Origin: a bacterium BMS3Abin06
GTDB taxonomy: Bacteria; Nitrospirota; Thermodesulfovibrionia; UBA6902
Length of the DNA stretch: 64,000 nucleotides
NCBI GenBank assembly: GCA_002897895.1
Contig: BDSY01000058.1
Coordinates: 40,109 to 104,108, forward strand
Reading direction: 5' to 3'
Shown: piece by piece, positions 1 to 64,000 of the stretch
How positions within the stretch are numbered: position 1 is the first letter of the stretch
Layout of the letters: every line of letters begins with the position of its first letter
Position numbers and translations under genes: made by a program
Notes under the pieces: model-generated
What the model saw: the letters and a program-made list of their open reading frames with translations, nothing else
What the model was told of the DNA's origin: nothing
Database searches by the model: none

Positions 1-1399
1 AGCGTTCAGGAAGCCTGTTTTTCCTCCAGACATTATACCAGCCTCTCGGGGCTATTCCTGTAACGTATTCGTTGTCATTAAAATCAAAAGGCTCCGGATG
101 ATATTTCAAATAATATTCGAGTTCATACTGCGCAAAGGAATGTACATAAATAATATCCCCCTCCTGCCAGTTGGTTTTAATATAACTCAGCACAGGCCTG
201 ATTTCCGATCGGATTAAGGGCTTTTTCAGGTGATATGCAGCCCATGATACCGGGTAAATGAAGAGCAAACCCATGAATATGGCACCGAATATCACCGAGC
301 TTTTACTGATTTTATCTCTTATATACTCTGCGCCTTCCGAGATGATGAGTAAAAACATCGGTGCAAGGAATAATATCTGCCTGCCTTTAAATGGGTACTG
401 ATGCATTGCTGCCGCCAACAGGGTGAGAAGCACGGGGAATATAAGGAGATAAAACTTTTCTCTTTTCTCAGAAAACATTGTGACACACCCGGCAAGAAAG
501 GCAAAAGCCATAATACCGCTTAAGGTAACCCTCTTAACATATATAACGGAATCCTGGAAAAGAAAGGTATCAAAAAAGGCGTCAATAAACCATTTAATAT
601 CCATCAGCGATTTTGGAGGAAAAGGCATAAAATATTTTTCCATTACGAATGCCTTTTCCATACTCATATTCCCGGCCATCTCGGCAGTCAAACCGCTGAG
701 GTAAACAAGATAAACAGCAATAAAACTTAATGCCCAGACCGTGCATACAATTAAAATACGCCTGAGCCTTGACCATTCTTTTTTCTTTAAACAGGAGACG
801 AACAGAGCTGTTCCAACACCTCCGAGCACGAACACTGAAGGGTTTGAAGACAACACTGCAATTGCTCCGGCAAGTACAAGGATTATGATATGCCGGGTGT
901 CCGGTTTTTTTGATTGAATGGTTGTTAAAGCTAAAGTTAAAATTAACAGGGCAAACGCAATGTCTCCGGAATATGGTTTCAGTTCCGATGAATAAAAAAT
1001 GAGAGGGTCTAAGACGGCAAAAAGTGCGAGAGCAACAGGTACGGCCCCCGGGCTGACAATCTCTTTTGCCACCTTGTAAAACAGAAACAGGGATGCTATC
1101 CCGAACAAAAGAGGTACCAGCCTTAATGCGTATTCGCTGTTGCCGAACAATTGAACAGCGAGTTTTGACAATATATAAAAGCTCAACGGGCCTGTCTGGG
1201 TGTAATCCGGAGAGGGATTAATAAAGTCTGTTATCGGCCTGTTAATAATGTCCACAGCGATTACGGACTCGTCAAACCATAATGAAGTGTTATACAGGTA
1301 TCTGACGATGCGAAGCGCTATGCCGATGCAGATAATAATCCATGGGAATTTTTTAGAGTTATATATCTGACTTAATGCCTGGGATATTCCGCCTCTCAT
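1..1399 (-). CDS. Polytopic membrane glycosyltransferase, ArnT/PMT-like (GT39/GT83-like), C-terminus beyond window start (partial)
   Basis: Manual reverse-strand translation from ATG at 1399 (SD AAGGAG upstream) reads without stops to position 1 as MRGGISQALSQIYNSKKFPWIIICIGIALRIV.... It has many hydrophobic helices. It is absent from the ORF track, probably because no stop lies in the window. Confidence 0.5.
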   Translation of the reverse strand, partial: MRGGISQALSQIYNSKKFPWIIICIGIALRIVRYLYNTSLWFDESVIAVDIINRPITDFINPSPDYTQTGPLSFYILSKLAVQLFGNSEYALRLVPLLFGIASLFLFYKVAKEIVSPGAVPVALALFAVLDPLIFYSSELKPYSGDIAFALLILTLALTTIQSKKPDTRHIIILVLAGAIAVLSSNPSVFVLGGVGTALFVSCLKKKEWSRLRRILIVCTVWALSFIAVYLVYLSGLTAEMAGNMSMEKAFVMEKYFMPFPPKSLMDIKWFIDAFFDTFLFQDSVIYVKRVTLSGIMAFAFLAGCVTMFSEKREKFYLLIFPVLLTLLAAAMHQYPFKGRQILFLAPMFLLIISEGAEYIRDKISKSSVIFGAIFMGLLFIYPVSWAAYHLKKPLIRSEIRPVLSYIKTNWQEGDIIYVHSFAQYELEYYLKYHPEPFDFNDNEYVTGIAPRGWYNVWRKNRLPER

Positions 1400-1574
1400 C
1401 TATAACAAGGATACTCCTTAATTTAATATGAATCAGACAACTGTCCGGGTCGCCCCCTTTGGAAAAGTCTGCAAACATTGCAACAGAGCCGCTCATAAAT
1501 AACGGTTAGCAGCTTAACTGTTATGTTATTATAACATAACGTTTTTTTAAGAGTAATCAATACAGGAGCATATT

Positions 1575-3470
1575 ATGTGCGGCATAGCAGGGGCTTTTTA
1601 TTACAAAAAAAATCTTCCGGTCTCTAAGGAACTGCTAAAGAGAATGAGTGATGAGATTATACATCGCGGGCCGGACGATGAAGGTTTTTACCTCAAGGGG
1701 AATATTGGTCTCGCCTTCCGGAGACTCAGTATTATTGACCTCAATACAGGCAACCAGCCGATTCATAATGAAGACAAATCGGTCCGGGTTGTTTTTAACG
1801 GTGAAATCTACAATTATGTGGAATTAAGGGAAGACCTCAAAAGCCGGGGACATTCTTTCTATACCGGATCGGATACAGAGGTTATAGTTCATTTATACGA
1901 GGAATATGGAGCGGATTTTCCTCTTTACCTGAATGGAATGTACGGCATAGCACTGTGGGATGAAAAAAAGAAGGCGCTTTTCCTTGTGCGGGACAGGCCG
2001 GGAATTAAACCCCTTTACTATGCTGAAACAGATTCCGGGCTGTTGTTTGCATCTGAAATAAAGGCATTGTTAAAAGGGGGCGTCAGCCGGGTTCCGGATC
2101 ACGAGGCCATAAACCGGTACTTGTCCTATGGGTATATACCCTCACCCCTGACCGGATTCAGGGCAATCAGAAAACTTAATGCCGGACATATGCTGATATG
2201 CTCCAACAAAACCTGCGTGGAAAAAGAATTCTGGGATTTAACGGATAAAAGCTTCTCAAGTGAAGATATCAGTGAAGATGAGATAACAGGCCTTTTAATT
2301 GATGAACTAAAAGAAGTCCTCTACAGGCAAACGAGAAGCGATGTGCCTCTGGGCATATTCTTGAGCGGGGGAATAGACTCATCTCTGGTCGCATCAGTAG
2401 CAGCAGAAAAATGCAACCTGAAACTTAATGCATTTACAATAGGATTCAAAGAAGAATCTTATAATGAAACGGGCAATGCTAAAATTGTTGCAGAGAGGCT
2501 CGGGCTTCCTTTAAACGAATTTATCTTATCAGAAAGTGAAATCTTTAAAGAAATAGAGCATATAATGTCTTTTCTCGATGAACCTCTTTTCGACTATTCA
2601 GCGATCCCTGTATATTTCATTTCAAAACTGGCCAGTCTTAGTGTTAAAACAGTTATAGGCGGTGAAGGTGGGGATGAGCTGTTTGGCGGATATCAGACTC
2701 ATTATCTCCACAGAATAGCAGAGTGGTACAGGAAAGTACCCCGGTTAATGCGCAATGGTTTAAAAGCGGCTGTTAACAAGCTGCCGGAATCACACAATTA
2801 TCTCAGCCTGCCTTATAAGCTCAAGAGATTTACTTATGGCGCTGAATTCCCTTATGACTCGGCTCATTATCGATGGAAAGTGCTTTTTGATGCGGATGAA
2901 AAGAAAAAGTTGTTAAGTGACGATTTTGTGCAGGACATATCCGATTTGGAACCTTTCCATGCAATGGGTAAATATTTCGAAAAAGCACAAAAGAGAGATT
3001 ACAGTATCGGGGAGCAACTGATGTATGTTGATTTCAAGACTTTTCTGCAGGATGACCCGTTACAGAAAACAGACAGGATGAGTATGGCAAACAGTCTGGA
3101 GGTCAGGGTGCCTCTTTTGGACAATGCTATAATCGATTTTTCCCGAAAAGTTTCCCTGAACAAAAAGATAAAAGGTTTCCAAACGAAATATTTACTTCGG
3201 AAAGCATTGTCAAGGTTTCAACCGGCTGAGATAGCCTTTGGAAAGAAAAGGGGTTTTACCCCTCCGGTAGCTTTATGGATCAAAAACGGATTAAAAGACT
3301 ACATGCTTTCTTCTCTCTCTCCTGAAGCCGTTTCAAACGTGGGATTTTTAAGACATGCTTATGTAACTGAAATAATCGATGATCATCTGAACGGCAGGGC
3401 CGAAAACAGCAGGTTGATTTGGGCATTGATTGTGCTGGTAAACTGGCACCGGAATTATGTTGCCGGATAG
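1575..3470 (+). CDS. asnB: Asparagine synthetase (glutamine-hydrolysing)
   Basis: N-terminal MCGIAG class-II amidotransferase nucleophile motif and SGGIDSS PP-loop; 631 aa. Confidence 0.85.
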   Translation: MCGIAGAFYYKKNLPVSKELLKRMSDEIIHRGPDDEGFYLKGNIGLAFRRLSIIDLNTGNQPIHNEDKSVRVVFNGEIYNYVELREDLKSRGHSFYTGSDTEVIVHLYEEYGADFPLYLNGMYGIALWDEKKKALFLVRDRPGIKPLYYAETDSGLLFASEIKALLKGGVSRVPDHEAINRYLSYGYIPSPLTGFRAIRKLNAGHMLICSNKTCVEKEFWDLTDKSFSSEDISEDEITGLLIDELKEVLYRQTRSDVPLGIFLSGGIDSSLVASVAAEKCNLKLNAFTIGFKEESYNETGNAKIVAERLGLPLNEFILSESEIFKEIEHIMSFLDEPLFDYSAIPVYFISKLASLSVKTVIGGEGGDELFGGYQTHYLHRIAEWYRKVPRLMRNGLKAAVNKLPESHNYLSLPYKLKRFTYGAEFPYDSAHYRWKVLFDADEKKKLLSDDFVQDISDLEPFHAMGKYFEKAQKRDYSIGEQLMYVDFKTFLQDDPLQKTDRMSMANSLEVRVPLLDNAIIDFSRKVSLNKKIKGFQTKYLLRKALSRFQPAEIAFGKKRGFTPPVALWIKNGLKDYMLSSLSPEAVSNVGFLRHAYVTEIIDDHLNGRAENSRLIWALIVLVNWHRNYVAG

Positions 3471-3592
3471 ACTGACATCAGACCTCAATTTTTAGCTGAA
3501 CGAATTGAAGATGAGCTTGAAACCATAAAAGTATAAGTCACTATATCTCATGCAACTCTTCTCTGTTGAATTTTCTTATTTACGCCCTGAAA

Positions 3593-5080
3593 TCAAAAGG
3601 GCAGCTTGACCGGCAGTGATCCTTTAAAATTCCTTTCACCTTTTAAACATTTGATAACAGATACTTGTGCCTGTTTACTTGTATCGTATGCTGCAATGAG
3701 CAAATCCGCCTTCGGGAAATGTCCGAGCACGTAAGGACTCCCAAAGGATATCACGATTGAATTGCGGGAATTTTTTATAAGTTTCCGGATGATATTTATT
3801 TCATCGTCCCTGATACCTGAACTCCCTCCCCATGCAGCGATACTGGTGAAGAGGGCAAAGACGACTGTTTTCCGGAGAGACTCTTTTTCAGAGTCTTTGA
3901 TCCTGATATGTCCGGATATGAAATTTTTCAGAGTGGATAAGTCATGCTTGTTTTCATCAGCGGCAAATGCAAGAGAAAGACCCTGAGTATTTTTGATCGG
4001 CAGCACTCCGGGGGAGTCTTTCACAAGTGTGACGGACTTATCGGAAATTCTTTCGGAAAGCCCGGCATGTTCCTGATAATTAATTCCGGATTTTCGGATA
4101 TTTTTTATCTTTGATTTATATTTCAGAATTCTTTCCACGGCAGTGTCTATCGTCCCCTCATCAATCTTCCCTGATGCAACGGCCTGTTTAAGTTCTTCAA
4201 CAACCGAATCAGCATCTGCCGGATGAAGGAGGATGTCGCCCCCTGCATTTATGCACATTGCCGGGACATTTTCATATTCATTCAGGGCATGCATGTTCAG
4301 CGCATCCGTAAGAACAAGACCTTCATATCCCAAATCCGTTCTTAACAGGCCGGTTATCACTTTTTTTGAAAGAGAGGCAGGAAGTTCATCAATTGCCGGG
4401 ATGCTGAGGTGTCCGGTCATAATACTGCCGGCACCTGCTTTTACGGCTTCCCTGAAGGGGAATATATCCGTATTCATCAGCTCGTCAAAAGATTTGGAAA
4501 TAACGGGGAGGGCTATGTGGGAATCAATGGCTGTGTCGCCGTGTCCGGGGAAATGTTTGGCACAGCTTATCAGCCCTGCATCTTCAATGGTCTTTATGTA
4601 TGTTTTGCCGTACCATGAAACATTTTCCTGATTGTCGGAAAATGCCCTTGTACAGATTATCGGATTGTCGGGATTCCTGTTCACATCCATGACCGGTATG
4701 AGCGGCATATTGATTCCGATATCAATCGCTTCATGAGAAACAGCATTAATTACATCTTCGAGAATTTCCACGTCTGAGGAATTATTTTTATTGATTGCTG
4801 CGGCTACAGCCATCTGGCAGGGGAAATGAGTAGCTCCGTCTATTTGCTGTCCCACGCCCCGCTCTATATCGGATGCAATAAACAGGGGTGTTTCTGATAC
4901 AGACTGAAGTTTATTAATGAAAGTTTTTACTTCATTCCTTTTACCGCCAAACAGGATGAACCCTCCGATACCTTTTCGAACAAGTTCAGAAGCCCGCTCC
5001 TGATACTGAATTGAAGAGAGTTTTTCTCCATCAAGTCTGCTTATGATAAGTTGCCAGAGTTTTTGCTCAAGGCCGGACAT
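3593..5080 (-). CDS. Glycoside hydrolase family 3 protein (NagZ-like beta-N-acetylhexosaminidase / beta-glucosidase-like)
   Basis: KHFPGHGDT motif and GH3 N-terminal fold signature; 495 aa. Its first 144 nt lie inside direct-repeat copy 1. Confidence 0.7.
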   Translation of the reverse strand: MSGLEQKLWQLIISRLDGEKLSSIQYQERASELVRKGIGGFILFGGKRNEVKTFINKLQSVSETPLFIASDIERGVGQQIDGATHFPCQMAVAAAINKNNSSDVEILEDVINAVSHEAIDIGINMPLIPVMDVNRNPDNPIICTRAFSDNQENVSWYGKTYIKTIEDAGLISCAKHFPGHGDTAIDSHIALPVISKSFDELMNTDIFPFREAVKAGAGSIMTGHLSIPAIDELPASLSKKVITGLLRTDLGYEGLVLTDALNMHALNEYENVPAMCINAGGDILLHPADADSVVEELKQAVASGKIDEGTIDTAVERILKYKSKIKNIRKSGINYQEHAGLSERISDKSVTLVKDSPGVLPIKNTQGLSLAFAADENKHDLSTLKNFISGHIRIKDSEKESLRKTVVFALFTSIAAWGGSSGIRDDEINIIRKLIKNSRNSIVISFGSPYVLGHFPKADLLIAAYDTSKQAQVSVIKCLKGERNFKGSLPVKLPF

Positions 5081-5205
5081 AGAACATTATAAACTACTTT
5101 ACTGCTAAAACTCCTTGAGCCGCAGGGCATCTTTTAATGCCGGCAACATCCTTTTTACGCAGGCCCGCCCTTCTTCAATGGCTTCTGACGCCCGATCGAA
5201 TTCGA
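4937..5205. repeat. 269-bp direct repeat, copy 1 (left boundary of island)
   Basis: Identical by eye to 16003..16271. Contains the 5' end of the GH3 gene plus the native patatin/GH3 intergenic junction. Confidence 0.9.
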
Positions 5206-5223
5206 AGCGCACAAAAAAACTCT

Positions 5224-5270
5224 TGACTTTTGGCTTCCAAAAAGTGTATAAGTATAGTATAATATACTTA
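5224..5270 (+). promoter_or_regulatory. Sigma70-like promoter (TTGACT-17-TATAAG) overlapping palindrome TAAGTATA-N6-TATACTTA upstream of the ArsR-family gene
   Basis: -35 at 5224..5229, -10 at 5247..5252, inverted repeat at 5249..5270. This layout is typical of an autoregulated repressor operator. Confidence 0.5.
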
Positions 5271-5280
5271 AGGAGTAAAA

Positions 5281-5676
5281 ATGAAAGTTGAGGCCGAGTC
5301 TTTTAAGGTTCTTTCGGTAGAAACCAGAATAAAGATTATTGAAATGCTAAAGGCAGGGCCACTCCCTGTGAATACAATAACAGAAGCATTAGGGATTAGC
5401 CAATCAGCAGTATCACAGCATCTTCGCGTGCTAAAGCAAGCCGGTTTAGTTACAGACGAAAGAAGAGGTTATCACATCTTCTATTCATTGAATAAAGATA
5501 AACTCGACAAGTACCAACAGGAACTACTAAAGGTCTGCACATGTGGCTGCAAACTTGCCAAGAGAAAACAGATTTCCGAGACAAGAGAGGCGCTGTTAGA
5601 ATATAAAAAAAGACTTGAAAAAGAAATAAAAGATGTGGGAAAAAGAATCAGGGACCTCGAAAAAGCGGCAGGGTAA
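5281..5676 (+). CDS. ArsR/SmtB-family transcriptional regulator with C-terminal CTCGC motif and coiled-coil tail
   Basis: Winged-HTH signature TITEALGISQSAVSQHLRVLKQAGLV, followed by KVCTCGCKL and a charged heptad-like tail. Confidence 0.75.
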   Translation: MKVEAESFKVLSVETRIKIIEMLKAGPLPVNTITEALGISQSAVSQHLRVLKQAGLVTDERRGYHIFYSLNKDKLDKYQQELLKVCTCGCKLAKRKQISETREALLEYKKRLEKEIKDVGKRIRDLEKAAG

Positions 5677-5698
5677 CCTTATATTTTTTCTTTTTAAT

Positions 5699-5722
5699 TT
5701 AAGTATATGCTAATACACTTAA
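5699..5722 (+). promoter_or_regulatory. Palindromic operator-like motif TTAAGT-N12-ACTTAA immediately upstream of the peptide-1 RBS
   Basis: TTAAGTATATGCTAATACACTTAA. The same architecture recurs at 12547..12570. Confidence 0.5.
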
Positions 5723-5734
5723 AGGAGGTGGCCT

Positions 5735-5929
5735 ATGTGCCAGGGGGGCATAGCTATAAGTCTAAAAAATAATAATTGTGGTTGTGAAGCGAAATTTGAG
5801 GAGAGAATTATAGGCAAGGAGGATCTGCTTACACGGTTAAATGAATATAAAAGAAATTTAGAATCGGAACTTGTAATAGTCAATAGCAAGTTAGAATCAG
5901 CGTCTTCCGCCGAGAAAGGAGGTGAGTAA
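5735..5929 (+). CDS. Small protein (64 aa) with NCGCE motif and a coiled-coil tail resembling the ArsR C-terminus
   Basis: Strong SD AAAGGAGGTG. MCQGGIAISLKNNNCGCEAKFEE...LNEYKRNLESEL. Its stop overlaps the SD of the next gene. Confidence 0.5.
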   Translation: MCQGGIAISLKNNNCGCEAKFEERIIGKEDLLTRLNEYKRNLESELVIVNSKLESASSAEKGGE

Positions 5930-5931
5930 GC

Positions 5932-6051
5932 ATGGCAGATACAAAAAAGGATACCAAGAAAAACGGAACATTAGGCAATGTTGTAAAAGAAATTAAGACA
6001 TCTAATTGCGGATGCGGTTGTGGTTGTATCCCTCCGCCATTCAAAAAATAA
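5932..6051 (+). CDS. Cys-Gly-repeat micro-protein (39 aa): MADTKKDTKKNGTLGNVVKEIKTSNCGCGCGCIPPPFKK
   Basis: Perfect SD AAAGGAGGTGA six nt upstream and a strong terminator downstream. A paralogue sits at 12643..12756. It is not in the ORF track because it is too short. Confidence 0.6.
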   Translation: MADTKKDTKKNGTLGNVVKEIKTSNCGCGCGCIPPPFKK

Positions 6052-6060
6052 CAGAGGACT

Positions 6061-6098
6061 TTGTGGGGAAGAGAATTCTCTTCCCCACAAAATTTTTT
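6061..6098 (+). terminator. Rho-independent terminator (15-bp perfect stem TTGTGGGGAAGAGAA/TTCTCTTCCCCACAA followed by a T-run)
   Basis: Read directly from the sequence. It lies between the peptide gene and the MoaD-like gene. Confidence 0.8.
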
Positions 6099-6112
6099 AT
6101 TGAGGAAATAAA

Positions 6113-6385
6113 ATGAAAATTAAACTTTATGCCAATCTGCGTGATATTGTCGGAAAAGATGAATTAGAAATGGAACTAAAAGAACCCGTTTCGCTCATTG
6201 AGTTTTTGAGAAATATTTCTAATGATTATGGAGAAAAAATGAGGAAATTCTTATTCAAAGAAACAAATGAAATTGCAGAATCTCTAATTATATCTATTAA
6301 TGGCGAAGTCATTAAGGAAAATAAATCTATTTTCTTATCAAATAAAGATGAGCTATCAATCTTATTACCTTTAGCGGGGGGATAA
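6113..6385 (+). CDS. MoaD/ThiS-like ubiquitin-fold sulfur-carrier protein (ends in Gly-Gly)
   Basis: 90 aa with a C-terminal ...LLPLAGG. The pattern is MoaD-like. Confidence 0.65.
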   Translation: MKIKLYANLRDIVGKDELEMELKEPVSLIEFLRNISNDYGEKMRKFLFKETNEIAESLIISINGEVIKENKSIFLSNKDELSILLPLAGG

Positions 6386-6661
6386 TTGCAACGGATTGAA
6401 CATGTTATAGCTGAGATTGACCAATGTACAGGCTGTAATATGTGCACGTTAGCCTGTTCCATGGCACAAAAAGGGGCATTTAATCCAAGATACTCTAAGA
6501 TAAAGGTTCATCAAGAATTGATAGGCCTTGTTACAAAGATAGAATTTATTGAACAATGCGATATGAGTCTTTTAAGCCAATGTAATTTGATAGATTCTGA
6601 GCCGCTTTGTACTAAATATTGCATTTTTGATGCAATTAAATTTAAAAAAGTGGAGGATTAA
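6386..6661 (+). CDS. Small Cys-rich 4Fe-4S ferredoxin-like protein
   Basis: CTGCNMCTLAC (CxxCxxCxxxC) plus four further Cys. TTG start directly after the MoaD-like stop. Confidence 0.4.
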   Translation: MQRIEHVIAEIDQCTGCNMCTLACSMAQKGAFNPRYSKIKVHQELIGLVTKIEFIEQCDMSLLSQCNLIDSEPLCTKYCIFDAIKFKKVED

Positions 6662-6662
6662 A

Positions 6663-8006
6663 ATGAGTAATATTTTATTAATACGGCCTCATCCGGTAGT
6701 AGATGATACTAAAAATTTTCCTACCGAATCGCCTCCAATTGGTATAATCTCTCTTGGAAGTTTCCTGCGATCTAAGGGTATGGATGTCAAAGCCATTGAT
6801 TTATGCACTGACCCACAAACAGATATTGTTTCTGAAATCTTAAAAATTAAACCTGATATTGTTGGTATATCATCAATGACTTGCGACTTCCCCTCTGCCT
6901 TGAAAATTGTTGATCAAATCAAGCGACATTTTGATATTCCGACAGTTTTAGGAGGAGCACATCCAACTATATTTCCCAAGGAAGTTCTACAGAATCCCTC
7001 TATAGATTACGTAATAATTGGTGAAGGAGAATATGCCTTTCATGAGCTTATAATCGCGCTTAAGAATGATAAAGCATTCAGTGAAATAGCCTCTTTAGGT
7101 TACAAAGAGAATGGGTCGATTTTTACAAACCCGCGAAGACCATTTATTGATATTAATACTCTGCCCTTCCCTGATTACAGTTTCCTTGATAATGAGAAAT
7201 ACATTGATTTTGGAGAAAGATATCTTGGTTTTAGACACTTAGTAGCTGTTATCAGCAGGGGATGCACTAACAGATGTTCCTTTTGCGCTCAGCATCAGGT
7301 CTGGGGCAACCAGTTTAGATTCTTTTCTCCTGAGAGGGTGGTCTCTGAATTGAAAAGGTTGATGCAGGAATATAATGTTGAAGGCTTTTGGTTTAAGGAT
7401 AGCGTCCTCACAGTTAAAAACTGGACAATTCCATTTTGTGAGGAGATAAGCAGGCAAAAATTGAATGTTAAATGGGCGTGTTTAGCAAGGGTGGATCAGG
7501 TAGATAAAGAACTTATTAAAAGTATGAAGAAAGCCGGTTTAGTAAAATTATGGATAGGTGCAGAATCTGCTTCCGATAGAATTCTTCAGTTACTCAATAA
7601 ATGGATTACAGTGGATCAGACACGAAAAGCTTTTCGTATATGTAAAGACGAGTGTGTTGATACTGCAGCCTTTTTTATGTTTGGCCTCCCAACAGAAACA
7701 GTAGATGAGATGGAGTTAACCTTTGAGTTGATCCGTGAAACGAACCCTAAGCCATTGCATTTGGCAATTTATCACCCATTGCCAGGAACAGAATTGTACG
7801 AAAAATACAATGGGGCAGATGTCATAAAACATGCAAATCCCAGAGAGTTAGTCTTTGACATGGCCTGTATGTCAACAGGACCTGTGAGTAAAGAACTTGT
7901 TCAGGAGATATACGATAGCATTTGTAACTACTTCATCAAGAATGGCTCAAAACCTGACTTTAAAGAATTTAAGAGAATAGCCTCATTTCAGGAAGCGAGG
8001 GTTTAA
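6663..8006 (+). CDS. B12-binding-domain radical SAM enzyme (class B rSAM)
   Basis: N-terminal Rossmann-like B12-binding domain, then CTNRCSFC (CxxxCxxC). No SPASM-type C-terminal Cys cluster is visible. The start is chosen at the ATG after SD GGAGGA rather than the track's 6627. Confidence 0.7.
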   Translation: MSNILLIRPHPVVDDTKNFPTESPPIGIISLGSFLRSKGMDVKAIDLCTDPQTDIVSEILKIKPDIVGISSMTCDFPSALKIVDQIKRHFDIPTVLGGAHPTIFPKEVLQNPSIDYVIIGEGEYAFHELIIALKNDKAFSEIASLGYKENGSIFTNPRRPFIDINTLPFPDYSFLDNEKYIDFGERYLGFRHLVAVISRGCTNRCSFCAQHQVWGNQFRFFSPERVVSELKRLMQEYNVEGFWFKDSVLTVKNWTIPFCEEISRQKLNVKWACLARVDQVDKELIKSMKKAGLVKLWIGAESASDRILQLLNKWITVDQTRKAFRICKDECVDTAAFFMFGLPTETVDEMELTFELIRETNPKPLHLAIYHPLPGTELYEKYNGADVIKHANPRELVFDMACMSTGPVSKELVQEIYDSICNYFIKNGSKPDFKEFKRIASFQEARV

Positions 8007-9875
8007 TTGCTATACGGATATGCAGGAAAGATTCTCAGGATTAACCTAACAACATCCAAAATTACCAAAGAAGATATTCCAGAAGATTTCTACCAAAAGT
8101 ACCTCGGTGGTAATGGTTTTGGTGCACGACTACTTTATACAGAGCTGAAACCTAAAATAGATCCACTGAGCAGTGAAAATATTCTCATATTTGCAACAGG
8201 TCCTCTGAACGGCGCCATGATTCCAATGGCATCAAAGCTTTGTGCAATCTCAAAATCTCCTTTAACAGGAACATTTATGGATGGATTCTGCAGCGGGAGG
8301 ATTGGTTCTGAACTGAAATATGCCGGTTATGACATCCTTGTGATAGAGGGTAAGGCTGATAAGCCTGTCTATCTATTTGTCGATGATGACATTATTCAAT
8401 TAAGAGACGGAATGTCCCTATGGGGAAAAGATACATTTACAACCCAAATAATGATAAAGAACGAGTTAAAAGACGAAAGCGTTCAAGTTGCCTGTATTGG
8501 CCCGGCAGGTGAAAATTTGGTAAGGTATGCCTGCATTATAACAGAACAAAGGGCTGTTGGAAGTGGCGGGTTGGGCGCTGTCATGGGGTCTAAGAATCTA
8601 AAGGCAATAGCAGTTCGTGGGAGTAAGTTAGTCTCTGTATTTAACACTGCTAAATTAGAGCAATTTGTTCAACGGATAATAGTAAAGATCAAAGAAGAGC
8701 CAGCAGCTCAAGTTCTTTCAAAATACGGCACTGCGGTAGTTACGTCGGTTTTGCAATATATTGGAGGACTTCCAACGAAAAACTGGCAGTCAGGTATATT
8801 CCCGGATAGTAAGGCGCTTTCGGCAGAAACACTTGTCGATAAATATACACAGAAAAACTTATCATGTTTTGCCTGTATGATCCCATGTGGACATTATTCT
8901 GTCGTTAAAGAAGGCCCATATAAAGGGGCGATTACTAATGGTCCGGAATTTCAAAGCATAGGCGTTTTTGGCCCATTGACTGGAAATAAAAGATTGGATG
9001 CAATTATCATGGCCGATAGACTTTGCGATGAATACGGCTTAGGACAGATATCGGCAGGGGTTTGTATATCTTTTGCCATGGAATGTTTTGAGCGAGGACT
9101 TATTACCAAGAAAGATACCGATGGGATAGAGTTGAGATTTGGCAATCATGAAGCAATGATAAAGATGCTTAGAAAGATAACTTACAGGGAAGGGATAGGG
9201 GATATTCTTGCCGAAGGGGTTAAAAGGGCATCAGCTATTTTAGGAAGAGGTACAGAAAGATATGCCATCCATGTAAAAGGGATGGAGATGGCATGCTTCT
9301 GTCCCCGGGTTTTAAAGACACAGGCCTTTGGTTTTGTTGTCTCCTCAAAAGGACCAAGCCACAATGAAGTGCGTATTACAGCAGAATTGGGAAGATTAAT
9401 TCCTAATGACTTAAAGAACGGCTTAGGCTATTTGGCTAAAGAACTGATGGATTGGAGTGCAATAGCCAATTCATTAATTTGGTGTCTTAGTGCTGAAAGG
9501 ATTTTGGATATAAAATTATCCGAAGAAGTAGTAGAGATGCTCAACTTTACGACGGGAATGGATTTTGATAAAACAGAATTAGTTAAGATCGCTGAAAGGA
9601 TTCACAATTTGGAGCGTGCATTCAATATCAGGGAGGGTTTTAGCAAGCAGGATGATGTGCTTCCAAAAAGATTTCTGAAAGAGGCAATTCCGGAAGGACC
9701 TGCAAAGGGTCTGAAAATAAACAAAAAAATACTCAATGCAACTATCGATGAATACTATGCTGCCAGGGGGTGGGATAAAGGAGGCAGACCTACTATGAAT
9801 AAACTTTTAGAACTCGGATTAGAGGATGTAATGGTATATATAAATGATGAGGAGAGAATGCCTGCAGGAAAATGA
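8007..9875 (+). CDS. aor: Aldehyde:ferredoxin oxidoreductase family (tungsto-/molybdo-pterin) enzyme
   Basis: AOR N-terminal signature MLYGYAGKILRINL...LGGNGFGARLLY; 622 aa. TTG start abuts the rSAM stop. Confidence 0.8.
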   Translation: MLYGYAGKILRINLTTSKITKEDIPEDFYQKYLGGNGFGARLLYTELKPKIDPLSSENILIFATGPLNGAMIPMASKLCAISKSPLTGTFMDGFCSGRIGSELKYAGYDILVIEGKADKPVYLFVDDDIIQLRDGMSLWGKDTFTTQIMIKNELKDESVQVACIGPAGENLVRYACIITEQRAVGSGGLGAVMGSKNLKAIAVRGSKLVSVFNTAKLEQFVQRIIVKIKEEPAAQVLSKYGTAVVTSVLQYIGGLPTKNWQSGIFPDSKALSAETLVDKYTQKNLSCFACMIPCGHYSVVKEGPYKGAITNGPEFQSIGVFGPLTGNKRLDAIIMADRLCDEYGLGQISAGVCISFAMECFERGLITKKDTDGIELRFGNHEAMIKMLRKITYREGIGDILAEGVKRASAILGRGTERYAIHVKGMEMACFCPRVLKTQAFGFVVSSKGPSHNEVRITAELGRLIPNDLKNGLGYLAKELMDWSAIANSLIWCLSAERILDIKLSEEVVEMLNFTTGMDFDKTELVKIAERIHNLERAFNIREGFSKQDDVLPKRFLKEAIPEGPAKGLKINKKILNATIDEYYAARGWDKGGRPTMNKLLELGLEDVMVYINDEERMPAGK

Positions 9876-9926
9876 AAAGAAATTATTGTACATAACAGCT
9901 TTATCAATTGAATGAGGTAAAAAATT

Positions 9927-10943
9927 ATGAATAACAGATTTTTCTCAACCCAAAAAGGCCACACAAAATTATGGATAACAATTGGAATAATTGTTCTTTT
10001 TCTGATTGCTATGGGCTTATTTATATTTTCAAACAAAAAACCTGCTGATGAAATAATTATAGGTTATAGTGCATTACGCATAAGCCTTCCTGTCTTTGCT
10101 GCAAAAGAAAAAGCTTATTTTGCCGGAGAAGGTTTGAATGTTAAATTAGTAAGGTTTGACACTGCTCAACCTTTAATGACTTCTCTTGTTGCCGGCAGCG
10201 TCCGGATAGCCGGTTATACGGCCTTGCCAATAACTTATAATGCCATGCTCAGAAGTAAAACAGATCTGTATTTTGTTACAGCAATGCTTGAAGACCAAAA
10301 ACATAGAATAAGTTATCTGATTGTTCCCAAAGATACTCCGGATACTTTTACGATTGCTGAGTTAAAAGGCAAAAAGATTGGTATTCTTCCAACAGTTGCA
10401 TACAGGGCATGGTTAGAAGAAATACTGAAATTTAACGAAGTAGATCCTTCAGATGTTAAAATTGTGCAAATTACTCCGGCTCTTACTCCTTCCGCATTAG
10501 AATCCGGTCAAGTTAATGCACTCTTTACTAATGATCCTGCTGCTACAACAATTCTACAACGAGGAATCGGTAGATTGCTTAGTAAAGAAGTTGAAGTTCC
10601 AAAAATATTTGGAGAGCAATTTGTTTTTGGCAGCTTTAATATTAGAAAAGACTTTGCAGACAGCAATCCTGAGATAGCAGCAAAAATAGTTAGGGCATTA
10701 GATAAGGCAGTAACATTTGTTAATAACAATCCGGATGAAGCAAAACGGATAATGAAGAAATATTTACATGAATTACAAAAACCTTTTGTGGATTTCTACC
10801 CGGATGCCCTTTATCAAACCACTACAGAAGTTGATCCTGAAAAATTCCAGGATATTGCAGATAAATATTTAGAAATTGGAATAATCCAGAAGCCATTAAA
10901 GGTTGAGCATTTGGTTATTTCCGAAAAAATTTTTTTAAAATGA
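9927..10943 (+). CDS. ABC transporter substrate-binding protein, NitT/TauT (SsuA/TauA/ThiY-like) family
   Basis: N-terminal signal/anchor followed by an NMT1-like fold pattern. Confidence 0.6.
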   Translation: MNNRFFSTQKGHTKLWITIGIIVLFLIAMGLFIFSNKKPADEIIIGYSALRISLPVFAAKEKAYFAGEGLNVKLVRFDTAQPLMTSLVAGSVRIAGYTALPITYNAMLRSKTDLYFVTAMLEDQKHRISYLIVPKDTPDTFTIAELKGKKIGILPTVAYRAWLEEILKFNEVDPSDVKIVQITPALTPSALESGQVNALFTNDPAATTILQRGIGRLLSKEVEVPKIFGEQFVFGSFNIRKDFADSNPEIAAKIVRALDKAVTFVNNNPDEAKRIMKKYLHELQKPFVDFYPDALYQTTTEVDPEKFQDIADKYLEIGIIQKPLKVEHLVISEKIFLK

Positions 10944-10947
10944 AAGC

Positions 10948-11667
10948 ATGATTGAAATAAAAAATCTTAAAAAGAAATTTTTTTGCAATGGCAGCAATAA
11001 ATCCTTGTTTTCCGGATTTGATTTAGTAATCAGAAAAAGCGAGAAGATTGGACTTTTCGCACCAAATGGAAGTGGAAAAAGCACTCTTTTAAATATTTTA
11101 GCAGGAGTTGATAAAGATTTTGCCGGCACGGTTTCTATAGAAGGGAAACGTATAAGCTATATGCACCAGGACACTAATGCAACCTTAGCTCCCTGGTTTA
11201 CTTGTGAAAAGAATATTTTGCTTGTAAGGAAATATCATCACTTAGGCATTGAAAAAGGGAAAGCTTTACTTAAACGGTTTGTTAATGAAATAGAAATCAA
11301 CTTTTCTTTAGACCAATATCCTTTTATGCTTAGTGGCGGCCAGAGACAAATAGTTGCACTTCTGCGGGCATTGATATTTGAACCGGATGTTTTATTATTG
11401 GATGAGCCTTTCTCTGCTCTTGACATTGAAAAACGAGCTGCTTTTATAGAGTTTTTAACAAAACACTTCACTAATAATCTTACAGTAATAATGTGCTCTC
11501 ATAGAGGGGATGAGGTTAAATCATTGCTTGACAGAGCTGTAATTCTAGAACATCAGTCAGAAACAAGGATTACGATGGATATTTGTCGTTCCAAGTTCCA
11601 CTCTAAACAAGAATTTGAACAGATTATCTCTAAAATCAGATTTAAGAAAAACGGACATGAAATATAA
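10948..11667 (+). CDS. ABC transporter ATP-binding protein (NitT/TauT family)
   Basis: Walker A GSGKST, signature LSGGQRQ, Walker B LLLDEP. Confidence 0.8.
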   Translation: MIEIKNLKKKFFCNGSNKSLFSGFDLVIRKSEKIGLFAPNGSGKSTLLNILAGVDKDFAGTVSIEGKRISYMHQDTNATLAPWFTCEKNILLVRKYHHLGIEKGKALLKRFVNEIEINFSLDQYPFMLSGGQRQIVALLRALIFEPDVLLLDEPFSALDIEKRAAFIEFLTKHFTNNLTVIMCSHRGDEVKSLLDRAVILEHQSETRITMDICRSKFHSKQEFEQIISKIRFKKNGHEI

Positions 11668-12403
11668 GACCTCACTTATAGGGATTTTTTCGGCGGTTAC
11701 TATCTGGCAAATCATTGCCTGGTTAAAAATATTCAATCCAATTTATTTTGCCTCGCCCTATGAAGTAATTGCTGAATCAATCAAAATGATTCAGGGAGGC
11801 GCTGTTTTCATAGACCTTACACTCACTATTTACAGAATAGCTGTCAGTGTTATTATATCCTCACTTATTGGCATACCTCTTGGCATTGCCTTTGGTTATT
11901 TTGCTCGTATCTATAAATATGTCGGCGAAATAGTGGATTTCCTGCGTTCAATCCCGCCAATTGTAATTTATCCATTGCTCCTTATTGTCTTGGGACCCGG
12001 AGATAGTTCAAGAATAGGCGTTGCTCTTTTTGGCTCAATAGTTGTTTTGGTTCTTATTATTTCTAACGGGTTATTTCAACAAGCGCCATTGAGAAGACAA
12101 TATTTTGCATCTCTTGGAGCCAATAAGGTTCAGCTCGTAAACCACATTGTCTGGTATGAAGCGCTGCCTCATGTTATGGTCGCTTTAAGAACAGCAGTAT
12201 CCCTATCCATTATTATTATAGTGGTTACAGAAATGCTTGTTGGCGCACAATATGGTTTGGGGACAAGGGTACAGAACGTTCAAATTACCAGCAACATTCC
12301 CGATTTATTTGTCACTATCATTATTATTGGTTTAATTGGTGTTTTATTTAATAAAACCTTAATCTGTCTTGATAAGAAGCTTGTTTTTTGGAAATCTAAT
12401 TGA
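11657..12403 (+). CDS. ABC transporter permease (binding-protein-dependent inner-membrane component)
   Basis: Hydrophobic throughout. The start is set at the ATG overlapping the ATPase stop. Confidence 0.7.
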   Translation: MKYKTSLIGIFSAVTIWQIIAWLKIFNPIYFASPYEVIAESIKMIQGGAVFIDLTLTIYRIAVSVIISSLIGIPLGIAFGYFARIYKYVGEIVDFLRSIPPIVIYPLLLIVLGPGDSSRIGVALFGSIVVLVLIISNGLFQQAPLRRQYFASLGANKVQLVNHIVWYEALPHVMVALRTAVSLSIIIIVVTEMLVGAQYGLGTRVQNVQITSNIPDLFVTIIIIGLIGVLFNKTLICLDKKLVFWKSN

Positions 12404-12546
12404 TAAATTTATTGTGGAGACTTTCTTATAAAAGTTTGTATGCTTCGCAGAATTTTGCAAAACTCAGAAAGAAAAATTTGCTCTAATTTACATGATATTG
12501 ATGAAAGAGATAAGAAGGGGTAAATAATTTTAATTTCGCTTTGTAT

Positions 12547-12570
12547 TTAAGTATATGCTTATTAACTTAA
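12547..12570 (+). promoter_or_regulatory. Second copy of the operator-like palindrome TTAAGT-N12-ACTTAA
   Basis: TTAAGTATATGCTTATTAACTTAA, about 70 nt upstream of the third peptide gene. Confidence 0.5.
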
Positions 12571-12642
12571 TTACATTAGGGTTATTTTGCTGAGGAGAAG
12601 ACATTTTTTGATGCATAATCCACAGAAAGGAGGTGATAAAAA

Positions 12643-12756
12643 ATGGCTGACAAAAGCAAAAAGAAGTCTTGTGGCTGTGGATGCGATATGCTGAAGCAAT
12701 CTAGCCGCAAAGCCGCAAAAGACGAGAAAGAGTCAAAAGTCATAAGTAAGAAGTAG
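12643..12756 (+). CDS. Cys-Gly-repeat micro-protein (37 aa): MADKSKKKSCGCGCDMLKQSSRKAAKDEKESKVISKK
   Basis: Same SD AAAGGAGGTGA and MAD-K-rich N-terminus plus CGCGC core as 5932..6051. Not in the ORF track. Confidence 0.55.
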   Translation: MADKSKKKSCGCGCDMLKQSSRKAAKDEKESKVISKK

Positions 12757-12854
12757 TCAGACTCGGCCTCACCAAAAGGGGGTAGGTTCAGAAATCGCTT
12801 GCCCCCTTAACTCCAATAATATTCTAATATTACGATTCAATAAAGGAGGAAATA

Positions 12855-13991
12855 ATGAAAAAATTAAATATTGAAGAAATTAGAGAACTATCCGAGAAGC
12901 TTGCATCTGAGAAATTGGCGCCACGTGCCGCAGAGATTGATCAGAACCGTACCTTTCCCTGGGAGAACATTCGAGCACTTGGAGAAGCTGGTTTCCTTGA
13001 GTTGATCATTTCTGAGGACAACGGTGGCTTAGGATTTGGGCGAGTCTGCTTTGCTTCGGTTGCAGAGGAGATAGCTAAGGCCTGCGCTTCCACCGCTCTT
13101 ATATATGTTTCTCACTCAATCGTGACAAAGGCGATAGAACTTGCAGGTAGCGAGGCTGCAAAGAAGAACTGGTTAACTAAAATGTTAACAGGACAATCGC
13201 TTGGAGCGTTCGCTGTCCACGAGCCTGACTCCGGCAGCAACTCCGGAGCCATCACCACATTGGCAAAGAAGGAAGGCGATCACTATATCGTAAATGGTTC
13301 AAAATTTTTCATTACTTCAGCCGGGGAGGCCGACTTCTACCTGGTCCTCGTCAGGACTGACCCGGAAAAGGGGCCTCAGGGTATGAGCACATTGCTCATT
13401 GAAAAAAACACTCCCGGTCTTTCCTTCGGTCAACACGAAGATAAGATGGGTCTGACAAGTACTTCCTCAAGGGAGATGTTTTTCAGCGATTGCCTTGTAC
13501 CGAAGGAAAATCTGATAGGCAATGAAGGTGAGGGAACACAGGTTATTGGGAAAACTGTAGTTGGTTTGGGGTTCTTCGGAGCTGCCGCGATATCTGTCGG
13601 AATCGCAAGATCAGCCACTGAACTTGCAATCAAACATGCCAAGGAAAGAGCCATAGCAGGACAACCCATTGCCGTTCATCAAGCCGTTCAGTTCATGATC
13701 ACGGACATGATTCTTGGGAATGAAGCCGCAGAAGCATTTCTCAAAGTATGTGCTGCAAGAGCTGACTCAACTCAAGGCGCTGCCGTTATTAATGGGTTTA
13801 AGGCTAAGCTTTTAGCCTCTGAGATGGCTGTGGATGTTACAAACAAGGCAATCCAGGTTATGGGTGGTCATGGATACTGCCGGGATTATATAGTTGAAAG
13901 GCTTTTTCGCGACGCCCGGGGATTGACGCTTCACTTCAAAACTTCCGAGTGGCTTCGACAGGATATTGCCAAGGCAGCATTGGGATTGTAA
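12855..13991 (+). CDS. Acyl-CoA dehydrogenase
   Basis: ACAD fold pattern; 378 aa; good SD. Confidence 0.8.
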   Translation: MKKLNIEEIRELSEKLASEKLAPRAAEIDQNRTFPWENIRALGEAGFLELIISEDNGGLGFGRVCFASVAEEIAKACASTALIYVSHSIVTKAIELAGSEAAKKNWLTKMLTGQSLGAFAVHEPDSGSNSGAITTLAKKEGDHYIVNGSKFFITSAGEADFYLVLVRTDPEKGPQGMSTLLIEKNTPGLSFGQHEDKMGLTSTSSREMFFSDCLVPKENLIGNEGEGTQVIGKTVVGLGFFGAAAISVGIARSATELAIKHAKERAIAGQPIAVHQAVQFMITDMILGNEAAEAFLKVCAARADSTQGAAVINGFKAKLLASEMAVDVTNKAIQVMGGHGYCRDYIVERLFRDARGLTLHFKTSEWLRQDIAKAALGL

Positions 13992-14016
13992 AAGCACAGG
14001 CAGGTCAACACACTAT

Positions 14017-14396
14017 CGAGCGGTGAAAGACAGAGGGCATGGCGCTTGCTCAAAAACCCCGGATACTTTTACTTGATGAGCCGATGACCTTTCTGGACAT
14101 TCATCACCAGTTCGAGATAATGGAGTTGTTGCAGAGACTCCAGAAGACTCCAGAAGGGTCTTGACATTACAGTAATCATGGTCATCCATGACCTGAACCA
14201 TGTGGCAAGGTTCAGCCACAGGGTAATTGCGCTGAAACATGGCCGTGTAATCAAGGATGGGTATCCACATGAAGTAATAACCGAGGATATCCTGAGAGAT
14301 GTTTTTGGAGTGAAGGCAAAGGTAATGGTAATGGCATTTAAGGATCATCATAATCGTGATTTCACTTTATGTTTCCCCTGTGGGGTCTGTAAGTAA
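14017..14396 (+). pseudogene. 5'-truncated, frameshifted remnant of a FecE/BtuD-type (iron-siderophore/cobalamin class) ABC ATPase
   Basis: ALAQKPRILLLDEP...LQRLQK then a frame change to ...LDITVIMVIHDLNHVARFSHRVIALKHGRVI. The frameshift coincides with a 10-bp tandem duplication AGACTCCAGA at 14135..14154. Walker A and signature regions are absent. Confidence 0.7.
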
Positions 14397-14411
14397 GCGG
14401 GAAGTGAAAAA

Positions 14412-15254
14412 ATGATCAGGACAGAAAATTTAACAAAGTATTACGGCAGTAAATGCGCTGTCAATTCGGTCTCCTTCAATATCAGGAAAGGAGAAGTCTT
14501 CGCGCTGCTCGGTCCTAACGGGGCCGGTAAGACAACAACCATTAAGATGCTGACCACCCTGAGCAGGCCTACAGAAGGAAAGATATTCATTAATAATCTT
14601 GATGTGGTAGTCGATCAGTTAAAGGTCAAGAGGCTGGTGGCCGTTGTGCCGCAGGTGGGAAACTTTGACAGGGAGCTTTCAGTATATGAAAACATGCTTG
14701 TTTACGGGATGCTTTATGGAGTAAAGGAGCCCGGACCGAAGATAGAAAAAAATCTTGATGCTTTAGGGCTGCTGAAAGAGAGAGATACCATTGCAGAGGT
14801 CCTTTCGGGCGGCATGCAGAGGAGGCTCCTTATTGCAAAAGCGCTCTTATCGGAGCCCGATGTCCTGTTCCTTGATGAACCAACAGTAGGACTTGATCCC
14901 CATGTGAGAAGGGAGATCTGGGACATTATCAGGAACATACGGAACAATGGGAAGACAATTCTGATGACCACCCACTATATCGAAGAGGCAGAGATGCTTT
15001 GTGATAGGATCGGTATCCTGTCTCATGGAAGCCTGATCGCAATAGATACTCCAGGGAACTTGAAGGACAACATAGGCAGATATGTTGTAGAAATTCCATC
15101 ATCCAATGGCAGCGGAAGGACTGAGCGTGTCATATGCAGAGACAGGGCTGAGGCGGAAGAGACCGCCCGAAGGTCTGACAACAGAGTTGTGATCAGGCCT
15201 GCAAATCTGGAAGACGTATTTATTCAACTGACAGGGGAGATGGTCGAGGGATGA
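14412..15254 (+). CDS. ABC-2 type exporter ATP-binding protein
   Basis: GPNGAGKTT, LSGGMQRRL and LFLDEPT motifs. Confidence 0.8.
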   Translation: MIRTENLTKYYGSKCAVNSVSFNIRKGEVFALLGPNGAGKTTTIKMLTTLSRPTEGKIFINNLDVVVDQLKVKRLVAVVPQVGNFDRELSVYENMLVYGMLYGVKEPGPKIEKNLDALGLLKERDTIAEVLSGGMQRRLLIAKALLSEPDVLFLDEPTVGLDPHVRREIWDIIRNIRNNGKTILMTTHYIEEAEMLCDRIGILSHGSLIAIDTPGNLKDNIGRYVVEIPSSNGSGRTERVICRDRAEAEETARRSDNRVVIRPANLEDVFIQLTGEMVEG

Positions 15255-15988
15255 ACTGGTACCCGGTATTTTACAGGGAGATGCTGCTCTTTAAGAAAAA
15301 GCTCTGTAAGCTTGGTTATGTCTTTTCATCTCTATTGTTCCCGGTGCTCTATCTGGTGGCATTTGGCATGGGGCTTGGCAGAAGGGTAAATATTGAGGGA
15401 ACGGGTTATATAGAGTTTCTTATTCCGGGCATAGCCGCCATGACCTCGATGACAAATTCATATAACCTTGTTTCAAACTCTTTAAGTATGGGCAGGCTTT
15501 TTTTTAAGAGCTTTCAGGTTGTTATCCAGTCACCTCTGCCGCATTTCTCGATCATGACAGGAATAGTGTTTTCGGGGATTGTGAAGGGAGCACTTGCATC
15601 TGCAGTTATTGTCCTCGCGGGCTTGATAATATTCAGGGCCTTTCCATTCAGTCTTGTCTCTTTTCTTGGGCTTTTATTAAACCTGATATTGTTCTCCTCT
15701 ATGGGTGTAGTCGCAGGGCTGCTTATAAGGTACCCTGAAGATAATGCTATTTATACCAACTTCTTTATAATGCCGATGGCATTCTTCTCGGGTACATTCT
15801 TTCCTGTAGACAATCTGCCGGCAGCGGTAAAAGGCATAATCATGTTTTTACCGCTGCACTACACCAACATTCTGATAAGAAGCGATGAACTGAGCAAGGA
15901 GGTGATTCTGCCGATATCAGTATTACTTGCAGTTTCGATAACACTATTTTTATGCGGAGCAAAACTGATTAAAAATTACAGTGAATAA
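15251..15988 (+). CDS. ABC-2 type exporter permease
   Basis: Six-TM-like hydrophobic protein; overlaps the ATPase stop by 4 nt. Confidence 0.7.
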   Translation: MNWYPVFYREMLLFKKKLCKLGYVFSSLLFPVLYLVAFGMGLGRRVNIEGTGYIEFLIPGIAAMTSMTNSYNLVSNSLSMGRLFFKSFQVVIQSPLPHFSIMTGIVFSGIVKGALASAVIVLAGLIIFRAFPFSLVSFLGLLLNLILFSSMGVVAGLLIRYPEDNAIYTNFFIMPMAFFSGTFFPVDNLPAAVKGIIMFLPLHYTNILIRSDELSKEVILPISVLLAVSITLFLCGAKLIKNYSE

Positions 15989-16002
15989 TTTCGGGCGTTA
16001 TC

Positions 16003-16271
16003 CCTTTTACCGCCAAACAGGATGAACCCTCCGATACCTTTTCGAACAAGTTCAGAAGCCCGCTCCTGATACTGAATTGAAGAGAGTTTTTCTCCATCAA
16101 GTCTGCTTATGATAAGTTGCCAGAGTTTTTGCTCAAGGCCGGACATAGAACATTATAAACTACTTTACTGCTAAAACTCCTTGAGCCGCAGGGCATCTTT
16201 TAATGCCGGCAACATCCTTTTTACGCAGGCCCGCCCTTCTTCAATGGCTTCTGACGCCCGATCGAATTCGA
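16003..16271. repeat. 269-bp direct repeat, copy 2 (right boundary of island)
   Basis: Identical to 4937..5205. It carries an orphan 5' fragment of the GH3 gene on the minus strand (16003..16146) and supplies the last ~33 codons of the patatin gene. Confidence 0.9.
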
Positions 16272-17136
16272 GCAGTCCAATCTGCCCTAATCGCGGGGCA
16301 AGCATAACATCCGGCGGGTCACCGGCCATCCGGCTTCTTGTGATGCGGTCCTGCATGATATTTATGGAGCTGGCCAGGACATCAAACAATCCCGGCGTGC
16401 CCGAGGGTTGGGGCATAATGGAAGTCGCCCGTTCCTTGAGGCTTGCGGAGAGCTTTTCAAGGAGTTTTCTCTCAGTGCTTGCTTCTTTTCTTTTAAGAGA
16501 CTTTCCCCGGCTTTTACGAAGATGTTTGCCGACTATGTCCCCGTTCAGGTTAACGGCAATGACTACCTGTGCCCCCATCGCACGGCAAAGTGAAACCGGT
16601 ACAGGGTTAACCAGGCCGCCGTCCACTAACCATTTATCATCAAGTTTTACAGGCGTAAAGATGCCGGGCAAAGCAATGGATGCGCGTACGGCATCTAAAA
16701 GCGATCCCTTTGTGAACCAGGTTTCACGGCCTGAATTTAAATCAGTAGCAACTGTTCCAAAAACTCCCGGAAGTTCTTCAATTAACCGGATACTGATATG
16801 CTTGTGCAGAAAGTCCATCAGGCGTTTACCCTGAACAAACCCTCCTCCTTCAACCAGTTTTATATCCAGATATCGAACTATATCGCGTACGTGCAGGCTT
16901 CGCACCAGGTCTTCGAGCATGTCGAGTTGATTGCAAAGGTAAGCTGCTCCGACGAGTGCACCGACTGAAGTGCCGCATACGATATCAGGTTTTATGCCTG
17001 ACTCACTGAGAGCGTGGAGCACACCTATATGCCCCCAGCCGCGTGCAGAACCGCTGCCGAGTGCAAGGCCGATTATATTCCGTTTTGTTTTCATTGAATC
17101 AACAATCATTATTACGTTAATAATACAATATGTCAT
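16171..17136 (-). CDS. Patatin-like phospholipase (RssA-like)
   Basis: GxSxG (GTSVG) nucleophile elbow and DGG motif. Confidence 0.75.
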   Translation of the reverse strand: MTYCIINVIMIVDSMKTKRNIIGLALGSGSARGWGHIGVLHALSESGIKPDIVCGTSVGALVGAAYLCNQLDMLEDLVRSLHVRDIVRYLDIKLVEGGGFVQGKRLMDFLHKHISIRLIEELPGVFGTVATDLNSGRETWFTKGSLLDAVRASIALPGIFTPVKLDDKWLVDGGLVNPVPVSLCRAMGAQVVIAVNLNGDIVGKHLRKSRGKSLKRKEASTERKLLEKLSASLKERATSIMPQPSGTPGLFDVLASSINIMQDRITRSRMAGDPPDVMLAPRLGQIGLLEFDRASEAIEEGRACVKRMLPALKDALRLKEF

Positions 17137-17198
17137 GCATAAATCGATAATAAATTATCAACTGGATTGCGCGGCAAATCTGTAATATAATCCTTTAT

Positions 17199-17891
17199 AT
17201 GACAAACAGACGGAATTATTACCGTATACTCCAGGTTCAGCCCGATGCCCCACTGGAAATTATTCGCTCCTGCTATTACACGCTTATGCGTAAATTAAAG
17301 CAGCATCCGGACCTTGGCGGTGAACACTGGAATGCTGTAATTATAAATGAGGCTTATGCAACCCTCAGAGATAGCAATAAACGCGCTGAATATGATAAAA
17401 GACTCTTTGAACATTATACAAAAAAACCGATTCCTGATAAAAATTCCGTCAGGAAACCTTCCATCAGCATCTTTTGCCCTTTCTGCAAAAGACCCCTTGC
17501 GCGTAAAGCAAAACCCGGGGAAAGCTGTCCTTCATGCAGAAGTCCTTTACAAGCAATGAGTACCGGGGAAGCATTGCACCATGATTATCATCGCTCGGTT
17601 GATCGTATAAAAAAGTCCGGGAACCTTCGATACTATTCTTCCTGGCCCCAAAAGGGAAAAGAAGCAAAAATTCTTGACCTTTCACCAAAAGGAATTCGTT
17701 TTCTGTGTGCTGAGGAACTGGACCGGGAATTAATTGTCAAGCTGAGTAGTCCTTTGTTGAAAGCGATTGCAAAAGTAATAGATACCCAAAAAAAGGAGGC
17801 AGGTGGAAAGACTTTCTTTGCTGTTGGAGCCCAGTTTCTTACGGTGAACTTTGCGAACCCGAAAGGCTCATTTTTTTCTACTATTATTTAA
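17199..17891 (+). CDS. J-domain protein with Cys4 zinc-ribbon and C-terminal PilZ-like domain
   Basis: HPD motif (KQHPDLGG), CPFC...CPSC, then RSVDR ... DLSPKG (RxxxR / DxSxxG c-di-GMP-binding pattern). Confidence 0.5.
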   Translation: MTNRRNYYRILQVQPDAPLEIIRSCYYTLMRKLKQHPDLGGEHWNAVIINEAYATLRDSNKRAEYDKRLFEHYTKKPIPDKNSVRKPSISIFCPFCKRPLARKAKPGESCPSCRSPLQAMSTGEALHHDYHRSVDRIKKSGNLRYYSSWPQKGKEAKILDLSPKGIRFLCAEELDRELIVKLSSPLLKAIAKVIDTQKKEAGGKTFFAVGAQFLTVNFANPKGSFFSTII

Positions 17892-18004
17892 CAATCATGT
17901 TGCGTCAATACAGTTCTGGGTAAGTATTTGATTTGCAATCAGCAGTGAATTTTTGATAAATAAATAATAACGATACCGACGGAAACGAGGGATTTAAATA
18001 GATA

Positions 18005-19027
18005 ATGGTAAATAATCATAATGCTGTCCATGCTGAAAAACCCGGGCAGGAAGATCTGAGGGATATGATTGCCAGATATTTGCCCCCTGAGCGTGTGCCG
18101 AAAAAAGTCAAAGTTATCACAGATACATCTGATTTCTTCAGGGTTGATTACGATGATGTGGTTGTTCTTGATGGACGGCCTTACCTTATCAGGAATTATG
18201 AACGGGAGGGGCGTTTCAGCATAGATGAGCAGCCGAAATTCTGGGTTAAGAGGGCCATTGACCTGGAGGATGGAAGTCTGAAAATTATTAAAATGGTCTT
18301 CTCTGAAAGATTCAGGGCAAAGGTTGGCGATATGATTTTTGAATGTGTGCGAAGTTCTAAAAAAGAGGCCAGAATTCTTGATTTAGTCAGGGGTCACCCG
18401 AATTTCATGCATGGATTCAGCACCAGAGACTCTACCGGGAATATCATAAGAATCATTGACTATATCCCTGGCATAACCATGGATATCCTGATATCAAGAC
18501 TCGGCAGAAACCATGAGGACTACTTTTATAATTACTTCCCTTCAGTTTTTGTCGATTATATCGAGCTGGTCGAGGCCATTGCATTTCTTCACAGGCATGG
18601 TGAAAAACATGGGGACATCAGGCGCGACCATATTATAAAGGATAAGCGAGGAGGCCGGTACAGGTGGATAGACTTTGATTTTAACTATTGGCATAAAGAG
18701 AATATGTTTGGTTATGATCTGTTCGGGCTGGGCAATGTCCTGGTTTATCTTGCAGGGCGGGGGGATGTTACCACACAGTATCTTGGACATAATAATCAGG
18801 CTGCATTGCAAAGGCTGACTATTGATGACATGAACATTATTTTTAATAACCGGGTAGTCAATCTGAAAAAGATTTATCCTTATATCCCTGATACACTTAA
18901 TTTTGTGCTGCTTCACTTTTCTGCAGGGGCGGAGGTCTTCTATGATGATACCGGGCAATTACTGGATGATCTGAATGAAGCAAGAGATAATCTTAACGTT
19001 GCTCATGATTCAGTAAGGGAGGAATAA
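18005..19027 (+). CDS. Protein-kinase-like (atypical Ser/Thr kinase or phosphotransferase fold) protein
   Basis: Catalytic-loop-like HGDIRRDHII and DFD (WIDFDFN) motifs. Confidence 0.4.
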   Translation: MVNNHNAVHAEKPGQEDLRDMIARYLPPERVPKKVKVITDTSDFFRVDYDDVVVLDGRPYLIRNYEREGRFSIDEQPKFWVKRAIDLEDGSLKIIKMVFSERFRAKVGDMIFECVRSSKKEARILDLVRGHPNFMHGFSTRDSTGNIIRIIDYIPGITMDILISRLGRNHEDYFYNYFPSVFVDYIELVEAIAFLHRHGEKHGDIRRDHIIKDKRGGRYRWIDFDFNYWHKENMFGYDLFGLGNVLVYLAGRGDVTTQYLGHNNQAALQRLTIDDMNIIFNNRVVNLKKIYPYIPDTLNFVLLHFSAGAEVFYDDTGQLLDDLNEARDNLNVAHDSVREE

Positions 19028-19032
19028 AAGGT

Positions 19033-19503
19033 ATGGAAAACTCTGGCAAACTCAAAGACAGGCACATCCTCATTGCATTAGATGAGTCGGAAAATGCAAG
19101 AAGGGCGCTTCTTTACGCAGCGGATTTTCTTGGAGGCACGCCGGGATTTCGTGCAACACTCCTGAGAATTATCCCTGAACCTCCGGAAGATTATTTTGAT
19201 TCGGATGAAGAGCGCAATAAGTGGATTGAAGACAGGCGTTCCACTGCAAAGGAGATGCTCGAAAATTACCGCAAAATACTCATTCAATCCGGTTTCAGGG
19301 AAGATAAAGTGGATGTCCTGATCAATGTCAGGAGTTGCCCTTCTGTTGCAAAATGCATACTTGATGAGCAGAAGAGACTCGGATGCTGTACAGTGGTTGT
19401 AGGGCGGCGGGGAATATCAAAAAAGGAAGAATTTATATTCGGCAGCACCTCTAATAAAATCCTTCACAACGGGAAAAACTGCGCTGTATGGGTGATAGAA
19501 TAA
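19033..19503 (+). CDS. Universal stress protein (UspA family)
   Basis: 156 aa with the ...VVVGRRGISKKEEFIFGSTSNKILHN ATP-binding tail. Confidence 0.75.
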   Translation: MENSGKLKDRHILIALDESENARRALLYAADFLGGTPGFRATLLRIIPEPPEDYFDSDEERNKWIEDRRSTAKEMLENYRKILIQSGFREDKVDVLINVRSCPSVAKCILDEQKRLGCCTVVVGRRGISKKEEFIFGSTSNKILHNGKNCAVWVIE

Positions 19504-19549
19504 TTTAACCGGAGAAGGCCTGAAAAGCGCTGAAATTATCAGATAACGG

Positions 19550-21088
19550 TCATATTGATTTTTCTTCTATATCATATTTCTTTATTTTATACCCTATCTG
19601 CCTGGATGTAATTCCAAGAAGCCGCGCTGCTTTTGCCTGAACCCAGCCTGTTTTTTCAAGGGCATTAAGAATATTCGATTTTTCAATTTCCCCGATATTC
19701 GCTGTTAACGATGCCGACTTGCCGGAACTTTTAGGACGCTGAATACTCAGAGAAACAGGCAGGTCCGAGGCCGTGATCAGCTCTGAAGGCGACATAATGA
19801 CTAATCTTTCAATTGTGTTTTCAAGTTCCCTGACATTCCCGGGCCAGTTATAATTCAAAAAGACCTGCAAAGCGCTTTTATCAAGGACAACGGAGCGATT
19901 ATTTTCCTGATTGAACTTTTTCAGGAAGTGATCAATCAGGACAGGAATGTCTTCTCCCCTGTCACACAGGGGGGGCAGGAAAAGCGGTATCACATTAAGC
20001 CTGTAATAAAGGTCTTCCCTGAATTTTCCCTGTGATACCAGATGTTCAAGATTTCTGCTGGTTGCCGTTATGATCCTGACATCAACCTTGGTGGTTTTTT
20101 CACTCCCGACACGTTCAAACTCTCTTTCCTGAAGTACCCGCAAGATTTTCGGCTGGAGTGTCGGTGGAAGATCGCCGATCTCATCAAGAAATATGGTGCC
20201 CTTGTTTGCAAGCTCGAATTTGCCGCATCGCGAAGCAATAGCGCCGGTAAAAGCTCCCTTTTCATGGCCGAAGAGCTCGGACTCCAGAAGCCCTTCGGGT
20301 ATGGATGCACAGTTGAATTTTATGAAAGCCTCTTTGCTTCTGGGACTCATATAATGAATCGCTTTTGCAAACAGCTCCTTTCCCGTGCCGCTTTCACCGC
20401 GAAGAAGAACGGTTGCCTTTGATGGAGAGACGCGGTGAATGGCCTCAAATACCTCCTGCATTCTGTCTGACTGGCCGATAACATTTTCAATGCTGTATTT
20501 CCCTTTTAATTCTCTCTTTAAATCTTCTTTTTCTTTTTCAACCTCTTCATAGCTCTCCCAGAGTTTAATAAACTGGGCGATTAATGAGGCTACAATCTTC
20601 AGAACTCTGAGGTCATCATCAACGCCTCCCTGCTTTTTTGAATAAATTCTGTCTACACTCAAAACTCCCAGAACTTCATTCTTCAGCATTATCGGGACAC
20701 AGAGGAAAGATATTCCGTCTTTTTCAGGTCTTGAACCTGTCTTGTTGAGAAACAAGGGTTCTTCCCCGATATTGGGAATCACCATTGGAATCTTTTTTTC
20801 CAGTACCCGGCCCACAATACCTTCCCCGATACGATATTTCCCCTTTTCAATATTGTTTTTTGTAAGCCCGTGCGCTGCAACAATGCGCAGCTCTCTTGAT
20901 AAAGGATCAAGTAAAAATACGCAACCCCTTTGCATCTCAAGAAGACTGCCCAGAGTCGATATTACAGAGAGGAGGTTTTTATCAAGGTCAAAGGACGTAG
21001 TGAGAACCTTGCTGACTTCGAGAATGGCCGAAAGCTCCCTGTTTTTGCGAACAATCAGATCGGTCTTTTTATTCACGGCTGCTTTCAT
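19550..21088 (-). CDS. Sigma-54-dependent transcriptional activator with N-terminal GAF domain
   Basis: GESGTGKE Walker A, GAFTGA motif, C-terminal Fis-type HTH. Confidence 0.85.
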   Translation of the reverse strand: MKAAVNKKTDLIVRKNRELSAILEVSKVLTTSFDLDKNLLSVISTLGSLLEMQRGCVFLLDPLSRELRIVAAHGLTKNNIEKGKYRIGEGIVGRVLEKKIPMVIPNIGEEPLFLNKTGSRPEKDGISFLCVPIMLKNEVLGVLSVDRIYSKKQGGVDDDLRVLKIVASLIAQFIKLWESYEEVEKEKEDLKRELKGKYSIENVIGQSDRMQEVFEAIHRVSPSKATVLLRGESGTGKELFAKAIHYMSPRSKEAFIKFNCASIPEGLLESELFGHEKGAFTGAIASRCGKFELANKGTIFLDEIGDLPPTLQPKILRVLQEREFERVGSEKTTKVDVRIITATSRNLEHLVSQGKFREDLYYRLNVIPLFLPPLCDRGEDIPVLIDHFLKKFNQENNRSVVLDKSALQVFLNYNWPGNVRELENTIERLVIMSPSELITASDLPVSLSIQRPKSSGKSASLTANIGEIEKSNILNALEKTGWVQAKAARLLGITSRQIGYKIKKYDIEEKSI

Positions 21089-21113
21089 ATAATAAAAATT
21101 GTCGGAGAATTAA

Positions 21114-22634
21114 TTAAACCTGCAGCTTCTTCCCGGCTGCCAGTTTGTTCAGGGCATTTATGTAAGCTTTGGCAGATGCAATGATAATATCGGTATCGGC
21201 CCCGTGGCCGTTGACAGTCCGGCCTGCTTCTTCAAGTGAACAGACGACTTCACCAAGGGCGTCGGTGCCGCCTGTGATAGCCTTGACTTCATACTTGAGC
21301 AGTCTGCTTTTAGTGCCGGTTATTAAAGTGATTGCCTTGAATACCGCATCAACAGGCCCGTCTCCGTACCCGGTTTTCTCAATCATTTCTCCGTTAACTT
21401 TGAGTTTGAGAACGGCAGTCGGCTTTTGATCTGTGCCGGATGATACGCTCAGGCCTGTGAGACTGTATATCTCAGGCACCATTGTGAACTCTTCGGAAAC
21501 AAGCGCTTCAATGTCTTCATCATAAATTTCTTTTTTCTGGTCGGCCAGTTTCTTAAAACGTTCAAAAGCGCTGTTGACTTCTTCATCACTTAATGTATAG
21601 CCGAGTTCATCAAGTCTCGTCCTGAATGCATGGCGGCCCGAATGTTTGCCGAGGACAAACTTTGTTTTATGTAACCCGATTGTCTCAGGTCTGATAATTT
21701 CATAGGTTGATTTTTCTTTCAGGAGCCCGTCCTGGTGTATCCCTGATTCATGTGCAAAGGCATTGGCGCCGACAATAGCCTTGTTGGGCTGGACGGATAT
21801 CCCTGTGATTTTTGTAACAAGCCTGCTGCTGCGCATAATCTCTTCTGTATTGATATTTGTGTCGGCATTAAATAATTCACGCCTTGTCCTTAAAGCCATT
21901 ACAACTTCTTCCATGGAGCAGTTGCCCGCGCGTTCTCCGATACCGTTAACAGTGCATTCAACCTGGCCTGCTCCGTTAAGAACGGCTGAAAGAGAGTTTG
22001 ACGTGGAAAGTCCGAGATCATTATGGCAGTGCACCGAGATAACGGCCTTATCAATATTCTTTACCCTCTCACAGAGGGTTTTTATCATTGCCCCGAATTC
22101 GCCGGGAATGCTGTAGCCGACTGTGTCAGGAATATTCACTGTTAATGCGCCTGCCTCAATAACCGCCTCTACAACTTCACAGAGATACCCTGTGTCGGTA
22201 CGGGTCGCATCCATTGGTGAAAATTCAACGTCATCTACAAAACTCTTTGCAAGCTGAACCATTTGCACAGACCTTTTAAGGGCTTCTTTACGGTCAATAC
22301 GAAACTGGTATTTCAGATGTATATCGGAAGTGGAATGAAATGTGTGAATTCGTCTCCTGGGTGCCTCTTTAAGCGATTCCCATGCACGTTTGATATCCTC
22401 TTCTTTTGCCCGGGCAAGGCTGCAGATAACAGGGCCGTCGACTTCACCACCGATGGTTTTAATTGCCTCAAAATCACCCGGCGAAGCTATAGCAAAACCG
22501 GCCTCGATAATATCCACTCCAAGGCGTGCAAGCTGTCTTGCAAGGCGGAGCTTTTCCTCGACATTCATGGATGCACCGGGTGATTGCTCCCCGTCTCTCA
22601 GGGTTGTATCAAAAATTTTTATTATCCTCATCAC
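21114..22634 (-). CDS. leuA: 2-isopropylmalate synthase
   Basis: N-terminal FDTTLRDGEQ; 506 aa. Confidence 0.85.
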   Translation of the reverse strand: MMRIIKIFDTTLRDGEQSPGASMNVEEKLRLARQLARLGVDIIEAGFAIASPGDFEAIKTIGGEVDGPVICSLARAKEEDIKRAWESLKEAPRRRIHTFHSTSDIHLKYQFRIDRKEALKRSVQMVQLAKSFVDDVEFSPMDATRTDTGYLCEVVEAVIEAGALTVNIPDTVGYSIPGEFGAMIKTLCERVKNIDKAVISVHCHNDLGLSTSNSLSAVLNGAGQVECTVNGIGERAGNCSMEEVVMALRTRRELFNADTNINTEEIMRSSRLVTKITGISVQPNKAIVGANAFAHESGIHQDGLLKEKSTYEIIRPETIGLHKTKFVLGKHSGRHAFRTRLDELGYTLSDEEVNSAFERFKKLADQKKEIYDEDIEALVSEEFTMVPEIYSLTGLSVSSGTDQKPTAVLKLKVNGEMIEKTGYGDGPVDAVFKAITLITGTKSRLLKYEVKAITGGTDALGEVVCSLEEAGRTVNGHGADTDIIIASAKAYINALNKLAAGKKLQV

Positions 22635-23350
22635 GCCGCTTCTTTTGATTTTCTCTTTTTATTAAAAATATATGTGCCTTCTGCTATTCCCCAGAAAACA
22701 TAGATAATGGAGAAAGTAAATATCACTATTTCAGGATACATAAATATAAGAACAAATGCCACTACAATTACAACGAGGAGCCAGAAGGGCTTCCTTTTTT
22801 TAAAGTCAATTTCTTTCAGCCCGTGAAATCGCAGGGTGCTGACCATAAGGGCTGCAAGTAAAACCATCAGGAAAAGAATCGTATAGTTTTTTCCGCTCAG
22901 ACTGCCCCATGCCTCATTATAAAACAATACTAAGGAAGCCGCGACTGTACCTGCTGCGGGTATGGGCAGGCCGGTAAAAGCCTTGCTTTCCGCACTTCCC
23001 ATCTGGACATTATACCTCGCAAGCCTCAATGCGCCGCATATGACAAAAAGAAATACAGCTCCCCATCCGAGACGGCCGAAGGGCTGCAGGGCCCAGCTGT
23101 AGATCAGGACGGCAGGGGCAACGCCAAAGGCAATGAGGTCGGAAAGAGAGTCAAGTTCAATCCCGAATTTTGTGGTGCTGTTTGTTAATCTTGCGACCCA
23201 GCCGTCAAGGCCGTCAAAGATATTTGCAATTAATATCGCCCATGCGCTGTATATGAAATGTCCCTTGAATGCTGCAAGAATGGCATAAAAGCCGCAGAAC
23301 ATCCCTCCCAGCGTCAGGGAATTCGGTAGTATGTAGATTCCTTTTCTCAT
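22631..23350 (-). CDS. pssA: CDP-diacylglycerol--serine O-phosphatidyltransferase
   Basis: CDP-alcohol phosphatidyltransferase motif DGxxAR...G...D (DGLDGWVAR). Confidence 0.75.
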   Translation of the reverse strand: MRKGIYILPNSLTLGGMFCGFYAILAAFKGHFIYSAWAILIANIFDGLDGWVARLTNSTTKFGIELDSLSDLIAFGVAPAVLIYSWALQPFGRLGWGAVFLFVICGALRLARYNVQMGSAESKAFTGLPIPAAGTVAASLVLFYNEAWGSLSGKNYTILFLMVLLAALMVSTLRFHGLKEIDFKKRKPFWLLVVIVVAFVLIFMYPEIVIFTFSIIYVFWGIAEGTYIFNKKRKSKEAA

Positions 23351-23387
23351 AATTCAGCAATCAGCCTTTATTGTCATCTGTCTTTTT

Positions 23388-23499
23388 CTGATTGCATAAC
23401 TCTTTAACTCTTTAACTCTTTAACTCTTTAACTCTTTAACTCTTTAACTCTTTAACTCTTTAACTCTTTAACTCTTTAACTCTTTAACTCTTTAACTCC
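23388..23499. repeat. Tandem repeat, about 13-14 copies of an 8-bp unit AACTCTTT
   Basis: Read directly. It sits between psd and pssA and supplies the last codons (..VKELKS) and stop of psd. Confidence 0.8.
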
Positions 23500-24117
23500 C
23501 AGTATCGTTTCACCTGCTGTAACCCTGTCGTTTAATTGTACCTTAATTTCAGTATCTAACGGCAGGTAAATATCCACCCTTGAACTGAACTTGATCATTC
23601 CGTATCTCTCTCCCTGGGAAAGTGATTCTCCGGGCTTTACCCTGCAAACCGCGCGCCTTGCAACAGCGCCCGCTATCTGTTTTACCACAACCGGCCCGTG
23701 ATTATCACAATCAAGAAGCATGGTGATATGTTCATTTAAAATTGAGGCATCGTCTTTAAATGCGGAATAGAACTTGCCGGGGTAATGCTGAACATCTTTG
23801 ACAATGCCGTCACACGGCGCCCTGTTAATATGGACGTTTAACGGCGACATGAAGGTGCTTATCTTCAGTCTGTTCCCGTTTAATATCTCGTCTTCCTTTG
23901 CCTCTGTAATCAGGATAATTTTTCCGTCGGCAGGGGCAATGAATGCGTTCCTGTCAGTGGTTATGACCCTCTCGGGATCTCTGAAAAAATAGAACATGAA
24001 GAGCGTAAGTATCAGCGCAAGCGCAGCCCCCCATCTCAACCCCAGGATTGCTGATATAACAGTGATTGAAGCGAAGAAGATGATAAAAGGATAGCCTTCT
24101 TTAGCAAATTGAAGCAT
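23476..24117 (-). CDS. psd: Phosphatidylserine decarboxylase-related protein (small Psd/Asd type)
   Basis: 213 aa with an N-terminal TM segment, read by eye as a PSD-like fold. Context is psd-pssA. Confidence 0.6.
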   Translation of the reverse strand: MLQFAKEGYPFIIFFASITVISAILGLRWGAALALILTLFMFYFFRDPERVITTDRNAFIAPADGKIILITEAKEDEILNGNRLKISTFMSPLNVHINRAPCDGIVKDVQHYPGKFYSAFKDDASILNEHITMLLDCDNHGPVVVKQIAGAVARRAVCRVKPGESLSQGERYGMIKFSSRVDIYLPLDTEIKVQLNDRVTAGETILGVKELKS

Positions 24118-24149
24118 GTATTCAGAACCCGGACAGTTTCCCGGCGAAG

Positions 24150-24177
24150 TCTGAGTTCTGAGTTCTGAGTTCTGAGT
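24150..24177. repeat. Heptamer tandem repeat (TCTGAGT)x4
   Basis: Read directly, in the ilvC-psd intergenic region. Confidence 0.8.
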
Positions 24178-24186
24178 TCCGTATTA

Positions 24187-25260
<1,074 letters not shown>

Positions 25261-25306
25261 TTACGGTCACGAATCACGGACACGTCTGACGTATGTTGTT
25301 CGTTTT

Positions 25307-25798
25307 TCATTTAGGTTTCTTAACTCCCTCACGGGCTATTGCCACCTTGCCGGTGCGCACGAACTCTTTAATCCCGAAAGGCTTTATCAGTTCTATGAAT
25401 GCATCTATCTTTTTTTCATCACCAGTGATCTCTACCGTGAAAGTAGTGGTGCCCGAGTCAACTATTCTTCCCCTGAATATCTCCGCGAGTTTGAGAAATT
25501 CCGTCTTGTCATTTTTTTTCGGGGCAACCTTGATGAGCACCATCTCTCTCTCAACATGGTCAACCTCCATGTAGTCTACGACTTTTATGATATCAATCAG
25601 TTTGTTGAGCTGTTTTGTTATCTGTTCAACGATCCTGTCATCCCCGCTTGTAACAATAGTCATGAGTGAAATTGCCGGGTCTATGGTCTCACCAACGGAA
25701 AGGCTTTCAATATTGAACCCCCTGCCGCTGAACAGGCCGGAGACCCTTGAAAGGACTCCGAATTTATTTTCTACAAGTATTGATATCGTATGCCTCAT
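25307..25798 (-). CDS. ilvN: Acetolactate synthase small (regulatory) subunit
   Basis: ACT-domain start MRHTISILVENKFGVLSRVSGLFSGRGFNIESL. Confidence 0.85.
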   Translation of the reverse strand: MRHTISILVENKFGVLSRVSGLFSGRGFNIESLSVGETIDPAISLMTIVTSGDDRIVEQITKQLNKLIDIIKVVDYMEVDHVEREMVLIKVAPKKNDKTEFLKLAEIFRGRIVDSGTTTFTVEITGDEKKIDAFIELIKPFGIKEFVRTGKVAIAREGVKKPK

Positions 25799-25866
25799 CT
25801 CTCTCCTCTAAAATAAATCGTTCCGGCAGTTTGAGCCTTTTATATTGTTGAAACGGCTCGAACTCT

Positions 25867-27600
25867 TTATTTTACCGCCTTAAGTTTTTTTTCAGACCTT
25901 TTCTCTTCTTCTTCAAAAATCATCTCGTCAATTGCCGCACCGGCCGGCACCATTGGAAAGACCTTTTCTTTCCAGTCAACAACAAAGTCCATAAATACCG
26001 GTTTATCTTTTATCTTCAGGGCCTCCCTGAGAACCGGCACTACTTCATCCGGCTTTTCAGCCCTTAAGCCTACGGCGCCGTATGCCTCGGCGACCTTGAC
26101 AAAATCCGGTATTACGTCAAGTTTGGTATGTGAGTAGCGCTCCCTGAAAAACAGTTCCTGCCACTGCCTGACCATGCCGAGGTAACCGTTGTTAAGGATC
26201 GCCACTTTTACAGGCAGTTTGTTTATAACGGCTGTCGCTAATTCCTGTATGTTCATCTGAATGCTTCCGTCGCCGGCTATGTCAAAAACCAGTTTGCCGG
26301 GGCAGGCAATCTGCGCGCCGATTGCCGCAGGAAAGCCGTATCCCATTGTGCCGAGGCCGCCTGAAGTGAGCAACTGCCTCGGCTTGTCATATTTGTAGAA
26401 TTGCGCGGCCCACATCTGGTTCTGCCCGACTTCAGTACAGATTATTGCTTCGCCCTTTGAGACTTCATATATCTTTTCTACGACAAATTCGGGCTTGATT
26501 ATTTTTTTGTTGAGGTTGTAGCTGAGCGGTTTCTCATCTTTCCAGTAGTCAATCTGTTTTAACCAGGCGCTTCTGACCGCATCCCACTGGGCCTTCTGCT
26601 CTTTGACTGCTTTAATCATATCCTTCAGCACATTCTTTACATCCCCGACAACAGGCAGATCAACCCTTACATTTTTTCTGATGGAGGTGGGGTCGATATC
26701 GATGTGTATGATTTTTGCATCCGGGGCAAACGCACTTGTTTTTCCTGTGACACGGTCGTCAAATCTTACGCCGATGCCGATAAGGAGGTCCGAGTCCTGA
26801 ACGGATTTGTTTGCATAATATGTGCCGTGCATGCCGAGCATGCCTAATGAAAGTTTGTGTGTGCCCGGGAACCCGCCGAGTCCCATCAGTGTCATGGTAA
26901 CGGGGATTCTGGCTGTCTCAGCCAGGCCCTTAAGTTCTTTTGAGGCGCCGGATAAAATTACACCGCCCCCAGCCATGATAACCGGTTTTTTGGCCTTTGC
27001 TATCATCTGGGCGGCCTGTTTTATCATCCATTTATTCCCCTGGTAAGTCGGGTTGTAGCTTCTGAGCTTTACCTCAGCCGGCCATTTGAAATCAGCCATT
27101 CCTGCTGTTACGTCTTTCGGCAAATCGATAAGCACGGGGCCCGGCCTCCCGGTTGACGCTATATGGAATGCCTCTCTTACAGTTTTTGCCAGATCCTTTA
27201 TGTCCTTGACAAGGTAATTATGCTTGGTGCAGGGTCTTGTAATCCCTACTATATCGGCCTCCTGAAATGCATCATTGCCGATAAGCATGGTCGGCACCTG
27301 GCCGGAGAAGACTACGAGCGGAATGGAATCCATTGAAGCAGTAGCTATACCCGTTACAGTGTTGGTTGCGCCGGGGCCTGATGTGACAATTGCCACTCCG
27401 ACTTTCCCGCTTACCCTTGCGTATCCGTCCGCTGCATGAATAGCCCCCTGCTCATGCCTTGCAAGGATAAGCTCTACGTCCTTCTCATCATAAAGAGTAT
27501 CGAAAATATTGAGTACCACGCCTCCGGGATAACCAAAGATGTGCTTTACGCCTTCTTTTTTCAGACACTCTATTAATATTTCAGCGCCGCTTATTTTCAT
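25867..27600 (-). CDS. ilvB: Acetolactate synthase large subunit
   Basis: ThDP-binding motifs; 577 aa. Confidence 0.85.
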
Positions 27601-27621
27601 CTCTTCTCCAAACCCTGGTTT

Positions 27622-29283
27622 TTATTTTTGAATTTTCATCACTGCGCCTGTGCTTGCCGATGTAACCAATGATGCATAGCGTGCAAGCCAGCCCTTATTG
27701 ATCTTGGGTTTAATCGCCCTGTATGTTTTTAATCTCTTTTTTATCTCTTCATCACTGACAAGTAAATCCAGTTTTCTTTTCGGTATATTAATGCTTATTG
27801 TATCTCCATCCCTGACAACGGCAATCGGCCCGCCTTCCATTGCTTCGGGAGATACATGGCCTATGCACGGGCCCCTTGTCCCCCCGGAAAAACGCCCGTC
27901 CGTAATCAGGGCTACGGAGTCGCCCAATCCCATTCCGGCTATGGATGCGGTTGAGTTCAGCATTTCCCGCATACCCGGCCCGCCTATGGGTCCCTCATAG
28001 CGAATAACTACAACATCTCCTGCCTTGATCTTATTGCCGAGAATTGCCTTTAACGTGGCTTCTTCCGAGTTAAATACCCTTGCCCTGCCTTTAAACCGCA
28101 GCATTTTTTTGCTGACAGCCGTCTGTTTTACGACTGCGCCGTCAGGGGCAAGAGAGCCTCTTAAGACCGCGATGCCGCCTTCTTTATGGTATGCTTTCTT
28201 AAGCGGCCTGATAACTTCCGGATCCGTAATCTCGGCCTTATCGGCAATATTAAAGGTCTTCATTCCTGATACGGTATTGGTATTATTCATGCTTGATTTT
28301 AACCTCTTTAACACAGCCGGTATACCGCCTGCATATTCCAGATCCTCAAGGTAATGTGTCCCTCCGGGAAGCATGTTTGAAATATGGGGCGTATTTTTGC
28401 TGATTTCATCAAATAACTCTAAAGACAACGGGACATTTGCCTCATGTGCAATTGCCGGAATATGCAATACAGTGTTTGTTGAACCCCCGAGTGCCATATC
28501 AACCCTTATGGCATTTTCAAAGGCCTCGCCCGTCAATATCTTTCCGGGAGTTATTTTCTTTTTCACTAATTCTACTATCCTGCTTCCGCTTTCAAATGCA
28601 ATCCTCCGCTTTTTAGCGGACACTGCCAGAGCTGTTGCGCATCCGGGAAGGCTCATACCGAGAGCCTCGGTTACACAGGCCATTGTGTTTGCCGTATACA
28701 TTCCCTGGCACGAACCCGAGCCGGGACAGGCGCACATCTCAAGCTCTGCAAGGTCGGGATCACTCAAAAGTCCCTTCTTATATTTTCCTATTGCCTCAAA
28801 GGTATCATTTACGAGCGAAAGTCTTTTGCCCCTTAAGCGCCCTGAAAGCATCGGCCCTGCAGTAACAACTATTGACGGGACATTGACCCTTGCGGCTGCC
28901 ATAAGCATACCCGGAGTGATCTTGTCACAATTTGTCAGAAGCACCAGACCGTCAAGCTGATGGGCCTCGGCAATGGTCTCAACCATATCGGCTATAAGCT
29001 CCCTTGAGGCCAGGCTGTAATGCATTCCCCTGTGTCCCATGGCAATCCCGTCGCAGATGCCCGGAATGCCAAAAAAGAAGGGATAACCACCGCCCGTATG
29101 AACGCCTTTTTCAATAAACCTTTCAAGATCGCGCATGCCTGTGTGCCCTGGGATGATGTCCGTAAAGCTTGTGGCCACACCTATAAACGGTTTGCCCATT
29201 TCAGTGCGCGGGATCCCCGTGGCATAAAGTAATGCCCTGTGTGGCACCCTTTCCAGTCCTTTTTTAATTGTATTGCTTTTCAT
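27622..29283 (-). CDS. ilvD: Dihydroxy-acid dehydratase
   Basis: ILVD/EDD signature ([19 protein letters not shown]); 553 aa. Confidence 0.85.
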
Positions 29284-29322
29284 AATGGATAAATTTGATT
29301 AACCCGGGAGAATGGCGGTCTT

Positions 29323-29535
29323 TTATTTATATTCCCTGATAAGCCGGGCCATACGGTCTTTATATTGAAGCTTCTGCTTCTGGATTTTTTTTCTCTCGAT
29401 CTCCTCATCAGGTGTAAGATATTTCTTTTTATTTATGTCTTCAAGAGATTGTTCCAGTCTTTTATGCTCCTCCTCAATTTTCCTGTATTCTTCGTTCTCA
29501 TTCCTCAAAATACTGATTATGTCCGCTTTTTTCAT
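29323..29535 (-). CDS. Small coiled-coil protein, DUF465/YdcH-like
   Basis: 70 aa, charged, with ...LTPDEEIERKKIQKQKLQYKD.... Confidence 0.4.
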   Translation of the reverse strand: MKKADIISILRNENEEYRKIEEEHKRLEQSLEDINKKKYLTPDEEIERKKIQKQKLQYKDRMARLIREYK

Positions 29536-29711
29536 ATGGGCTCCCCCTTATATGTAATAAACTGAAAAATTACCATATTCTACAGAAAATTACAAGGCCG
29601 CTGCTTTGACAAATCTCCCATATTTCACTAACATAAAAAGGATTTCGTGTTTGTTCTGTTTCCTCTTTTTTTTATGTTAACACTGATTTTTCTTAATAAA
29701 GGGTACAACTT

Positions 29712-31076
29712 ATGTTGATCGACACTCATTGCCACCTTGATATGGATGCATTTGACAATGACAGGGATGCGGTTGTCAAAAGGGCGGGGGATGCAAATAT
29801 TGAGTATATTATAAATGCAGGCTCTGACAGAGAAGGAAATATCAGGGGCATTGAATTATCGGATCAGTACCCCGATGTATTTTCCGCGGTCGGGATTCAT
29901 CCCCATGATGCAAAGACGCTGGATACGACATTATACAAGGAATTAAAGGAGTGGGCAAAAAAGCCGAAGGTCGTGGCCATCGGTGAAATCGGCCTTGATT
30001 ATCACTACCTGCACTCTCCGAAAGGCGTTCAGATAGAGGCATTCAGACAACAGATAGCCCTCGCAAGAAGCCTGGGCCTCCCTGTTATTGTTCACAGCCG
30101 GGAAGCGAAAAGTGACACGCTGCGGATACTTTGCGATGAAGTGGCTGATACACCGGGTGTTCTCCACTGCTTTTCAGGTGATATGGATATGGCTGAAAAG
30201 GCGATGGAACTCGGCCTCTATATCTCCTTTGCCGGTACGGTTACATTTAAGAACGCAGAAAAACTGAGGGAAGTCGCCCGGTTTATTCCCGATGAATTCC
30301 TGCTTATTGAAACAGATGCCCCTTACCTGAGTCCTGTGCCTGTGAGGGGCAGGAGGAATGAACCCTCTTTTTTGAAATACACTGCCGAAGTCATGGCGGA
30401 GATCAGGGACGTAAGTGTTGCGGATATAGCCAGGATAACAAGACTCAATGCCAAGCGGTTGTTCAGGATAGGGGATATTGCCGAACAGGGAGAGATAGCT
30501 TATAAAATAAGAGACTCCCTGTACCTGAATATCACAAACAGATGTACGAACAGATGCGGTTTTTGCATCAGGTTCCGCACAAGTTATGTAAAAGGGCACA
30601 ACCTGCGCCTTGAAAGAGAACCTTCGGCATTGCAGGTTATCAAGGCCATCAAAGATCCGGGGTCATATAAAGAGATTGTCTTCTGCGGAATCGGTGAACC
30701 GTTTCTGAGGCTTGACCTTGTAAAAAAGGTCTCTAAGTGGGTCAGGGAACAGGGCGGCTCAGTCAGGATAAACACTAACGGCCACGGTAATATGATTCAC
30801 GGCAGAAACATACTGCCTGAACTAAAAGGTATTGTGGACAGCCTTTCCATCAGCCTTGATGCAGAGGATGAGGAGAAGTACAGAAAAATCTGTAAACCTG
30901 AAATGAAAGATGCCTTCAAAGGAGTTATATCATTCATCGAAGAGGCTAAAAAATATATTCCGGACGTAAAAGTTACAGTTGTCAAGGTGCCTCAGATAAA
31001 TATGGACAAATGTTATGCACTTGCAAAAAATTTAGGCGTTAAACTGAGTGTGAGAAAGTTTAATGTGGTGGGGTGA
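29712..31076 (+). CDS. TatD-family metal-dependent hydrolase fused to a C-terminal radical SAM domain
   Basis: N-terminal MLIDTHCHLD TatD signature. C-terminal half has NITNRCTNRCGFC (CxxxCxxC). Confidence 0.7.
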   Translation: MLIDTHCHLDMDAFDNDRDAVVKRAGDANIEYIINAGSDREGNIRGIELSDQYPDVFSAVGIHPHDAKTLDTTLYKELKEWAKKPKVVAIGEIGLDYHYLHSPKGVQIEAFRQQIALARSLGLPVIVHSREAKSDTLRILCDEVADTPGVLHCFSGDMDMAEKAMELGLYISFAGTVTFKNAEKLREVARFIPDEFLLIETDAPYLSPVPVRGRRNEPSFLKYTAEVMAEIRDVSVADIARITRLNAKRLFRIGDIAEQGEIAYKIRDSLYLNITNRCTNRCGFCIRFRTSYVKGHNLRLEREPSALQVIKAIKDPGSYKEIVFCGIGEPFLRLDLVKKVSKWVREQGGSVRINTNGHGNMIHGRNILPELKGIVDSLSISLDAEDEEKYRKICKPEMKDAFKGVISFIEEAKKYIPDVKVTVVKVPQINMDKCYALAKNLGVKLSVRKFNVVG

Positions 31077-31140
31077 AAAAAGTAAGGGCAATTCATGAAT
31101 TGCCCCTGCATCTTACCTGCCCGGTTTTTGCTACATTAAG

Positions 31141-31169
31141 GTTGCATTGATTTTTAATGGCTGATATGA
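31141..31169 (+). promoter_or_regulatory. Sigma70-like promoter TTGCAT-17-TATGAT for the rpsF-ssb-rpsR operon
   Basis: Read directly. A leader hairpin GCCCTTAC...GTAAGGGC follows at ~31190..31214. Confidence 0.45.
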
Positions 31170-31257
31170 TATAAAACTATACTCTTTGCCCTTACCTTAC
31201 CGGAGTAAGGGCTTATCTTTCCATAGAGGGAAGAATCAATCCAGAAGGAGGTATTGA

Positions 31258-31686
31258 ATGAATTATTACGAAAAAATCGTAATCCTTGACCCGAATCTTG
31301 AAGACAATGCGGTTGACGAAACGGTTGAGAGGATCAAGGATTTAATTGTCAGGCACGGCGGTGAGATTTTTAAAACGGAAAAATGGGGCCGCCGTAAATT
31401 AGCTTACGAGTTGAATAAACACCAGAAGGGCAACTATATACTTCTCCTGTTTAAGTCCCCTCCTTCAACAATCCTTGAACTCGAAAAATTATCTAAAGTG
31501 GTTGACCCTATTATCAAGTTTATGGTTGTAAAGCTGACAAACAAGAAACAAATAGCAGCTATAGCACAATCTGCGACTGAAACAGCTGCCAAAGAAGCCG
31601 CCGTAGAAGAAACAACGACTGCCCCGGAAAAGCCTGCAGAAGCAGGGGAGGTTGCGCCGCCGCAGGAGGAGATGAAAAATGTTTAA
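31258..31686 (+). CDS. rpsF: 30S ribosomal protein S6 (with acidic/Ala-Pro-rich C-terminal extension)
   Basis: MNYYEKIVILDPNLEDN...GRRKLAY. Confidence 0.85.
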   Translation: MNYYEKIVILDPNLEDNAVDETVERIKDLIVRHGGEIFKTEKWGRRKLAYELNKHQKGNYILLLFKSPPSTILELEKLSKVVDPIIKFMVVKLTNKKQIAAIAQSATETAAKEAAVEETTTAPEKPAEAGEVAPPQEEMKNV

Positions 31687-32080
31687 TAAAATTATTCTTA
31701 TCGGTAATCTGACAAGAGACCCTGAAATGAGATATACACCGCAGGGGACTTCTGTCTGCAATTTCGGCATTGCTGTTAATCGTAAGTATAAACAGGGCGA
31801 AGAGGCAAAAGAAGAGGTTACATTTATAAATGTGGTTGTATTCGGCAAGCATGCGGACGTATGCGGACAATACCTGAATAAGGGCAGGTCCGTGCTTGTT
31901 GAGGGGAGGCTGCAGGAGAGACGCTGGGAGACGGAAGACGGGCAGAAAAGAAGCAAGCATGAGGTTGTCGCCCAGAGCGTACTTTTCCTTTCAAAGAAAC
32001 AGGGTCCCGCTGATATGGACTCTCCTGGAGGGGGAGAGGCCGCCGCACCGGTAGAAACCACTGATATAGAGCCTTTTTAA
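31679..32080 (+). CDS. ssb: Single-stranded DNA-binding protein
   Basis: OB-fold SSB pattern MFNKIILIGNLTRDPEMRYT and acidic C-terminal tip DIEPF. Confidence 0.85.
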   Translation: MFNKIILIGNLTRDPEMRYTPQGTSVCNFGIAVNRKYKQGEEAKEEVTFINVVVFGKHADVCGQYLNKGRSVLVEGRLQERRWETEDGQKRSKHEVVAQSVLFLSKKQGPADMDSPGGGEAAAPVETTDIEPF

Positions 32081-32107
32081 GAATAATTCAGGAAAAGGAG
32101 TTTAAAA

Positions 32108-32332
32108 TTGCATTACAGAAGATACCAGAGAAGAAAGTACTGCAGGTTCTGTGCAGACAAAGTAGATTTAATAGACTATAAAGACATGAAGACCCTGAGA
32201 AATTATGTTACGGAGAGAGGCAAAATCATTGCCGGCAGAATGACCGGCAACTGCGCAAAACATCAGAGGGCCCTGACAAGGGCTGTTAAGAGGGCGAGAA
32301 CCATAGCCCTTCTGCCGTTTATAGAGAAATAA
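32108..32332 (+). CDS. rpsR: 30S ribosomal protein S18
   Basis: YCRFC...Y.D...LR.Y..E.GKI...R.TG..AKHQR.L..A.KRAR; TTG start after SD AAAAGGAG. Confidence 0.85.
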
Positions 32333-32613
32333 TGAGAATTCCAAAAGGCCGGGTTACTGTTTTAGCGAAGGAGATAATTGAAGAGCTCCTGAGGAGGGAG
32401 CAGATTGATCTGAAAATCTCCAGGGAAGAGGCGGTTGCATTGATAGAAGGATTGCTGCTTGAAGAGCTGATGGTGGAAGACAGGCTGAATGCTGAAGTGA
32501 GAGAAATTTTAAAGCAATATGATTCTGAAATTGAAAAAGGACGCCTTGATTACCGCAGGCTTTTTGAAATGACGAAGCATAAGCTCATTAAAGAACGGAA
32601 TATTATTTTATGA
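32332..32613 (+). CDS. Small conserved hypothetical protein (tandem paralogue A; possibly DUF507-like)
   Basis: 93 aa; similar by eye to the next ORF. Confidence 0.35.
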   Translation: MRIPKGRVTVLAKEIIEELLRREQIDLKISREEAVALIEGLLLEELMVEDRLNAEVREILKQYDSEIEKGRLDYRRLFEMTKHKLIKERNIIL

Positions 32614-32888
32614 GACTTTCCGATGACAAGGTAAGCCACCTTACACATATCATACTGAAGGGACTGCTTGATAAGGGCGCCGTTACCCCCCTTGAAGAGG
32701 AAGGGCAGATCAGGCGTGAAATCAGAAGAGTCATAGTGAAAGAGTTGAAGATTGCAGAGGATATAGATGAGCTGGTCAAAAGGAAACTGCAGTCTTATTC
32801 AAAGAAGATATACGAGGGCGGTTCCGAATGGGAAGTCCTGTATAACAAGTTCTATGAAGAAGAAGCCGCTAAAAAGGGCAGATCTTAA
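32610..32888 (+). CDS. Small conserved hypothetical protein (tandem paralogue B)
   Basis: 92 aa; overlaps the previous stop. Confidence 0.35.
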   Translation: MRLSDDKVSHLTHIILKGLLDKGAVTPLEEEGQIRREIRRVIVKELKIAEDIDELVKRKLQSYSKKIYEGGSEWEVLYNKFYEEEAAKKGRS

Positions 32889-32978
32889 AACTCAGGGACA
32901 TCCTGGTTTTTCCTTTCACAACCGCCAAACCGCAAACTCATTAAATCCGGCATCATTCATACGGAGGTCATTTCTATA

Positions 32979-34895
32979 ATGAACGCAACACAGAAGTTAA
33001 TATCATCACATCTCGAATCAGGAAAAATGAATGCCGGTGAAGAGATTGCAATATCAATCGACCAGACATTGACCCAGGATGCAACGGGGACAATGGCGTA
33101 TCTTGAATTTGAGGCAATGGGCATCCCAAAGGTAAAGACAAAGCTGTCGGTAAGCTATGTTGACCATAATACACTTCAGACAGGATTTGAGAATGCCGAT
33201 GACCACAGATTCTTAAAGACGATAGCAGGCAAATACGGAATTTATTTTTCAAGACCCGGAAACGGCATCTGCCACCAGGTCCACCTCGAAAGATTCTCGC
33301 GGCCCGGGCAGACTCTTTTAGGTTCAGACAGCCACACACCAAACGCAGGCGCTGCAGGTATGCTCGCCATAGGCGCAGGCGGGCTTTCTGTAGCCCTTGC
33401 AATGGCCGGAGAGGCGTTCTGGCTGGTGATGCCTGAAGTTTTACACATAAAACTTACAGGCACATGCCAAAGGGGAGTAAGCGCAAAAGATATAATCCTT
33501 GAAGTCCTCAGAAGATTGAGTGTAAAGGGCGGTGTCGGCAAGATTATTGAATACGGCGGTGTCGGCATAAAGAACCTCACCATACCCGAAAGGGCAACAA
33601 TAACAAACATGGGCGCTGAACTCGGAGCCACATCCTCTGTTTTCCCTTCAGATGAGCAGACCCTGGCCTTTTTCAGGGCAGAGGGACGTGAAAGTGACTG
33701 GAAGGAACTTAAGCCTGACCCGGACGCTGAATATGATGAAGAGATAATTATAGATCTTGATGCCCTGGAACCCCTCATAGCTGCCCCGTCAAGTCCTGAT
33801 AATGTGAAGCTCGTAAAAGATGTCGAAGGGAAGCCGGTGAGGCAGGTTTGCATAGGGAGCTGCGTTAATTCCTCTTTTGCCGATCTCATGATTGCAGCAA
33901 AAATACTTAAAGACAACAAGGTTCATCCTGATGTAAGTCTTGCAATCAGTCCAGGCTCGCGGCAGGCATTACAGATGATTACAGAAAACGGGGCATTGGC
34001 AGATCTCATATCAGCCGGTGCAAGAGTCCTTGAATGTACTTGCGGTCCATGCATTGGAATGGGGCAGTCGCCTGCAACAGGTACAATAACGCTCAGGACC
34101 TTTAACAGGAATTTTCCCGGCAGAAGCGGTACGCCTGATGACCGGGCTTATCTCTGCAGTCCTCTGACAGCGGCAGCCTCTGCAATTACCGGTAAGATAA
34201 CAGACCCCCGGGATATTGTGAAAGAACCCATAAGGATTTCCCTTCCCGGGAAATATACTATAGACGATTCAATGATTATCCCGCCTTCGGATGAGCCGGG
34301 GGAAGTTGTGATTGAGAGAGGCCCCAACATCAAACCATTCCCTGTAAAAGGGGCGCTTGAGGAATCCTTAAAAGCAGTGGTGATATTGAAAGTCGGTGAC
34401 AATATTACAACTGATGACATCATGCCGGCCGGCGCAAAGATTCTGCCCTTAAGATCAAATATCCCTGCTATATCCGAATATGTATTTTCAAAAGTAGATG
34501 CTACATTCCCTGCCAGGGCCAGGTCTCAGGGCAGTGGAATTATTCTTGGGGGAATAAACTATGGCCAGGGGTCAAGCAGGGAACATGCAGCCCTTGCGCC
34601 GATGTATCTCGGCATCAAGGTCGTGCTTGCCAAGTCCTTTGCGCGTATCCACAGGGACAACCTGATAAATTTCGGCATTATTCCATTAACTGTTTCTCCG
34701 GAGGTATATGATTCCTTTGAACAGGATGCTGAAATAGAGTTTCCGAACCTTGCTAAAGAAGTAAGGGAATCGTCGGAAATAACTTTTGCAGATATCAATA
34801 AAGGTGAAACATACTCGGCAGAACACGGCCTTACAGCAAGGCAGAGGGGAATAATTTTAGCCGGTGGATTGCTCAATTATGTAAGGGGAAAATAA
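32979..34895 (+). CDS. Aconitase-family hydratase (fused catalytic and swivel domains, ~640-aa class)
   Basis: SDSHTPNAGAAG and other aconitase Fe-S ligand-region motifs; 638 aa. Confidence 0.7.
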   Translation: MNATQKLISSHLESGKMNAGEEIAISIDQTLTQDATGTMAYLEFEAMGIPKVKTKLSVSYVDHNTLQTGFENADDHRFLKTIAGKYGIYFSRPGNGICHQVHLERFSRPGQTLLGSDSHTPNAGAAGMLAIGAGGLSVALAMAGEAFWLVMPEVLHIKLTGTCQRGVSAKDIILEVLRRLSVKGGVGKIIEYGGVGIKNLTIPERATITNMGAELGATSSVFPSDEQTLAFFRAEGRESDWKELKPDPDAEYDEEIIIDLDALEPLIAAPSSPDNVKLVKDVEGKPVRQVCIGSCVNSSFADLMIAAKILKDNKVHPDVSLAISPGSRQALQMITENGALADLISAGARVLECTCGPCIGMGQSPATGTITLRTFNRNFPGRSGTPDDRAYLCSPLTAAASAITGKITDPRDIVKEPIRISLPGKYTIDDSMIIPPSDEPGEVVIERGPNIKPFPVKGALEESLKAVVILKVGDNITTDDIMPAGAKILPLRSNIPAISEYVFSKVDATFPARARSQGSGIILGGINYGQGSSREHAALAPMYLGIKVVLAKSFARIHRDNLINFGIIPLTVSPEVYDSFEQDAEIEFPNLAKEVRESSEITFADINKGETYSAEHGLTARQRGIILAGGLLNYVRGK

Positions 34896-34946
34896 AAAAG
34901 CTTGCAAAACTCCTGAGAATGTTATATTTATATAAAGAATTATCTT

Positions 34947-35100
34947 TAATTAGTGTCTGTGTATAAATTGCTATTTTATTCCTGTCATGCCCGAAGTCTT
35001 TAATCGGGCATCCAGAACTCATTAGAAAAGACTGGATTCCGGCTTAAGGACTGCCGGAATGACAGACAGGCACATTGAGTTTATACACAGACACTAATTA
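34947..35100. mobile_element. MITE-like element, copy 1 (154 bp, perfect 21-bp terminal inverted repeats TAATTAGTGTCTGTGTATAAA)
   Basis: TIRs read directly. An internal secondary inverted repeat is present. A second copy lies at 44476..44630. Confidence 0.65.
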
Positions 35101-35140
35101 GTTAAGAGAGATAAATTTTTATGGAAAGGGGGGTTCGACT

Positions 35141-35488
35141 ATGAGATTATTACTCGTGCTGTTAAGTTTGCTTGTCTTCGTGATGGCTGGATGTACTACT
35201 ACTTATGTGATGAAATCCGGGGACAAGATGCTGCTGGAAAATGCAATAAATGCAGCAAAAGATGCAAAGTCTTCTGCTGAAGATGCGTCCTCTGCTGCAA
35301 GTAATGCATCAATGAAAGCAGACAAGGCGGAAAGAGCTGCTAACAGAGCGGAAGGCGCAGCTGACAGAGCTGGAAATGCGGCAGACAGAGCGGAAAGGGC
35401 TGCAAACAGAGCGGAGCGCGCGGCTGATGATGCTGCATCAGCGGCTGAAAAGTCTGTCAAGGCATTTGAAATGAAACAGATGAAATAA
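35141..35488 (+). CDS. Lpp-like alanine-rich coiled-coil lipoprotein
   Basis: Signal peptide plus lipobox (VMAGC), then repeated AERAANRAE heptad-like units. Confidence 0.6.
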   Translation: MRLLLVLLSLLVFVMAGCTTTYVMKSGDKMLLENAINAAKDAKSSAEDASSAASNASMKADKAERAANRAEGAADRAGNAADRAERAANRAERAADDAASAAEKSVKAFEMKQMK

Positions 35489-35489
35489 A

Positions 35490-36368
35490 TTACCTTGAAA
35501 TCACGGCAGGAAGCCCTGTTGCACTTTTTATTGCGTGAATCATCAGTTGTGTGTCAACATATTTAAGCAGGCGCTTCCTGCCGAGATTTTTTACGGCAAG
35601 CATCATAAGTTCCGGGTCTTCTATCCCCGAACGGTGAACCTCAATATAAACCTTATTGTTATACATGCCTGTCTTTACCGGTTCGTTTAATATCTTAACC
35701 GGTGTTCCCGGTTTGATGAATTTAAATAGTGTTTTTATATCCTCAGGATAAAGCCTGATGCAGCCGTGGCTCACTCTGCGTCCAATTCCATACGGCCTGT
35801 TTGTACCGTGTATCCCATAACCGTTTACTGAAAGCTGCAGCCAGTATCCGCCAAGGGGATTGTCAGGGCCGGGTGGAACAAAGGCCGGCAGTTCAGGGTT
35901 TTCTTCCCTGATATTATCCGGAACATGCCAGACCGGGTCTTTGACTTTCAGAGTTACTCTGAAAATACCCGTGGGGGTATTGAATCCCTGTCTCCCGATG
36001 CCTATCGGGTAAGTCGTAACATATTTACGGTTATTTAAAATAAAAAAATAATATAGCCTCATTTCTGCAAGGTTAATTATCAGGCCGTCATCTAAAATCT
36101 CCGGAAGAAGCCATGAAGTCGGTATTATTATTCTGCTTCCGTTATCAGGCACCCAGGGATCACTGTTACTGTTGGCAGCAGCAATTTCGTTAAATCCTAC
36201 GTCATATTCCCTGGCAAGCTTAATAAGTGTCTCATCGTCTTGTATCGTATATGTTCTGTTAACACCTATAATCAATTTGGACGGGTTATCAAGAGGAAAG
36301 ACGCCGGAGCCATATATATTTGAAACGGCAAGTAATAAGAGAGCCACTGTTAAGGTCAGGATACGCAT
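35490..36368 (-). CDS. L,D-transpeptidase (YkuD/ErfK family) with N-terminal LysM domain
   Basis: HGCIRL catalytic motif, a LysM-like segment and a signal peptide. Confidence 0.75.
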   Translation of the reverse strand: MRILTLTVALLLLAVSNIYGSGVFPLDNPSKLIIGVNRTYTIQDDETLIKLAREYDVGFNEIAAANSNSDPWVPDNGSRIIIPTSWLLPEILDDGLIINLAEMRLYYFFILNNRKYVTTYPIGIGRQGFNTPTGIFRVTLKVKDPVWHVPDNIREENPELPAFVPPGPDNPLGGYWLQLSVNGYGIHGTNRPYGIGRRVSHGCIRLYPEDIKTLFKFIKPGTPVKILNEPVKTGMYNNKVYIEVHRSGIEDPELMMLAVKNLGRKRLLKYVDTQLMIHAIKSATGLPAVISR

Positions 36369-36529
36369 GCTTAATAATAAATTATTTTTTTATCTTTTTT
36401 CCTGAAAGTATTAAATTGCACACTGTTGGGTGACCTGGGATTCCACCGAAATATCGTTTGCATCGACCGGCTACATAACGTGCTTAATTTAGGTTACCTG
36501 TAGTGGTATGATTTGTTATAATTAATCCC

Positions 36530-36931
36530 ATGAAGAAAGCTACTACAAACTGGTTACTATCAATGGAGTACGACTTAAAAACCGCCGCATCATTATTAAA
36601 AAACAAGAGATATATCTATGTGGTCTTTATGTGCCATCTTGCCATAGAGAAAGCCCTGAAAGCGATACTTTCAGAGATGCATAAAGAACTGCCGCCGTAT
36701 ACCCATAATATCAATCGACTGATAGAGTTAGGAACTATATCACTACCTGACACCTATCAGGTTTTTATTGACAAAATCAATCTCCAGAGTGTACCAACAA
36801 GATATCCTGAGGATTTTCAGAAAATTTCAAAAGAATTCAATAAAAAGATCGCTGAAGATTATTTAAAGCAAACAAGGGGAATAATAAGATGGTTAAAGCA
36901 AAATATACCACAACTGAAATCAAAAAAATAG
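36530..36931 (+). CDS. HEPN-domain protein (toxin-like partner of the MNT)
   Basis: CHLAIEKALKA helix typical of HEPN; 133 aa. Confidence 0.6.
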   Translation: MKKATTNWLLSMEYDLKTAASLLKNKRYIYVVFMCHLAIEKALKAILSEMHKELPPYTHNINRLIELGTISLPDTYQVFIDKINLQSVPTRYPEDFQKISKEFNKKIAEDYLKQTRGIIRWLKQNIPQLKSKK

Positions 36932-37230
36932 TAAGAGCTTTGGTTGAAATACTTATTACAAATAACATAGCTGTCGATAAAATAATATTGTACGGTTCTT
37001 ACGCCACCGGCAGACCTCGTAACCATTCAGACATAGACATAGCAGTGATTTCACCTTCTTTTAACGGGAAGAAAATTCTGGAAATTCAGGAAGAACTTGC
37101 AAAGGCATTTTCAAAATATCTGTCAATAATAGAACCTGTTGGATATTCATCAGAAGATTTCCGGGCTGCTGAACCGGAGACCCTGCTCGGTGAAATTAAG
37201 AAGGCAGGAAAGATACTGTATGCTGCTTGA
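36889..37230 (+). CDS. Minimal nucleotidyltransferase (MNT) domain protein
   Basis: LYGSYATG....SDIDIAV (GSx9-13DxD); overlaps the HEPN gene by 43 nt. Confidence 0.7.
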   Translation: MVKAKYTTTEIKKIVRALVEILITNNIAVDKIILYGSYATGRPRNHSDIDIAVISPSFNGKKILEIQEELAKAFSKYLSIIEPVGYSSEDFRAAEPETLLGEIKKAGKILYAA

Positions 37231-37269
37231 AAAGCAGACAACCATAAGATGCTGATGGATGCATCAGAT

Positions 37270-37592
37270 ATAGACATACTGTATCTGCAATGCAGAGTCA
37301 AATTTGGCAGCGAATTGCTGATAATGACTCGCACAAAGTGTTGATTTCTAATTGACAAACATGCTTGCCATGATATATAAAATGATACTGCTGATTCACC
37401 AAAACCAAAATAAGCTCCAATTTCCCTTAATGGAGAGCCATTAAATCTATGGCTTGCATATATCGTCACCTTTTTCGCAATTGATTCATCGTAAAAAAGA
37501 TTCGTCACCTTTTTATATATTGACTCAATATTTTCAACTTTTCTGATCTCTCTCATTGCAGGAAAATCTCTGTCCTTGTTTTTCAGATTCAT
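37270..37592 (-). CDS. Hypothetical HTH protein with a DnaA domain-IV-like segment (possibly truncated)
   Basis: ...LREIGAYFGFGESAVS... resembles the DnaA C-terminal HTH. The upstream ORF-track extension overlaps the MNT gene, so only the N-terminal ~107 codons are called. Confidence 0.25.
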
Positions 37593-37722
37593 GTTCTATG
37601 GTTATTTGGGCAACAACCCGTAAAGATGCGACACCACAAAGAGAGAAAGAAGATTTTTCAGTGGCTTAATGCATTAAGCAGTTGTTAAGATATGCAAAAA
37701 ATAATAATGGAAATGAGAGGGG

Positions 37723-37840
37723 ACAGAACACTGAAAGGACAATTTCAGCAGCCTGTCAGGGGCTGATCCCGTTCAGTCTCCGTTGGATATTATGTTGATA
37801 TTTGAAATGGTTCTTATAGCATGCATTCTCGTCGCAGGTA
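37723..37840. repeat. 118-bp direct repeat copy A (diverged duplicate of the promoter and 5' end of the gene at 38500)
   Basis: 111/118 identical to 38440..38557. Encodes a truncated MDIMLIFEMVLIACILVAG... Confidence 0.8.
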
Positions 37841-37915
37841 CTCGTCAGACGTTTAGCCTTAAGGAATAAATGTTGAAACAATCTGATACTATTACTGATA
37901 TAATGATAAAATAAT

Positions 37916-38158
37916 ATGAAAGCAACAGAATATTTCAAATACATTCGAAAAAGGCCGGATAGGAGTATTATTAAAGATGAATGGATTGAGAAGGTTATCA
38001 ACTATCCATTGAAAGAGGAAATTCAATCAGATGGAAGAATCAGGAGATGGGCAAAAATAGAAGAAATGGACGGAAGAGCATTGAGGGTTATATTGTTAAG
38101 TGATGGAGAAACTGTTCATAATACATTTTTCGATAGATCATTCAAGGAGGATCGATAA
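37916..38158 (+). CDS. DUF4258-like small protein (putative toxin)
   Basis: 80 aa with a ...GRALRVILLSDGETVHNTFFDR tail. Confidence 0.45.
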   Translation: MKATEYFKYIRKRPDRSIIKDEWIEKVINYPLKEEIQSDGRIRRWAKIEEMDGRALRVILLSDGETVHNTFFDRSFKEDR

Positions 38159-38365
38159 ATGAAAATAAAATATTTTTCCGATACAGATACGGCATTATTG
38201 GAATTTTCTGAGAATGAAGTATACGAAACAAAAGAAATAAATGAAAATATATACATTGACCTGGGCAAGGATGGCAAGTTAATAAGTATGACAATAGAAC
38301 ACGCTAAAGAGCAGGCAACAATAAAAGAGTTCTCCTATCAGGAAATTGAGAAAGAAATTGCATGA
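38159..38365 (+). CDS. DUF2283-like small protein (putative antitoxin)
   Basis: MKIKYFSDTDTALLEFSENEV... has a typical DUF2283 start. Its start abuts the previous stop. Confidence 0.5.
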   Translation: MKIKYFSDTDTALLEFSENEVYETKEINENIYIDLGKDGKLISMTIEHAKEQATIKEFSYQEIEKEIA

Positions 38366-38439
38366 CTGGATAACAAGACAGTTGTTATCTTCCCAATTAA
38401 ACCAACTCAAAGAATAATCCAATCGTCAGTGGGGGCGCC

Positions 38440-38557
38440 ACAGAACACTGAAAGGACAATTTCAACAGCCTGTCAAGGGCTGATCCCGTTCAGTCTCCCT
38501 TGGATATTATGTTAATATTTGAAATCGTTCTTATAGCTTGCATCCTCGTCGCAGGTA
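38440..38557. repeat. 118-bp direct repeat copy B (native 5' region of the methyltransferase gene)
   Basis: See copy A. Confidence 0.8.
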
Positions 38558-39069
38558 TGCTTATTGTGTTGACATCGATGAAAACCGGCATTTCTCCTTC
38601 CCCGAGTTCAAGCAAGACTGTCCGGGCAATGATGGCAACTATGGAAGATTCAGGAGCAGGACCTATCGTGGACCTGGGGTCCGGGTGGGGAACACTCGTT
38701 ATCGCATTCGCCGGAAAGTACCCGCAGCGACAGGTGATTGGTTATGAATTATCACTGGTTCCATGGTTATTCTCATCGATTCGCAAGTCTGTCTCGCGAT
38801 TGAACAATCTGACCCTGTATCGCAAAGATTTCCGGAATGCCGACCTCTCTCATGCATCTGTCCTCACATGTTACCTGTTCCCCGGGGGCATGGTTTCTCT
38901 TAAGGAAAAACTGGAACGCGACAAGATAACAGAAGTCCTCATTGTGAGCAGCACATTTGCACTGCCATCATCAGAGCCAACCAGGGTTATTCGGGTAAAG
39001 GACATGTACAGAACTCCGATTTATCTGTATCATCAAAGCCGGAGGGCCGTGTGTGGTCAATCTTTATAA
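38500..39069 (+). CDS. Small membrane-anchored class I SAM-dependent methyltransferase
   Basis: N-terminal TM helix and motif I VDLGSGWGT. Confidence 0.55.
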   Translation: MDIMLIFEIVLIACILVAGMLIVLTSMKTGISPSPSSSKTVRAMMATMEDSGAGPIVDLGSGWGTLVIAFAGKYPQRQVIGYELSLVPWLFSSIRKSVSRLNNLTLYRKDFRNADLSHASVLTCYLFPGGMVSLKEKLERDKITEVLIVSSTFALPSSEPTRVIRVKDMYRTPIYLYHQSRRAVCGQSL

Positions 39070-39267
39070 TTGACAAAAATAAAATGCTCTGACTTAGTTT
39101 CAAAACAGCGGCATACAGAAAACATGGTCTGCGCCACAATAAGTAATGCGCAATATTTCTGAAACCAATTCTTGCATTTGAGTATCAACACTCGCTTGTG
39201 CAAGGATGAGTTGTTTTTCCCTTCTGAAAATGGTAGTATTTATTCATACCGGCAAGGAGGCTTTTCA

Positions 39268-39504
39268 ATGGCAACAGCAGTAAAGAAAACAATATCACTT
39301 CCACCTGAACTCGCAAAAGAAGCTGAAGAGATTGCCCGCGAGGAAGGGAAGCCGCTGAGTGTTGTAATTCAGGATGCCCTGCGGCTCGCCAGAAAAGAAA
39401 GACTCAAAAAGGGATTTAAAGAATTACAGGGATACTGGAGTAGTAAAGCTAAAGAAAAAGGTATCCTAACCGAAAAAGATCTGCAGAAATACCTCAAAAA
39501 ATGA
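39268..39504 (+). CDS. Ribbon-helix-helix (CopG-like) antitoxin
   Basis: SD AAGGAGG. MATAVKKTISLPPELAKEAEEIAREEGK.... The start is chosen downstream of the ORF-track start. Confidence 0.55.
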   Translation: MATAVKKTISLPPELAKEAEEIAREEGKPLSVVIQDALRLARKERLKKGFKELQGYWSSKAKEKGILTEKDLQKYLKK

Positions 39505-39893
39505 GGGTTGTTTTTGATTCAAATATTTTCATTTCCGCCCTCATTATTCACGGCAGCCGGGCTGAAAAGGCAATTGTCAGGATTGTCAATAATCAGGATA
39601 TACTTGTCCTGTCCAAGACGATCATTGATGAGGTATTATCCGTTCTTGCTAAAAAATTCAGTCGTGACAGAGAGGCTATAAGCCGTGTTGCAGTTTATCT
39701 TGATGAGCTGGGAGATATCGTTTGTCCAATCAAGATGCTCAAGATATTCAGGGACGATCCTGATAACAGGATTCTTGAATGCGCAGTCAGCGGAAAAGCA
39801 GACGCAATCGTAACCGGTGATAAAGAAATGCTCAGTTTAAAGGAGTATAAAGGGATAAAGATAATGACTCTAAGAGATTATATGGAGCATTAA
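39501..39893 (+). CDS. PIN-domain toxin (VapC-like)
   Basis: MRVVFDSNIFISAL start and conserved acidic residues; overlaps the antitoxin stop. Confidence 0.65.
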   Translation: MRVVFDSNIFISALIIHGSRAEKAIVRIVNNQDILVLSKTIIDEVLSVLAKKFSRDREAISRVAVYLDELGDIVCPIKMLKIFRDDPDNRILECAVSGKADAIVTGDKEMLSLKEYKGIKIMTLRDYMEH

Positions 39894-39941
39894 CAATTAA
39901 TTTTCCGCGCCGCATTCTTTCTTTAAACCCATATAGGAATA

Positions 39942-41087
39942 TTGTTTATGTATGAATATCAGAGGAATAAGCTTTATTTTGCCCAGATTGCAGATGGGAT
40001 AAAAGAACTGGGGGTAGAGGAACTGTCTGAACTTGGTGCGCGTAAAGTCAGCCCTGCATATGGGGGGATTTATTTTAATGCGGACAGGGAAGCGCTTTAT
40101 CGAATCAATTATTTCACAAGATTTGCTTCAAGAATTCTTGCGCCCCTCGTCTCGTTTGATTGCGGCACTTCCGATCAATTATACGAAAAGGCAAAACAGA
40201 TAAACTGGCCGGATTTTATTTCCGGGAAAAATACATTTGCCGTATTCGGTAATGTATCAAACAGCATGATAACTAATTCACATTATGCATCTCTACGTTT
40301 AAAAGATGGAATTGCCGATTCATTCCGGGAGATATCCGGGAAAAGGCCTGATGTTGACTCAAGAAATCCGGATATATGGCTGAACCTCCACATCAGAGAT
40401 GACAAAGCCGTGATTAGTCTGGATACATCCGGAGGTTCTCTTCATCGCCGGGGATACAGAAAAGATTCCGTGTCTGCACCAATGCAGGAGACGGTTGCTG
40501 CGGCGATTATCAGATATGCAGAATGGAATGGAGAAGTTCCGCTTTATGATCCAATGTGCGGTTCCGGCACTTTACTCTGTGAAGCGTTGATGCATTACTG
40601 CAAAATCCCTTCAGCTATTTTTCGTGAACACTTTGGATTTGAATTTTTGCCGGACTATGATAGCTCAGTATGGAAAAAAGTCAAAAAAGAACTTAACGGG
40701 CAAATCCGGGACCTGCCTGAAGGATGTATTGTCGGCAGTGATTTATCCCCAAAAGCTGTTGAAATATCAAGGCTGAATATATGTAATTTGGAGTATGGAG
40801 AAAAAATAAAACTTGAAGCGCTTGATTTCAGAAAAATCAAAGGTCTGGAAAATGGAATTATTATTACAAATCCTCCGTACGGCATCCGTATGGGAAACAG
40901 GCAGGAACTTGATCTCCTTTACAAATCGCTTGGAGATTTTTTAAAACAGAAATGCAAAGGTTCTGCTGCCTATATTTATTTCGGTGAACGGGAATTTATA
41001 AAAAAAATCGGCCTGAAACCGACCTGGAAAAAGCCGTTGAAAACAGGCGGCCTTGATGGAAGATTAGTAAAATATGAGATGTTTTAA
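39942..41087 (+). CDS. THUMP-domain RNA (guanine-N2) methyltransferase, RlmL/Trm14-like
   Basis: NPPYG motif (IITNPPYGIRMG) and a SAM-binding DPMCGSGT. Confidence 0.7.
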   Translation: MFMYEYQRNKLYFAQIADGIKELGVEELSELGARKVSPAYGGIYFNADREALYRINYFTRFASRILAPLVSFDCGTSDQLYEKAKQINWPDFISGKNTFAVFGNVSNSMITNSHYASLRLKDGIADSFREISGKRPDVDSRNPDIWLNLHIRDDKAVISLDTSGGSLHRRGYRKDSVSAPMQETVAAAIIRYAEWNGEVPLYDPMCGSGTLLCEALMHYCKIPSAIFREHFGFEFLPDYDSSVWKKVKKELNGQIRDLPEGCIVGSDLSPKAVEISRLNICNLEYGEKIKLEALDFRKIKGLENGIIITNPPYGIRMGNRQELDLLYKSLGDFLKQKCKGSAAYIYFGEREFIKKIGLKPTWKKPLKTGGLDGRLVKYEMF

Positions 41088-41091
41088 ATAA

Positions 41092-41583
41092 ATGGAAGAG
41101 AAAAGTAAAACACAAAGGAAAAAAGAAGCTCAGTCTTTGCAGGTGCTTGGAGAGAAGCTTGTGAAATTGTCAATTGAACAGATCAAAGAGATTGATCTGC
41201 CGGTTGAAATTTACGACGCCGTCAAATTTGCAAAAACAATTAAAAAACATGGTGCGATTAAAAGGCAGATGCAGTACATTGGTACAGTGATGCGAAAATA
41301 TGATCCTGAGCCTATTCGGGAAGCCCTTGATAATATAGAACATGGGAACTACAAAAAAGCCATGGCATTCAAAGAGATAGAAGAATGGCGGGATGAACTT
41401 ATAGCCGGAAATAAAATGCTTATGGAAGAAATATTGGAAAAATGTCCTGATGCAGACCGGCAGCAATTAACCCAGCTTGTTCGGAATGCTATCAGGGAAA
41501 TGGAGAATAATAAGCCGCCCAGGGCATCCCGGACATTATTCCATTATCTATCTAAAGAAAATAAGAAACAGGTAAGATATTAA
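41092..41583 (+). CDS. yjgA: Ribosome-associated protein YjgA/DarP (DUF615)
   Basis: QMQYIGTVMRKYDPEPIREALD and PDADRQQLTQLVRNAIRE...NKPP match the E. coli YjgA pattern. Confidence 0.7.
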   Translation: MEEKSKTQRKKEAQSLQVLGEKLVKLSIEQIKEIDLPVEIYDAVKFAKTIKKHGAIKRQMQYIGTVMRKYDPEPIREALDNIEHGNYKKAMAFKEIEEWRDELIAGNKMLMEEILEKCPDADRQQLTQLVRNAIREMENNKPPRASRTLFHYLSKENKKQVRY

Positions 41584-41607
41584 AAATCCAATAAAGTGAG
41601 GTTGAAG

Positions 41608-41925
41608 ATGAAAGAATATGTCATGATTCCTTTTCAGGTAGAGGAGGACAAATTAGAAGAGGCGAAGAAGGCCATAAATGAGCTTATCTCTAATGTTCGT
41701 GAGAATGAGCCCGGAACGCTGCTTTACAAATCACTTCAGTTAAAGAAAGACCCGACAAGTTTCGTTCATTTTATGGTTTTTGCCGATAATGCTTCTCACA
41801 TGCATCACCGCACCGCTAAATATGTATTGGAATTTGTGAAAAAACTTTATTCTCTTTGCCCTAATGAACCGTATCCGATTTTTCTTGAGAATTTTGATTC
41901 ATGCGGTATTGCTTTAGAACCATAA
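41608..41925 (+). CDS. Antibiotic-biosynthesis-monooxygenase (ABM/Dabb-like) small alpha+beta barrel protein
   Basis: About 105 aa with a ferredoxin-like fold pattern. Confidence 0.35.
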   Translation: MKEYVMIPFQVEEDKLEEAKKAINELISNVRENEPGTLLYKSLQLKKDPTSFVHFMVFADNASHMHHRTAKYVLEFVKKLYSLCPNEPYPIFLENFDSCGIALEP

Positions 41926-41953
41926 AGGTAGTGGGTCATTTTGGGATAATAGT

Positions 41954-42376
41954 TCACGAATTTTTTATAGAGAAACATCTTTTTGGATAATTTATTTTAA
42001 GAGTAAAATTATCTAAAAAACTTCTAACACCCAATAAAACGATATTTAAGCCTTCAGAAAAATCAATAGATTTATCAGGGATACTGTAAATGACTTTATT
42101 TTGTTTTATGTCAAATATTTCAATTGTTGTTGTGTGTGAATATGCAGTAGTCAGACCTCCAGCAGTATGAACAGGCTTAGCCGTTCCATTTTCAAGTTTA
42201 TGCCCTAATTGTTCAGTTAAGAAAGCAGGCATAGTACAATCATCTGCCCCTGTATCAATCAAACCGTAAGTATCGATATGTTTACGCGTATGCGGATTAG
42301 TTATTCTAACAGGCAACCAGGGACGTTCTACATCATTTTTCCTTAAACATAAGAACGGGAAGTCTGTTATTGGCAT
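41954..42376 (-). CDS. Retropepsin-like aspartic protease (clan AA)
   Basis: GLIDTGAD (D-T/S-G-A) active-site motif. Confidence 0.6.
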   Translation of the reverse strand: MPITDFPFLCLRKNDVERPWLPVRITNPHTRKHIDTYGLIDTGADDCTMPAFLTEQLGHKLENGTAKPVHTAGGLTTAYSHTTTIEIFDIKQNKVIYSIPDKSIDFSEGLNIVLLGVRSFLDNFTLKINYPKRCFSIKNS

Positions 42377-42594
42377 TAATATATATGTACCATACCCTTT
42401 TTAGGTACATAAAATATTACAGGGTTTCTTGCGCCCTTCTTTTTTGCATTGTTGAAAACTTTTGCGGGATCAGAGCCGGAACTTAGCACCTCATTGTTCT
42501 TAAAAGAACGAGTGGCAACATATTTGCCATCATACTTACTGCCATCTTTTAACAAAATAGTAGCTTGCATATTGTTCCTCTCTTTCTTCTTCAT
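42376..42594 (-). CDS. Small hypothetical protein immediately upstream of the retropepsin-like gene
   Basis: 72 aa. Its stop is adjacent to the start of the downstream gene. Confidence 0.3.
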   Translation of the reverse strand: MKKKERNNMQATILLKDGSKYDGKYVATRSFKNNEVLSSGSDPAKVFNNAKKKGARNPVIFYVPKKGMVHIY

Positions 42595-42967
42595 GGTTTT
42601 TATATCGGGATATCATTACTTTTACTTTAATTATAGAATGATAAGGGTAATAGTCAATAGAAAGCACAAAAACGGTATCTCTTTTGGCCCAATGTTCATA
42701 GATTATTATTAATTTATTATAGGATTCTGTCAAGCATTATTTGGATATTAAGAAATATTATACTATGCAGATAATATGGGAATATGTGTGACCTGTTCTA
42801 CAATAGAACGGGCAAGGACATTAATATCTTTGGAAGGTTTTTGCGTTACGGGTTTTTTGCTTGACCGTTTAGGCATGTTTTATTCTAACATGCCGTACTG
42901 TCATTGTCTATAACCATGAAATCCAAACTGACCCACTACCATAAAAAAGACAATAAAAAAGACTTTC

Positions 42968-43147
42968 TTGACACACTGTTTTTGAAGCAGTATACTTAAA
43001 ACTTACCTGGGGGAGGCGATGCCTGAGAGTCCCGGCTATTCGGGAGACCCCTTGAACCTGAACTGGTTAATGCCAGCGGAGGAAAGGATAAATAGCACCT
43101 TATACCGTATTCCCGCAGGTAGTTACCATAAGGGAATACGGTTTTTT
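42968..43147 (+). ncRNA. Promoter (TTGACA-17-TATACT) plus TPP (THI-box) riboswitch with terminator expression platform
   Basis: CTGAGA, ACCC and TTGAACCTGAACTGGTTAATGCCAGCGGAGG THI-box core. An 11-bp perfect hairpin ACCGTATTCCC/GGGAATACGGT with a T-run lies at 43104..43147. Confidence 0.8.
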
Positions 43148-43159
43148 ATTTGGAGAAAA

Positions 43160-44476
43160 ATGGATCAAAAAGAACTCACGAAATCCGATGCATTATATAT
43201 CAGGGATATCCTTGCGAAATCTCTTGATATGCAATCATTGAACCTTACCGAGGTCTCGGCGCTTTTAGAAGTAAGCGACAGGTACCTGTGGTCGGAGATA
43301 TTTGATGCTGCACGCAGTGTAAAGGAAAAGGTTTATGGAAAAAGGATCGTGCTCTTTGCCCCGCTCTATCTGTCAAACGAGTGCATGAATGACTGTTTGT
43401 ATTGTGGTTTCAGAAAGGGCAACACGGATGCAAAGAGAAAAACGCTTACTGTAAATGAAGCGCTCGAAGAGGCGGCCCTGCTTGCAGGCAGGGGATATAA
43501 AAGGCTTCTGCTTGTTTCGAGTGAACATCCAAAACGTGCGGGTATTGATTATTTTGAAAAAATTACAGATGCAATTTATAAGAAAACGGATATTCGGATC
43601 CTGCACGTAAACTCCGCCCCTATGAGCGTGGATGATTTTAAAAGGCTCAAGGCCTCGGGTGTTGGTGTATATCAGTGCTTCCAGGAGACATATCACATGC
43701 CGACTTACAGGTTTATGCATCCGACAGGGTCTAAATCGGATTATGCATGGCGTCTGGGAGTAATGGACAGGGCAATAGAAGCCGGCTTTGAGGATGTGGG
43801 AATGGGCGTGCTGCTTGGCCTTTATGACTGGCGCTGGGATGTGGCTGCATTGATTGCCCATTGCCGGAGGCTTATTAATAAATACGGATTCGGCCCTCAC
43901 ACCCTCTCTGTTCCGAGATTGCAGCCGGCACAGGGTTCTAAGGCGGATAATTTACGGTACAGGGTTTCGGACGATGACCTCAAAAAAATAGTCGCTATTT
44001 ACAGGCTGGCCCTGCCTTATGTCGGCGTTGTTGTTTCTACGAGAGAGCCGTCCGGACTCAGGGATGAACTGTTTTCATCAGGTGCGTCGCAGGTGTCGGC
44101 GGGGTCAAAGACGAGCCCGTGGGGCTATATGAAGGACGGTGATACCGAACAGTTTGAGATTGGAGACAGCAGGAGTCTTGAAGAGGTCATAGGGAAGATT
44201 GCAAGCCTTGGACTCATGCCGAGTCTCTGCACAGCCTGTTACAGGGAAGGCAGGAGCGGAGAGCGGTTTAAGAATCTTGCGGAGGAGACAACTATTAAAA
44301 ACTTCTGTCATGAAAATGCCCTCTTGTCTCTCAAAGAATACGTGGAAGATTGTGCATCAGGTGAAGTGAAAAAAGAATTAACAAAAATATTGAATGAAGA
44401 AATCGCTAAAAGCCGGAACGGTCTTGCTGAAAAGTTTAAACTTATTGAGGCTGGTAAGAGGGATATGCATGTATGA
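43160..44476 (+). CDS. thiH: ThiH/HydG-family tyrosine-lyase radical SAM enzyme (thiazole biosynthesis context; HydG-like C-terminal CX2CX22C)
   Basis: CMNDCLYC rSAM motif. C-terminal CTAC-22 residues-C. Sits behind the TPP riboswitch and ahead of thiSGEC. The start is reset to the ATG after the riboswitch. Confidence 0.65.
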   Translation: MDQKELTKSDALYIRDILAKSLDMQSLNLTEVSALLEVSDRYLWSEIFDAARSVKEKVYGKRIVLFAPLYLSNECMNDCLYCGFRKGNTDAKRKTLTVNEALEEAALLAGRGYKRLLLVSSEHPKRAGIDYFEKITDAIYKKTDIRILHVNSAPMSVDDFKRLKASGVGVYQCFQETYHMPTYRFMHPTGSKSDYAWRLGVMDRAIEAGFEDVGMGVLLGLYDWRWDVAALIAHCRRLINKYGFGPHTLSVPRLQPAQGSKADNLRYRVSDDDLKKIVAIYRLALPYVGVVVSTREPSGLRDELFSSGASQVSAGSKTSPWGYMKDGDTEQFEIGDSRSLEEVIGKIASLGLMPSLCTACYREGRSGERFKNLAEETTIKNFCHENALLSLKEYVEDCASGEVKKELTKILNEEIAKSRNGLAEKFKLIEAGKRDMHV

Positions 44477-44630
44477 ATTTAGAGTCTGTGTATAAATAAC
44501 GCAAATGCTCAAAAGCATGTCATTCCCGCAAGCGAAGCGAGTCGGGAATCCTTCTTAAAGAAACGATTCCGGACAAGCCGGAATGACAGAAAAACGACAA
44601 CTGTTAGACTTTATACACAGACACTAATTA
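44476..44630. mobile_element. MITE-like element, copy 2 (155 bp; right TIR identical to copy 1, left TIR 18/21)
   Basis: TTTATACACAGACACTAATTA at 44610..44630, in the thiH-thiS intergenic region. Confidence 0.6.
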
Positions 44631-44646
44631 AGGGCGAGACTTAAAA

Positions 44647-44847
44647 ATGAAATTAATATTAAATGGCAATGAGACTGAATTCAGTGATGATCTTACGGTC
44701 GCAGGACTATTGAAGAATCTTGAGATCGAGCCTGTAAGGGTTGCGGTTGAGGTTAATCTGAATATTCTCAAAAAATGTGATTTTAAAAAGCATGTCCTGA
44801 AAGATGGCGATGCGGTGGAGATAGTTAATTTTGTAGGGGGAGGGTAG
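44647..44847 (+). CDS. thiS: Sulfur-carrier protein ThiS (ends Gly-Gly)
   Basis: 66 aa ending ...NFVGGG. Confidence 0.75.
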
Positions 44848-44854
44848 GAATTTA

Positions 44855-45625
44855 ATGGATAACAAATTAGTAATCAGAGGTATTGAGTTTAAGTCCCGTC
44901 TCTGGGTCGGGACAGGGAAGTATAAAGACTTTGAAGAGACTGCAAGGGCTATTGAGGCATCCGGCGCTGATGTTGTCACTGTTGCGGTAAGAAGGACAAA
45001 TATATTTGACAGAAAGTCGAAAAATCTGCTGGATTACATTGATCCTGAAAAATACAAAATTCTTCCCAATACAGCGGGCTGTTATACGGTTGAGGATGCT
45101 TTAAGGTACTCCAGGCTTGCAAGAGAAGCAGGGGTATCCGACCTTATCAAACTTGAAGTCATTGGTGATGAAAAGACTCTTTTCCCGGACAATATCGGTC
45201 TTTTAGAGGCAACTGAGATACTGGCAAAAGAAGGATTTATTGTCCTTCCTTATACTAACGATGACCCGGTTATGGCACAGAGGCTTGTCGATGCAGGAGC
45301 TGCTGCGGTTATGCCGCTTGCCGCGCCGATAGGGTCGGGGCTGGGAATACGAAATCCGTATAACATAAAAATCATTCTTGAACAGGCTAAAGTTCCGATT
45401 ATTGTTGATGCCGGAGTCGGCACTGCCTCTGATGTTGCAATTGCAATGGAATTAGGCTGCGATGCAGTTCTATTAAATACGGCGATAGCAGGGGCCGAAT
45501 ATCCTGTTGCCATGGCAGAAGCCATGAAACACGCTGTCATGGCAGGCCGTCTGGCTTATAAGGCAGGCAGGATTCCGAGGAAGCTTTATGCAACTGCAAG
45601 CAGTCAGATTGAGGGAATGCTGTAA
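44855..45625 (+). CDS. thiG: Thiazole synthase
   Basis: ThiG TIM-barrel signature; 256 aa. Confidence 0.85.
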
Positions 45626-45629
45626 GGAA

Positions 45630-45657
45630 AATTACGAATTACGAATTAGGAATTACG
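45630..45657. repeat. Heptamer tandem repeat (AATTACG)x4, one variant unit
   Basis: Read directly, between thiG and thiE. Confidence 0.8.
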
Positions 45658-45683
45658 AATTGGTTGATTTTAATTTATATCTT

Positions 45684-46304
45684 ATGACTGATAGAAAACG
45701 GTTGTTGAAAACTCAAAATCCGAAACTCGAAACCCGGAAATTATTATCTGCTGTAAGGCAGGCGTTAAAAGGCGGGGTAAGGGCAATCCAGGTTAGAGAA
45801 AAAGATCTGGATACACGGGAGCTTTTGAAGCTGGCATATAAAATGAGAGACCTGACAAATAATTTTAATGCGCGTCTTTTTATAAACGACAGGTTTGATA
45901 TTGCGCTTGCAGTCGGCGCTGATGGTGTCCACCTTGCGCAAAACAGTATTCCGGTTGAAGCTGTTAGAAATGCAGTAAAGAAAAAACTTGTGATCGGGGT
46001 TTCGACACATTCTTTGAAAGAGGCAAAGGCTGCTGAAAAGGGAGGGGCTGATTTTATTACTCTCGGCCCTGTTTACAGAACACCGTCAAAACTGAAATAC
46101 GGTGACCCTGTAGGTCTGGATACTTTAAGCAAAGTAAGCGGTACAATAAAAATTCCGGTCTTTGCAATCGGTGGAATAAAGAGAGACAGGATAGAAAAAG
46201 TAAAGAAAGCAGGGGCCTTCGGGGTTGCAATGATATCGGAAATATTTGGAGCTGAGGATATAAAAGAAAGAGCAAATGAAATAAATCAAAAATTGGAAAC
46301 TTGA
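45684..46304 (+). CDS. thiE: Thiamine-phosphate synthase
   Basis: LYLMTD start and TMP-TENI pattern. The start is chosen downstream of the ORF-track start, which runs through the heptamer repeat. Confidence 0.75.
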   Translation: MTDRKRLLKTQNPKLETRKLLSAVRQALKGGVRAIQVREKDLDTRELLKLAYKMRDLTNNFNARLFINDRFDIALAVGADGVHLAQNSIPVEAVRNAVKKKLVIGVSTHSLKEAKAAEKGGADFITLGPVYRTPSKLKYGDPVGLDTLSKVSGTIKIPVFAIGGIKRDRIEKVKKAGAFGVAMISEIFGAEDIKERANEINQKLET

Positions 46305-46333
46305 GTTTGAACGAAGTTTTTTAAGGAGAATTT

Positions 46334-47635
46334 ATGATCAAAACTCTGGAACATACAAGGATTGAGCTTGCAGGAAAAGGGATTATTACGGATGAAGTAA
46401 AGCAGGTGGCTGTTGATGAAAACATTGACCCCGAGCAGCTTTCAAAAGATATTGCCGAAGGTCTGACAGTTATATCAAGAAATATCAAGCACGATATAAA
46501 ACCATTAGGAATCGGCAGGGGCCTGAGGACAAAGATAAATGCCAACATCGGCACGTCAAAAGACAGGATATCTCTTGATGAAGAGATGCAAAAACTCGAT
46601 GTGCTGATTCAATACGGCGCTGATGCTGTGATGGACCTTTCTACTGGCGGGCCGATAAAAGAGATCAGGAGGCTGCTTCTCAGTAAGTCGACTGTCTCGG
46701 TCGGTACTGTCCCCATTTACGAGGCTGTGGCAAAGGCAGCTGAAGACAGGGGTTCGATTGCAAAGATGAGTGTTGATGACCTGTTTAATGTAATAGAAGG
46801 GCATGCAGAAGAGGGCGTTGATTTTGTTACTGTTCATTCCGGACTCACAAGAAAAACTATCGAGACGCTCAGAGAGGACGGAAGAATACTTGATATCGTC
46901 AGCCGCGGCGGGGCGTTTCTTGTTGAGTGGATGATATACAATGACAGGGAGAATCCGCTTTATGAAGATTATGACAGATTGCTGGAACTCGCAAAGAAAT
47001 ATGACCTGACATTAAGCCTCGGTGACGCAGCGCGGCCCGGATGTATTTCCGATGCCACAGACAGGACTCAGATAGATGAGCTCCTGACGCTTGGAGAATT
47101 AAGGGACAGGGCAGTTAAAGAAGGAATCCAGGTCATCATTGAAGGACCCGGACATGTGCCGATTAACCAGGTTGAATTGAACATAAAAATGCAAAAAGAA
47201 ATTTGTAAGGGCGCACCGTTTTATGTGCTTGGCCCCCTTGTAACGGATATTGCAATGGGTTATGACCATATATCGTCTGCTATTGGCGGTGCCATTGCCG
47301 GCGCAGCAGGCGCTGACTTCCTCTGCTATGTTACGCCTTCAGAACATATCAGGCTTCCGAATATAGAAGATGTTAAAGAAGGAGTTATTGCATCAAAGAT
47401 TGCGGCACATGCGGCGGATATTGCAAAAGGCGTCAAAGGCGCTATTGATATTGATAATGAAATGGCGAGGAGAAGAAAGGCGCTTGACTGGAACGGCCAG
47501 ATAGAGCTTTCATTAAATCCTGAAAGAGTAAAGAGCCGGCGCTCGGAAGTGCCTCCAACCGAATCAGAGGTCTGCAGCATGTGCGGAGAATTTTGTGCTA
47601 TCAAAACCGTGGAAGAGGCTTTGAAGAAAAGGTAG
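46334..47635 (+). CDS. thiC: Phosphomethylpyrimidine synthase
   Basis: C-terminal CSMCGEFCA Fe-S motif; 433 aa. Confidence 0.85.
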   Translation: MIKTLEHTRIELAGKGIITDEVKQVAVDENIDPEQLSKDIAEGLTVISRNIKHDIKPLGIGRGLRTKINANIGTSKDRISLDEEMQKLDVLIQYGADAVMDLSTGGPIKEIRRLLLSKSTVSVGTVPIYEAVAKAAEDRGSIAKMSVDDLFNVIEGHAEEGVDFVTVHSGLTRKTIETLREDGRILDIVSRGGAFLVEWMIYNDRENPLYEDYDRLLELAKKYDLTLSLGDAARPGCISDATDRTQIDELLTLGELRDRAVKEGIQVIIEGPGHVPINQVELNIKMQKEICKGAPFYVLGPLVTDIAMGYDHISSAIGGAIAGAAGADFLCYVTPSEHIRLPNIEDVKEGVIASKIAAHAADIAKGVKGAIDIDNEMARRRKALDWNGQIELSLNPERVKSRRSEVPPTESEVCSMCGEFCAIKTVEEALKKR

Positions 47636-47636
47636 G

Positions 47637-48950
47637 TTATTTAATCGCTCCTGTCTCGTCAAGTTTTAAATTTGAATCAAAGGCTATTGCCTTTTGCTTC
47701 CTTAGTTCATCAATTTTCCTGAGAGGTCTTTCCAGCATATTGCTTCTCGTAGTAACAAGGGAATCATATTCCCTCTTGGCAGCATCCAGTCTTTCCCCCA
47801 TCATTCTGAATTTGTCCTTATAGGCATTCCACTGTTTGGAGAATTCACCTAACAGTTCAAGTATTTCAGAGGCAGTCCGTTCAAGGTTGAAATTTTCGAT
47901 GGCCTGCCTGACTACCGCTAAAACCGCGTATAGTGTGAAAGGCGAACATAATATAACCTTCTGCCTTAATGCCTCATCCATAATCGTTATATCGGATTCA
48001 TTTATAAAACTGTACACCTGCTCATTCGGAATAAAAATAATTACATAATCCACAGTGTTATCCGAAGGGTTGATATATTCACGGGTTGTTACCTGTTTGA
48101 TCATGGTTTTCGTGTTTTTCAGGAGTTCGTCCTTATATCGTTTCCTGTCATGATTGGTTGAGGCATTGAGATAATGCATGTAATTGTCTAAAGGAAACTT
48201 TACATCCATGTTTATTTTCAGGTGGTTCGGCATGAAAAAAGTGTAGTCAGGCCTGCCTGATGAACCATCCAGTGTTTTCTGCTTGCTATAGTTAATACCT
48301 TCAACCATTCCGGTCAGATTGATAATGTCCTCTGCCATGCGCTCTCCCCACTCGCCTCTTTTTTTGGAGCTCGCAAGGGCCTGCTTGAGATGCTCTGTAG
48401 TATCCCGCAGCCTTAATGTAACATCCTCGTGTTTTTTAATAAGGGTGGAGACCTCTATGTTTCCTTTGCCGACATCCGCAATTTTTTGTTTGACATCGGA
48501 AAGTGTTTTATCCATTTCTTTGATGCTTTTATCAATAAGATCTTTCTTGCCTTCAAGCTCTTTAGAGCCTTCAACTGTGCTGGATTTTAATTTTTCCTCG
48601 GCAAGCTTTAAAAACTCGGCAGAATTTTTTGAAAGGGCCTCTAAAGAAATAGTGCTGAATTTATCTATCAGCTCTTTTTCCATTGACTGGAGGTTTTTTT
48701 CAGCCTCATGATATTTAGCCTCAAGCGCAGCCCTGATCTGCGACTCATTCTGCAATTCATTCTGAGTCCGGGCAAGTTCTCCGGTTTTTTGTTCGATCTG
48801 CTGTCTCAGTTCATTATTTATCGCTTCTGCGCTTCTTGCCTCTCCCTCAGCCTGAGCTGCCTTTTTTGAGAGAACAATGTAAAGAATAAGTGATGCCAGA
48901 ACACTGCCGATTACAAGACCTGAAACAAGCAACCCGATATCTGTTGTCAT
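47637..48950 (-). CDS. rmuC: DNA recombination protein RmuC
   Basis: N-terminal TM segment, long coiled coil and C-terminal RmuC nuclease-like region. Confidence 0.7.
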   Translation of the reverse strand: MTTDIGLLVSGLVIGSVLASLILYIVLSKKAAQAEGEARSAEAINNELRQQIEQKTGELARTQNELQNESQIRAALEAKYHEAEKNLQSMEKELIDKFSTISLEALSKNSAEFLKLAEEKLKSSTVEGSKELEGKKDLIDKSIKEMDKTLSDVKQKIADVGKGNIEVSTLIKKHEDVTLRLRDTTEHLKQALASSKKRGEWGERMAEDIINLTGMVEGINYSKQKTLDGSSGRPDYTFFMPNHLKINMDVKFPLDNYMHYLNASTNHDRKRYKDELLKNTKTMIKQVTTREYINPSDNTVDYVIIFIPNEQVYSFINESDITIMDEALRQKVILCSPFTLYAVLAVVRQAIENFNLERTASEILELLGEFSKQWNAYKDKFRMMGERLDAAKREYDSLVTTRSNMLERPLRKIDELRKQKAIAFDSNLKLDETGAIK

Positions 48951-49043
48951 AGTTATTTAATCATCCTTTTGTTTTTTATTATACTGATTATATTGTTTTC
49001 AGTGTAGCCTGAACATATCATTACCTGCCATATTTTTGCAGCA

Positions 49044-49478
49044 TCAAGGTTGATAATCCAGCAGCTTCTGCCTGACATATACCAGATGTTGAAGGAATGC
49101 CACAAATGCCCTGTACAGCTTGGCGTTATCATCCTCCAGGCTTTTCAGCAGTGCATCGCAAAAGAAAGATGTACAGCGGAACGGTCTCTGCCATCTTTCA
49201 CGTGAACATCCCTTTTCATTCAGAAAACGGCAGGGCTCTGTTTCTTCCCGGTCGGATGGATTATCAGGGATGTCTGCGCCGAAGGGCCTCAGAAAAACCA
49301 GGTCATTACTCTCATAACGCCCGTGTTTGTCAATGCAGCAGACCTTTTCGCATGCAGGGCAGACTATTGAAGTATGTTTCTCTATAAAAGGAGAAACAGC
49401 GCTGAATGCACTTTTAAGTTCATTTGCAAGTTCAGTTCTTTCTTCAGTCTGAATACGCTTTTGGGTATTTTTTTCCAT
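49044..49478 (-). CDS. YkgJ-family Cys-rich (CxxCxxCC) putative Fe-S/Zn-binding protein
   Basis: CPACEKVCC motif. Confidence 0.5.
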   Translation of the reverse strand: MEKNTQKRIQTEERTELANELKSAFSAVSPFIEKHTSIVCPACEKVCCIDKHGRYESNDLVFLRPFGADIPDNPSDREETEPCRFLNEKGCSRERWQRPFRCTSFFCDALLKSLEDDNAKLYRAFVAFLQHLVYVRQKLLDYQP

Positions 49479-49627
49479 AAGTTTTATGTTGCAAGTGATT
49501 TTTATGCAGGTAAATTAAGCCTATTCTATAAAATATATCATTTATTTGTAACCCTCTGCCCTGAGATACGGTTCTGTGATATAATGTTGCTCTCAGATAA
49601 ATAGCTGTATTGAAAGGATGAGTGTTT

Positions 49628-51415
49628 ATGAGCGAAGAAATGGAAATAAAAAATAAACCGTATGTTATCACAAGAAATAAAGTTATATTTGATTATGCCA
49701 GACTTGGCTGTGATACATCTGAAAAACTATTAAGAAGCCCTTTGTTCCTTGAGATCGTAGACAGGTTTATCGAGCGGCTTGCATCAAAAGGAAGCTCACT
49801 TTTTGCATTTCTCAACGATAGTCTTCCAGGAGTAAAGCGTAAGGAAATGGCAAGTTATCTCGTTAATCTGTTCAGACTTCTTTCCGGCCATTCTGCTCAG
49901 GAGGTAGTTTCAATGAAGAAGGACTATGCGCGCTTAATTGAAAGGGCTGAATATCTTCATGAATTTGTAGAGGAGCTGTACAATTACTGGAGGCGGCTGG
50001 AGCGGTTTATTTATTTTGAGGCGCCTAAACGGTCCCGGCATGCCGGGAGCGGCATTCACCATGTACAGTTTATTAAGGTCAATGATGAATTCAAGAATAA
50101 TGTTCTTTACGTGTACAGGCGAATCGGCGAAAACCTTCTCGGAAAAAATCCGCGTGTTTACAGGCAGCTGCCTGCCGGCGCTAACATGGGAATGTTACTT
50201 GAGCAGATCGATTGGAACTGTCCGGATGAACTGAGAGCATTTTCAGATATTCCTTTTATCCGGCTATCATTGATAGAACCACCGTTGATTCTGTATCCTC
50301 AAATGAATAAAAGAAAGGGCATATTTGAGGAAATCCATAGTCTTTCAGGTGAAATGTTCCGACTTGACTCAAGCGAGTGGTTTTGCTTTCCTGCAAAAGT
50401 CGGCTCTTTAACCGCGCATATATATTTTCACCGCGATTTCATATCGCTCGGACTTGCTTTAAGCAACCTTTTTGAAATAGCTGATTACGAAGATATAGAG
50501 GGCAAACAGCCGGAAATTATACTGCTTTTTGGCCTTCAGAGTGAGTCCCTTCCGGCTAAGACAGTGTTTTATGAAGACAAAAACTCCGGCATGCTTTTAG
50601 GTATGGTTGCTCATTCAGAGGAGGTTGATTATTTCGGCTATTTCAAGAAAATGACCCTTACTCTTCATAACATTGTAATGCTTAAACGGGGCTGTCTGCC
50701 TGTTCACGGTGCAATGGTATACATCAAGCTTAAAGATGGAGGAGAGGCAAATATTGTTATCATCGGCGACAGTGGAGCGGGCAAGTCAGAGACGCTTGAG
50801 GCATTGCGGGTCCTTGCAGAGGAGCATATCTGCGAAATGAGAATTATTTTTGATGACATGGGTTCAATAGGCCTCAACGATGAAGGAAAAGTAGCCGGGT
50901 ATGGTACGGAAACAGGAGCATTTGTGAGACTTGACGACTTGCAGCCCGGATATGCATATGAAGAAATTGACAGAAGCATATTTATGAATCCGGACAAAGG
51001 CAATGCACGTTTAATAGTCCCTATCACCCATTATTCTGAAATAGTTAAGGGATACCCCATAGATATCGTGCTTTATGCAAATAATTACGATCAGATAGAT
51101 GCCGGGCATCCTATTATAGAATTTTTCTCATCGCAAGATGAGGCTATCTCCTTATTCAGAAGCGGAGCCAGGTTTGCAAAGGGAACTACTGACGAAAAAG
51201 GTATAGTTCATACATATTTTGCTAATCCTTTTGGTGCACCTCAACGTAAAGAGATTCATGAAGAAGTTGCCGGACGTTATTTCAATAAAATGTTTGACTC
51301 AGGAGTGAAGGTTGGTCAAATAAGAACACGTCTCGGCATCGAAGGTTATGAGCAGACCGGACCGCATGCAGCATCAAAAGAGCTGTTCAGTATTATTAGA
51401 CGGTTGAGTCGATAA
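49628..51415 (+). CDS. Large protein with HprK-C-like P-loop (GDSGAGKSE) domain
   Basis: IVIIGDSGAGKSETLEALRVL resembles the HPr kinase/phosphorylase Walker A. The N-terminal ~350 aa are unassigned. Confidence 0.45.
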   Translation: MSEEMEIKNKPYVITRNKVIFDYARLGCDTSEKLLRSPLFLEIVDRFIERLASKGSSLFAFLNDSLPGVKRKEMASYLVNLFRLLSGHSAQEVVSMKKDYARLIERAEYLHEFVEELYNYWRRLERFIYFEAPKRSRHAGSGIHHVQFIKVNDEFKNNVLYVYRRIGENLLGKNPRVYRQLPAGANMGMLLEQIDWNCPDELRAFSDIPFIRLSLIEPPLILYPQMNKRKGIFEEIHSLSGEMFRLDSSEWFCFPAKVGSLTAHIYFHRDFISLGLALSNLFEIADYEDIEGKQPEIILLFGLQSESLPAKTVFYEDKNSGMLLGMVAHSEEVDYFGYFKKMTLTLHNIVMLKRGCLPVHGAMVYIKLKDGGEANIVIIGDSGAGKSETLEALRVLAEEHICEMRIIFDDMGSIGLNDEGKVAGYGTETGAFVRLDDLQPGYAYEEIDRSIFMNPDKGNARLIVPITHYSEIVKGYPIDIVLYANNYDQIDAGHPIIEFFSSQDEAISLFRSGARFAKGTTDEKGIVHTYFANPFGAPQRKEIHEEVAGRYFNKMFDSGVKVGQIRTRLGIEGYEQTGPHAASKELFSIIRRLSR

Positions 51416-51502
51416 TTTTAGAGAAAAAACAAGGGGGGAGGGCCGGAAGATTACAAGAACAGCAGTGGCATATATTATTTATTTGTAAGCCTGCCCCGCA
51501 GT

Positions 51503-51991
51503 TCATCTTTTTGAATAATACTCCATCTCAAGAAGGCGAATTTTCCTGTTTACTCCCGATGAGTACCCGCCGATGGAGCCGTCCGACTCAATAATCCTGT
51601 GGCATGGTATAACAACAGGGATGGGATTTTTTGAAAGCGCCCGGCCAACTGCCCTTGCTGCTGAAGGTTTGCCGGTTTTTTCAGCGATCCACTTATAAGT
51701 TCTTGTCTCTCCAAATGGTATTTCTTTCAGCGCAGACCATACTTTTTTTTCAAAATCCGTGCCTGTGAGGAATTTTATCTCCTGGCTGAAATGAGTGTCT
51801 GACCCCTGAAAATATAGTGTGAGTTCCTTTATGAAATTCTCAGGCGCTGAATCCACTTTAAAAGGAATATCGGATGGCCTGGTAAAAGATATCCCGGAAA
51901 GAAACTTCCCTGAAAAAATCAGATACATGGAACCTAAAGGGGATTTGAATATATCATAAAAGAGAGTAGACCTGTTCACCGCTTGACTCAT
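51503..51991 (-). CDS. ogt: Methylated-DNA--protein-cysteine methyltransferase
   Basis: PCHRII active-site motif. Confidence 0.8.
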   Translation of the reverse strand: MSQAVNRSTLFYDIFKSPLGSMYLIFSGKFLSGISFTRPSDIPFKVDSAPENFIKELTLYFQGSDTHFSQEIKFLTGTDFEKKVWSALKEIPFGETRTYKWIAEKTGKPSAARAVGRALSKNPIPVVIPCHRIIESDGSIGGYSSGVNRKIRLLEMEYYSKR

Positions 51992-54176
51992 TAAGACTGG
52001 ACTCTTTTTACTTCCAGTACACCATTTATCTGAGACATTTTTCTCAGGATGCCATCGAGCTGACCTTTATCCTTTATTTCAAGTGCAAAATTAAAGAGCG
52101 CCTGTTTTTCATGCGTTGAGGAAGCATCGAGATGCTTTATATTAACATTATTCGTTGATAAAACAGCGCTTAATTCAGCAAGCAATCCCCGCTTATCAAC
52201 TGTAACTACCTGCGCCTTGACAGCATAAGTAGATTCCCCGTCCCCGTCCCACTCAACATCAACAAGACGATCGACATCAATTGTATGGGTGTCAAGAGTG
52301 GGGCAATTCACTCTATGTATCGACACCCCTCTGCCTCTCGTAATAAAACCCGTTACCTTTTCACCCGGAAGGGGATAACAGCACTTTGCACGGTGAAACA
52401 TTATATTATCAACACCTTTAATTTTTATACCCTTGCCTTCCTCTTCCCTTATCTCATCTTTTCCGGCAGGGGCTTTTTCTTTTTCATCCTTTACGGAAGT
52501 CTTTTCAGACTCAGGCAAAAGCCTGTTTATGATCTTGTGCACAGAAAGCCTTCCATACCCTATGGCAACAAAGAGGTCCTCGTAAGTTTTTATTCTATAA
52601 GGCCTGGCAATTGCAAGAATATCTTTTGATTTTGCTATTGACGGACTCAGTTTATGTCTCCGGAGGGCCTTTTCCAGCAGCTCTTCACCAAGGGCAATGC
52701 CCTTTTTCCTCTCCTCTATCTTCAACCACTGTTTTATCCTCGCCCTGGCCCGCTGGGTCTTTACGAATTTTAACCAGTCCCTGCTCGGCACATGCCCCTG
52801 GGAGGTTATTATTTCTACGGTATCACCGTTTTGCAGCTTGTACCTTAAGGGGACTATCCTTCTGTTAACCTTTGCCCCCGTGCATTGATGCCCGACCTCC
52901 GTATGGATACTATAGGCAAAATCAATGGGAGTGGCATCTAAGGGAAGCTCCACTATATCTCCCTCCGGAGTGAATACAAAAACTACTCCCGGAATAATAT
53001 TGCCTTTAATAGCCTCAAAGAATTCCCTTGCATCCGGTGTGTCCTTTTGTGATTTGACAAACTCCCTGAGCCAGGAAAAATACTTATCATCTACCATTGC
53101 TGCATTATCCCGTTCCTTGTATTTCCAGTGAGCCGCAATTCCCTCTTCGGCAAGCCGGTCCATCTCTCCGGTTCTTATCTGAAACTCGACCCTCTCACCC
53201 TTTGGGCCGATAATCGTAGTGTGAAGGGACTGGTAAAGGTTTGATTTCGGGGCCCCTATGAAATCTTTAAATCTGCCCGGCACGGGTGTCCAGAGTGAGT
53301 GGATAAGACCTAATGCGGCATAACAGTCAGCCTGGGTATCAGTGATTATTCTCGTTGCTATAACATCGTATACCAGTTCAAAAGGTATTTTCTGTTTTTG
53401 CATCTTTTGATAAATTCCATAGTAGTGCTTTACCCTGCCGAATACCCTGGCGGGAATAGAGGCAGCCTTTAAGTGGGCTTCGACTATCTTTATTACTTCA
53501 TGCAGGTATCCTTCCTGCTCCTCTCTTTTTTTGGCAACCTTTTTCACAAGTTCATCATAGACATCCGGCGCAAGAAACTTGAAACTCAGGTCTTCAAATT
53601 CCGATTTCAGCCAGCCGATACCAAGCCTGTTTGCAAGAGGTGCATATATCTCCAGTGTTTCGCGGGCTATTTTTTCCCTTTTAGCTGCAGAAAGATATTC
53701 AAGTGTGCGCATATTGTGAAGTCTGTCGGCAAATTTAATAAGTATAACCCTCATATCCTCGGCCATTGCAAGGAACATTTTTCTGAAATTTTCGGCCTGG
53801 GCGTCCTCACTCGTTCTGAATTCTATCTGGCTGAGTTTTGTCAGGCTTTCAACTAAAAAAGCGACATCTTCTCCAAAAAGAGCACTGATATCTTCTACTG
53901 TCGTATCTGTATCTTCAACAGTATCGTGCAGCAGTCCTGCTGCAATTGAGTTAGTATCCATTTTCATGTTGCACAGAATTCCTGCAACAGCAAGAGGGTG
54001 CTGTATATAAGGGTCCCCTCCTTTTCTCTTTTGTTTATAATGCACTTCATTTGAAAAAGCGTATGCCCTTCGCAGAAGGTCGGCATTTGCCTCGGGATTA
54101 TACGAAAAAACCCTGTCTATTAGGGCATCTACGGTGTTTATGTCTCTTAATACAACCATGATTTTATTATAACTCA
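51991..54176 (-). CDS. relA: Bifunctional (p)ppGpp synthetase/hydrolase RelA/SpoT
   Basis: HD, RelA_SpoT, TGS and ACT domain order. The start is set at MSYNKIMVVLRD (54176 or 54158) instead of the track's 54315, which would read through a repeat region. Confidence 0.8.
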
Positions 54177-54226
54177 TTTTCCGCACATTGTAATAGTTAA
54201 CCGGGTATCTAAGATACCCGGTGAAG

Positions 54227-54390
54227 AAGTCAGGAGTCAGAATCCGGAATTCAGAATGAAAAGAGAAAAAGCTAAAGAGTTTCAAGATTTGATAGTCTGT
54301 CAAAAAGCGCATCAATCAGGAGAAATAAGTAAATTGTCAGAGGCATATTCCAAAGCAATTCTGACTCCTGACTCCTGACTCCTGAATTCT
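54227..54390. repeat. Inverted heptamer arrays (GAGTCAG)n/(CTGACTC)n flanking a ~100-bp segment that encodes an N-terminal remnant of a four-helix-bundle (23S IVS-type) protein
   Basis: Left arm 54227..54259, right arm 54358..54390. The internal remnant ORF reads MKREKAKEFQDLIVCQKAHQSGEISKLSEAY. Confidence 0.55.
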
Positions 54391-54910
54391 TGTTAAACAT
54401 TTTCTTATGCATATTCCTCTGTGGATTTCTGAATTCTTTAATAATTTAGCTTGCTTTTTTTAATCGATTTGTTAATAATTAGAAAATCCGTAACTTATTA
54501 CAGTATAATTTTTTATAATATCTGATTTATTAGTTTAATTATGAGAAAAAATATCCTGGTTATCAAGGAAGGTCTCATAAAAAAATTATATTTAATTCGG
54601 AATAGATCTCAGTATCAACTTCATATCGGCCCTGTCGGTTCGAAACCTATTCTAAAATTCAGAATACCTGCTCAGATTATTTCTTACAATAATTATGCCT
54701 GTTAAATATTGTACAGCTAAAGAATCATGGCGCTTAACTGCTTAATTTTATGCAAATGTAAGGTTAACTATTCAAGGATTTAAGCCGTATTAAGAGTAAG
54801 AGAGCCAAGGTTTTCTGATTAGGATAATCAGAAAAATCGGAGATAAAATGTCCGGAAATTACAGAAAACCTTCTTAAGAAACTTTTTATTAATAATACAA
54901 AGTTCATAAA

Positions 54911-57019
54911 ATGGATATTTTCAGCCTTTCTTCTCTATCGGCATTTGTGATATGTGAATTATTGGCCGGGTTTGTTTATTTAAAAAATCCGAAGAATAAA
55001 ATAAACATATCGTTTGCGGTTGTAACGTTTCTTATCGGAATATGGCCACTTTTCCCATATGCAACGTGGGTATCCCGTTCCAGGGAAGAAGCCCTTCTTT
55101 TTACAAGACTTGTTTATATTGCGGTTATTTTAATGCCGCCGGCTTTTTTGTTTTTTGTTTATAACCTGACTGATATCTATAGTATTAAAAAAGAAAGAAA
55201 CAGGCTGCCATTATTTTATCTGATTTCCGCTGCTTTCCTGTTTAATTCTTTTAATCCGAATTTCATAAAAAATGTTCAGCCCTTTGGTTTAAGTTTTGCC
55301 GTTGTTCCGGGAATAATGTACCATCTGTTTTCCCTGTTTTTTGCAATAGCGATTGTTTTGGGCTATATAAAGATTTTTATCAGATACAAAGAAGTGACGG
55401 GTTTTAAAAAGAAGCAGCTTTTTTACATATTAATTGCGTTTGTTACAGCAGGCATTGCCGTCTTTATTCATTTCCTTTCGGCATACGGGGTTGAAGTGAT
55501 GTATCCCCATGAACTCCTTGTTATTTTATTTGCAGCTCTGGTTTTATATTCTATTGTCAGGTACAGGGCAATGGATGTTAATATTGCATTTAAAAAAAGG
55601 ATGGCCTACTCCCTTTCCGTTGGTCTCCTGACCGGTTTATTTATTGTTTTCGTTCTTGCTGTCACAAATCTGTTTTCAACTTTCATAAAAATACATTCGT
55701 TTCAGATCAGTATAGTTGCGGCCTTTTTAATTGCCCTCCTTTTTAATCCATTCAGAAACAGGATTTATGCCCTGATTGACAAAGTTTTTTATAAAAAGTC
55801 TTATGATTATTATGCCACCATACAGCAGGTCAGCTCTACACTTACTTCAATGTTCAATTTGCAGGAGATATTCCAGTTTACAGGGAAAATAATTTATGAA
55901 GTGATGGGATTGAAAAGCATTTATCTGCTGTCTGCTAAAACAGGTGGTGGTTATGAAGTTGTTTACCATACGTCTAAAAAGATCAAAAGGGGAAAAAATG
56001 AAACGCAACATCCTGACACTAAAGAGAGTATAAGGATAGGCAATCGATCGGGGATAGTCAGGTTTTGCAGGAAATCAGGAGATATTATTATTAAGGATGA
56101 GCTGCCGGCAATCGAAGCAACCCTTGAACGGGATATGATTGGAAAAATTAAAGATGATCTTGAACTTTTTCATGCTGAAGCGGTAGTTCCGGTAATTGTT
56201 GACAGCAGATTGTCGGTTTTAATCGTGCTGGGAGAAAAATTATCATGCGATATATTTACCGGTGAAGATATTAACCTGCTTAATACGATTTCCGATCAAA
56301 CGGCCATTGCTATAAAAAATGCCCGACTTTATAAAGACAAGGTTCATTCCGAGTGGCTTGCATCCATCGGAATGATGTCGGCGACTTTTGCACATGAGAT
56401 CAGAAACCCTCTGACCTCGCTTAAAACTTTTGCGCAGCTGATGCCTGAGAAGTATAATGACGCTGAATTCAGGAATACATTTTCAAAGATTGTTGAAGGC
56501 GAGATAGAGAAAATAGACGGACTGATTGGCGATCTCCTTGATTTTTCTACAGAGAAGAGGTCTTCCCGTGTTAACAATTTCAATCTTGTATCATTAGTAG
56601 ATGAGACAGTTGATTATGTCAGGGAAAAACTGGAACGGGAGGAAAAGAAAATTGCTATCAGAAAAACATACAACGAAGATGAAATATATATGTCTGGTGA
56701 TGCAACTAAGCTGAAACAAACTTTTATCAACATATTAACTAACGGTTGCCAGGCAATGCATGGAGAAGGTGTATTAACAGTTAAAATTAAACCTAATGGT
56801 AAATACATTGATGTGGCAGTTGCGGATACGGGAGAAGGTATTGATACCGATGATATTTTAAAGGTTTTCGACCCCTTTGTCACATCCAAGGATATGGGAT
56901 TAGGTCTCGGGCTTGCTATCAGCAAGAGAATTGTAGAAGACCATAAGGGGCGAATAAATGTTAAGAGTAAATTATCAAAAGGATCGACATTTACAGTTTC
57001 ATTGCCTGTACAGAATTAA
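54911..57019 (+). CDS. Membrane sensor histidine kinase (multi-TM sensor, GAF, HisKA, HATPase_c)
   Basis: FAHEIRNPLTSL H-box and G-box DTGEGI...GLGLGLAIS. Confidence 0.8.
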   Translation: MDIFSLSSLSAFVICELLAGFVYLKNPKNKINISFAVVTFLIGIWPLFPYATWVSRSREEALLFTRLVYIAVILMPPAFLFFVYNLTDIYSIKKERNRLPLFYLISAAFLFNSFNPNFIKNVQPFGLSFAVVPGIMYHLFSLFFAIAIVLGYIKIFIRYKEVTGFKKKQLFYILIAFVTAGIAVFIHFLSAYGVEVMYPHELLVILFAALVLYSIVRYRAMDVNIAFKKRMAYSLSVGLLTGLFIVFVLAVTNLFSTFIKIHSFQISIVAAFLIALLFNPFRNRIYALIDKVFYKKSYDYYATIQQVSSTLTSMFNLQEIFQFTGKIIYEVMGLKSIYLLSAKTGGGYEVVYHTSKKIKRGKNETQHPDTKESIRIGNRSGIVRFCRKSGDIIIKDELPAIEATLERDMIGKIKDDLELFHAEAVVPVIVDSRLSVLIVLGEKLSCDIFTGEDINLLNTISDQTAIAIKNARLYKDKVHSEWLASIGMMSATFAHEIRNPLTSLKTFAQLMPEKYNDAEFRNTFSKIVEGEIEKIDGLIGDLLDFSTEKRSSRVNNFNLVSLVDETVDYVREKLEREEKKIAIRKTYNEDEIYMSGDATKLKQTFINILTNGCQAMHGEGVLTVKIKPNGKYIDVAVADTGEGIDTDDILKVFDPFVTSKDMGLGLGLAISKRIVEDHKGRINVKSKLSKGSTFTVSLPVQN

Positions 57020-57229
57020 TAAATAAATATATAATAAAGAAGCTGTAATAGTTCACTTTCCTGTCATTTCGGCGGAAGGGATAGAATCTCTTTATGTTGG
57101 GATTTAAGATTCCTTGCTTCATTCGGAATTACAGTTCAGGCAGCAATTTCGATATGGTCTGAACAATTGCAATTTCTGCAAATTATCATAGTAGGTTATT
57201 ACTTAATTATTTTGACGGCAATATAGTCT

Positions 57230-59269
57230 ATGGAACTTATCGCATTATTGAGTAATAGTGATGATCTGATTATCCCGGATGTAAAGGATGCACTCAGGAA
57301 GTACACAGTGTATCCGTTGAAGACATTAGAAGAACTTGAGGACCTGTACGGCAATATCCCCCTGAATCTCTTCCTTATTGATACGACCTCCCAGAGGTTG
57401 TCTTCTCTCTGTGATTTCTTAAACAAACTCGATCAAAATGTGGTCATGCTAATTGCACCTGAAAAACTTGACAGGTTTAAAATGGATAATCTCCCGCAGA
57501 GCGTGTTTGATTCCATTGATATCGGGTCAATAAGAACCGGTCTTCCGGTTATAGTTGAACGTGCTCTCGAAAGGCAGAGGTTTGGAAATGAAATAAAGTT
57601 ACTGAAGCAATCGCGGGATATTGTATCGCCGGTGCAGATGAAGGCTTATAACGGATTAGAGACGGAAACATTTTTAAACCGCAGTGAACCTGTGCCGGGC
57701 GGCAGATATATCCATGAAAAGGTTATTGTTAATTTTGCCAGAATGTTGTCGGTAAGTTTTGACATGCGGAAGCTTTTAGATCATTTTATAGATTCTGTAA
57801 TGGAGATTGCCCGCGTAAGCAGGATGTCTATTATGCTCAGGGATAAAGAAGGCTTTTATGTCAAGACGCACTATGGCATAGATCCATATATTGCTGATAA
57901 TCTTAAACTCCGGAAAGAGAGCTCTCTTGCAAGCCGGCTGACAAGAACAGGGCGGATCATGCAAAAGCCGGCCGGTTTTACAGGTGCGGATACAGCATGC
58001 ATTAAAGCCGAAATGGAAGCACTGCAGTGCTCGGTTTCATTTCCCATGATATACAAGGGCAAGCTGATAGGGATCTTTAATATCGACGATAAAATCACTG
58101 AAGAGCCTTTTTACAGGGAGGAACTGGAGATAATATACATATTATGCAATTATCTTGCGGCTGCTGTAAAGGATATAGACCTCTATCATCAAATGTGGTA
58201 TCAGAAGGAGTTTACAAAGAACATACTTTCAAGTATGAGCAGCGGAATGATCGCAATAGACTGCGATGAAAAAATCACCATTTTTAATCAGCAGGCATCG
58301 GAGATACTGAACCTTGATCCTTCAGAAATAATCGGCAGTGATTTAAGGGCGCTCCCCCCGCCGCTCGGAGATATATTATATGAAACCATGGCAACCGGCA
58401 TTTCTTACAGCCGGTATGAGGTTACAATAAATCCTGCGAAACTGCCGCTTGGAATAAACAGTTACAGGCTGCTTGACGAACAGAAAAATCCGGTAGGAGC
58501 GGGGATTTTATTTTCCGACCTCTCTGATTCCAGGAAGTTGGAGGAGCAGCAAAGGAGGGCGGAGAACCTCAAAGCCGTAAATGACCTTATGGCAAAGATA
58601 GCCCATGAGGTGAGGAATCCTTTAACTTCAATACAGATATATACACAGTTATTGAATGACAAATATAACGATGATGAATTAAACAAATTTTATATTTCAA
58701 CTGTAAGGCAATCAATCAACACGCTTGACAGTTTGATTGATAAACTGGTGACTTTTTCAAGCACTCAAAACTATAATTTTAACAAGGTGGAATTAAACGG
58801 CTTTTTAAGAGAGACCGAAGAGTTCATATTGAAGGATATGCCTCAGACCCACCGGTTTTCAAGGCAGCTGCTGCATAATTCTTTTTATATTAATGCCGAT
58901 AGAAAACAGATGACAAAGGCGATTTACTATATTATATTATTTATTATCGACAAAACACCTGAAGGAGCGGTTATTACTATGGATCTTGACACAATAATGC
59001 AGGATACCCCTTTTATTGAGATATCGATAAAATATGCCGGAGATATATCTATTAAGGATGGGAAGCAGAACCTGTTAAAACCCCTGCTGGATATCGGTCA
59101 TCTCGGAACCGAGTTGAATGTGCCGATAAGCCATAAGATTATTGAAGGGCACAGCGGAAGTCTTGATATGAAAAGCGAGGGCGGCATTAATACCTTTATC
59201 ATCAGGCTGCCGCTTGTTGACAGGAGAAGCTCTAATGTTTTCTTTGTGCGAGGTCATTTAAATGGATAA
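57230..59269 (+). CDS. Cytoplasmic sensor histidine kinase (receiver-like N-terminus, GAF, PAS, HisKA, degenerate ATPase)
   Basis: IAHEVRNPLTSI H-box and a PAS-like segment. Confidence 0.7.
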   Translation: MELIALLSNSDDLIIPDVKDALRKYTVYPLKTLEELEDLYGNIPLNLFLIDTTSQRLSSLCDFLNKLDQNVVMLIAPEKLDRFKMDNLPQSVFDSIDIGSIRTGLPVIVERALERQRFGNEIKLLKQSRDIVSPVQMKAYNGLETETFLNRSEPVPGGRYIHEKVIVNFARMLSVSFDMRKLLDHFIDSVMEIARVSRMSIMLRDKEGFYVKTHYGIDPYIADNLKLRKESSLASRLTRTGRIMQKPAGFTGADTACIKAEMEALQCSVSFPMIYKGKLIGIFNIDDKITEEPFYREELEIIYILCNYLAAAVKDIDLYHQMWYQKEFTKNILSSMSSGMIAIDCDEKITIFNQQASEILNLDPSEIIGSDLRALPPPLGDILYETMATGISYSRYEVTINPAKLPLGINSYRLLDEQKNPVGAGILFSDLSDSRKLEEQQRRAENLKAVNDLMAKIAHEVRNPLTSIQIYTQLLNDKYNDDELNKFYISTVRQSINTLDSLIDKLVTFSSTQNYNFNKVELNGFLRETEEFILKDMPQTHRFSRQLLHNSFYINADRKQMTKAIYYIILFIIDKTPEGAVITMDLDTIMQDTPFIEISIKYAGDISIKDGKQNLLKPLLDIGHLGTELNVPISHKIIEGHSGSLDMKSEGGINTFIIRLPLVDRRSSNVFFVRGHLNG

Positions 59270-60284
59270 CAGGGAAAGAATTCTTGTTATAGATGATGAG
59301 CTGGCGCCCAGGGAATCCATCCGGATGATTTTGAAGGATCAATATGCCGTATCTACGGCTGAAGGGGCGCTTGAAGGGTTGGATATTATGAGCCGGAATC
59401 CTGTAAACCTGGTAGTAATGGATATAAAGATGCCGAAAATGGATGGTATCACGGCACTGCAGGAGATAAAGAAAAGACATCCCGACACCGAGGTTATTCT
59501 GTTAACGGCATATGCCAGTCTTGAAACAGCCAGGGATGCGATACGGTTTGGCGCTTTTGATTATTTGATAAAGCCTTTTGATAAAGACAATGTATTATCT
59601 GTTGTCGGGAAAGGACTGGCTAAAAGGCGGGCTAACACAGGTTTGAGATTAGAGCGTGATATCTTGTTAGACAGGGCCTCCTATCTTGAAGAGCAGGTAA
59701 ATAATGCCAGGAGTAATATCATGACGTGCTATGAAGGCACGGTTAATGCGCTGATTCTTACTATTGATGCCAAAGACCATTATACATATGATCACTCAAA
59801 CCGGGTTGCAAAATTATCTTCTTCTTTAGCAAAGGCGTTCGGGGTCCCTGACAGAACAGTAAAAGAGATAGAGAATGCAGCCTCTATCCATGATATAGGG
59901 AAGATCGGCATAGAAGAAAATATTCTCAAGAAAAACGGAAAGTTGACTTCATACGAATATACGGAAATAAAAAAACATCCTGCGATAGGCGCCCGGATTG
60001 TTCAGTCCGTGCCCTTTCTTGAGGACGCAATTCCGGTCATTCTTTATCATCATGAAAGGTTTGATGGAAAGGGATATCCCGAGGGCAGAGAAGGTGAACA
60101 GATACCTCTCGCAGCGAGAATAGTAGTTGTTGCAGATGCTATTGATGCAATGATGAGCGCCAGGCCTTATAGAGATGCGCTCACCATAAACAGAGTTTTA
60201 GACGAATTAAGAGATAATACCGGAACCCAGTTTGATCCCGGGATTGTGGATGTTATATTGAAAGGCAAAGTACCGTTCGAATAA
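59262..60284 (+). CDS. Response regulator with HD-GYP phosphodiesterase domain (RpfG-like)
   Basis: REC domain with D54-like aspartate; HD...HHERFDGKGYP. Confidence 0.8.
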   Translation: MDNRERILVIDDELAPRESIRMILKDQYAVSTAEGALEGLDIMSRNPVNLVVMDIKMPKMDGITALQEIKKRHPDTEVILLTAYASLETARDAIRFGAFDYLIKPFDKDNVLSVVGKGLAKRRANTGLRLERDILLDRASYLEEQVNNARSNIMTCYEGTVNALILTIDAKDHYTYDHSNRVAKLSSSLAKAFGVPDRTVKEIENAASIHDIGKIGIEENILKKNGKLTSYEYTEIKKHPAIGARIVQSVPFLEDAIPVILYHHERFDGKGYPEGREGEQIPLAARIVVVADAIDAMMSARPYRDALTINRVLDELRDNTGTQFDPGIVDVILKGKVPFE

Positions 60285-60440
60285 TTGCATCGTTATTTTT
60301 ATGTTGATTGCACCTATGCCGATGACCCGGCCGATGTTCTCCCCTGATGCTTCATGATCTTTACGCTCCAATGCTCCGGTCAGTTTTATATCGTCCAAAT
60401 CCTCAACCTTCATTTATGCCCCCTTTTTTATTCTTTTACG

Positions 60441-60479
60441 GACACGGGAGGTAAGACCGGTTTTCGTGTCCGTTTTTAT
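60441..60479 (+). terminator. Rho-independent terminator (CGGACACG/CGTGTCCG stem followed by a T-run)
   Basis: Read directly after the HD-GYP gene. Confidence 0.6.
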
Positions 60480-60529
60480 TCTTGTCTTTTACGGTCACGT
60501 TAAACGGACACGTCCCACGATCCTTTCCA

Positions 60530-61675
60530 GTCGCAATCCCTTATTTATCAGGTCTTCTTTGATTCAAAGCAAACACAAACAGATACTGAACGCATAGTCG
60601 CAATCCCTTTTTCATCAGGTCTTCTTTGATTCTGTTTCACTGGGCAAATTAGGATTAATGCTTGCCGTCGCAATCCCTTTTTCATCAGGTCTTCTTTGAT
60701 TCTACCTGGCTGCAAAAAAGCCCTCCTTAATCCGATGTCGCAATCCCTTTTTCATCAGGTCTTCTTTGATTCACAGTCCTGAAGAATAACTGTAAAGCAA
60801 GTCGTCGCAATCCCTTTTTCATCAGGTCTTCTTTGATTCACCCTGCAGGAGGATGGGACATATCAGATATGGGAGTCGCAATCCCTTTTTCATCAGGTCT
60901 TCTTTGATTCAATGAAAAAGAGTGAACCCGTGAAGTGGCATTCAGTCGCAATCCCTTTTTCATCAGGTCTTCTTTGATTCATTATTTTTTTCTTATTTGA
61001 ATTACTAACTTTGTCGCAATCCCTTTTTCATCAGGTCTTCTTTGATTCGATTTTAAAATGTGCAATTACATATTAAGCGGCATGTCGCAATCCCTTTTTC
61101 ATCAGGTCTTCTTTGATTCCAAGATTGGAGCTTAGCCTCGCAGAACGTAAGAGTCGCAATCCCTTTTTCATCAGGTCTTCTTTGATTCTTTAAGGGCTAT
61201 CGGCTTGTGGTAGGCCACTGTGTCGCAATCCCTTTTTCATCAGGTCTTCTTTGATTCACTGTTGCTCTCCATGCTATGCAAGATTTTCTGGGTCGCAATC
61301 CCTTTTTCATCAGGTCTTCTTTGATTCAATTAATGTTGTTGGGAAACATCCAGCGCTGAGTCGCAATCCCTTTTTCATCAGGTCTTCTTTGATTCTCAAA
61401 AACAGGTCAAATACCTTTTGTCAAATACTCGTCGCAATCCCTTTTTCATCAGGTCTTCTTTGATTCCTTTCATTTCCTTTAATTACACTGCAAATTCACC
61501 AGTCGCAATCCCTTTTTCATCAGGTCTTCTTTGATTCTGTGCCTCATTCACAGAGGTACCTCTTTTGATCCGTCGCAATCCCTTTTTCATCAGGTCTTCT
61601 TTGATTCGTGAATACGGTGCCAAACGTGGTAAAAGATTAGTCGCAATCCCTTTTTCATCAGGTCTTCTTTGATTC
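60530..61675 (-). CRISPR. CRISPR array with 17 repeats of 36 nt (GTCGCAATCCCTTTTTCATCAGGTCTTCTTTGATTC on the plus strand) and 16 spacers of 31-35 nt
   Basis: Repeats start at 60530 (degenerate, 2 mismatches), 60597, 60667, 60736, 60804, 60875, 60945, 61013, 61084, 61153, 61222, 61292, 61360, 61431, 61502, 61572 and 61640. An AT-rich leader at 61676..61803 lies next to cas2. The degenerate repeat is distal. Transcription is inferred on the minus strand, so crRNA repeats would end ...GGGATTGCGAC. Confidence 0.9.
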
Positions 61676-61803
61676 AGCACCCCTCAAAAATAATTTGTGA
61701 AATCCAGCTATTACAGCGCCCATTGAGCAGCTTTTCTTTCTTACTGAAAGCAACCTGTTTTTGCCTCCCTTTTTTGAATTTTGAATCTTCGGAGCAGAGA
61801 CTT

Positions 61804-62082
61804 TTACTCAAGAAAAATTTCTACTCCGTCCGGCACCCTGTCTCCGCATCCCATAACAATAACTTTATAATCAGAGGGAAGCGGATATATCCTCACATCG
61901 TCTTTTTCTTCATCAATTAACCAGCTCAGTTGCTCCTTTAACTCTCTTAATTGCGGCCACGTCAATGTGCAATGGAAAACCGAGTACTGGAGATGTATTC
62001 CCCGGCTTTTCATAAATCTGTAAACCCGCGCCAGTCTTCGGGGTTTGGTTATATCGTAACATACAAGATAGTCAGTCTTCAT
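61804..62082 (-). CDS. cas2: CRISPR-associated endoribonuclease Cas2
   Basis: MKTDYLVCYDI...YSVF start. Confidence 0.8.
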   Translation of the reverse strand: MKTDYLVCYDITKPRRLARVYRFMKSRGIHLQYSVFHCTLTWPQLRELKEQLSWLIDEEKDDVRIYPLPSDYKVIVMGCGDRVPDGVEIFLE

Positions 62083-62900
62083 GAAAGCATCTCTCTTATT
62101 AAGTCAAAAAGTTCATCAATAATGTCTTCTGCTTTCTCTTTGACCTCTTTTCGCTTGTTCTCAAAGCGGTGTGCGATATTCCTGATGCCCCGGTCTGTCA
62201 TAACCCAGTGCCCGGTTTCATTTTTGATCAGCTCCCTGAGATTAACAGAATGGAAAAACTGCAATGTCTGCATATCACTTTCACCGCCCATGATATAACA
62301 AATATCAAGGGCAAGCCCGAAGTTATGCCTCCGGTGAATCACTCCAAGATGAGGGTCAAGCCCCGAGTGTATAAGGCTTTCTATAATTACATTTCTGAAG
62401 ATACCCGTAATGATTCCGTTGACAGCAAGCCACTTTCTTTCCTTAACCTTTCTGATGCCCTTCAATATTTCCTGGTAATTACCCTCTCCAAAACCTTTTA
62501 TCTCAAGCTTCGCTGCCAGCGGGGGAACATATCTTCTCAACATGTTTAATTGCAGTAAAATCCTTTTGGCAGTCGCCCATTTCTGATAGTGAAGAATTGT
62601 TCCTTCAGAATCCAAAAGCACCTTTTGCTCTTTGTAGTGATCCGGCAGCCGGTGGTTGTACGGGATGACTACTGCTGATTCATCCGCCCTTCTGTTCATG
62701 AATGTTATCGGTATATTATTGTCGGCAAAAAGAGTGATCGTCCCTGAATCAAGCCGGACATTGCCTATGACAATTACCCTTCCCACCAGGCGCGCGGGGA
62801 TCCTCCGGCCTGCCCGGCCTTCTTCCTTAACCCAGATTGAAGGGCCGTCTCTTTTTATCACCGGTTTATTTGCCTGACTTATATACAGGGTCCTGCCCAT
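62079..62900 (-). CDS. cas1: CRISPR-associated Cas1 (copy A, next to cas2; diverged catalytic motif)
   Basis: MGRTLYIS start after SD AAGGAGGA and Cas1 N-terminal beta-sandwich pattern. The start is chosen downstream of the ORF-track start. Confidence 0.7.
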   Translation of the reverse strand: MGRTLYISQANKPVIKRDGPSIWVKEEGRAGRRIPARLVGRVIVIGNVRLDSGTITLFADNNIPITFMNRRADESAVVIPYNHRLPDHYKEQKVLLDSEGTILHYQKWATAKRILLQLNMLRRYVPPLAAKLEIKGFGEGNYQEILKGIRKVKERKWLAVNGIITGIFRNVIIESLIHSGLDPHLGVIHRRHNFGLALDICYIMGGESDMQTLQFFHSVNLRELIKNETGHWVMTDRGIRNIAHRFENKRKEVKEKAEDIIDELFDLIREMLS

Positions 62901-63843
62901 CCATAATCCTCCTTGCAATCCCTCTTGCTTCCTCAACCCAGAGCGGCCTCATCTCCTGTGCCCATTGTTCATATAATGGATAAAACTTCTTTCGGCTCGC
63001 CTTTTTCAGATAACAGCCCGGCCTTTCATCATTCATCGCAAAGTCTCTCTTTGTGAGTGTCCGCTCCCTGAACAGTTCCCATACAAATCTGTCGACCTGA
63101 GGGCGGTATGACTCAACAAGGTCGCATGCAAGGGATTCTCTTCCATAGTCAAACTGATGATAAAACCCGATCACAGGATCAAGACCGATAACCTCTATCT
63201 CCCTGACGAGTTCAAAGTGCATCATTGTATAGCAGAGCGAAAGCATGGCATTGACAGGATCCAGAGGCGGCCTCCTGTTTCTCTTCTTGAATCCCAGGGA
63301 TTCGGGGAATATTCCTGTAAAGGCTGAAAAATAACCTGCAGATCCCCCGCCTTCCATGCCGCGCAGTGTCTCCATTTCCATGTTCTGTTTTTCAATTTCA
63401 ATGACTATCCCCTGAAGCGTGCATATTGCCCTGGTCAGCGGATAGCGCAGATCAGGACGTTTTTCCCTGACATGCATCAGAAACTCCTTCTGGCCTTCCA
63501 TCTTTCTCCTGACAATGTCTGTTGCTGCTTTCATATTAAAATCAGAGAGTGACTTTTCGTACTGTTTAATCCTCAATAACCCGTTGTTGTGCAGTCTGCC
63601 ATGCAGCATCCCGCAAAACCTCAGCCTCTTGCCTGATAAAAACAGGACACTTATCCCTTCCCGCGCAAGCATATTCAGCGCTGATGTCTCAATCAATATA
63701 TTTCCCACTATTACGACCCGTTTAAGCGGGTTAACAGGCACAACGCCCTCTCGTCCCTGCTTTGAGTAAAAAGCAAGAGCTTTACCATCCGGTTTCAGAT
63801 GAAGTTCTTTTCTGTCAATGTATAGTGTACTCATAAGCTTCAA
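62866..63843 (-). CDS. cas1: CRISPR-associated Cas1 (copy B, canonical motifs)
   Basis: STLYIDRKE start; YHQ...DLVESYRPQVDRFVW matches the canonical Cas1 metal-site region. Confidence 0.75.
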   Translation of the reverse strand: MKLMSTLYIDRKELHLKPDGKALAFYSKQGREGVVPVNPLKRVVIVGNILIETSALNMLAREGISVLFLSGKRLRFCGMLHGRLHNNGLLRIKQYEKSLSDFNMKAATDIVRRKMEGQKEFLMHVREKRPDLRYPLTRAICTLQGIVIEIEKQNMEMETLRGMEGGGSAGYFSAFTGIFPESLGFKKRNRRPPLDPVNAMLSLCYTMMHFELVREIEVIGLDPVIGFYHQFDYGRESLACDLVESYRPQVDRFVWELFRERTLTKRDFAMNDERPGCYLKKASRKKFYPLYEQWAQEMRPLWVEEARGIARRIMDGQDPVYKSGK

Positions 63844-64000
63844 TTATCAATCAGTAATTATCAATGATCAATCAAGGAAGTTTTTTCATTCATAATTCTT
63901 AATTCTTAATTACTCATTGATTTTCACCCTATATAAAAATACGCAGGATCTTTTGGCTGCACTCCGATCCCTATAGCATGAGTCCTGCTTCTTGCATCCA

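Follow-up and report, generated by a model that had tools for sequence, protein, structure and literature searches.

How two small genes of toxin–antitoxin (TA) character came to lie between two copies of the start of a methyltransferase gene is the question raised by this locus, which belongs to the 64,000-nucleotide stretch of DNA analyzed here (the window). To our knowledge, the entry of solitary TA cassettes and of islands without recombinases into chromosomes is poorly documented. The window offers two clean examples, this locus and an 11-kb island, for which one environmental population supplies both filled and empty sites and the junctions are resolved to the base pair. We compared the window with 29 loci (L001–L029). 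The reading that we tentatively prefer, while giving it somewhat less than an even chance, is that the structure is derived and arose through duplicative rearrangement, without a recombinase, at the start of the methyltransferase gene, with a TA module that would have been resident locally.

Structure of the Locus

The following features were distinguished (coordinates are those of the window; R is the repeat, present as copies A and B; U1 and U2 are upstream segments):

37371–37592, minus strand: U1, remnant of a small DnaA_C-like HTH gene (weak Bac_DnaA_C match, E = 0.079)
37578–37637: 60-bp segment of the window-type allele, missing from L006, L017, and L010
37638–37722, plus strand: U2, native upstream region, contiguous by alignment with the single R of the uninterrupted locus
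37723–37840, plus strand: copy A of the 118-bp repeat, orphan (69 nt of upstream sequence and the first 16 methyltransferase codons)
37792–37869, plus strand: truncated ORF of 25 codons (MLIFEMVLIACILVAGTRQTFSLKE, then a stop), 16 methyltransferase codons fused to insert sequence
37841–37856: left junction segment of 16 nt, not common to other copies of the TA module
37857–37915, plus strand: upstream region of the TA module, common to L021, L022, and L029 in unrelated contexts
37916–38158, plus strand: toxin-like protein of 80 aa with a predicted BECR fold (RelE/BrnT/CdiA-CT/colicin D), no Pfam family
38159–38365, plus strand: DUF2283 protein (PF10049), presumed antitoxin partner
38366–38437, plus strand: tail d, 72 nt, with the hairpin GATAACAA-N5-TTGTTATC, common to L006 only (70/72)
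38438–38439: right junction filler CC; counted from GGGG, a clean GGGGAC join is exceeded by 5 nt (GCGCC)
38440–38557, plus strand: copy B of the repeat, functional, running into the methyltransferase gene without interruption (two private changes, both synonymous)
38509–39069, plus strand: class I SAM-dependent methyltransferase of 186 aa with an N-terminal TM helix (several weak methyltransferase Pfam matches)

Pairwise alignment of 37723–37840 with 38440–38557 gave 111 identical positions of 118, with 7 mismatches and no gaps, in agreement with the initial annotation of this DNA, which had described a 118-bp duplication of 94% identity. A repeat search in the 64-kb window recovered a two-copy direct-repeat family with a spacing of 717 bp, corresponding to copies A and B; a 30-nt core of R had 2 matches only in the window, where shuffled sequence would give 0. 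Copy A encodes a truncated peptide of 25 codons, as had been noted. It carries one non-synonymous change (I to M), which, set beside the synonymous private changes of copy B, fits a functional B and an orphan A.

Such a structural variant does exist and is well resolved, and a matching empty site was found (see below). The two-copy structure was 100% identical in nine contigs (L001–L005 and L007–L010) from different samples and assemblers, and contig DRFC01000017.1 of GCA_011050745.1, a MAG annotated as Nitrospirae, has the same sequence as the window. An artefact, either an assembly error or copies drawn from a repeat family unrelated to the insert, could be suspected because the contigs are metagenome-assembled, but we consider it extremely improbable. 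The nine contigs are concordant, and the 7 differing sites rule out collapse or mis-threading of the copies; as A and B differ at least every 22 nt, assembly collapse is excluded. No extra copies of R were detected in the window, the 29 loci, JGI metagenomes (a single chance 22-mer match), viral contigs, plasmids, or phages, and related loci contained either one copy or two. The annotation had named membership in a dispersed repeat family as the outcome that would overturn it; as far as searched, R occurs at one locus only.

Searching the methyltransferase yielded 691 homologues at E ≤ 1e-10. Its N-terminal helix (MLIIEIILIA...) was kept in relatives down to about 81% amino acid identity, and also in L013, L015, and L018–L020, relatives without other synteny. 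Since the helix is conserved in these non-syntenic relatives, copy B represents the native 5′ end of the gene, as first proposed. The exact start had to be revised: it had been placed at the TTG codon at 38500, with about 20 codons inside the repeat, but L006 has TGG at this codon, and the start picked by gene callers is ATG 38509, which is most likely the true one. Copy B therefore consists of 69 nt of upstream sequence, 16 codons, and 1 nt.

A structured RNA or riboswitch in R was considered and rejected: no Rfam match was found in the region 37200–39200, and R had neither a convincing hairpin nor a significant fold (z from −0.3 to −2.4).

The Inserted Block

The insert between the copies is 599 bp long and consists of 16 nt, the TA module with its promoter, the 72-nt tail d, and 2–5 nt of filler. 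A promoter scan identified one promoter-like site in 37857–37915 (CTGATA-18-TAAAAT with a TG extension), upstream of both genes; the stop of the 80-aa gene ends at 38158 and DUF2283 starts at 38159, so that the two genes abut directly. The DUF2283 protein matched PF10049 over its full length (60 bits against a cut-off of 23, E = 2.5e-16).

The 80-aa protein is a member of a large family with about 75% identity across phyla; it matched no Pfam family either at E ≤ 0.01 or at E ≤ 10, and the DUF4258 HMM was unmatched. Precomputed Pfam domains were absent from its homologues, NCBIfam and PADLOC models gave no meaningful match, and a PDB sequence profile search returned noise only. Its fold is nevertheless predicted to be that of a RelE/BrnT-type toxin. 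The label "DUF4258/DUF2283 pair" given earlier is thus correct in its second half; the first half finds no HMM match, while a toxin-type fold is predicted. DUF4258 (PF14076) is listed as a family of the RelE/ParE superfamily (PMC11980606), so that "toxin-antitoxin-like" is a fair description, and the TA-like nature of the cargo is supported at the level of the predicted fold. The pair resembles type II TA systems of the RelE/ParE (BECR-fold) kind in having two small abutting genes with their own promoter and in being conserved across phyla in unrelated contexts. It differs from such systems, including those with DUF4258, in that the 80-aa protein matches no Pfam, NCBIfam, or PADLOC model.

The pair of 80 and 68 aa was also found in the unrelated neighborhoods L021–L024 and L028, and L029 carries a version of 79 and 75 aa. 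The DNA homology of these module copies to the window starts at 37857–37860, including the promoter-like site, and stops at the DUF2283 stop codon (about 20 nt further in L028). Tail d lies outside the general TA module.

In L024, a Nitrospinota contig rich in TA genes, a partial second copy of the 80-aa toxin-like gene (91 nt, 89% identical) was observed at positions 1241–1331, 2.7 kb upstream of the complete pair.

The Uninterrupted Locus

The annotation had suggested looking for the uninterrupted locus in relatives; it was found in L006 (ERZ1742238) and in L017, which comes from another sample. Both have the order U-R-methyltransferase with a single R and are about 95% identical to the window, and L017 is 99.8% identical to L006 (to the right). 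Their homology to the window covers 37381–37577, 37638–37840, and then 38440–39038, overlapping both window copies over exactly 118 bp. Relative to this locus, the window shows the insertion with target duplication that had been described.

The more distant relatives L013, L015, and L018–L020 also have one R copy. They have only the methyltransferase gene in common with the window and therefore inform on the single-copy ancestral state and on nothing concerning the insert. At the informative sites, R of L006 follows B, A, B, A, B and has private changes in addition. The empty site of L006 as a deletion product of A and B was rejected, as it would need four crossovers plus the private changes. 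With a single R in the relatives and a non-hybrid R in L006, sequence comparison indicates that one copy is ancestral and that the two-copy structure is derived.

U1 is native to the sequence upstream of the methyltransferase gene: an intact version of 87 aa is present at L006 610–873, and the 3′ end of U1 in the window is cut at about 37377. The counterparts of U2 (L006 895–979 and L017 263–347) are about 94–95% identical and lead directly into R and the methyltransferase gene. On the left, three different contexts meet within about 14 nt (window ~37377, L006 ~687, and L017 ~55): HEPN/MNT cassettes in the window, HicBA-DUF2283 in L006, and another context in L017. This pattern indicates that cassettes have been replaced repeatedly at the ~37377 breakpoint and that the edge turns over quickly.

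The right-hand side of the gene also varies. The homology between the methyltransferase genes of the window and L006 stops at 39038, about 30 nt short of the stop codon, and each allele has a different C-terminal tail (window 39038–39171, L006 1578–1640). Past the tail, a TA pair follows in both, RHH/PIN in the window and BrnT/BrnA in L006, and both allele tails start near the promoter-like motif TATAATTGACAA. In L018, a relative with about 92% identity, a MITE-like inverted-repeat element (GTCATTCTGAGGA...TTCAGAATGAC) was observed at 240–400, between an RNase D-like gene and the methyltransferase start, in the same upstream position as the rearrangement of the window lineage.

The 11-kb Island and Mobile-Element Hallmarks

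The second example in the window has the same geometry on a larger scale:

5206–15999: metabolic island of 10.8 kb, between 272-bp repeats

The repeats (4934–5205 and 16000–16271) are direct, perfect, and 100% identical. Each spans the boundary between a patatin-like gene, of which it includes the last 101 nt, and a GH3 gene, of which it includes the first 147 nt, together with the intergenic spacer. The island encodes ArsR, ThiS, a B12-radical SAM enzyme, aldehyde:ferredoxin oxidoreductase, ABC transporters, and acyl-CoA dehydrogenase; a recombinase, integrase, or transposase was not found in it. A precise empty site with one copy exists in L027, which comes from a co-occurring strain; its flanks are identical to those in the window over at least 4 kb on each side. 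The earlier remark that the architecture of the small insertion matches that of the large island is borne out by this shared geometry and by the empty site. The identity of the 272-bp copies means that L027 may just as well have arisen by excision, and in the 272-bp case the assembler might conceivably have threaded a free circle into the chromosome.

Around the small insert, gene tables and Pfam revealed no integrase, transposase, or recombinase genes within about 10 kb on each side. There were no terminal inverted repeats at 37841/38439 and no tRNA in the window. A transposon or IS was rejected since there is no transposase and no terminal inverted repeat, and the duplication measures 118 bp rather than 2–15 bp. 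An integrase-mediated island or prophage remnant was rejected as well, with no tyrosine or serine recombinase and no core reused between the sites, and so was an integron cassette (no intI in the gene tables; no convincing hairpin in R). The neighboring TA pairs, HEPN/MNT and RHH/PIN, are not bordered by R or by any common repeat. Islands that carry an integrase and insert at the ends of tRNA or protein genes are similar to our locus in that copies of the gene end flank the acquired DNA and the gene is not disrupted. The differences are that no integrase lies in or near either insert, that the repeats have no common core, and that the small insert is short (599 bp).

The 118-bp and 272-bp repeats have no core in common (the longest common word is 6 nt, against 7–9 by chance), and all four junctions of the two events show 0–2 nt of microhomology. 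Both observations argue against a site-specific enzyme and for sequence-independent processes. The first bears directly on a recombinase acting in trans, encoded elsewhere in the genome, with R as a long attachment site, in the manner of a cis-mobilizable element. Such an enzyme would account for long imperfect direct repeats, an insert without a recombinase, and empty sites, and would match the H47 island (PMC3191183, PMC5426353). We regard it as very improbable: besides the missing common motif, no tRNA or other typical target is present, R is known from this locus only and has no significant structure or Rfam match, and R of the L006 empty site is not a hybrid of A and B.

The H47 genomic island of Escherichia coli (microcin H47) nevertheless appears to be the nearest described analogue. 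It is recombinase-less and flanked by long imperfect direct repeats, with empty sites in other strains and RecA-independent excision (PMC3191183, PMC5426353). The small insert is likewise integrase-free, with long imperfect direct repeats and empty sites in other strains; mobility independent of island-encoded functions would be a further likeness. Experiments have demonstrated excision of H47, and its empty sites are hybrids between the repeats, unlike the L006 allele. Moreover, the repeat here is the 5′ end of a host gene and not a dispersed attachment sequence.

A staggered break was also considered, in which opposite-strand nicks 118 or 272 bp apart would be joined to linear DNA and filled in, giving a very long target-site duplication. 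The 0–2 nt of microhomology at the four junctions, the fillers of the small event (16 nt and 2–5 nt), which look like end joining, and the two repeats without a common core are in line with it. Copies made by fill-in start identical, however, and 6% divergence needs a long time, yet DUF2283 and d are only 3% from L006. Bacterial end joining is not known to produce such long duplications, and this origin is quite improbable.

Divergence of the Copies and Recombination between Alleles

The lower identity of the 118-bp copies had been taken to show that the small insertion is older than the island. This reading is unsafe. Copies A and B and R of L006 differ pairwise at 7, 8, and 7 sites in a star pattern, so that the three are practically equidistant. 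L010 is a mosaic: its U is of the L006 type (8 of 8 diagnostic sites, without 37578–37637), its R_A-TA-R_B is of the window type, and the switch point lies between 37697 and 37747. The allele types thus recombine within one population. The star pattern and the mosaic together make any inference of age unreliable, and the 6% difference between A and B may stem from two parental alleles rather than from elapsed time. Judging by these comparisons, the duplication would be either as old as the split of the alleles or a junction of two alleles; an inter-strain event would fit equally. Homologous recombination would now be shuffling the resulting alleles within the population.

Origin of the Two-Copy Structure

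The evidence for a local origin comes from L006, where a DUF2283 gene with tail d lies upstream of U, 383 bp before R. Compared with the window, this DUF2283 gene has 6 differences in 207 nt and none in amino acids, and d has 2 in 72 nt, which corresponds to about 97% identity. It is preceded by HicB/HicA-like genes and not by the 80-aa gene. As d is outside the general module, its presence in both L006 and the window points to common descent, and its position near R in L006 suggests a local rearrangement rather than a foreign capture. The order TA-d-s-U-R in L006 and the order U-R-TA-d(-R) in the window can be read as two linearizations of one circle or tandem unit. Within L006 1–1700, GGGGAC occurs only twice, once where d ends and once where U meets R, and these are the places joined in the window (P ~0.014).

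According to the local rearrangement that we favor, the TA module would already have resided a few hundred bases upstream, as DUF2283-d-s-U-R-gene does in L006. A unit of about 1.4 kb, [TA-d-s-U-R], would have been duplicated in tandem or, by an equivalent route, excised as a circle and re-integrated through a single crossover in R. The inner s-U would then have been deleted near the GGGGAC microhomology, joining d to copy B, and other cassettes (HEPN/MNT) would later have taken the place of the left-hand TA copy. In this case, the long repeat on either side would be a product of the rearrangement, not a recognition site. In the window, copy B retains an intact ribosome-binding region and the first 16 codons, and copy A is an orphan with the 25-aa stub. 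The location at a gene start may be a survivorship effect, as the gene stays functional only if the event restores an intact 5′ end.

Several observations weigh against the local rearrangement. No second TA copy was found left of U in the window, so that an extra replacement step must be assumed. L017 has no DUF2283-d-s at the place where L006 has it; hence, the order seen in L006 is itself polymorphic and perhaps not the ancestral one. The junction of d with R_B contains 5 nt more than a clean GGGGAC join, and the 16 nt at the left junction are not accounted for. Neither a full tandem copy nor a circle junction was found among the related loci compared. In addition, local duplication cannot cover both events in the window, since the 11-kb island is clearly foreign to its site.

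A Campbell-type capture would cover both. A circularized fragment derived from another strain and carrying the TA module next to its own R would enter by one homologous crossover in the recipient R and yield R-insert-R at once, with non-identical copies; the 11-kb island would have entered likewise via its 272-bp segment. Both events show the predicted geometry, each with an empty site. The two R copies and the L006 allele are all about equally far apart, which an origin of the copies in different strains would predict; L010 demonstrates homologous recombination between alleles here that are about 5% diverged; and recombinase genes are absent. Still, this capture needs a donor in which TA-d abuts R, and none was found; the SNPs do not reveal a single crossover point (derived sites 26, 87, and 105 in A; 75 and 99 in B). 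The DUF2283-d of L006, 383 bp upstream, would stay unexplained unless the donor itself arose in that way, in which case the capture merges with the local model. On this balance, capture is a possible but rather unlikely origin. The homology-mediated integration proposed initially stays among several mechanisms that give this geometry and is unproven, with 0–2 nt of microhomology and no common core.

As a class, Campbell-type insertion-duplications and remodeled tandem duplications resemble the locus in many respects: direct target repeats flank the block, the junction gene is regenerated intact, relatives have a one-copy empty site, and no dedicated recombinase is involved. The locus departs from them in the 6% divergence of its copies and in the short fillers at both junctions.

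Significance

No new molecular system is revealed here; it is the footprint that is of interest. An insertion can be accompanied by a long duplication that preserves the neighboring gene, and the alleles so formed are then shuffled by homologous recombination. The locus is thus a useful worked example for the population genomics of flexible genomic islands. A broader proposal, which we consider unlikely, is that the TA cassettes and the 11-kb island of this uncultured Nitrospirota population spread by one recombinase-independent route, in which host recombination integrates a circularized or tandem intermediate and gene-start duplications of 100–300 bp are left behind. If true, this would mean a general, sequence-independent movement of "immobile" cassettes, readable directly from genomes.

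Other Features of the Window

The whole TA-rich stretch, from a YkuD gene to the thiamine genes, is bracketed by two copies of a 39-nt repeat (35077–35115 and 44607–44645; 79% identity) with an exact core of 21 nt, TTTATACACAGACACTAATTA. At 42999–43101, ahead of the thiamine biosynthesis genes, a TPP riboswitch was identified (RF00059, 66 bits); it overlaps the 5′ part of the listed ORF 43019–44476, the true start of which is probably later.

An intergenic segment of 81 nt located 3′ of the aconitase gene (34983–35063) is 88% identical to L013 3830–3910. L013 represents a different genus, and almost nothing else in it aligns with the window at the DNA level. The segment could be a conserved non-coding element; it had no Rfam match at the gathering score and contained no tRNA. 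Close to it, a 115-aa ORF (35141–35488) contains a 21-nt periodic repeat (35318–35443), which at the protein level gives 7-residue repeats with a high content of A, D/N, R, and E.

Between two minus-strand ORFs, at 23397–23500, the octamer TAACTCTT is repeated about 13 times in tandem. A CRISPR-like array with 17 copies of a 36-nt repeat (GTCGCAATCCCTTTTTCATCAGGTCTTCTTTGATTC) and a period of about 70 nt occupies 60524–61692; the large ORFs upstream of it (54911–60284) may be cas genes.

Follow-up and report, generated by a model that had tools for sequence, protein, structure and literature searches.

The window, i.e. the whole 64-kb stretch of DNA that was analysed, carries a thiamine operon in which a gene for a radical SAM tyrosine lyase is preceded by a promoter, a TPP riboswitch and an intrinsic terminator, and is followed by thiS, thiG, thiE and thiC. 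The coordinates of the features are presented in Table 1.

Table 1. Features of the operon and of its first gene, in positions of the window.
Feature	Position	Strand	Details
Sigma-70-like promoter	42968..42996	+	TTGACA 42968-42973, 17-nt spacer, TATACT 42991-42996; 11/12 consensus matches
TPP riboswitch aptamer (THI element)	42999..43101	+	RF00059, 66.2 bits, E = 8.7e-11
Intrinsic terminator (expression platform)	43104..43149	+	hairpin 43104-43143 and U-run
Ribosome-binding site and start	43152..43162	+	GGAG 43152-43155, ATG 43160-43162
HydG-architecture radical SAM tyrosine lyase, thi-linked clade	43160..44476	+	438 aa; TIGR03955, TIGR02351 and 4wcx scores in text
Radical SAM motif	43382..43405	+	C75-X3-C79-X2-C82 (CMNDCLYC); invariant in alignment A4
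Clade-signature residues	43598..43669	+	Ile147 43598-43600, His149 43604-43606, Val170 43667-43669
His247, equivalent of TiHydG His265 (dangler-iron ligand)	43898..43900	+	in GPHTLSVPRL; invariant in A4
C-terminal auxiliary Fe-S domain	44216..44473	+	CX2CX22C at 44228-44308 (C357-TA-C360-X22-C383)
Nested inverted-repeat element	44479..44627	.	inserted between tyrosine lyase gene and thiS
thiS (sulfur carrier protein)	44647..44847	+	NCBIfam/Pfam
thiG (thiazole synthase)	44855..45625	+	PF05690, 371.5 bits
thiE (thiamine phosphate synthase)	45588..46304	+	TIGR00693 match from residue 30
thiC (HMP-P synthase)	46334..47635	+	NCBIfam/Pfam

Leader and layout of the operon

An earlier note on this DNA, made from the letters alone, had described a near-consensus promoter, a THI-box core and a terminator hairpin in the leader, and all three were confirmed. 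Transcription is predicted to start near 43003, directly ahead of the P1 helix of the aptamer. The aptamer was matched over the full length of the model (positions 1-105) with a score above the RF00059 gathering score of 54.3 bits, and it was the sole Rfam match across the 64-kb window. With our own model, R1, the score of the same aptamer was 93.4 bits. The terminator hairpin has an 11-bp stem with a dG of -20.9 kcal/mol and the 3' tail TTTTTTATTT. A consensus terminator scan gave no match here due to the hairpin loop, which is longer than 8 nt. The equivalent hairpin and U-run were detected in 10/10 Nitrospirota relatives, the stem sequence varying between them.

Control of the thiamine operon by TPP via transcription termination, as proposed in the same note, is supported by the aptamer score above the Rfam threshold and by the preservation of the hairpin and U-run in these relatives. 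The regulatory logic can be predicted from sequence: at abundant TPP, the ligand would bind to the aptamer and the hairpin with its U-run would end transcription, turning the operon off, and at scarce TPP, the polymerase would proceed past the hairpin and transcribe the tyrosine lyase gene, thiS, thiG, thiE and thiC. The segment 43003-43013, which may pair with the 5' arm and the loop of the terminator, is the candidate antiterminator.

The mechanically determined ORF of the first gene starts at 43019. This start was rejected as lying inside the aptamer, and the ATG at 43160 with the upstream GGAG was taken instead; most of the close homologues are 432-438 aa long. The spacer between the lyase gene and thiS, which holds the inverted-repeat element in the window, is only 30-80 nt in close relatives. 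The true start of thiE is probably downstream of 45588. The gene order thiS-thiG-thiE-thiC was verified with NCBIfam and Pfam, and no hydE, hydF or hydA was found in the 64-kb window by phmmer with verified HydE, HydF and HydA seeds, in agreement with the gene context given earlier.

Family, fold and conserved residues of the tyrosine lyase

The score of the protein with the NCBIfam HydG model TIGR03955 was 421.7 bits, which is above the cut-off of 312.15, and with the ThiH model TIGR02351 it was 299.1 bits, which is below the cut-off of 380. For comparison, the TIGR03955 scores of a hyd-linked control (L015) and of the thi-linked protein of Moorella were 527.4 and 432.7, respectively. The match to TiHydG (4wcx) was full-length with 395.8 bits and approximately 43-50% identity, depending on the alignment. 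In the AF2 model (pLDDT 92.4), a TIM barrel is followed by a C-terminal helical domain, and the Foldseek comparison of the model with 4wcx_A resulted in a TM of 0.95 and an rmsd of 1.8 Å. The architecture of HydG is complete in this protein, the C-terminal domain included.

The residues that bind tyrosine in ThiH and HydG are T299, R300, R306, S318 and S321 in the numbering of TcThiH (PMC9046217). They are present in the window protein as T294, R295, R301, S313 and S316 and are invariant in alignment A4. The earlier classification as a tyrosine-lyase-type radical SAM enzyme stands. In ThiH, the substrate carboxylate is bound by Glu158 (PMC9046217), and Asn151 (LHVNSAP) stands at this position in the window protein. 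The ThiH Glu158 versus HydG Asn difference was dropped as a discriminator, as Glu is present in about 1/3 of the sampled hyd-linked HydGs. For HydG, a compensating Glu133 is given in PMC9046217; it was unusable as well, because ChHydG, the window protein and the majority of the hyd-linked sequences have Val there.

Cys357, Cys360 and Cys383 align with the auxiliary-cluster motifs of TiHydG and ChHydG. The spacing, which had been noticed earlier as HydG-like, is exact, and it is not coincidental, since the Cys triad and His247 are kept in 120/120 close homologues and in 29/29 loci with the thi-type signature described below, across several phyla. Neither ThiH nor the short thi-linked forms have an equivalent of His247. 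The histidine of IAHCRR was rejected as the dangler-iron ligand because it is conserved in ThiH too. The earlier designation of the protein as a ThiH-family enzyme with a HydG-type motif understates the likeness to HydG, which includes the HydG family model passed, the ThiH model failed, the HydG fold and the dangler-iron His.

Ile147, His149 and Val170 occupy the positions of Arg165, Asn167 and Thr188 in hyd-linked HydG (TiHydG numbering, whose offset of 14 was fixed via F81 and F192 quoted in PMC9046217). The latter three are shared by 54-55 of the 55 hyd-clade sequences, by both crystallised HydGs (4wcx, 4rtb) and by 117/117 ChHydG-like matches. In the model, the three residues of the window protein are located on the beta strands 147-151 and 170-172; judging by the beta-strand periodicity and the predicted secondary structure, they would face inward, beneath the tyrosine site. 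The Arg/Asn/Thr versus Ile/His/Val criterion was derived in this analysis and is not an established definition of HydG.

Two sister clades with different genomic contexts

A locus search was run from the 7-sequence alignment A2, and 81 related loci were compared by residue type and by neighbouring genes. The Ile/His/Val type was found in 29 of them, one being Met/His/Val. Twenty-five of these genes lie beside thiS/thiG, two have only thiF adjacent and two are on short contigs; hydE, hydF or hydA adjoined none of the 29. The other 52 loci are of the Arg/Asn/Thr type. Thirty-four of these adjoin hydE, hydF or hydA, which accounts for all 34 hyd-linked genes, and none of the 52 adjoins thiS/thiG. 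Of the 29 thi-type genes, 27 are preceded by a TPP riboswitch, ahead of either the gene or its operon, the exceptions being one contig edge and L017. Such a riboswitch was detected upstream of 0/52 Arg/Asn/Thr-type genes in the same search, which recovered the E. coli thiC riboswitch as the positive control. The riboswitches of two relatives, L003 and L018, contain long insertions which bring their scores below the Rfam threshold. A second ThiH-like gene was not present in any of the thi-linked operons examined.

Independent look-ups gave the same association: P0299, P0300 and P0364 (Thermanaeromonas toyohensis) are thi-linked, and P0370, which is of the Arg/Asn/Thr type, lies within hydG-aspA-hydF. 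The carriers of the thi type include Nitrospirota and Desulfobacterota MAGs, Moorella mulderi and T. toyohensis.

The ThiH/HydG phylogeny suggested in the earlier note did not place the window protein inside ThiH. The thi-linked and hyd-linked groups are sister clades, and the window protein is outside the hyd-linked one. The NJ bootstrap values were 86-96% for the thi clade, 88-100% for the hyd clade and 100% for both together versus ThiH. These values were reached once fragmentary and divergent representatives had been removed; the deep support of the first tree with all representatives was 33-40%, and deep-node values were 40-70 with short or divergent representatives included. The earlier note had supposed that a hyd cluster elsewhere would show the window gene to be a true HydG. 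This would no longer follow, since the hyd-linked HydGs form another clade and differ in their invariant residues. The trees are compatible with both scenarios of that note, recruitment from HydG and an ancestral intermediate.

Shorter thi-linked forms occur in a small Nitrospirota lineage (L088), with 363 aa and neither the C-terminal domain nor the dangler-iron His. On the metagenomic contig L085, the C-terminal domain is separate as a 97-aa ORF. P0349 was rejected as a short form, being a split gene with the C-terminal domain in its own ORF. The pair formed by the thi-linked long forms and hyd-linked HydG has two successive outgroups in the tree, ThiH and the short thi-linked forms; the deep nodes of this order are weak. 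As Arg/Asn occurs in the short forms, Ile/His/Val would seem to be the derived state.

The thi-linked sister group is large, spans several phyla and was previously not separated from HydG. Its members are named "[FeFe] hydrogenase maturase HydG" by NCBI and 2-iminoacetate synthase by JGI, and the name HydG is most likely wrong for this clade. No description of thi-linked HydG-type enzymes was found in a search of the literature available without subscription.

Predicted role and comparison with HydG and ThiH

The anatomy of the locus, the family and the fold of the protein, the separation of the two clades and their link to genomic context were obtained directly by computation. The window gene most likely encodes a TPP-repressed tyrosine lyase that is isofunctional with ThiH and keeps a conserved auxiliary Fe-S domain. 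The radical SAM cluster of the lyase would split L-tyrosine into p-cresol and 2-iminoacetate (dehydroglycine), and ThiG would join 2-iminoacetate with the ThiS thiocarboxylate and DXP to form the thiazole, which would put the lyase in the role of ThiH. Thiazole synthesis had been guessed from the gene context in the earlier note, and the guess is now backed by the comparative data: the enzyme is thi-linked, controlled by a riboswitch and in a clade apart from hyd-linked HydG. HydG without the C-terminal domain acts like ThiH, yielding mainly 2-iminoacetate (PMC10114646), and the HydG scaffold is therefore able to supply this intermediate. The replacement of Arg by Ile, Asn by His and Thr by Val at positions invariant in hyd-linked HydG, with the Cys triad and the dangler-iron His retained, may block or divert the step in which 2-iminoacetate is broken down to CO and cyanide, and thereby leave this intermediate for ThiG. 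The auxiliary cluster is probably still bound, and its role could be structural, redox-related or that of a gate.

The C-terminal domain of HydG closes the lower end of the barrel, and it is at this end that ThiH is believed to pass 2-iminoacetate to ThiG (PMC9046217). The closed end counts against the hand-over of 2-iminoacetate by the window protein, as the reading does not account for the exit of the product. Another point against the reading is the conservation of the auxiliary-cluster ligands, which is as strict as that in true HydG; a domain without relevance to the thiamine function would not be expected to show it.

The domain could instead be an evolutionary relic, the enzyme being a plain ThiH with a functionless auxiliary cluster that is being lost. 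The loss of the domain and of the His in L088 and the splitting off of the domain in L085 indicate that it is dispensable in some backgrounds. However, the conservation of the Cys triad and His in all the close homologues and thi-type loci makes this unlikely, and so do the mean pairwise identities of the thi clade, 0.545 for the C-terminal domain versus 0.569 for the catalytic core, which show the two to be equally conserved. The domain is also modelled with confidence throughout, at a pLDDT of 86-96.

An enzyme with two functions, producing 2-iminoacetate for ThiG and, in those carriers that own [FeFe] hydrogenases, also the Fe(CO)2(CN)-cysteine synthon needed for their maturation, would account for the HydG-like fold throughout and for the retention of Cys357, Cys360, Cys383 and His247, i.e. 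every ligand known for the auxiliary site of HydG. [FeFe] hydrogenases are carried by Moorella species. In a search seeded with the Carboxydothermus HydG for a second, hyd-type HydG in Moorella or Thermanaeromonas, which was not designed to prove absence, neither genus was among the best 120 matches. On the other hand, shutting off a hydrogenase maturase in response to TPP would have little physiological logic, hydE, hydF and hydA are missing from the vicinity of all the thi-type genes, and the Arg, Asn and Thr of the hyd clade are replaced in the window protein. At least one Nitrospirota MAG (L052) has a separate hyd-type HydG beside HydE. Dual function is considered very unlikely.

That the protein is a genuine H-cluster maturase merely lying beside thiamine genes, with the real ThiH or ThiO elsewhere, agrees with the NCBIfam HydG equivalog cut-off passed and with the NCBI annotation of the clade, but is hardly credible, being already contradicted by the context (riboswitch and terminator directly upstream, first gene of a tightly spaced operon, an arrangement kept across phyla) and by the phylogeny, in which the protein is outside the hyd-linked clade and without its invariant residues.

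A further proposal concerns the origin of HydG. The thi-linked long forms might preserve the ancestral state of the HydG family: the auxiliary domain, with its Cys triad and dangler-iron His, would have arisen in a tyrosine lyase of the thiamine pathway and been exapted later for H-cluster maturation, and the switch between Ile/His/Val and Arg/Asn/Thr would decide between the export of 2-iminoacetate and its fragmentation to CO and cyanide. The outgroup order of the tree agrees with this proposal, but the Arg/Asn of the short forms and the weakness of the deep nodes do not favour it, and it is tentative and rather doubtful.

The auxiliary-cluster motif and the dangler-iron His are treated as diagnostic of H-cluster maturation. 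As a clade spanning several phyla carries both in a thiamine context, they are insufficient for calling a protein HydG. Unless the two clades are separated, the capacity for [FeFe]-hydrogenase maturation is inflated in metagenomic data, for instance in Nitrospirota and Desulfobacterota MAGs, and the residue triad offers a simple test for separating them. The conversion of 2-iminoacetate to CO and cyanide by HydG is a remaining grey area of the mechanism (PMC10114646). Natural paralogues with a shared scaffold and few changed invariant barrel residues provide a mutational handle on this step, and the cultured carriers M. mulderi and T. toyohensis make experimental tests possible.

Compared with known systems, the leader is like other RF00059 riboswitches with terminator platforms: the genes for thiamine biosynthesis are preceded by a canonical aptamer and, behind it, an intrinsic terminator, and the window copy is without unusual features. 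With ThiH (TIGR02351; E. coli ThiH; 7PD1 from Thermosinus carboxydivorans), the window protein shares the operon position with thiS and thiG, regulation by a TPP riboswitch, a tyrosine-lyase core of the radical SAM type and the residues that bind tyrosine, and presumably makes the same product for ThiG. It differs from ThiH in the core, which is only about 29-37% identical, in the score under the ThiH cut-off (299 vs 380), in Asn at the position of Glu158 and in approximately 85 extra residues forming the Fe-S domain.

With HydG (4wcx), the homology is full-length and includes the CX3CX2C radical SAM motif, the residues for tyrosine binding, an Asn where ThiH has Glu158, a helical C-terminal domain carrying CX2CX22C and the His that ligates the dangler iron. 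In contrast to HydG, the window protein belongs to the sister clade, is encoded in a thi operon behind a TPP riboswitch instead of beside hydE/hydF/hydA, and has an N-terminus that is about 20-30 residues shorter. Where HydG has Arg165, Asn167, Thr188, Ile309, Leu310, Ile327 and an aromatic residue just ahead of the first auxiliary Cys, the window protein has Ile, His, Val, Val, Val, Ala and Leu, respectively. The laboratory C-terminally truncated HydG (PMC10114646) uses the HydG scaffold as a ThiH-like enzyme and is resembled by the natural 363-aa thi-linked forms (L088). The window protein, unlike the truncated HydG, keeps the domain and its ligands, and any release of 2-iminoacetate would proceed by another route, perhaps via the altered residues.

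The leader and the gene order of the thi operon

The earlier note had described this region as a promoter, a TPP riboswitch, a terminator and a radical SAM gene ahead of thi genes, and the description was borne out exactly. All the elements were located on the + strand, the aptamer being confirmed by Rfam as a full-length match above the gathering score. It was the sole Rfam family in the 64-kb window. The mechanically assigned ORF start at 43019 was rejected, as it overlaps the aptamer and the lengths of the homologues, 432-438 aa in most of the close ones, favour the ATG listed in the table. In the nascent transcript without the 3' arm of the terminator, the 5' strand of the aptamer was predicted to pair with the 5' arm and loop of the terminator. 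It is plausible that this pairing acts as an antiterminator which would be pre-empted by TPP binding.

Features of the leader and the lyase gene (window coordinates) and residues separating the thi and hyd clades (protein numbering; TiHydG, Thermoanaerobacter italicus HydG)
Feature	Position	Details
Sigma-70-like promoter	42968-42996	TTGACA, 17 nt, TATACT; 11/12 matches
TPP riboswitch aptamer	42999-43101	Rfam 66.2 bits, gathering score 54.3, E = 8.7e-11
Terminator hairpin	43104-43143	11-bp stem, dG -20.9 kcal/mol, then TTTTTTATTT; begins three bases 3' of aptamer
GGAG	43152-43155	5' of the ATG
Tyrosine lyase gene	43160-44476	ATG 43160; 438 codons
Clade-separating residue	Ile147	TiHydG Arg165; Arg in 55/55 hyd-clade sequences
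Clade-separating residue	His149	TiHydG Asn167; Asn in 54/55 hyd-clade sequences
Clade-separating residue	Val170	TiHydG Thr188; Thr in 54/55 hyd-clade sequences
Clade-separating residue	Val291	TiHydG Ile309; 55/55 in hyd clade
Clade-separating residue	Val292	TiHydG Leu310
Clade-separating residue	Ala309	TiHydG Ile327
Clade-separating residue	Leu356	TiHydG Phe-or-Tyr379
Clade-separating residue	Phe210	TiHydG Ile228
Clade-separating residue	Thr143	TiHydG Gly161

The tyrosine lyase gene is followed by thiS, thiG, thiE and thiC. As listed, the thiE ORF (45588-46304) shares 38 nt with thiG, and the match to the ThiE family leaves out roughly its first 29 residues; thiE probably starts at a later position. 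Between the lyase stop codon and thiS, a nested inverted-repeat element of ~150 nt was found (44479-44627), with outer arms of 18 nt (44479-44496, 44610-44627) and inner arms of 12 nt (44518-44529, 44577-44588). The element, possibly MITE- or REP-like, is present in a single copy within the window, and it looks like a lineage-specific insertion inside the operon because the corresponding spacer is merely 30-80 nt in close relatives. Directly upstream of the operon (36530-42600), several toxin-antitoxin-like modules (HEPN/nucleotidyltransferase, PIN, DUF2283) were detected, also in the annotation of locus L001; they were absent at the equivalent position in two complete Nitrospirota genomes.

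Architecture of the tyrosine lyase

The protein carries the radical SAM motif C75-X3-C79-X2-C82 and a C-terminal C357-X2-C360-X22-C383. With the NCBIfam models it scored 421.7 bits on the HydG equivalog TIGR03955 (cut-off 312.15) and 299.1 bits on ThiH TIGR02351 (cut-off 380), passing the former and failing the latter. In the PDB sequence search, end-to-end alignments including the whole C-terminal domain were obtained with TiHydG (4wcx, 395.8 bits) and Carboxydothermus HydG (4rtb, 362.6 bits), whereas the alignment with Thermosinus ThiH (7pd1, 175.9 bits) ended at residue 354. The AlphaFold model (pLDDT 92.4) was superimposed on 4wcx_A with a TM of 0.95 and an rmsd of 1.8 A; the query-normalised TM with ThiH was 0.73-0.75. 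The earlier note had called the protein a ThiH-family enzyme with a HydG-type cysteine motif. The motif is real and its spacing is no coincidence, but by sequence criteria the protein is not a member of the ThiH family.

Residues F81 and F192, as given in PMC9046217, were used to fix the 14-residue offset of the 4wcx chain. With this correction, the conserved histidine that ligates the dangler iron (PMC10114646), TiHydG His265, is the His of GPHT(I/L)SVPRL, and its counterpart in the query is His247. The tyrosine-binding residues common to ThiH and HydG (T294, R295, R301, S313, S316) are all present. By every structural criterion, the protein is a HydG-architecture enzyme.

In the thi clade, i.e. 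the thi-linked long forms including this protein, the mean pairwise identity was 0.545 in the C-terminal domain and 0.569 in the core, and the three auxiliary-cluster cysteines and the dangler His are retained throughout. These values argue against the domain being a relic, a less likely explanation that draws on its loss in a small Nitrospirota lineage and its occurrence as a separate ORF in the metagenomic contig L085. The former comprises true 363-aa forms (L088) that stop at the barrel-closing GxxP motif and have no dangler His. In the latter (8001-9382), a 363-aa ORF overlaps a downstream ORF of 97 aa, which corresponds to the whole C-terminal domain with CX2CX22C intact and precedes thiS-thiG-thiE-thiC; the split may reflect either a frameshift artefact or a true two-piece enzyme. 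Judged from its conservation, the domain is under selection, yet can be lost.

Two further variants were observed among the homologous proteins. P0121, P0123, P0124 and P0131 (800-906 aa) have a HydG-type module at the C-terminus. All but P0131 show a further radical SAM CX3CX2C motif at the N-terminus, and the four may represent fusions of the HydE-HydG or a similar kind. In the long HydG-family representatives P0135, P0137, P0153 and P0206, Gly replaces the second auxiliary Cys (C-G-C).

Genomic context and distribution of the two types

Eighty loci with 41-64% identity to a protein related to the query were taken from one genome per GTDB species; these were the loci most similar to one thi-clade protein and the hyd sample is therefore non-exhaustive. 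Annotation was performed by phmmer with HydA, HydE and HydF seeds, verified with NCBIfam, and the thi proteins of the window and E. coli. The loci fell into two context classes with no mixing, having either thiS/thiG/thiE/thiC or hydE, hydF or hydA adjacent. No hyd genes were found in the 64-kb window.

TPP riboswitches were searched for with Rfam and our own covariance model, built from 26 matches and run over 87 sources (1.29 Mb); the model detected the E. coli thiC riboswitch, the positive control. Of the 29 thi-linked loci, all but L005 (contig edge) and L017 had a riboswitch upstream of the gene or operon (27/29), and none was found upstream of the 52 hyd-class genes. A terminator hairpin with a U-run lies 3' of the aptamer in 10/10 Nitrospirota relatives, with varying stem sequence, and also in most other lineages. 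In L003 (9766-9945) and L018 (462-644), the riboswitches are ~180 nt long with large insertions; they are below the Rfam gathering score, yet reached 71-77 bits with the model built from relatives. Halanaerobium polyolivorans (L068) has two TPP riboswitches (17337-17444, 18035-18134) ~600 nt apart; both precede thiamine-related genes and have no connection with the ordinary hydG-hydE pair located ~6 kb upstream.

An identical protein is encoded on a 120-kb contig of the Nitrospirota MAG GCA_011050745.1 and is also recorded under "bacterium BMS3Abin06". Identity is 72% or higher for the best 120 homologues, whose named sources are nearly always Nitrospirae, Nitrospiraceae or Nitrospirota. The order lyase gene-thiS-thiG-thiE-thiC recurs in two complete Nitrospirota chromosomes, CP070788.1 and CP070632.1. 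Since a hyd-type HydG adjoins HydE in another Nitrospirota MAG (L052), both types occur in Nitrospirota. The thi clade further includes Desulfobacterota ("Deltaproteobacteria") and Thermodesulfobacteriota MAGs, one Deferrimicrobiaceae MAG and the cultured Bacillota Moorella mulderi DSM 14980 (L025, gene order thiE-thiS-thiG-gene) and Thermanaeromonas toyohensis ToBE (L086). Locus L023, from a MAG carrying the label Deferribacteres, encodes a thi-clade protein that groups with Nitrospirota sequences; its thi operon has a c-di-GMP-I riboswitch (49.5 bits, 3779-3860) ~5 kb upstream.

Database naming of the thi clade is in systematic conflict: the best 120 homologues are "HydG" at NCBI and "2-iminoacetate synthase" at JGI, and the hyd-linked Petroclostridium protein P0370 is called 2-iminoacetate synthase by NCBI. 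No description of the clade was found in the literature searched, which lay outside subscription-only sources.

Clades, signature residues and the proposed role

Neighbour-joining (distance-based) trees of the barrel core were calculated for all locus proteins together with both crystallised HydGs, the ThiH proteins of E. coli and Thermosinus, and ThiH-type representatives. They grouped every thi-linked long form into one clade and every hyd-linked form into a second. After removal of fragmentary or divergent representatives, the thi clade received 86-96% bootstrap support and the hyd clade 88-100%; both together against ThiH, and the split among long forms, received 100%. Thus, of the two placements the earlier note had weighed, the protein is outside ThiH and HydG-like, yet belongs to a sister clade and not within the hyd-linked HydGs. 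ThiH and then the short thi-linked forms were successive outgroups, a topology compatible with a thiamine-pathway origin of the C-terminal domain, the deep nodes being weak.

At nine alignment positions, a residue conserved to 85% or more in the thi clade is almost never seen in the hyd clade; residues 147, 149 and 170 are the sharpest. This triad is Ile-His-Val in 118/120 close homologues and Arg-Asn-Thr in 117/117 relatives of Carboxydothermus HydG, and it predicted the context perfectly in the loci examined: none of the 29 Ile/His/Val loci (one of them Met/His/Val) has hyd context, and none of the 52 Arg/Asn/Thr loci thiS/thiG context. Independent look-ups agreed, P0299, P0300 and P0364 being Ile-His-Val and thi-linked, and P0370 Arg-Asn-Thr within hydG-aspA-hydF. 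In a Nitrospirae MAG (L088, 2561-5878), a 363-aa short form without the C-terminal domain and with Arg-Asn-Leu at these positions is preceded by a TPP riboswitch; a fused thiS-thiG gene and thiE come next. Ile-His-Val looks derived because the short forms have Arg-Asn in common with HydG. A Planctomycetia MAG protein (L080, 6067-7464) with Arg-His-Val, the auxiliary cysteines and His intact, may be an intermediate between the clades; its locus has no informative gene context.

The sequence data are best read as a thiazole operon repressed by TPP, in which the tyrosine lyase would combine the role of ThiH with the architecture of HydG. The thiazole synthesis proposed by the earlier note is thereby favoured, the thi context free of hyd genes, the riboswitch and the separate clade all pointing to it. 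A bifunctional enzyme is less likely. A true HydG is also less likely: although the current family HMM accepts it, the protein stands outside the functional HydG family in context, clade and invariant residues.

HydG stripped of its C-terminal domain is reported to act like ThiH, producing mainly 2-iminoacetate (PMC10114646). In the proposed mechanism, the product would escape where the domain is absent, and where it is present, the thi clade would have altered residues below the active site. Residues 147, 149 and 151 are on one predicted beta strand (147-151), Asn151 being the counterpart of the substrate-binding Glu158 in ThiH, and Val170 precedes the counterpart of TiHydG Phe192, a channel residue, by four positions. 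From the strand periodicity, the side chains of 147, 149 and 170 would be expected to face the barrel interior below the tyrosine site, the region which in HydG forms the channel to the auxiliary cluster.

Follow-up and report, generated by a model that had tools for sequence, protein, structure and literature searches.

At its right end, the window (the whole 64,000-nt stretch of BMS3Abin06 DNA analysed here) carries the adaptation module of a type III-A CRISPR-Cas locus. Two different Cas1 genes and two different Cas2 genes are arranged there as a conserved operon of four, cas2a-cas1a-cas1b-cas2b, after which come a leader and the array (Table 1). All CRISPR immunity relies on Cas1-Cas2 to write its memory, and the same enzyme serves as a molecular recording tool; to our knowledge every complex studied so far contains four identical Cas1 subunits, two of which act as enzymes. 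The module described here appears to divide the catalytic and the structural jobs of Cas1 between two genes, and its Cas2 is doubled too.

Layout and type of the locus

Table 1. Features of the CRISPR adaptation region at the right end of the window.
Feature	Position in the window	Strand	Remarks
cas2a, 3' end alone	63924..64000	-	Gene start outside the window, at the equivalent of 64205; encodes 93 aa
cas1a, canonical Cas1 integrase, 322 aa	62866..63834	-	Active site complete: E161, H226, D238, E241
cas1b, divergent Cas1-fold paralogue, 273 aa	62079..62900	-	Integrase active site degenerate
Shine-Dalgarno-like AAGGAGG	62908..62914	-	Within the cas1a 3' end, 7 nt 5' of the cas1b ATG
cas2b, second Cas2 paralogue, 92 aa	61804..62082	-	Pfam CRISPR_Cas2, 4.7e-20
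Leader, 128 nt	61676..61803	-	From cas2b to the first repeat
CRISPR array, 17 repeats of 36 nt, 16 spacers	60530..61675	-	Downstream of the leader

Both minus-strand cas1 ORFs described in the earlier note exist essentially as it had placed them, except that the start of the distal gene is the ATG at 63834, which is kept among homologues, and not position 63843, which is a TTG further upstream. The start of cas1b was set at 62900 because the protein on record is the 273-aa form beginning with ATG; no exact protein record was found for a 285-aa ORF with a TTG start. The cas1b gene shares 35 nt with cas1a at one end and 4 nt (ATGA) with cas2b at the other, and the position of the AAGGAGG motif is compatible with translational coupling of cas1a and cas1b, a function suggested by the sequence. 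A promoter and terminator scan of positions 60300..64000 returned nothing beyond chance, with 4 promoter-like sites against 5.9 expected.

The module had been thought to carry a single cas2 gene. That gene, cas2b, matches Pfam CRISPR_Cas2 with 72 bits, but a second one, cas2a, lies partly past the window edge and had been overlooked. Positions 63924..63998 translate as DARSRTHAIGIGVQPKDPAYFYIG followed by a stop codon, which are the last 24 residues of Cas2a, and this C-terminus matches a 93-aa Cas2 (PF09827) annotated on contig DRFC01000017.1 of a Nitrospirae MAG. The same contig settles the CRISPR type, which had been considered unassignable, since a type III-A effector operon lies on it directly upstream of the module. 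Inspection of the upstream region, as the earlier note had advised, placed Cas10/Csm1, Csm2, Csm3 and Csm4 just outside the window, all of them scoring above the curated type III-A cut-offs of NCBIfam (Cas10/Csm1, TIGR02578, 647 bits, cut-off 170; Csm2, TIGR01870, 33.2 bits, cut-off 30.6; Csm3, TIGR02582, 198 bits, cut-off 90; Csm4, TIGR01903, 123 bits, cut-off 55). Within the 10 kb of contig covered, the interval from csm4 to the accessory genes contained no recognisable Csm5.

The two Cas1 and the two Cas2 proteins

The claim that two tandem and strongly divergent cas1 genes lie beside cas2 and the array was borne out, as both products match Pfam Cas_Cas1 (PF01867; gathering score 22.3), and the diverged copy is indeed the one next to cas2b. 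Cas1a matches the entire model (E=3.4e-75, 253 bits) and scores 199.3 bits against TIGR00287, for which the equivalog cut-off is 71.7. Its active-site residues follow the order E...H...D-x-x-E, as in TM1797, are the counterparts of E. coli E141, H208, D218 and D221, and are retained in 30/30 orthologues. The nearest solved relatives are the type I-C Cas1 (8d3l) and the I-G Cas4/Cas1 (7mi4), and Cas1a is a complete canonical Cas1. Cas2a is found by the PADLOC Cas2 models at 1e-19 and is 41% identical to Cas2b. Cas2b scores 48.4 bits against TIGR01573 (cut-off 24.5) and constitutes a separate conserved family, with a mean pairwise identity of 0.63 and motifs unlike those of Cas2a. Judged by their sequences, Cas1a, Cas2a and Cas2b are ordinary members of their families.

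The match of Cas1b to Pfam Cas_Cas1 (E=2.3e-15, 57 bits) is strongest over the N-terminal part, and its score against TIGR00287 (52.6 bits) falls below the cut-off. The two paralogues are about 27% identical across the N-terminal 67 residues (BLASTP), and profile-profile comparison of the two families (hhalign) aligned 243 columns with 96.6% probability and 17% identity, setting the diverged ALDICYIMGGESD of one copy opposite the ACDLVESYRPQVD of the other, as had been claimed. The AF2 model of Cas1b (pLDDT 87.5, pTM 0.84) has the Cas1 fold, with an N-terminal beta domain and a C-terminal helical domain; its top Foldseek match in the PDB was the Cas1 TM1797 (TM 0.77), and the best 50 of 152 PDB matches (E<=0.001) were all Cas1 or casposase. 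Against Cas1 chains, the model gave one set of TM values of ~0.73-0.77 and another of ~0.46-0.52. Clustering at 90% identity divides the Cas1b family into 177 groups, in which protein length is constant at ~273 aa, and 72 representatives were detected at E<=1e-30; conservation is higher in the N-terminal domain (0.59) than in the C-terminal domain (0.43). Among the database matches, a 2168-aa protein with 12 apparent matches (P0336) proved to be a spurious low-complexity repeat protein, and no natural fusion of module components was present. Purifying selection acts on Cas1b, which is intact and consists of a single Cas1-fold domain; it is not the pseudogene or the fusion to Cas4 or another protein that, according to the earlier note, would have spoken against its view.

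The alignment of active-site residues recommended in the earlier note located the difference between the paralogues: the set of four is complete in every Cas1a, and Cas1b does not have it in full. In Cas1b, the counterpart of Cas1a E241 and E. coli D221 is Y202, a position occupied by Y, H, F or R and acidic in 0/30 close loci, and rarely acidic in wider relatives too. Moreover, the catalytic histidine equivalent (H189) is retained in only 20/30 close loci, the equivalent of R244, the arginine after the E241 position, is lost, and the active-site glutamate is shifted by a deletion of 3-4 residues. Alanine at any of E141, H208, D218 or D221 abolishes the nuclease activity of E. coli Cas1 (PMC4046053). 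In Cas1b the N-terminal domain is preserved but the integrase active site is partly gone, and the protein very probably does not serve as an active subunit of the integrase. Other residues of the region are strongly conserved: E139 is present in 29/30 members of the close family and D199 in 30/30 (Glu in one), and H192, E207 and D209 are nearly invariant. Residues 181-200 (LDPHLGVIHRRHNFGLALD), around the former active site, have the top conservation in the protein (0.75 in the close family), and H184, R190, R191, H192, N193 and D199 form a conserved basic and polar patch. Among representatives at 50% identity, positions 139, 189, 192 and 207 vary freely, and D199 and E247 are fixed, D199 being nearly invariant even in distant members. 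Since residues 181-200 and D199 are so strongly conserved, Cas1b may have kept a ligand-binding role or an altered form of catalysis.

Conservation of the module, its array and a probable spacer gain

A set of 30 loci, drawn from genomes that differ at species level, preserves the full four-gene order. The overlap of cas1a with cas1b measures 8-35 nt in 28/30, and that of cas1b with cas2b 4-11 nt in 29/30. The same order recurs in six distant Cas1b relatives (L051, L052, L056, L057, L058 and L059), namely those whose contigs sufficed to show all four genes, and type III effectors (III-A or III-B) adjoin the modules of distant relatives wherever the flanking DNA sufficed. The unit is kept from 79% down to ~20-30% identity and in several phyla. 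Between the four proteins, pairwise distances correlate with r values of 0.63 to 0.82, all six pairs being alike, and this similarity means that the correlations show co-inheritance and do not discriminate binding partners. The unit is old and tightly packed, and it travels together across many lineages attached to type III systems.

The array was confirmed as previously described, with the repeat ending in ...ATTGCGAC on the cas strand; the full repeat on this strand is GAATCAAAGAAGACCTGATGAAAAAGGGATTGCGAC, the spacers measure 31-35 nt and the distal repeat is degenerate. No Rfam CRISPR-DR family was assigned to the repeat at the gathering threshold. The repeat family, with conserved ...AGACCT...AAGGGATTGCGAC, lies 3' of cas2b in every array-bearing related locus, and the arrays of related loci, which reach 106-109 repeats, all belong to one repeat family; no array was seen upstream of the four-gene module within the flanks examined. 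In addition, 15 related loci have common leader blocks (GGAGGTGAAA..AGGTTGC, AAATCTGCACAA and TGTAA), together with a G-rich block, GGGGGTGC, that abuts repeat 1. Two further assemblies of the same locus (L002 and L008) carry one additional 35-nt spacer at the leader end, while their other 16 spacers are identical to those of the window and in unchanged order. This difference between sampled populations is best read as a gain, a loss in the population of the window being less likely, and the extra leader-proximal spacer indicates that the module acquires spacers in nature. Neither the new spacer nor spacer 1 had an exact protospacer match in viral contigs.

Proposed function and relation to known systems

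Homomeric complexes have one active Cas1 subunit per dimer, and the inactive ones are structural (bioRxiv 10.1101/2025.06.10.658980). The two ideas put forward earlier were a heteromeric integrase and the capture of a second adaptation module, and the evidence from gene order, gene packing and active-site loss in Cas1b favours the former. We consider the balance tipped slightly towards the four proteins forming one heteromeric spacer integrase. In each Cas1 dimer, Cas1a would do the catalysis and Cas1b would permanently hold the structural, non-catalytic position already found in homomeric dimers. Cas2a and Cas2b, probably paired as a heterodimer, would form the bridge at the centre, so that the module would represent a subfunctionalised form of the ordinary Cas1(4)-Cas2(2) complex. 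A simple structural-protomer model does not itself require a second Cas2, however, and this counts against the heteromeric integrase. Its most specific form, which we regard as unlikely, is an obligate polar integrase, (Cas1a-Cas1b)2 bridged by Cas2a-Cas2b, whose asymmetry would replace the PAM- or Cas4-based one and allow PAM-less type III systems to orient or select spacers.

The mirror-symmetric order cas2a-cas1a / cas1b-cas2b, in which each Cas1 adjoins its own Cas2, also suggests two separate complexes, a Cas1a-Cas2a integrase and a Cas1b-Cas2b pair serving as a non-integrating accessory, for example for prespacer capture, measuring or hand-over, or as a regulator of acquisition in a PAM-less type III system. 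Each Cas2 paralogue has a strongly conserved signature of its own and the conserved patch of Cas1b could bind nucleic acid non-catalytically, which would fit this arrangement, but the out-of-frame overlap with its internal Shine-Dalgarno sequence joins cas1a to cas1b and not the presumed partners, the b-pair never occurs without the a-pair in the loci examined (two eroded loci excepted), and we found no precedent for a non-integrating Cas1-Cas2 complex. On this evidence we judge two complexes to be a minority prospect, though one to be taken seriously. Less credible still is a Cas1b that remains an active transesterase with a rearranged active site, providing a second integrase activity (one attacking the leader side and the other the spacer side, for instance, or one acting on DNA and the other on a different substrate): the near-invariance of E139, D199, H192, E207 and D209 in the Nitrospirota-type family would fit it, but the free variation of positions 139, 189, 192 and 207 in the wider family is not the behaviour of catalytic residues, the D221-equivalent position is non-acidic in almost all members, and E. 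coli Cas1 does not tolerate the loss of even one of the four (PMC4046053).

Adaptation modules recombine between CRISPR loci, and the presence of two Cas1 and two Cas2 genes in one locus could by itself mean that a second, redundant module was recently captured or fused. Swaps of adaptation modules between loci have been estimated (PMC12669027). As a local event, nevertheless, capture is contradicted by the synteny and by its persistence over the whole range of identities and phyla, and we hold it to be very improbable: the 30 species-level loci share an identical order with distant relatives, whose weakest Cas1b profile matches have E values of ~1e-9 to 1e-13, only one array and one repeat family occur per locus, neighbouring genes overlap, and catalytic residues are missing from Cas1b. 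We give negligible probability to Cas1b being a pseudogene in decay or an artefact of annotation; the sub-threshold TIGR00287 score and the 'hypothetical protein' label in the MAG record might suggest it, but the ORF is intact with a Shine-Dalgarno sequence, and the many clusters of constant length with many invariant residues, as well as the confident AF2 model, argue against it.

The arrangement is present in profile libraries and, as far as we could find, has apparently never been studied; our literature search found no description of the cas2-cas1-cas1'-cas2' module or of the function of either branch of second Cas1 proteins. Three distant Cas1b relatives (P0338, P0339 and P0361) have as their best model PADLOC PDLC01185 (~1e-16 to 1e-18), described as 'Cas1, diverged variant, second in the loci', a wording that presumably goes back to the Cas profiles compiled by Makarova and colleagues. 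Where long enough, their contigs show the order cas2-cas1-cas1'-cas2', which two relatives of P0338 (P0393 and P0390) display beside III-A and III-B effectors. The window Cas1b matches this model weakly and over residues 6-76 only (E=5e-4, 17.8 bits). The two families are linked because distant Cas1b relatives match the model best, and the position of the second cas1 after a canonical cas1 is common to the window, the 30 related loci and the loci of the model-matching proteins. The window Cas1b is not a clear PDLC01185 member and belongs to a separate, mainly Nitrospirota branch. The 'extra cas1' reported in Thermus (PMC7515739) was considered as a precedent and discarded, as it concerns an assembly correction and not a tandem paralogue.

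Like canonical Cas1-Cas2 systems (E. coli I-E Cas1(4)-Cas2(2); I-C and I-G Cas4-Cas1-Cas2, 8d3l and 7mi4), the module adjoins a leader and an array and bears signs of leader-proximal acquisition; unlike them, it apparently splits the catalytic and structural roles over two genes, one of which lacks catalytic residues, and compared with them, including the Cas4-containing I-C and I-G systems, it has two Cas2 paralogues and no Cas4. RT-Cas1 and Cas6-RT-Cas1 modules are also type III-associated elaborations of the adaptation module, and the Cas1 portion of 7kft is recognisably similar to Cas1a, but here there is no reverse transcriptase or Cas6 fusion and the elaboration consists of a paralogous Cas1/Cas2 pair. 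Cas1-solo proteins of group 1, in which the set of four active-site residues is incomplete, are predicted to have no endonuclease activity (PMC4046053). Cas1b resembles them in this respect, but Cas1-solo proteins are not linked to CRISPR, whereas Cas1b occurs strictly within a CRISPR adaptation operon beside an active Cas1.

Modules of this type also pose a practical annotation issue: the second Cas1 is often labelled hypothetical because it falls below the NCBIfam cut-off and because some of its relatives match no Cas1 model at all. If the polar integrase is real, it would provide the first example from nature of catalytic and structural Cas1 protomers encoded by separate genes. Moreover, if the four proteins form one complex, the module would offer a natural dissection of the contributions of the non-catalytic Cas1 protomer and of each Cas2 protomer, and an asymmetric integrase scaffold for engineering, as well as a possible answer to how spacer choice and orientation are controlled in PAM-less type III systems.

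Gene layout and the type III-A context

The adaptation module lies on the minus strand at the right end of the window, where the coordinates of the earlier note hold for the module and are wrong for the start codon of cas1a. The two neighbouring, divergent cas1 genes described there are real, as both products match Pfam Cas_Cas1 and the divergent Cas1b is predicted to have the Cas1 fold. The cas1b ATG is located inside the 3' end of cas1a, in an out-of-frame overlap of 35 nt, with AAGGAGG 7 nt 5' of it, and the cas2b start is overlapped by the cas1b stop (ATGA). The repeat most distant from cas2b is degenerate, in keeping with a leader adjoining cas2b. Two plus-strand genes (window 57230-60284), one for a GAF/PAS histidine kinase and the other for a response regulator carrying an HD domain of the HD-GYP type, converge with the array from its distal side. 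Unrelated to the module, a TPP riboswitch at 42999-43101 (plus strand) scored 66.2 bits against RF00059, which exceeds the gathering score.

Features in the last 3.5 kb of the window and genes upstream of it
Feature	Position	Strand	Source
cas2a, 3' end	63924..64000, continues past window edge	minus	window
cas1a	62866..63834	minus	window
cas1b	62079..62900	minus	window
cas2b	61804..62082	minus	window
Leader, 128 nt	61676..61803	minus	window
CRISPR array, 17 repeats of 36 nt, 16 spacers of 31-35 nt	60530..61675	minus	window
cas6 and Csm6-type ring nuclease			DRFC01000017.1
cas10/csm1, csm2, csm3, csm4			DRFC01000017.1
MNT-HEPN pair, AbiEii-like gene, 73-aa gene			DRFC01000017.1
TIGR02710 CARF protein			DRFC01000017.1
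cas2a entire (93 aa), then cas1a, cas1b, cas2b			DRFC01000017.1

The upstream genes were read from contig DRFC01000017.1 (L007) of a Nitrospirae MAG (GCA_011050745.1), matched by exact proteins, and near-identical contigs occur in other assemblies. Beyond position 64000, where the earlier note had suggested searching for effectors, lie cas10/csm1, csm2, csm3 and csm4, and since each product scores above the NCBIfam curated type III-A cut-off, the CRISPR type, previously considered not assignable, is that of a type III-A effector operon. Moreover, the single cas2 reported earlier is one of two paralogues, 41% identical, the other (cas2a) being mostly outside the window and thus invisible from it. 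On L007 the effector order is cas10-csm2-csm3-csm4 (1909-6481) with accessory genes directly after, and no csm5 was seen within the 10 kb examined. Between csm4 and the CARF gene (6583-8047), still inside the III-A operon, are the MNT-HEPN pair, the AbiEii-like nucleotidyltransferase gene and the 73-aa gene; several related loci (L013, L014, L018, L029, L049) have the latter two beside the module as well. The effector operons of the nearest relatives (L013, L046, L049) look like that of L007, and others, such as that of L056, have an additional RAMP gene.

The second Cas1 and its former active site

Cas1a matched the whole Pfam Cas_Cas1 model (3.4e-75) and exceeded the NCBIfam equivalog cut-off of 71.7 bits (199 bits); Cas1b matched the Pfam model at 2.3e-15, most strongly over its N-terminal part, and fell below the equivalog cut-off (52.6 bits). 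The two proteins are ~27% identical across 67 N-terminal residues (BLASTP), and the alignment of their family profiles spans 243 columns with a probability of 96.6%. The AlphaFold2 model of Cas1b, built with 27 homologues, reached a pLDDT of 87.5 and a pTM of 0.84, and each of the best 50 PDB matches listed was a Cas1 or a casposase, with Thermotoga TM1797 in first place (TM 0.77). Because of the Pfam match, the profile alignment, this confident model and its listed matches, Cas1b is a genuine single-domain Cas1-fold protein. It is neither a Cas4 fusion nor a fragment, and not the pseudogene or fusion that the earlier note had held against its own reading.

Escherichia coli Cas1 depends on E141, H208, D218 and D221; replacing any one of them by alanine abolishes activity (PMC4046053). 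The active-site alignment proposed in the earlier note places Cas1a E161, H226, D238 and E241 at these positions, all present in 30 of 30 orthologues, followed by a likewise invariant Arg244. In the profile alignment, with which the TM1797 alignment agrees, H189, D199 and Y202 of Cas1b face H226, D238 and E241. Residue 202 varies among Y, H, F and R in the 30 loci and is acidic in none, H189 is present in only 20, the equivalent of Arg244 is lost, and the Glu position lies in a loop shorter by 3-4 residues. Among representatives at 50% identity almost any residue is accepted at the Glu position and at the His position, and D199 and E247 are near-invariant. Conservation is 0.59 in the N-terminal domain, which forms the dimer in known Cas1 structures, versus 0.43 in the C-terminal domain, and the most conserved segment surrounds the former active site. 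This residue pattern suggests that the fold and some binding surface are kept and that catalysis is not selected for.

Conservation of the four-gene unit and spacer acquisition

The Cas1b family comprises 177 clusters at 90% identity in the database search, and nearly all of the 120 listed are 270-280 aa, mostly from Nitrospirota and Thermodesulfovibrionia. Scanning one genome per species gave 40 loci, in which tblastn with the four window proteins found the order and strand cas2a-cas1a-cas1b-cas2b constant on all sufficiently long contigs except L040 and L049, which look like eroded loci. All four genes are complete in 30 loci, where the overlap is 8-35 nt between cas1a and cas1b (28 loci) and 4-11 nt between cas1b and cas2b (29 loci). 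Pairwise identity averages 0.73 for Cas2a, 0.63 for Cas1a and Cas2b and 0.49 for Cas1b, and the distances of every two of the four proteins are correlated (r 0.73-0.82), in line with co-inheritance. For 18 loci the upstream flank extends for ~8.5 kb or more, and in 13 of these the proteins of the window locus detected type III effector genes. The module and its repeat family also occur in MAGs of very different phyla, namely Deferribacteres (L012), Syntrophorhabdales (L042, L043), Ca. Saccharicenans (L048) and 'Archaeoglobi archaeon JdFR-42' (L019, MTND01000030.1), which suggests that the module has been transferred horizontally; for the archaeal bin, mis-binning is another possibility.

Among 1.84 billion cluster representatives searched with a profile, 72 proteins reached E<=1e-30, and below that level came a continuous tail of 250-290-aa proteins with full-length matches. 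The order cas2-cas1-cas1'-cas2' recurs in the six distant relatives with long enough contigs (L051, L052, L056, L057, L058, L059), and the shorter L054 and L055 are compatible with it; one of these distant loci adjoins a III-A operon and one a III-B (Cmr) operon. The four-gene unit is much older than the Cas1b family of the window.

All arrays detected among related loci lie downstream of cas2b and share one repeat family (conserved ...AGACCT...AAGGGATTGCGAC), seen across ~25 loci; the largest have 106 and 109 repeats, and the leaders share conserved blocks. The 36-nt repeat (window 60530-61675) matched no Rfam CRISPR-DR family at gathering score. In two other assemblies of the window locus, L002 (ERZ909563) and L008 (ERZ1742238), the array has 18 repeats versus 17 in the window, the additional 35-nt spacer AACCATCCACTTCAATAACATCTGGTGCGCCATTT lying directly after the leader-proximal repeat (window ~61640), and the remaining 16 spacers are identical and in unchanged order. 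The extra spacer bears the mark of polarised acquisition, and the module therefore works in nature; it is possible, though less likely, that the population of the window lost exactly the first array unit. Neither this spacer nor the next had an exact protospacer in viral contigs.

A candidate heteromeric integrase

One active and one structural Cas1 per dimer are established for E. coli and other complexes. Likewise, in solved homomeric complexes the active site is presented by one Cas1 per dimer, the other being structural (bioRxiv 10.1101/2025.06.10.658980). Duplication of Cas1 could have given an obligate heterodimer, whose structural copy would be released from selection on catalytic residues and would still retain the dimerisation domain. 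The traits of Cas1b match such a copy, which favours one heteromeric integrase with Cas1a as the catalytic protomer, Cas1b as the structural protomer and Cas2a and Cas2b as the bridge; the out-of-frame cas1a/cas1b overlap and internal SD may provide coupled, roughly equimolar synthesis. We infer every step of this scheme and consider it somewhat probable as a whole. The heteromeric integrase, already raised in the earlier note, is the best-supported reading, given that the fold and dimerisation domain of Cas1b are kept and key catalytic residues lost.

That model leaves unexplained the Cas2 duplication and the conserved former-active-site region of Cas1b. The main rival, rather unlikely in our view, is that Cas1b and Cas2b form a separate, non-integrating accessory complex, and the other readings rank below it. 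Activity of Cas1b through a rearranged active site appears improbable, given the free variation of the Glu and His positions in the wider family. A recently captured, redundant second module, an idea of the earlier note that two cas1 genes had suggested, is very unlikely, the same four-gene order being present in 30 loci and in distant relatives, and a pseudogene is hardly credible for an intact protein.

The heteromeric integrase would belong to a module that has so far been catalogued by HMM label only. Three distant Cas1b relatives (P0338, P0339, P0361) have as best match the PADLOC model PDLC01185, labelled "Cas1, diverged variant, second in the loci", so the existence of a second diverged Cas1 was already on record, as the name of a profile. 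We found no paper in the literature describing or testing the module, and it is absent from the text of the 2025 classification update. Window Cas1b matches PDLC01185 weakly (5e-4) and is a 'hypothetical protein' in its MAG record; at E<=1e-5, none of the PADLOC Cas1 models matched three profile-detected relatives (P0313, P0318, P0324). In distant versions of the module, at L056:10001-10789, L057:10001-10834 and L058:2100-2912, the second Cas1 has no Pfam match on record. Such genes will escape routine cas annotation. Overall, the adaptation machinery is represented here by a distinct and conserved variant with links to type III systems.
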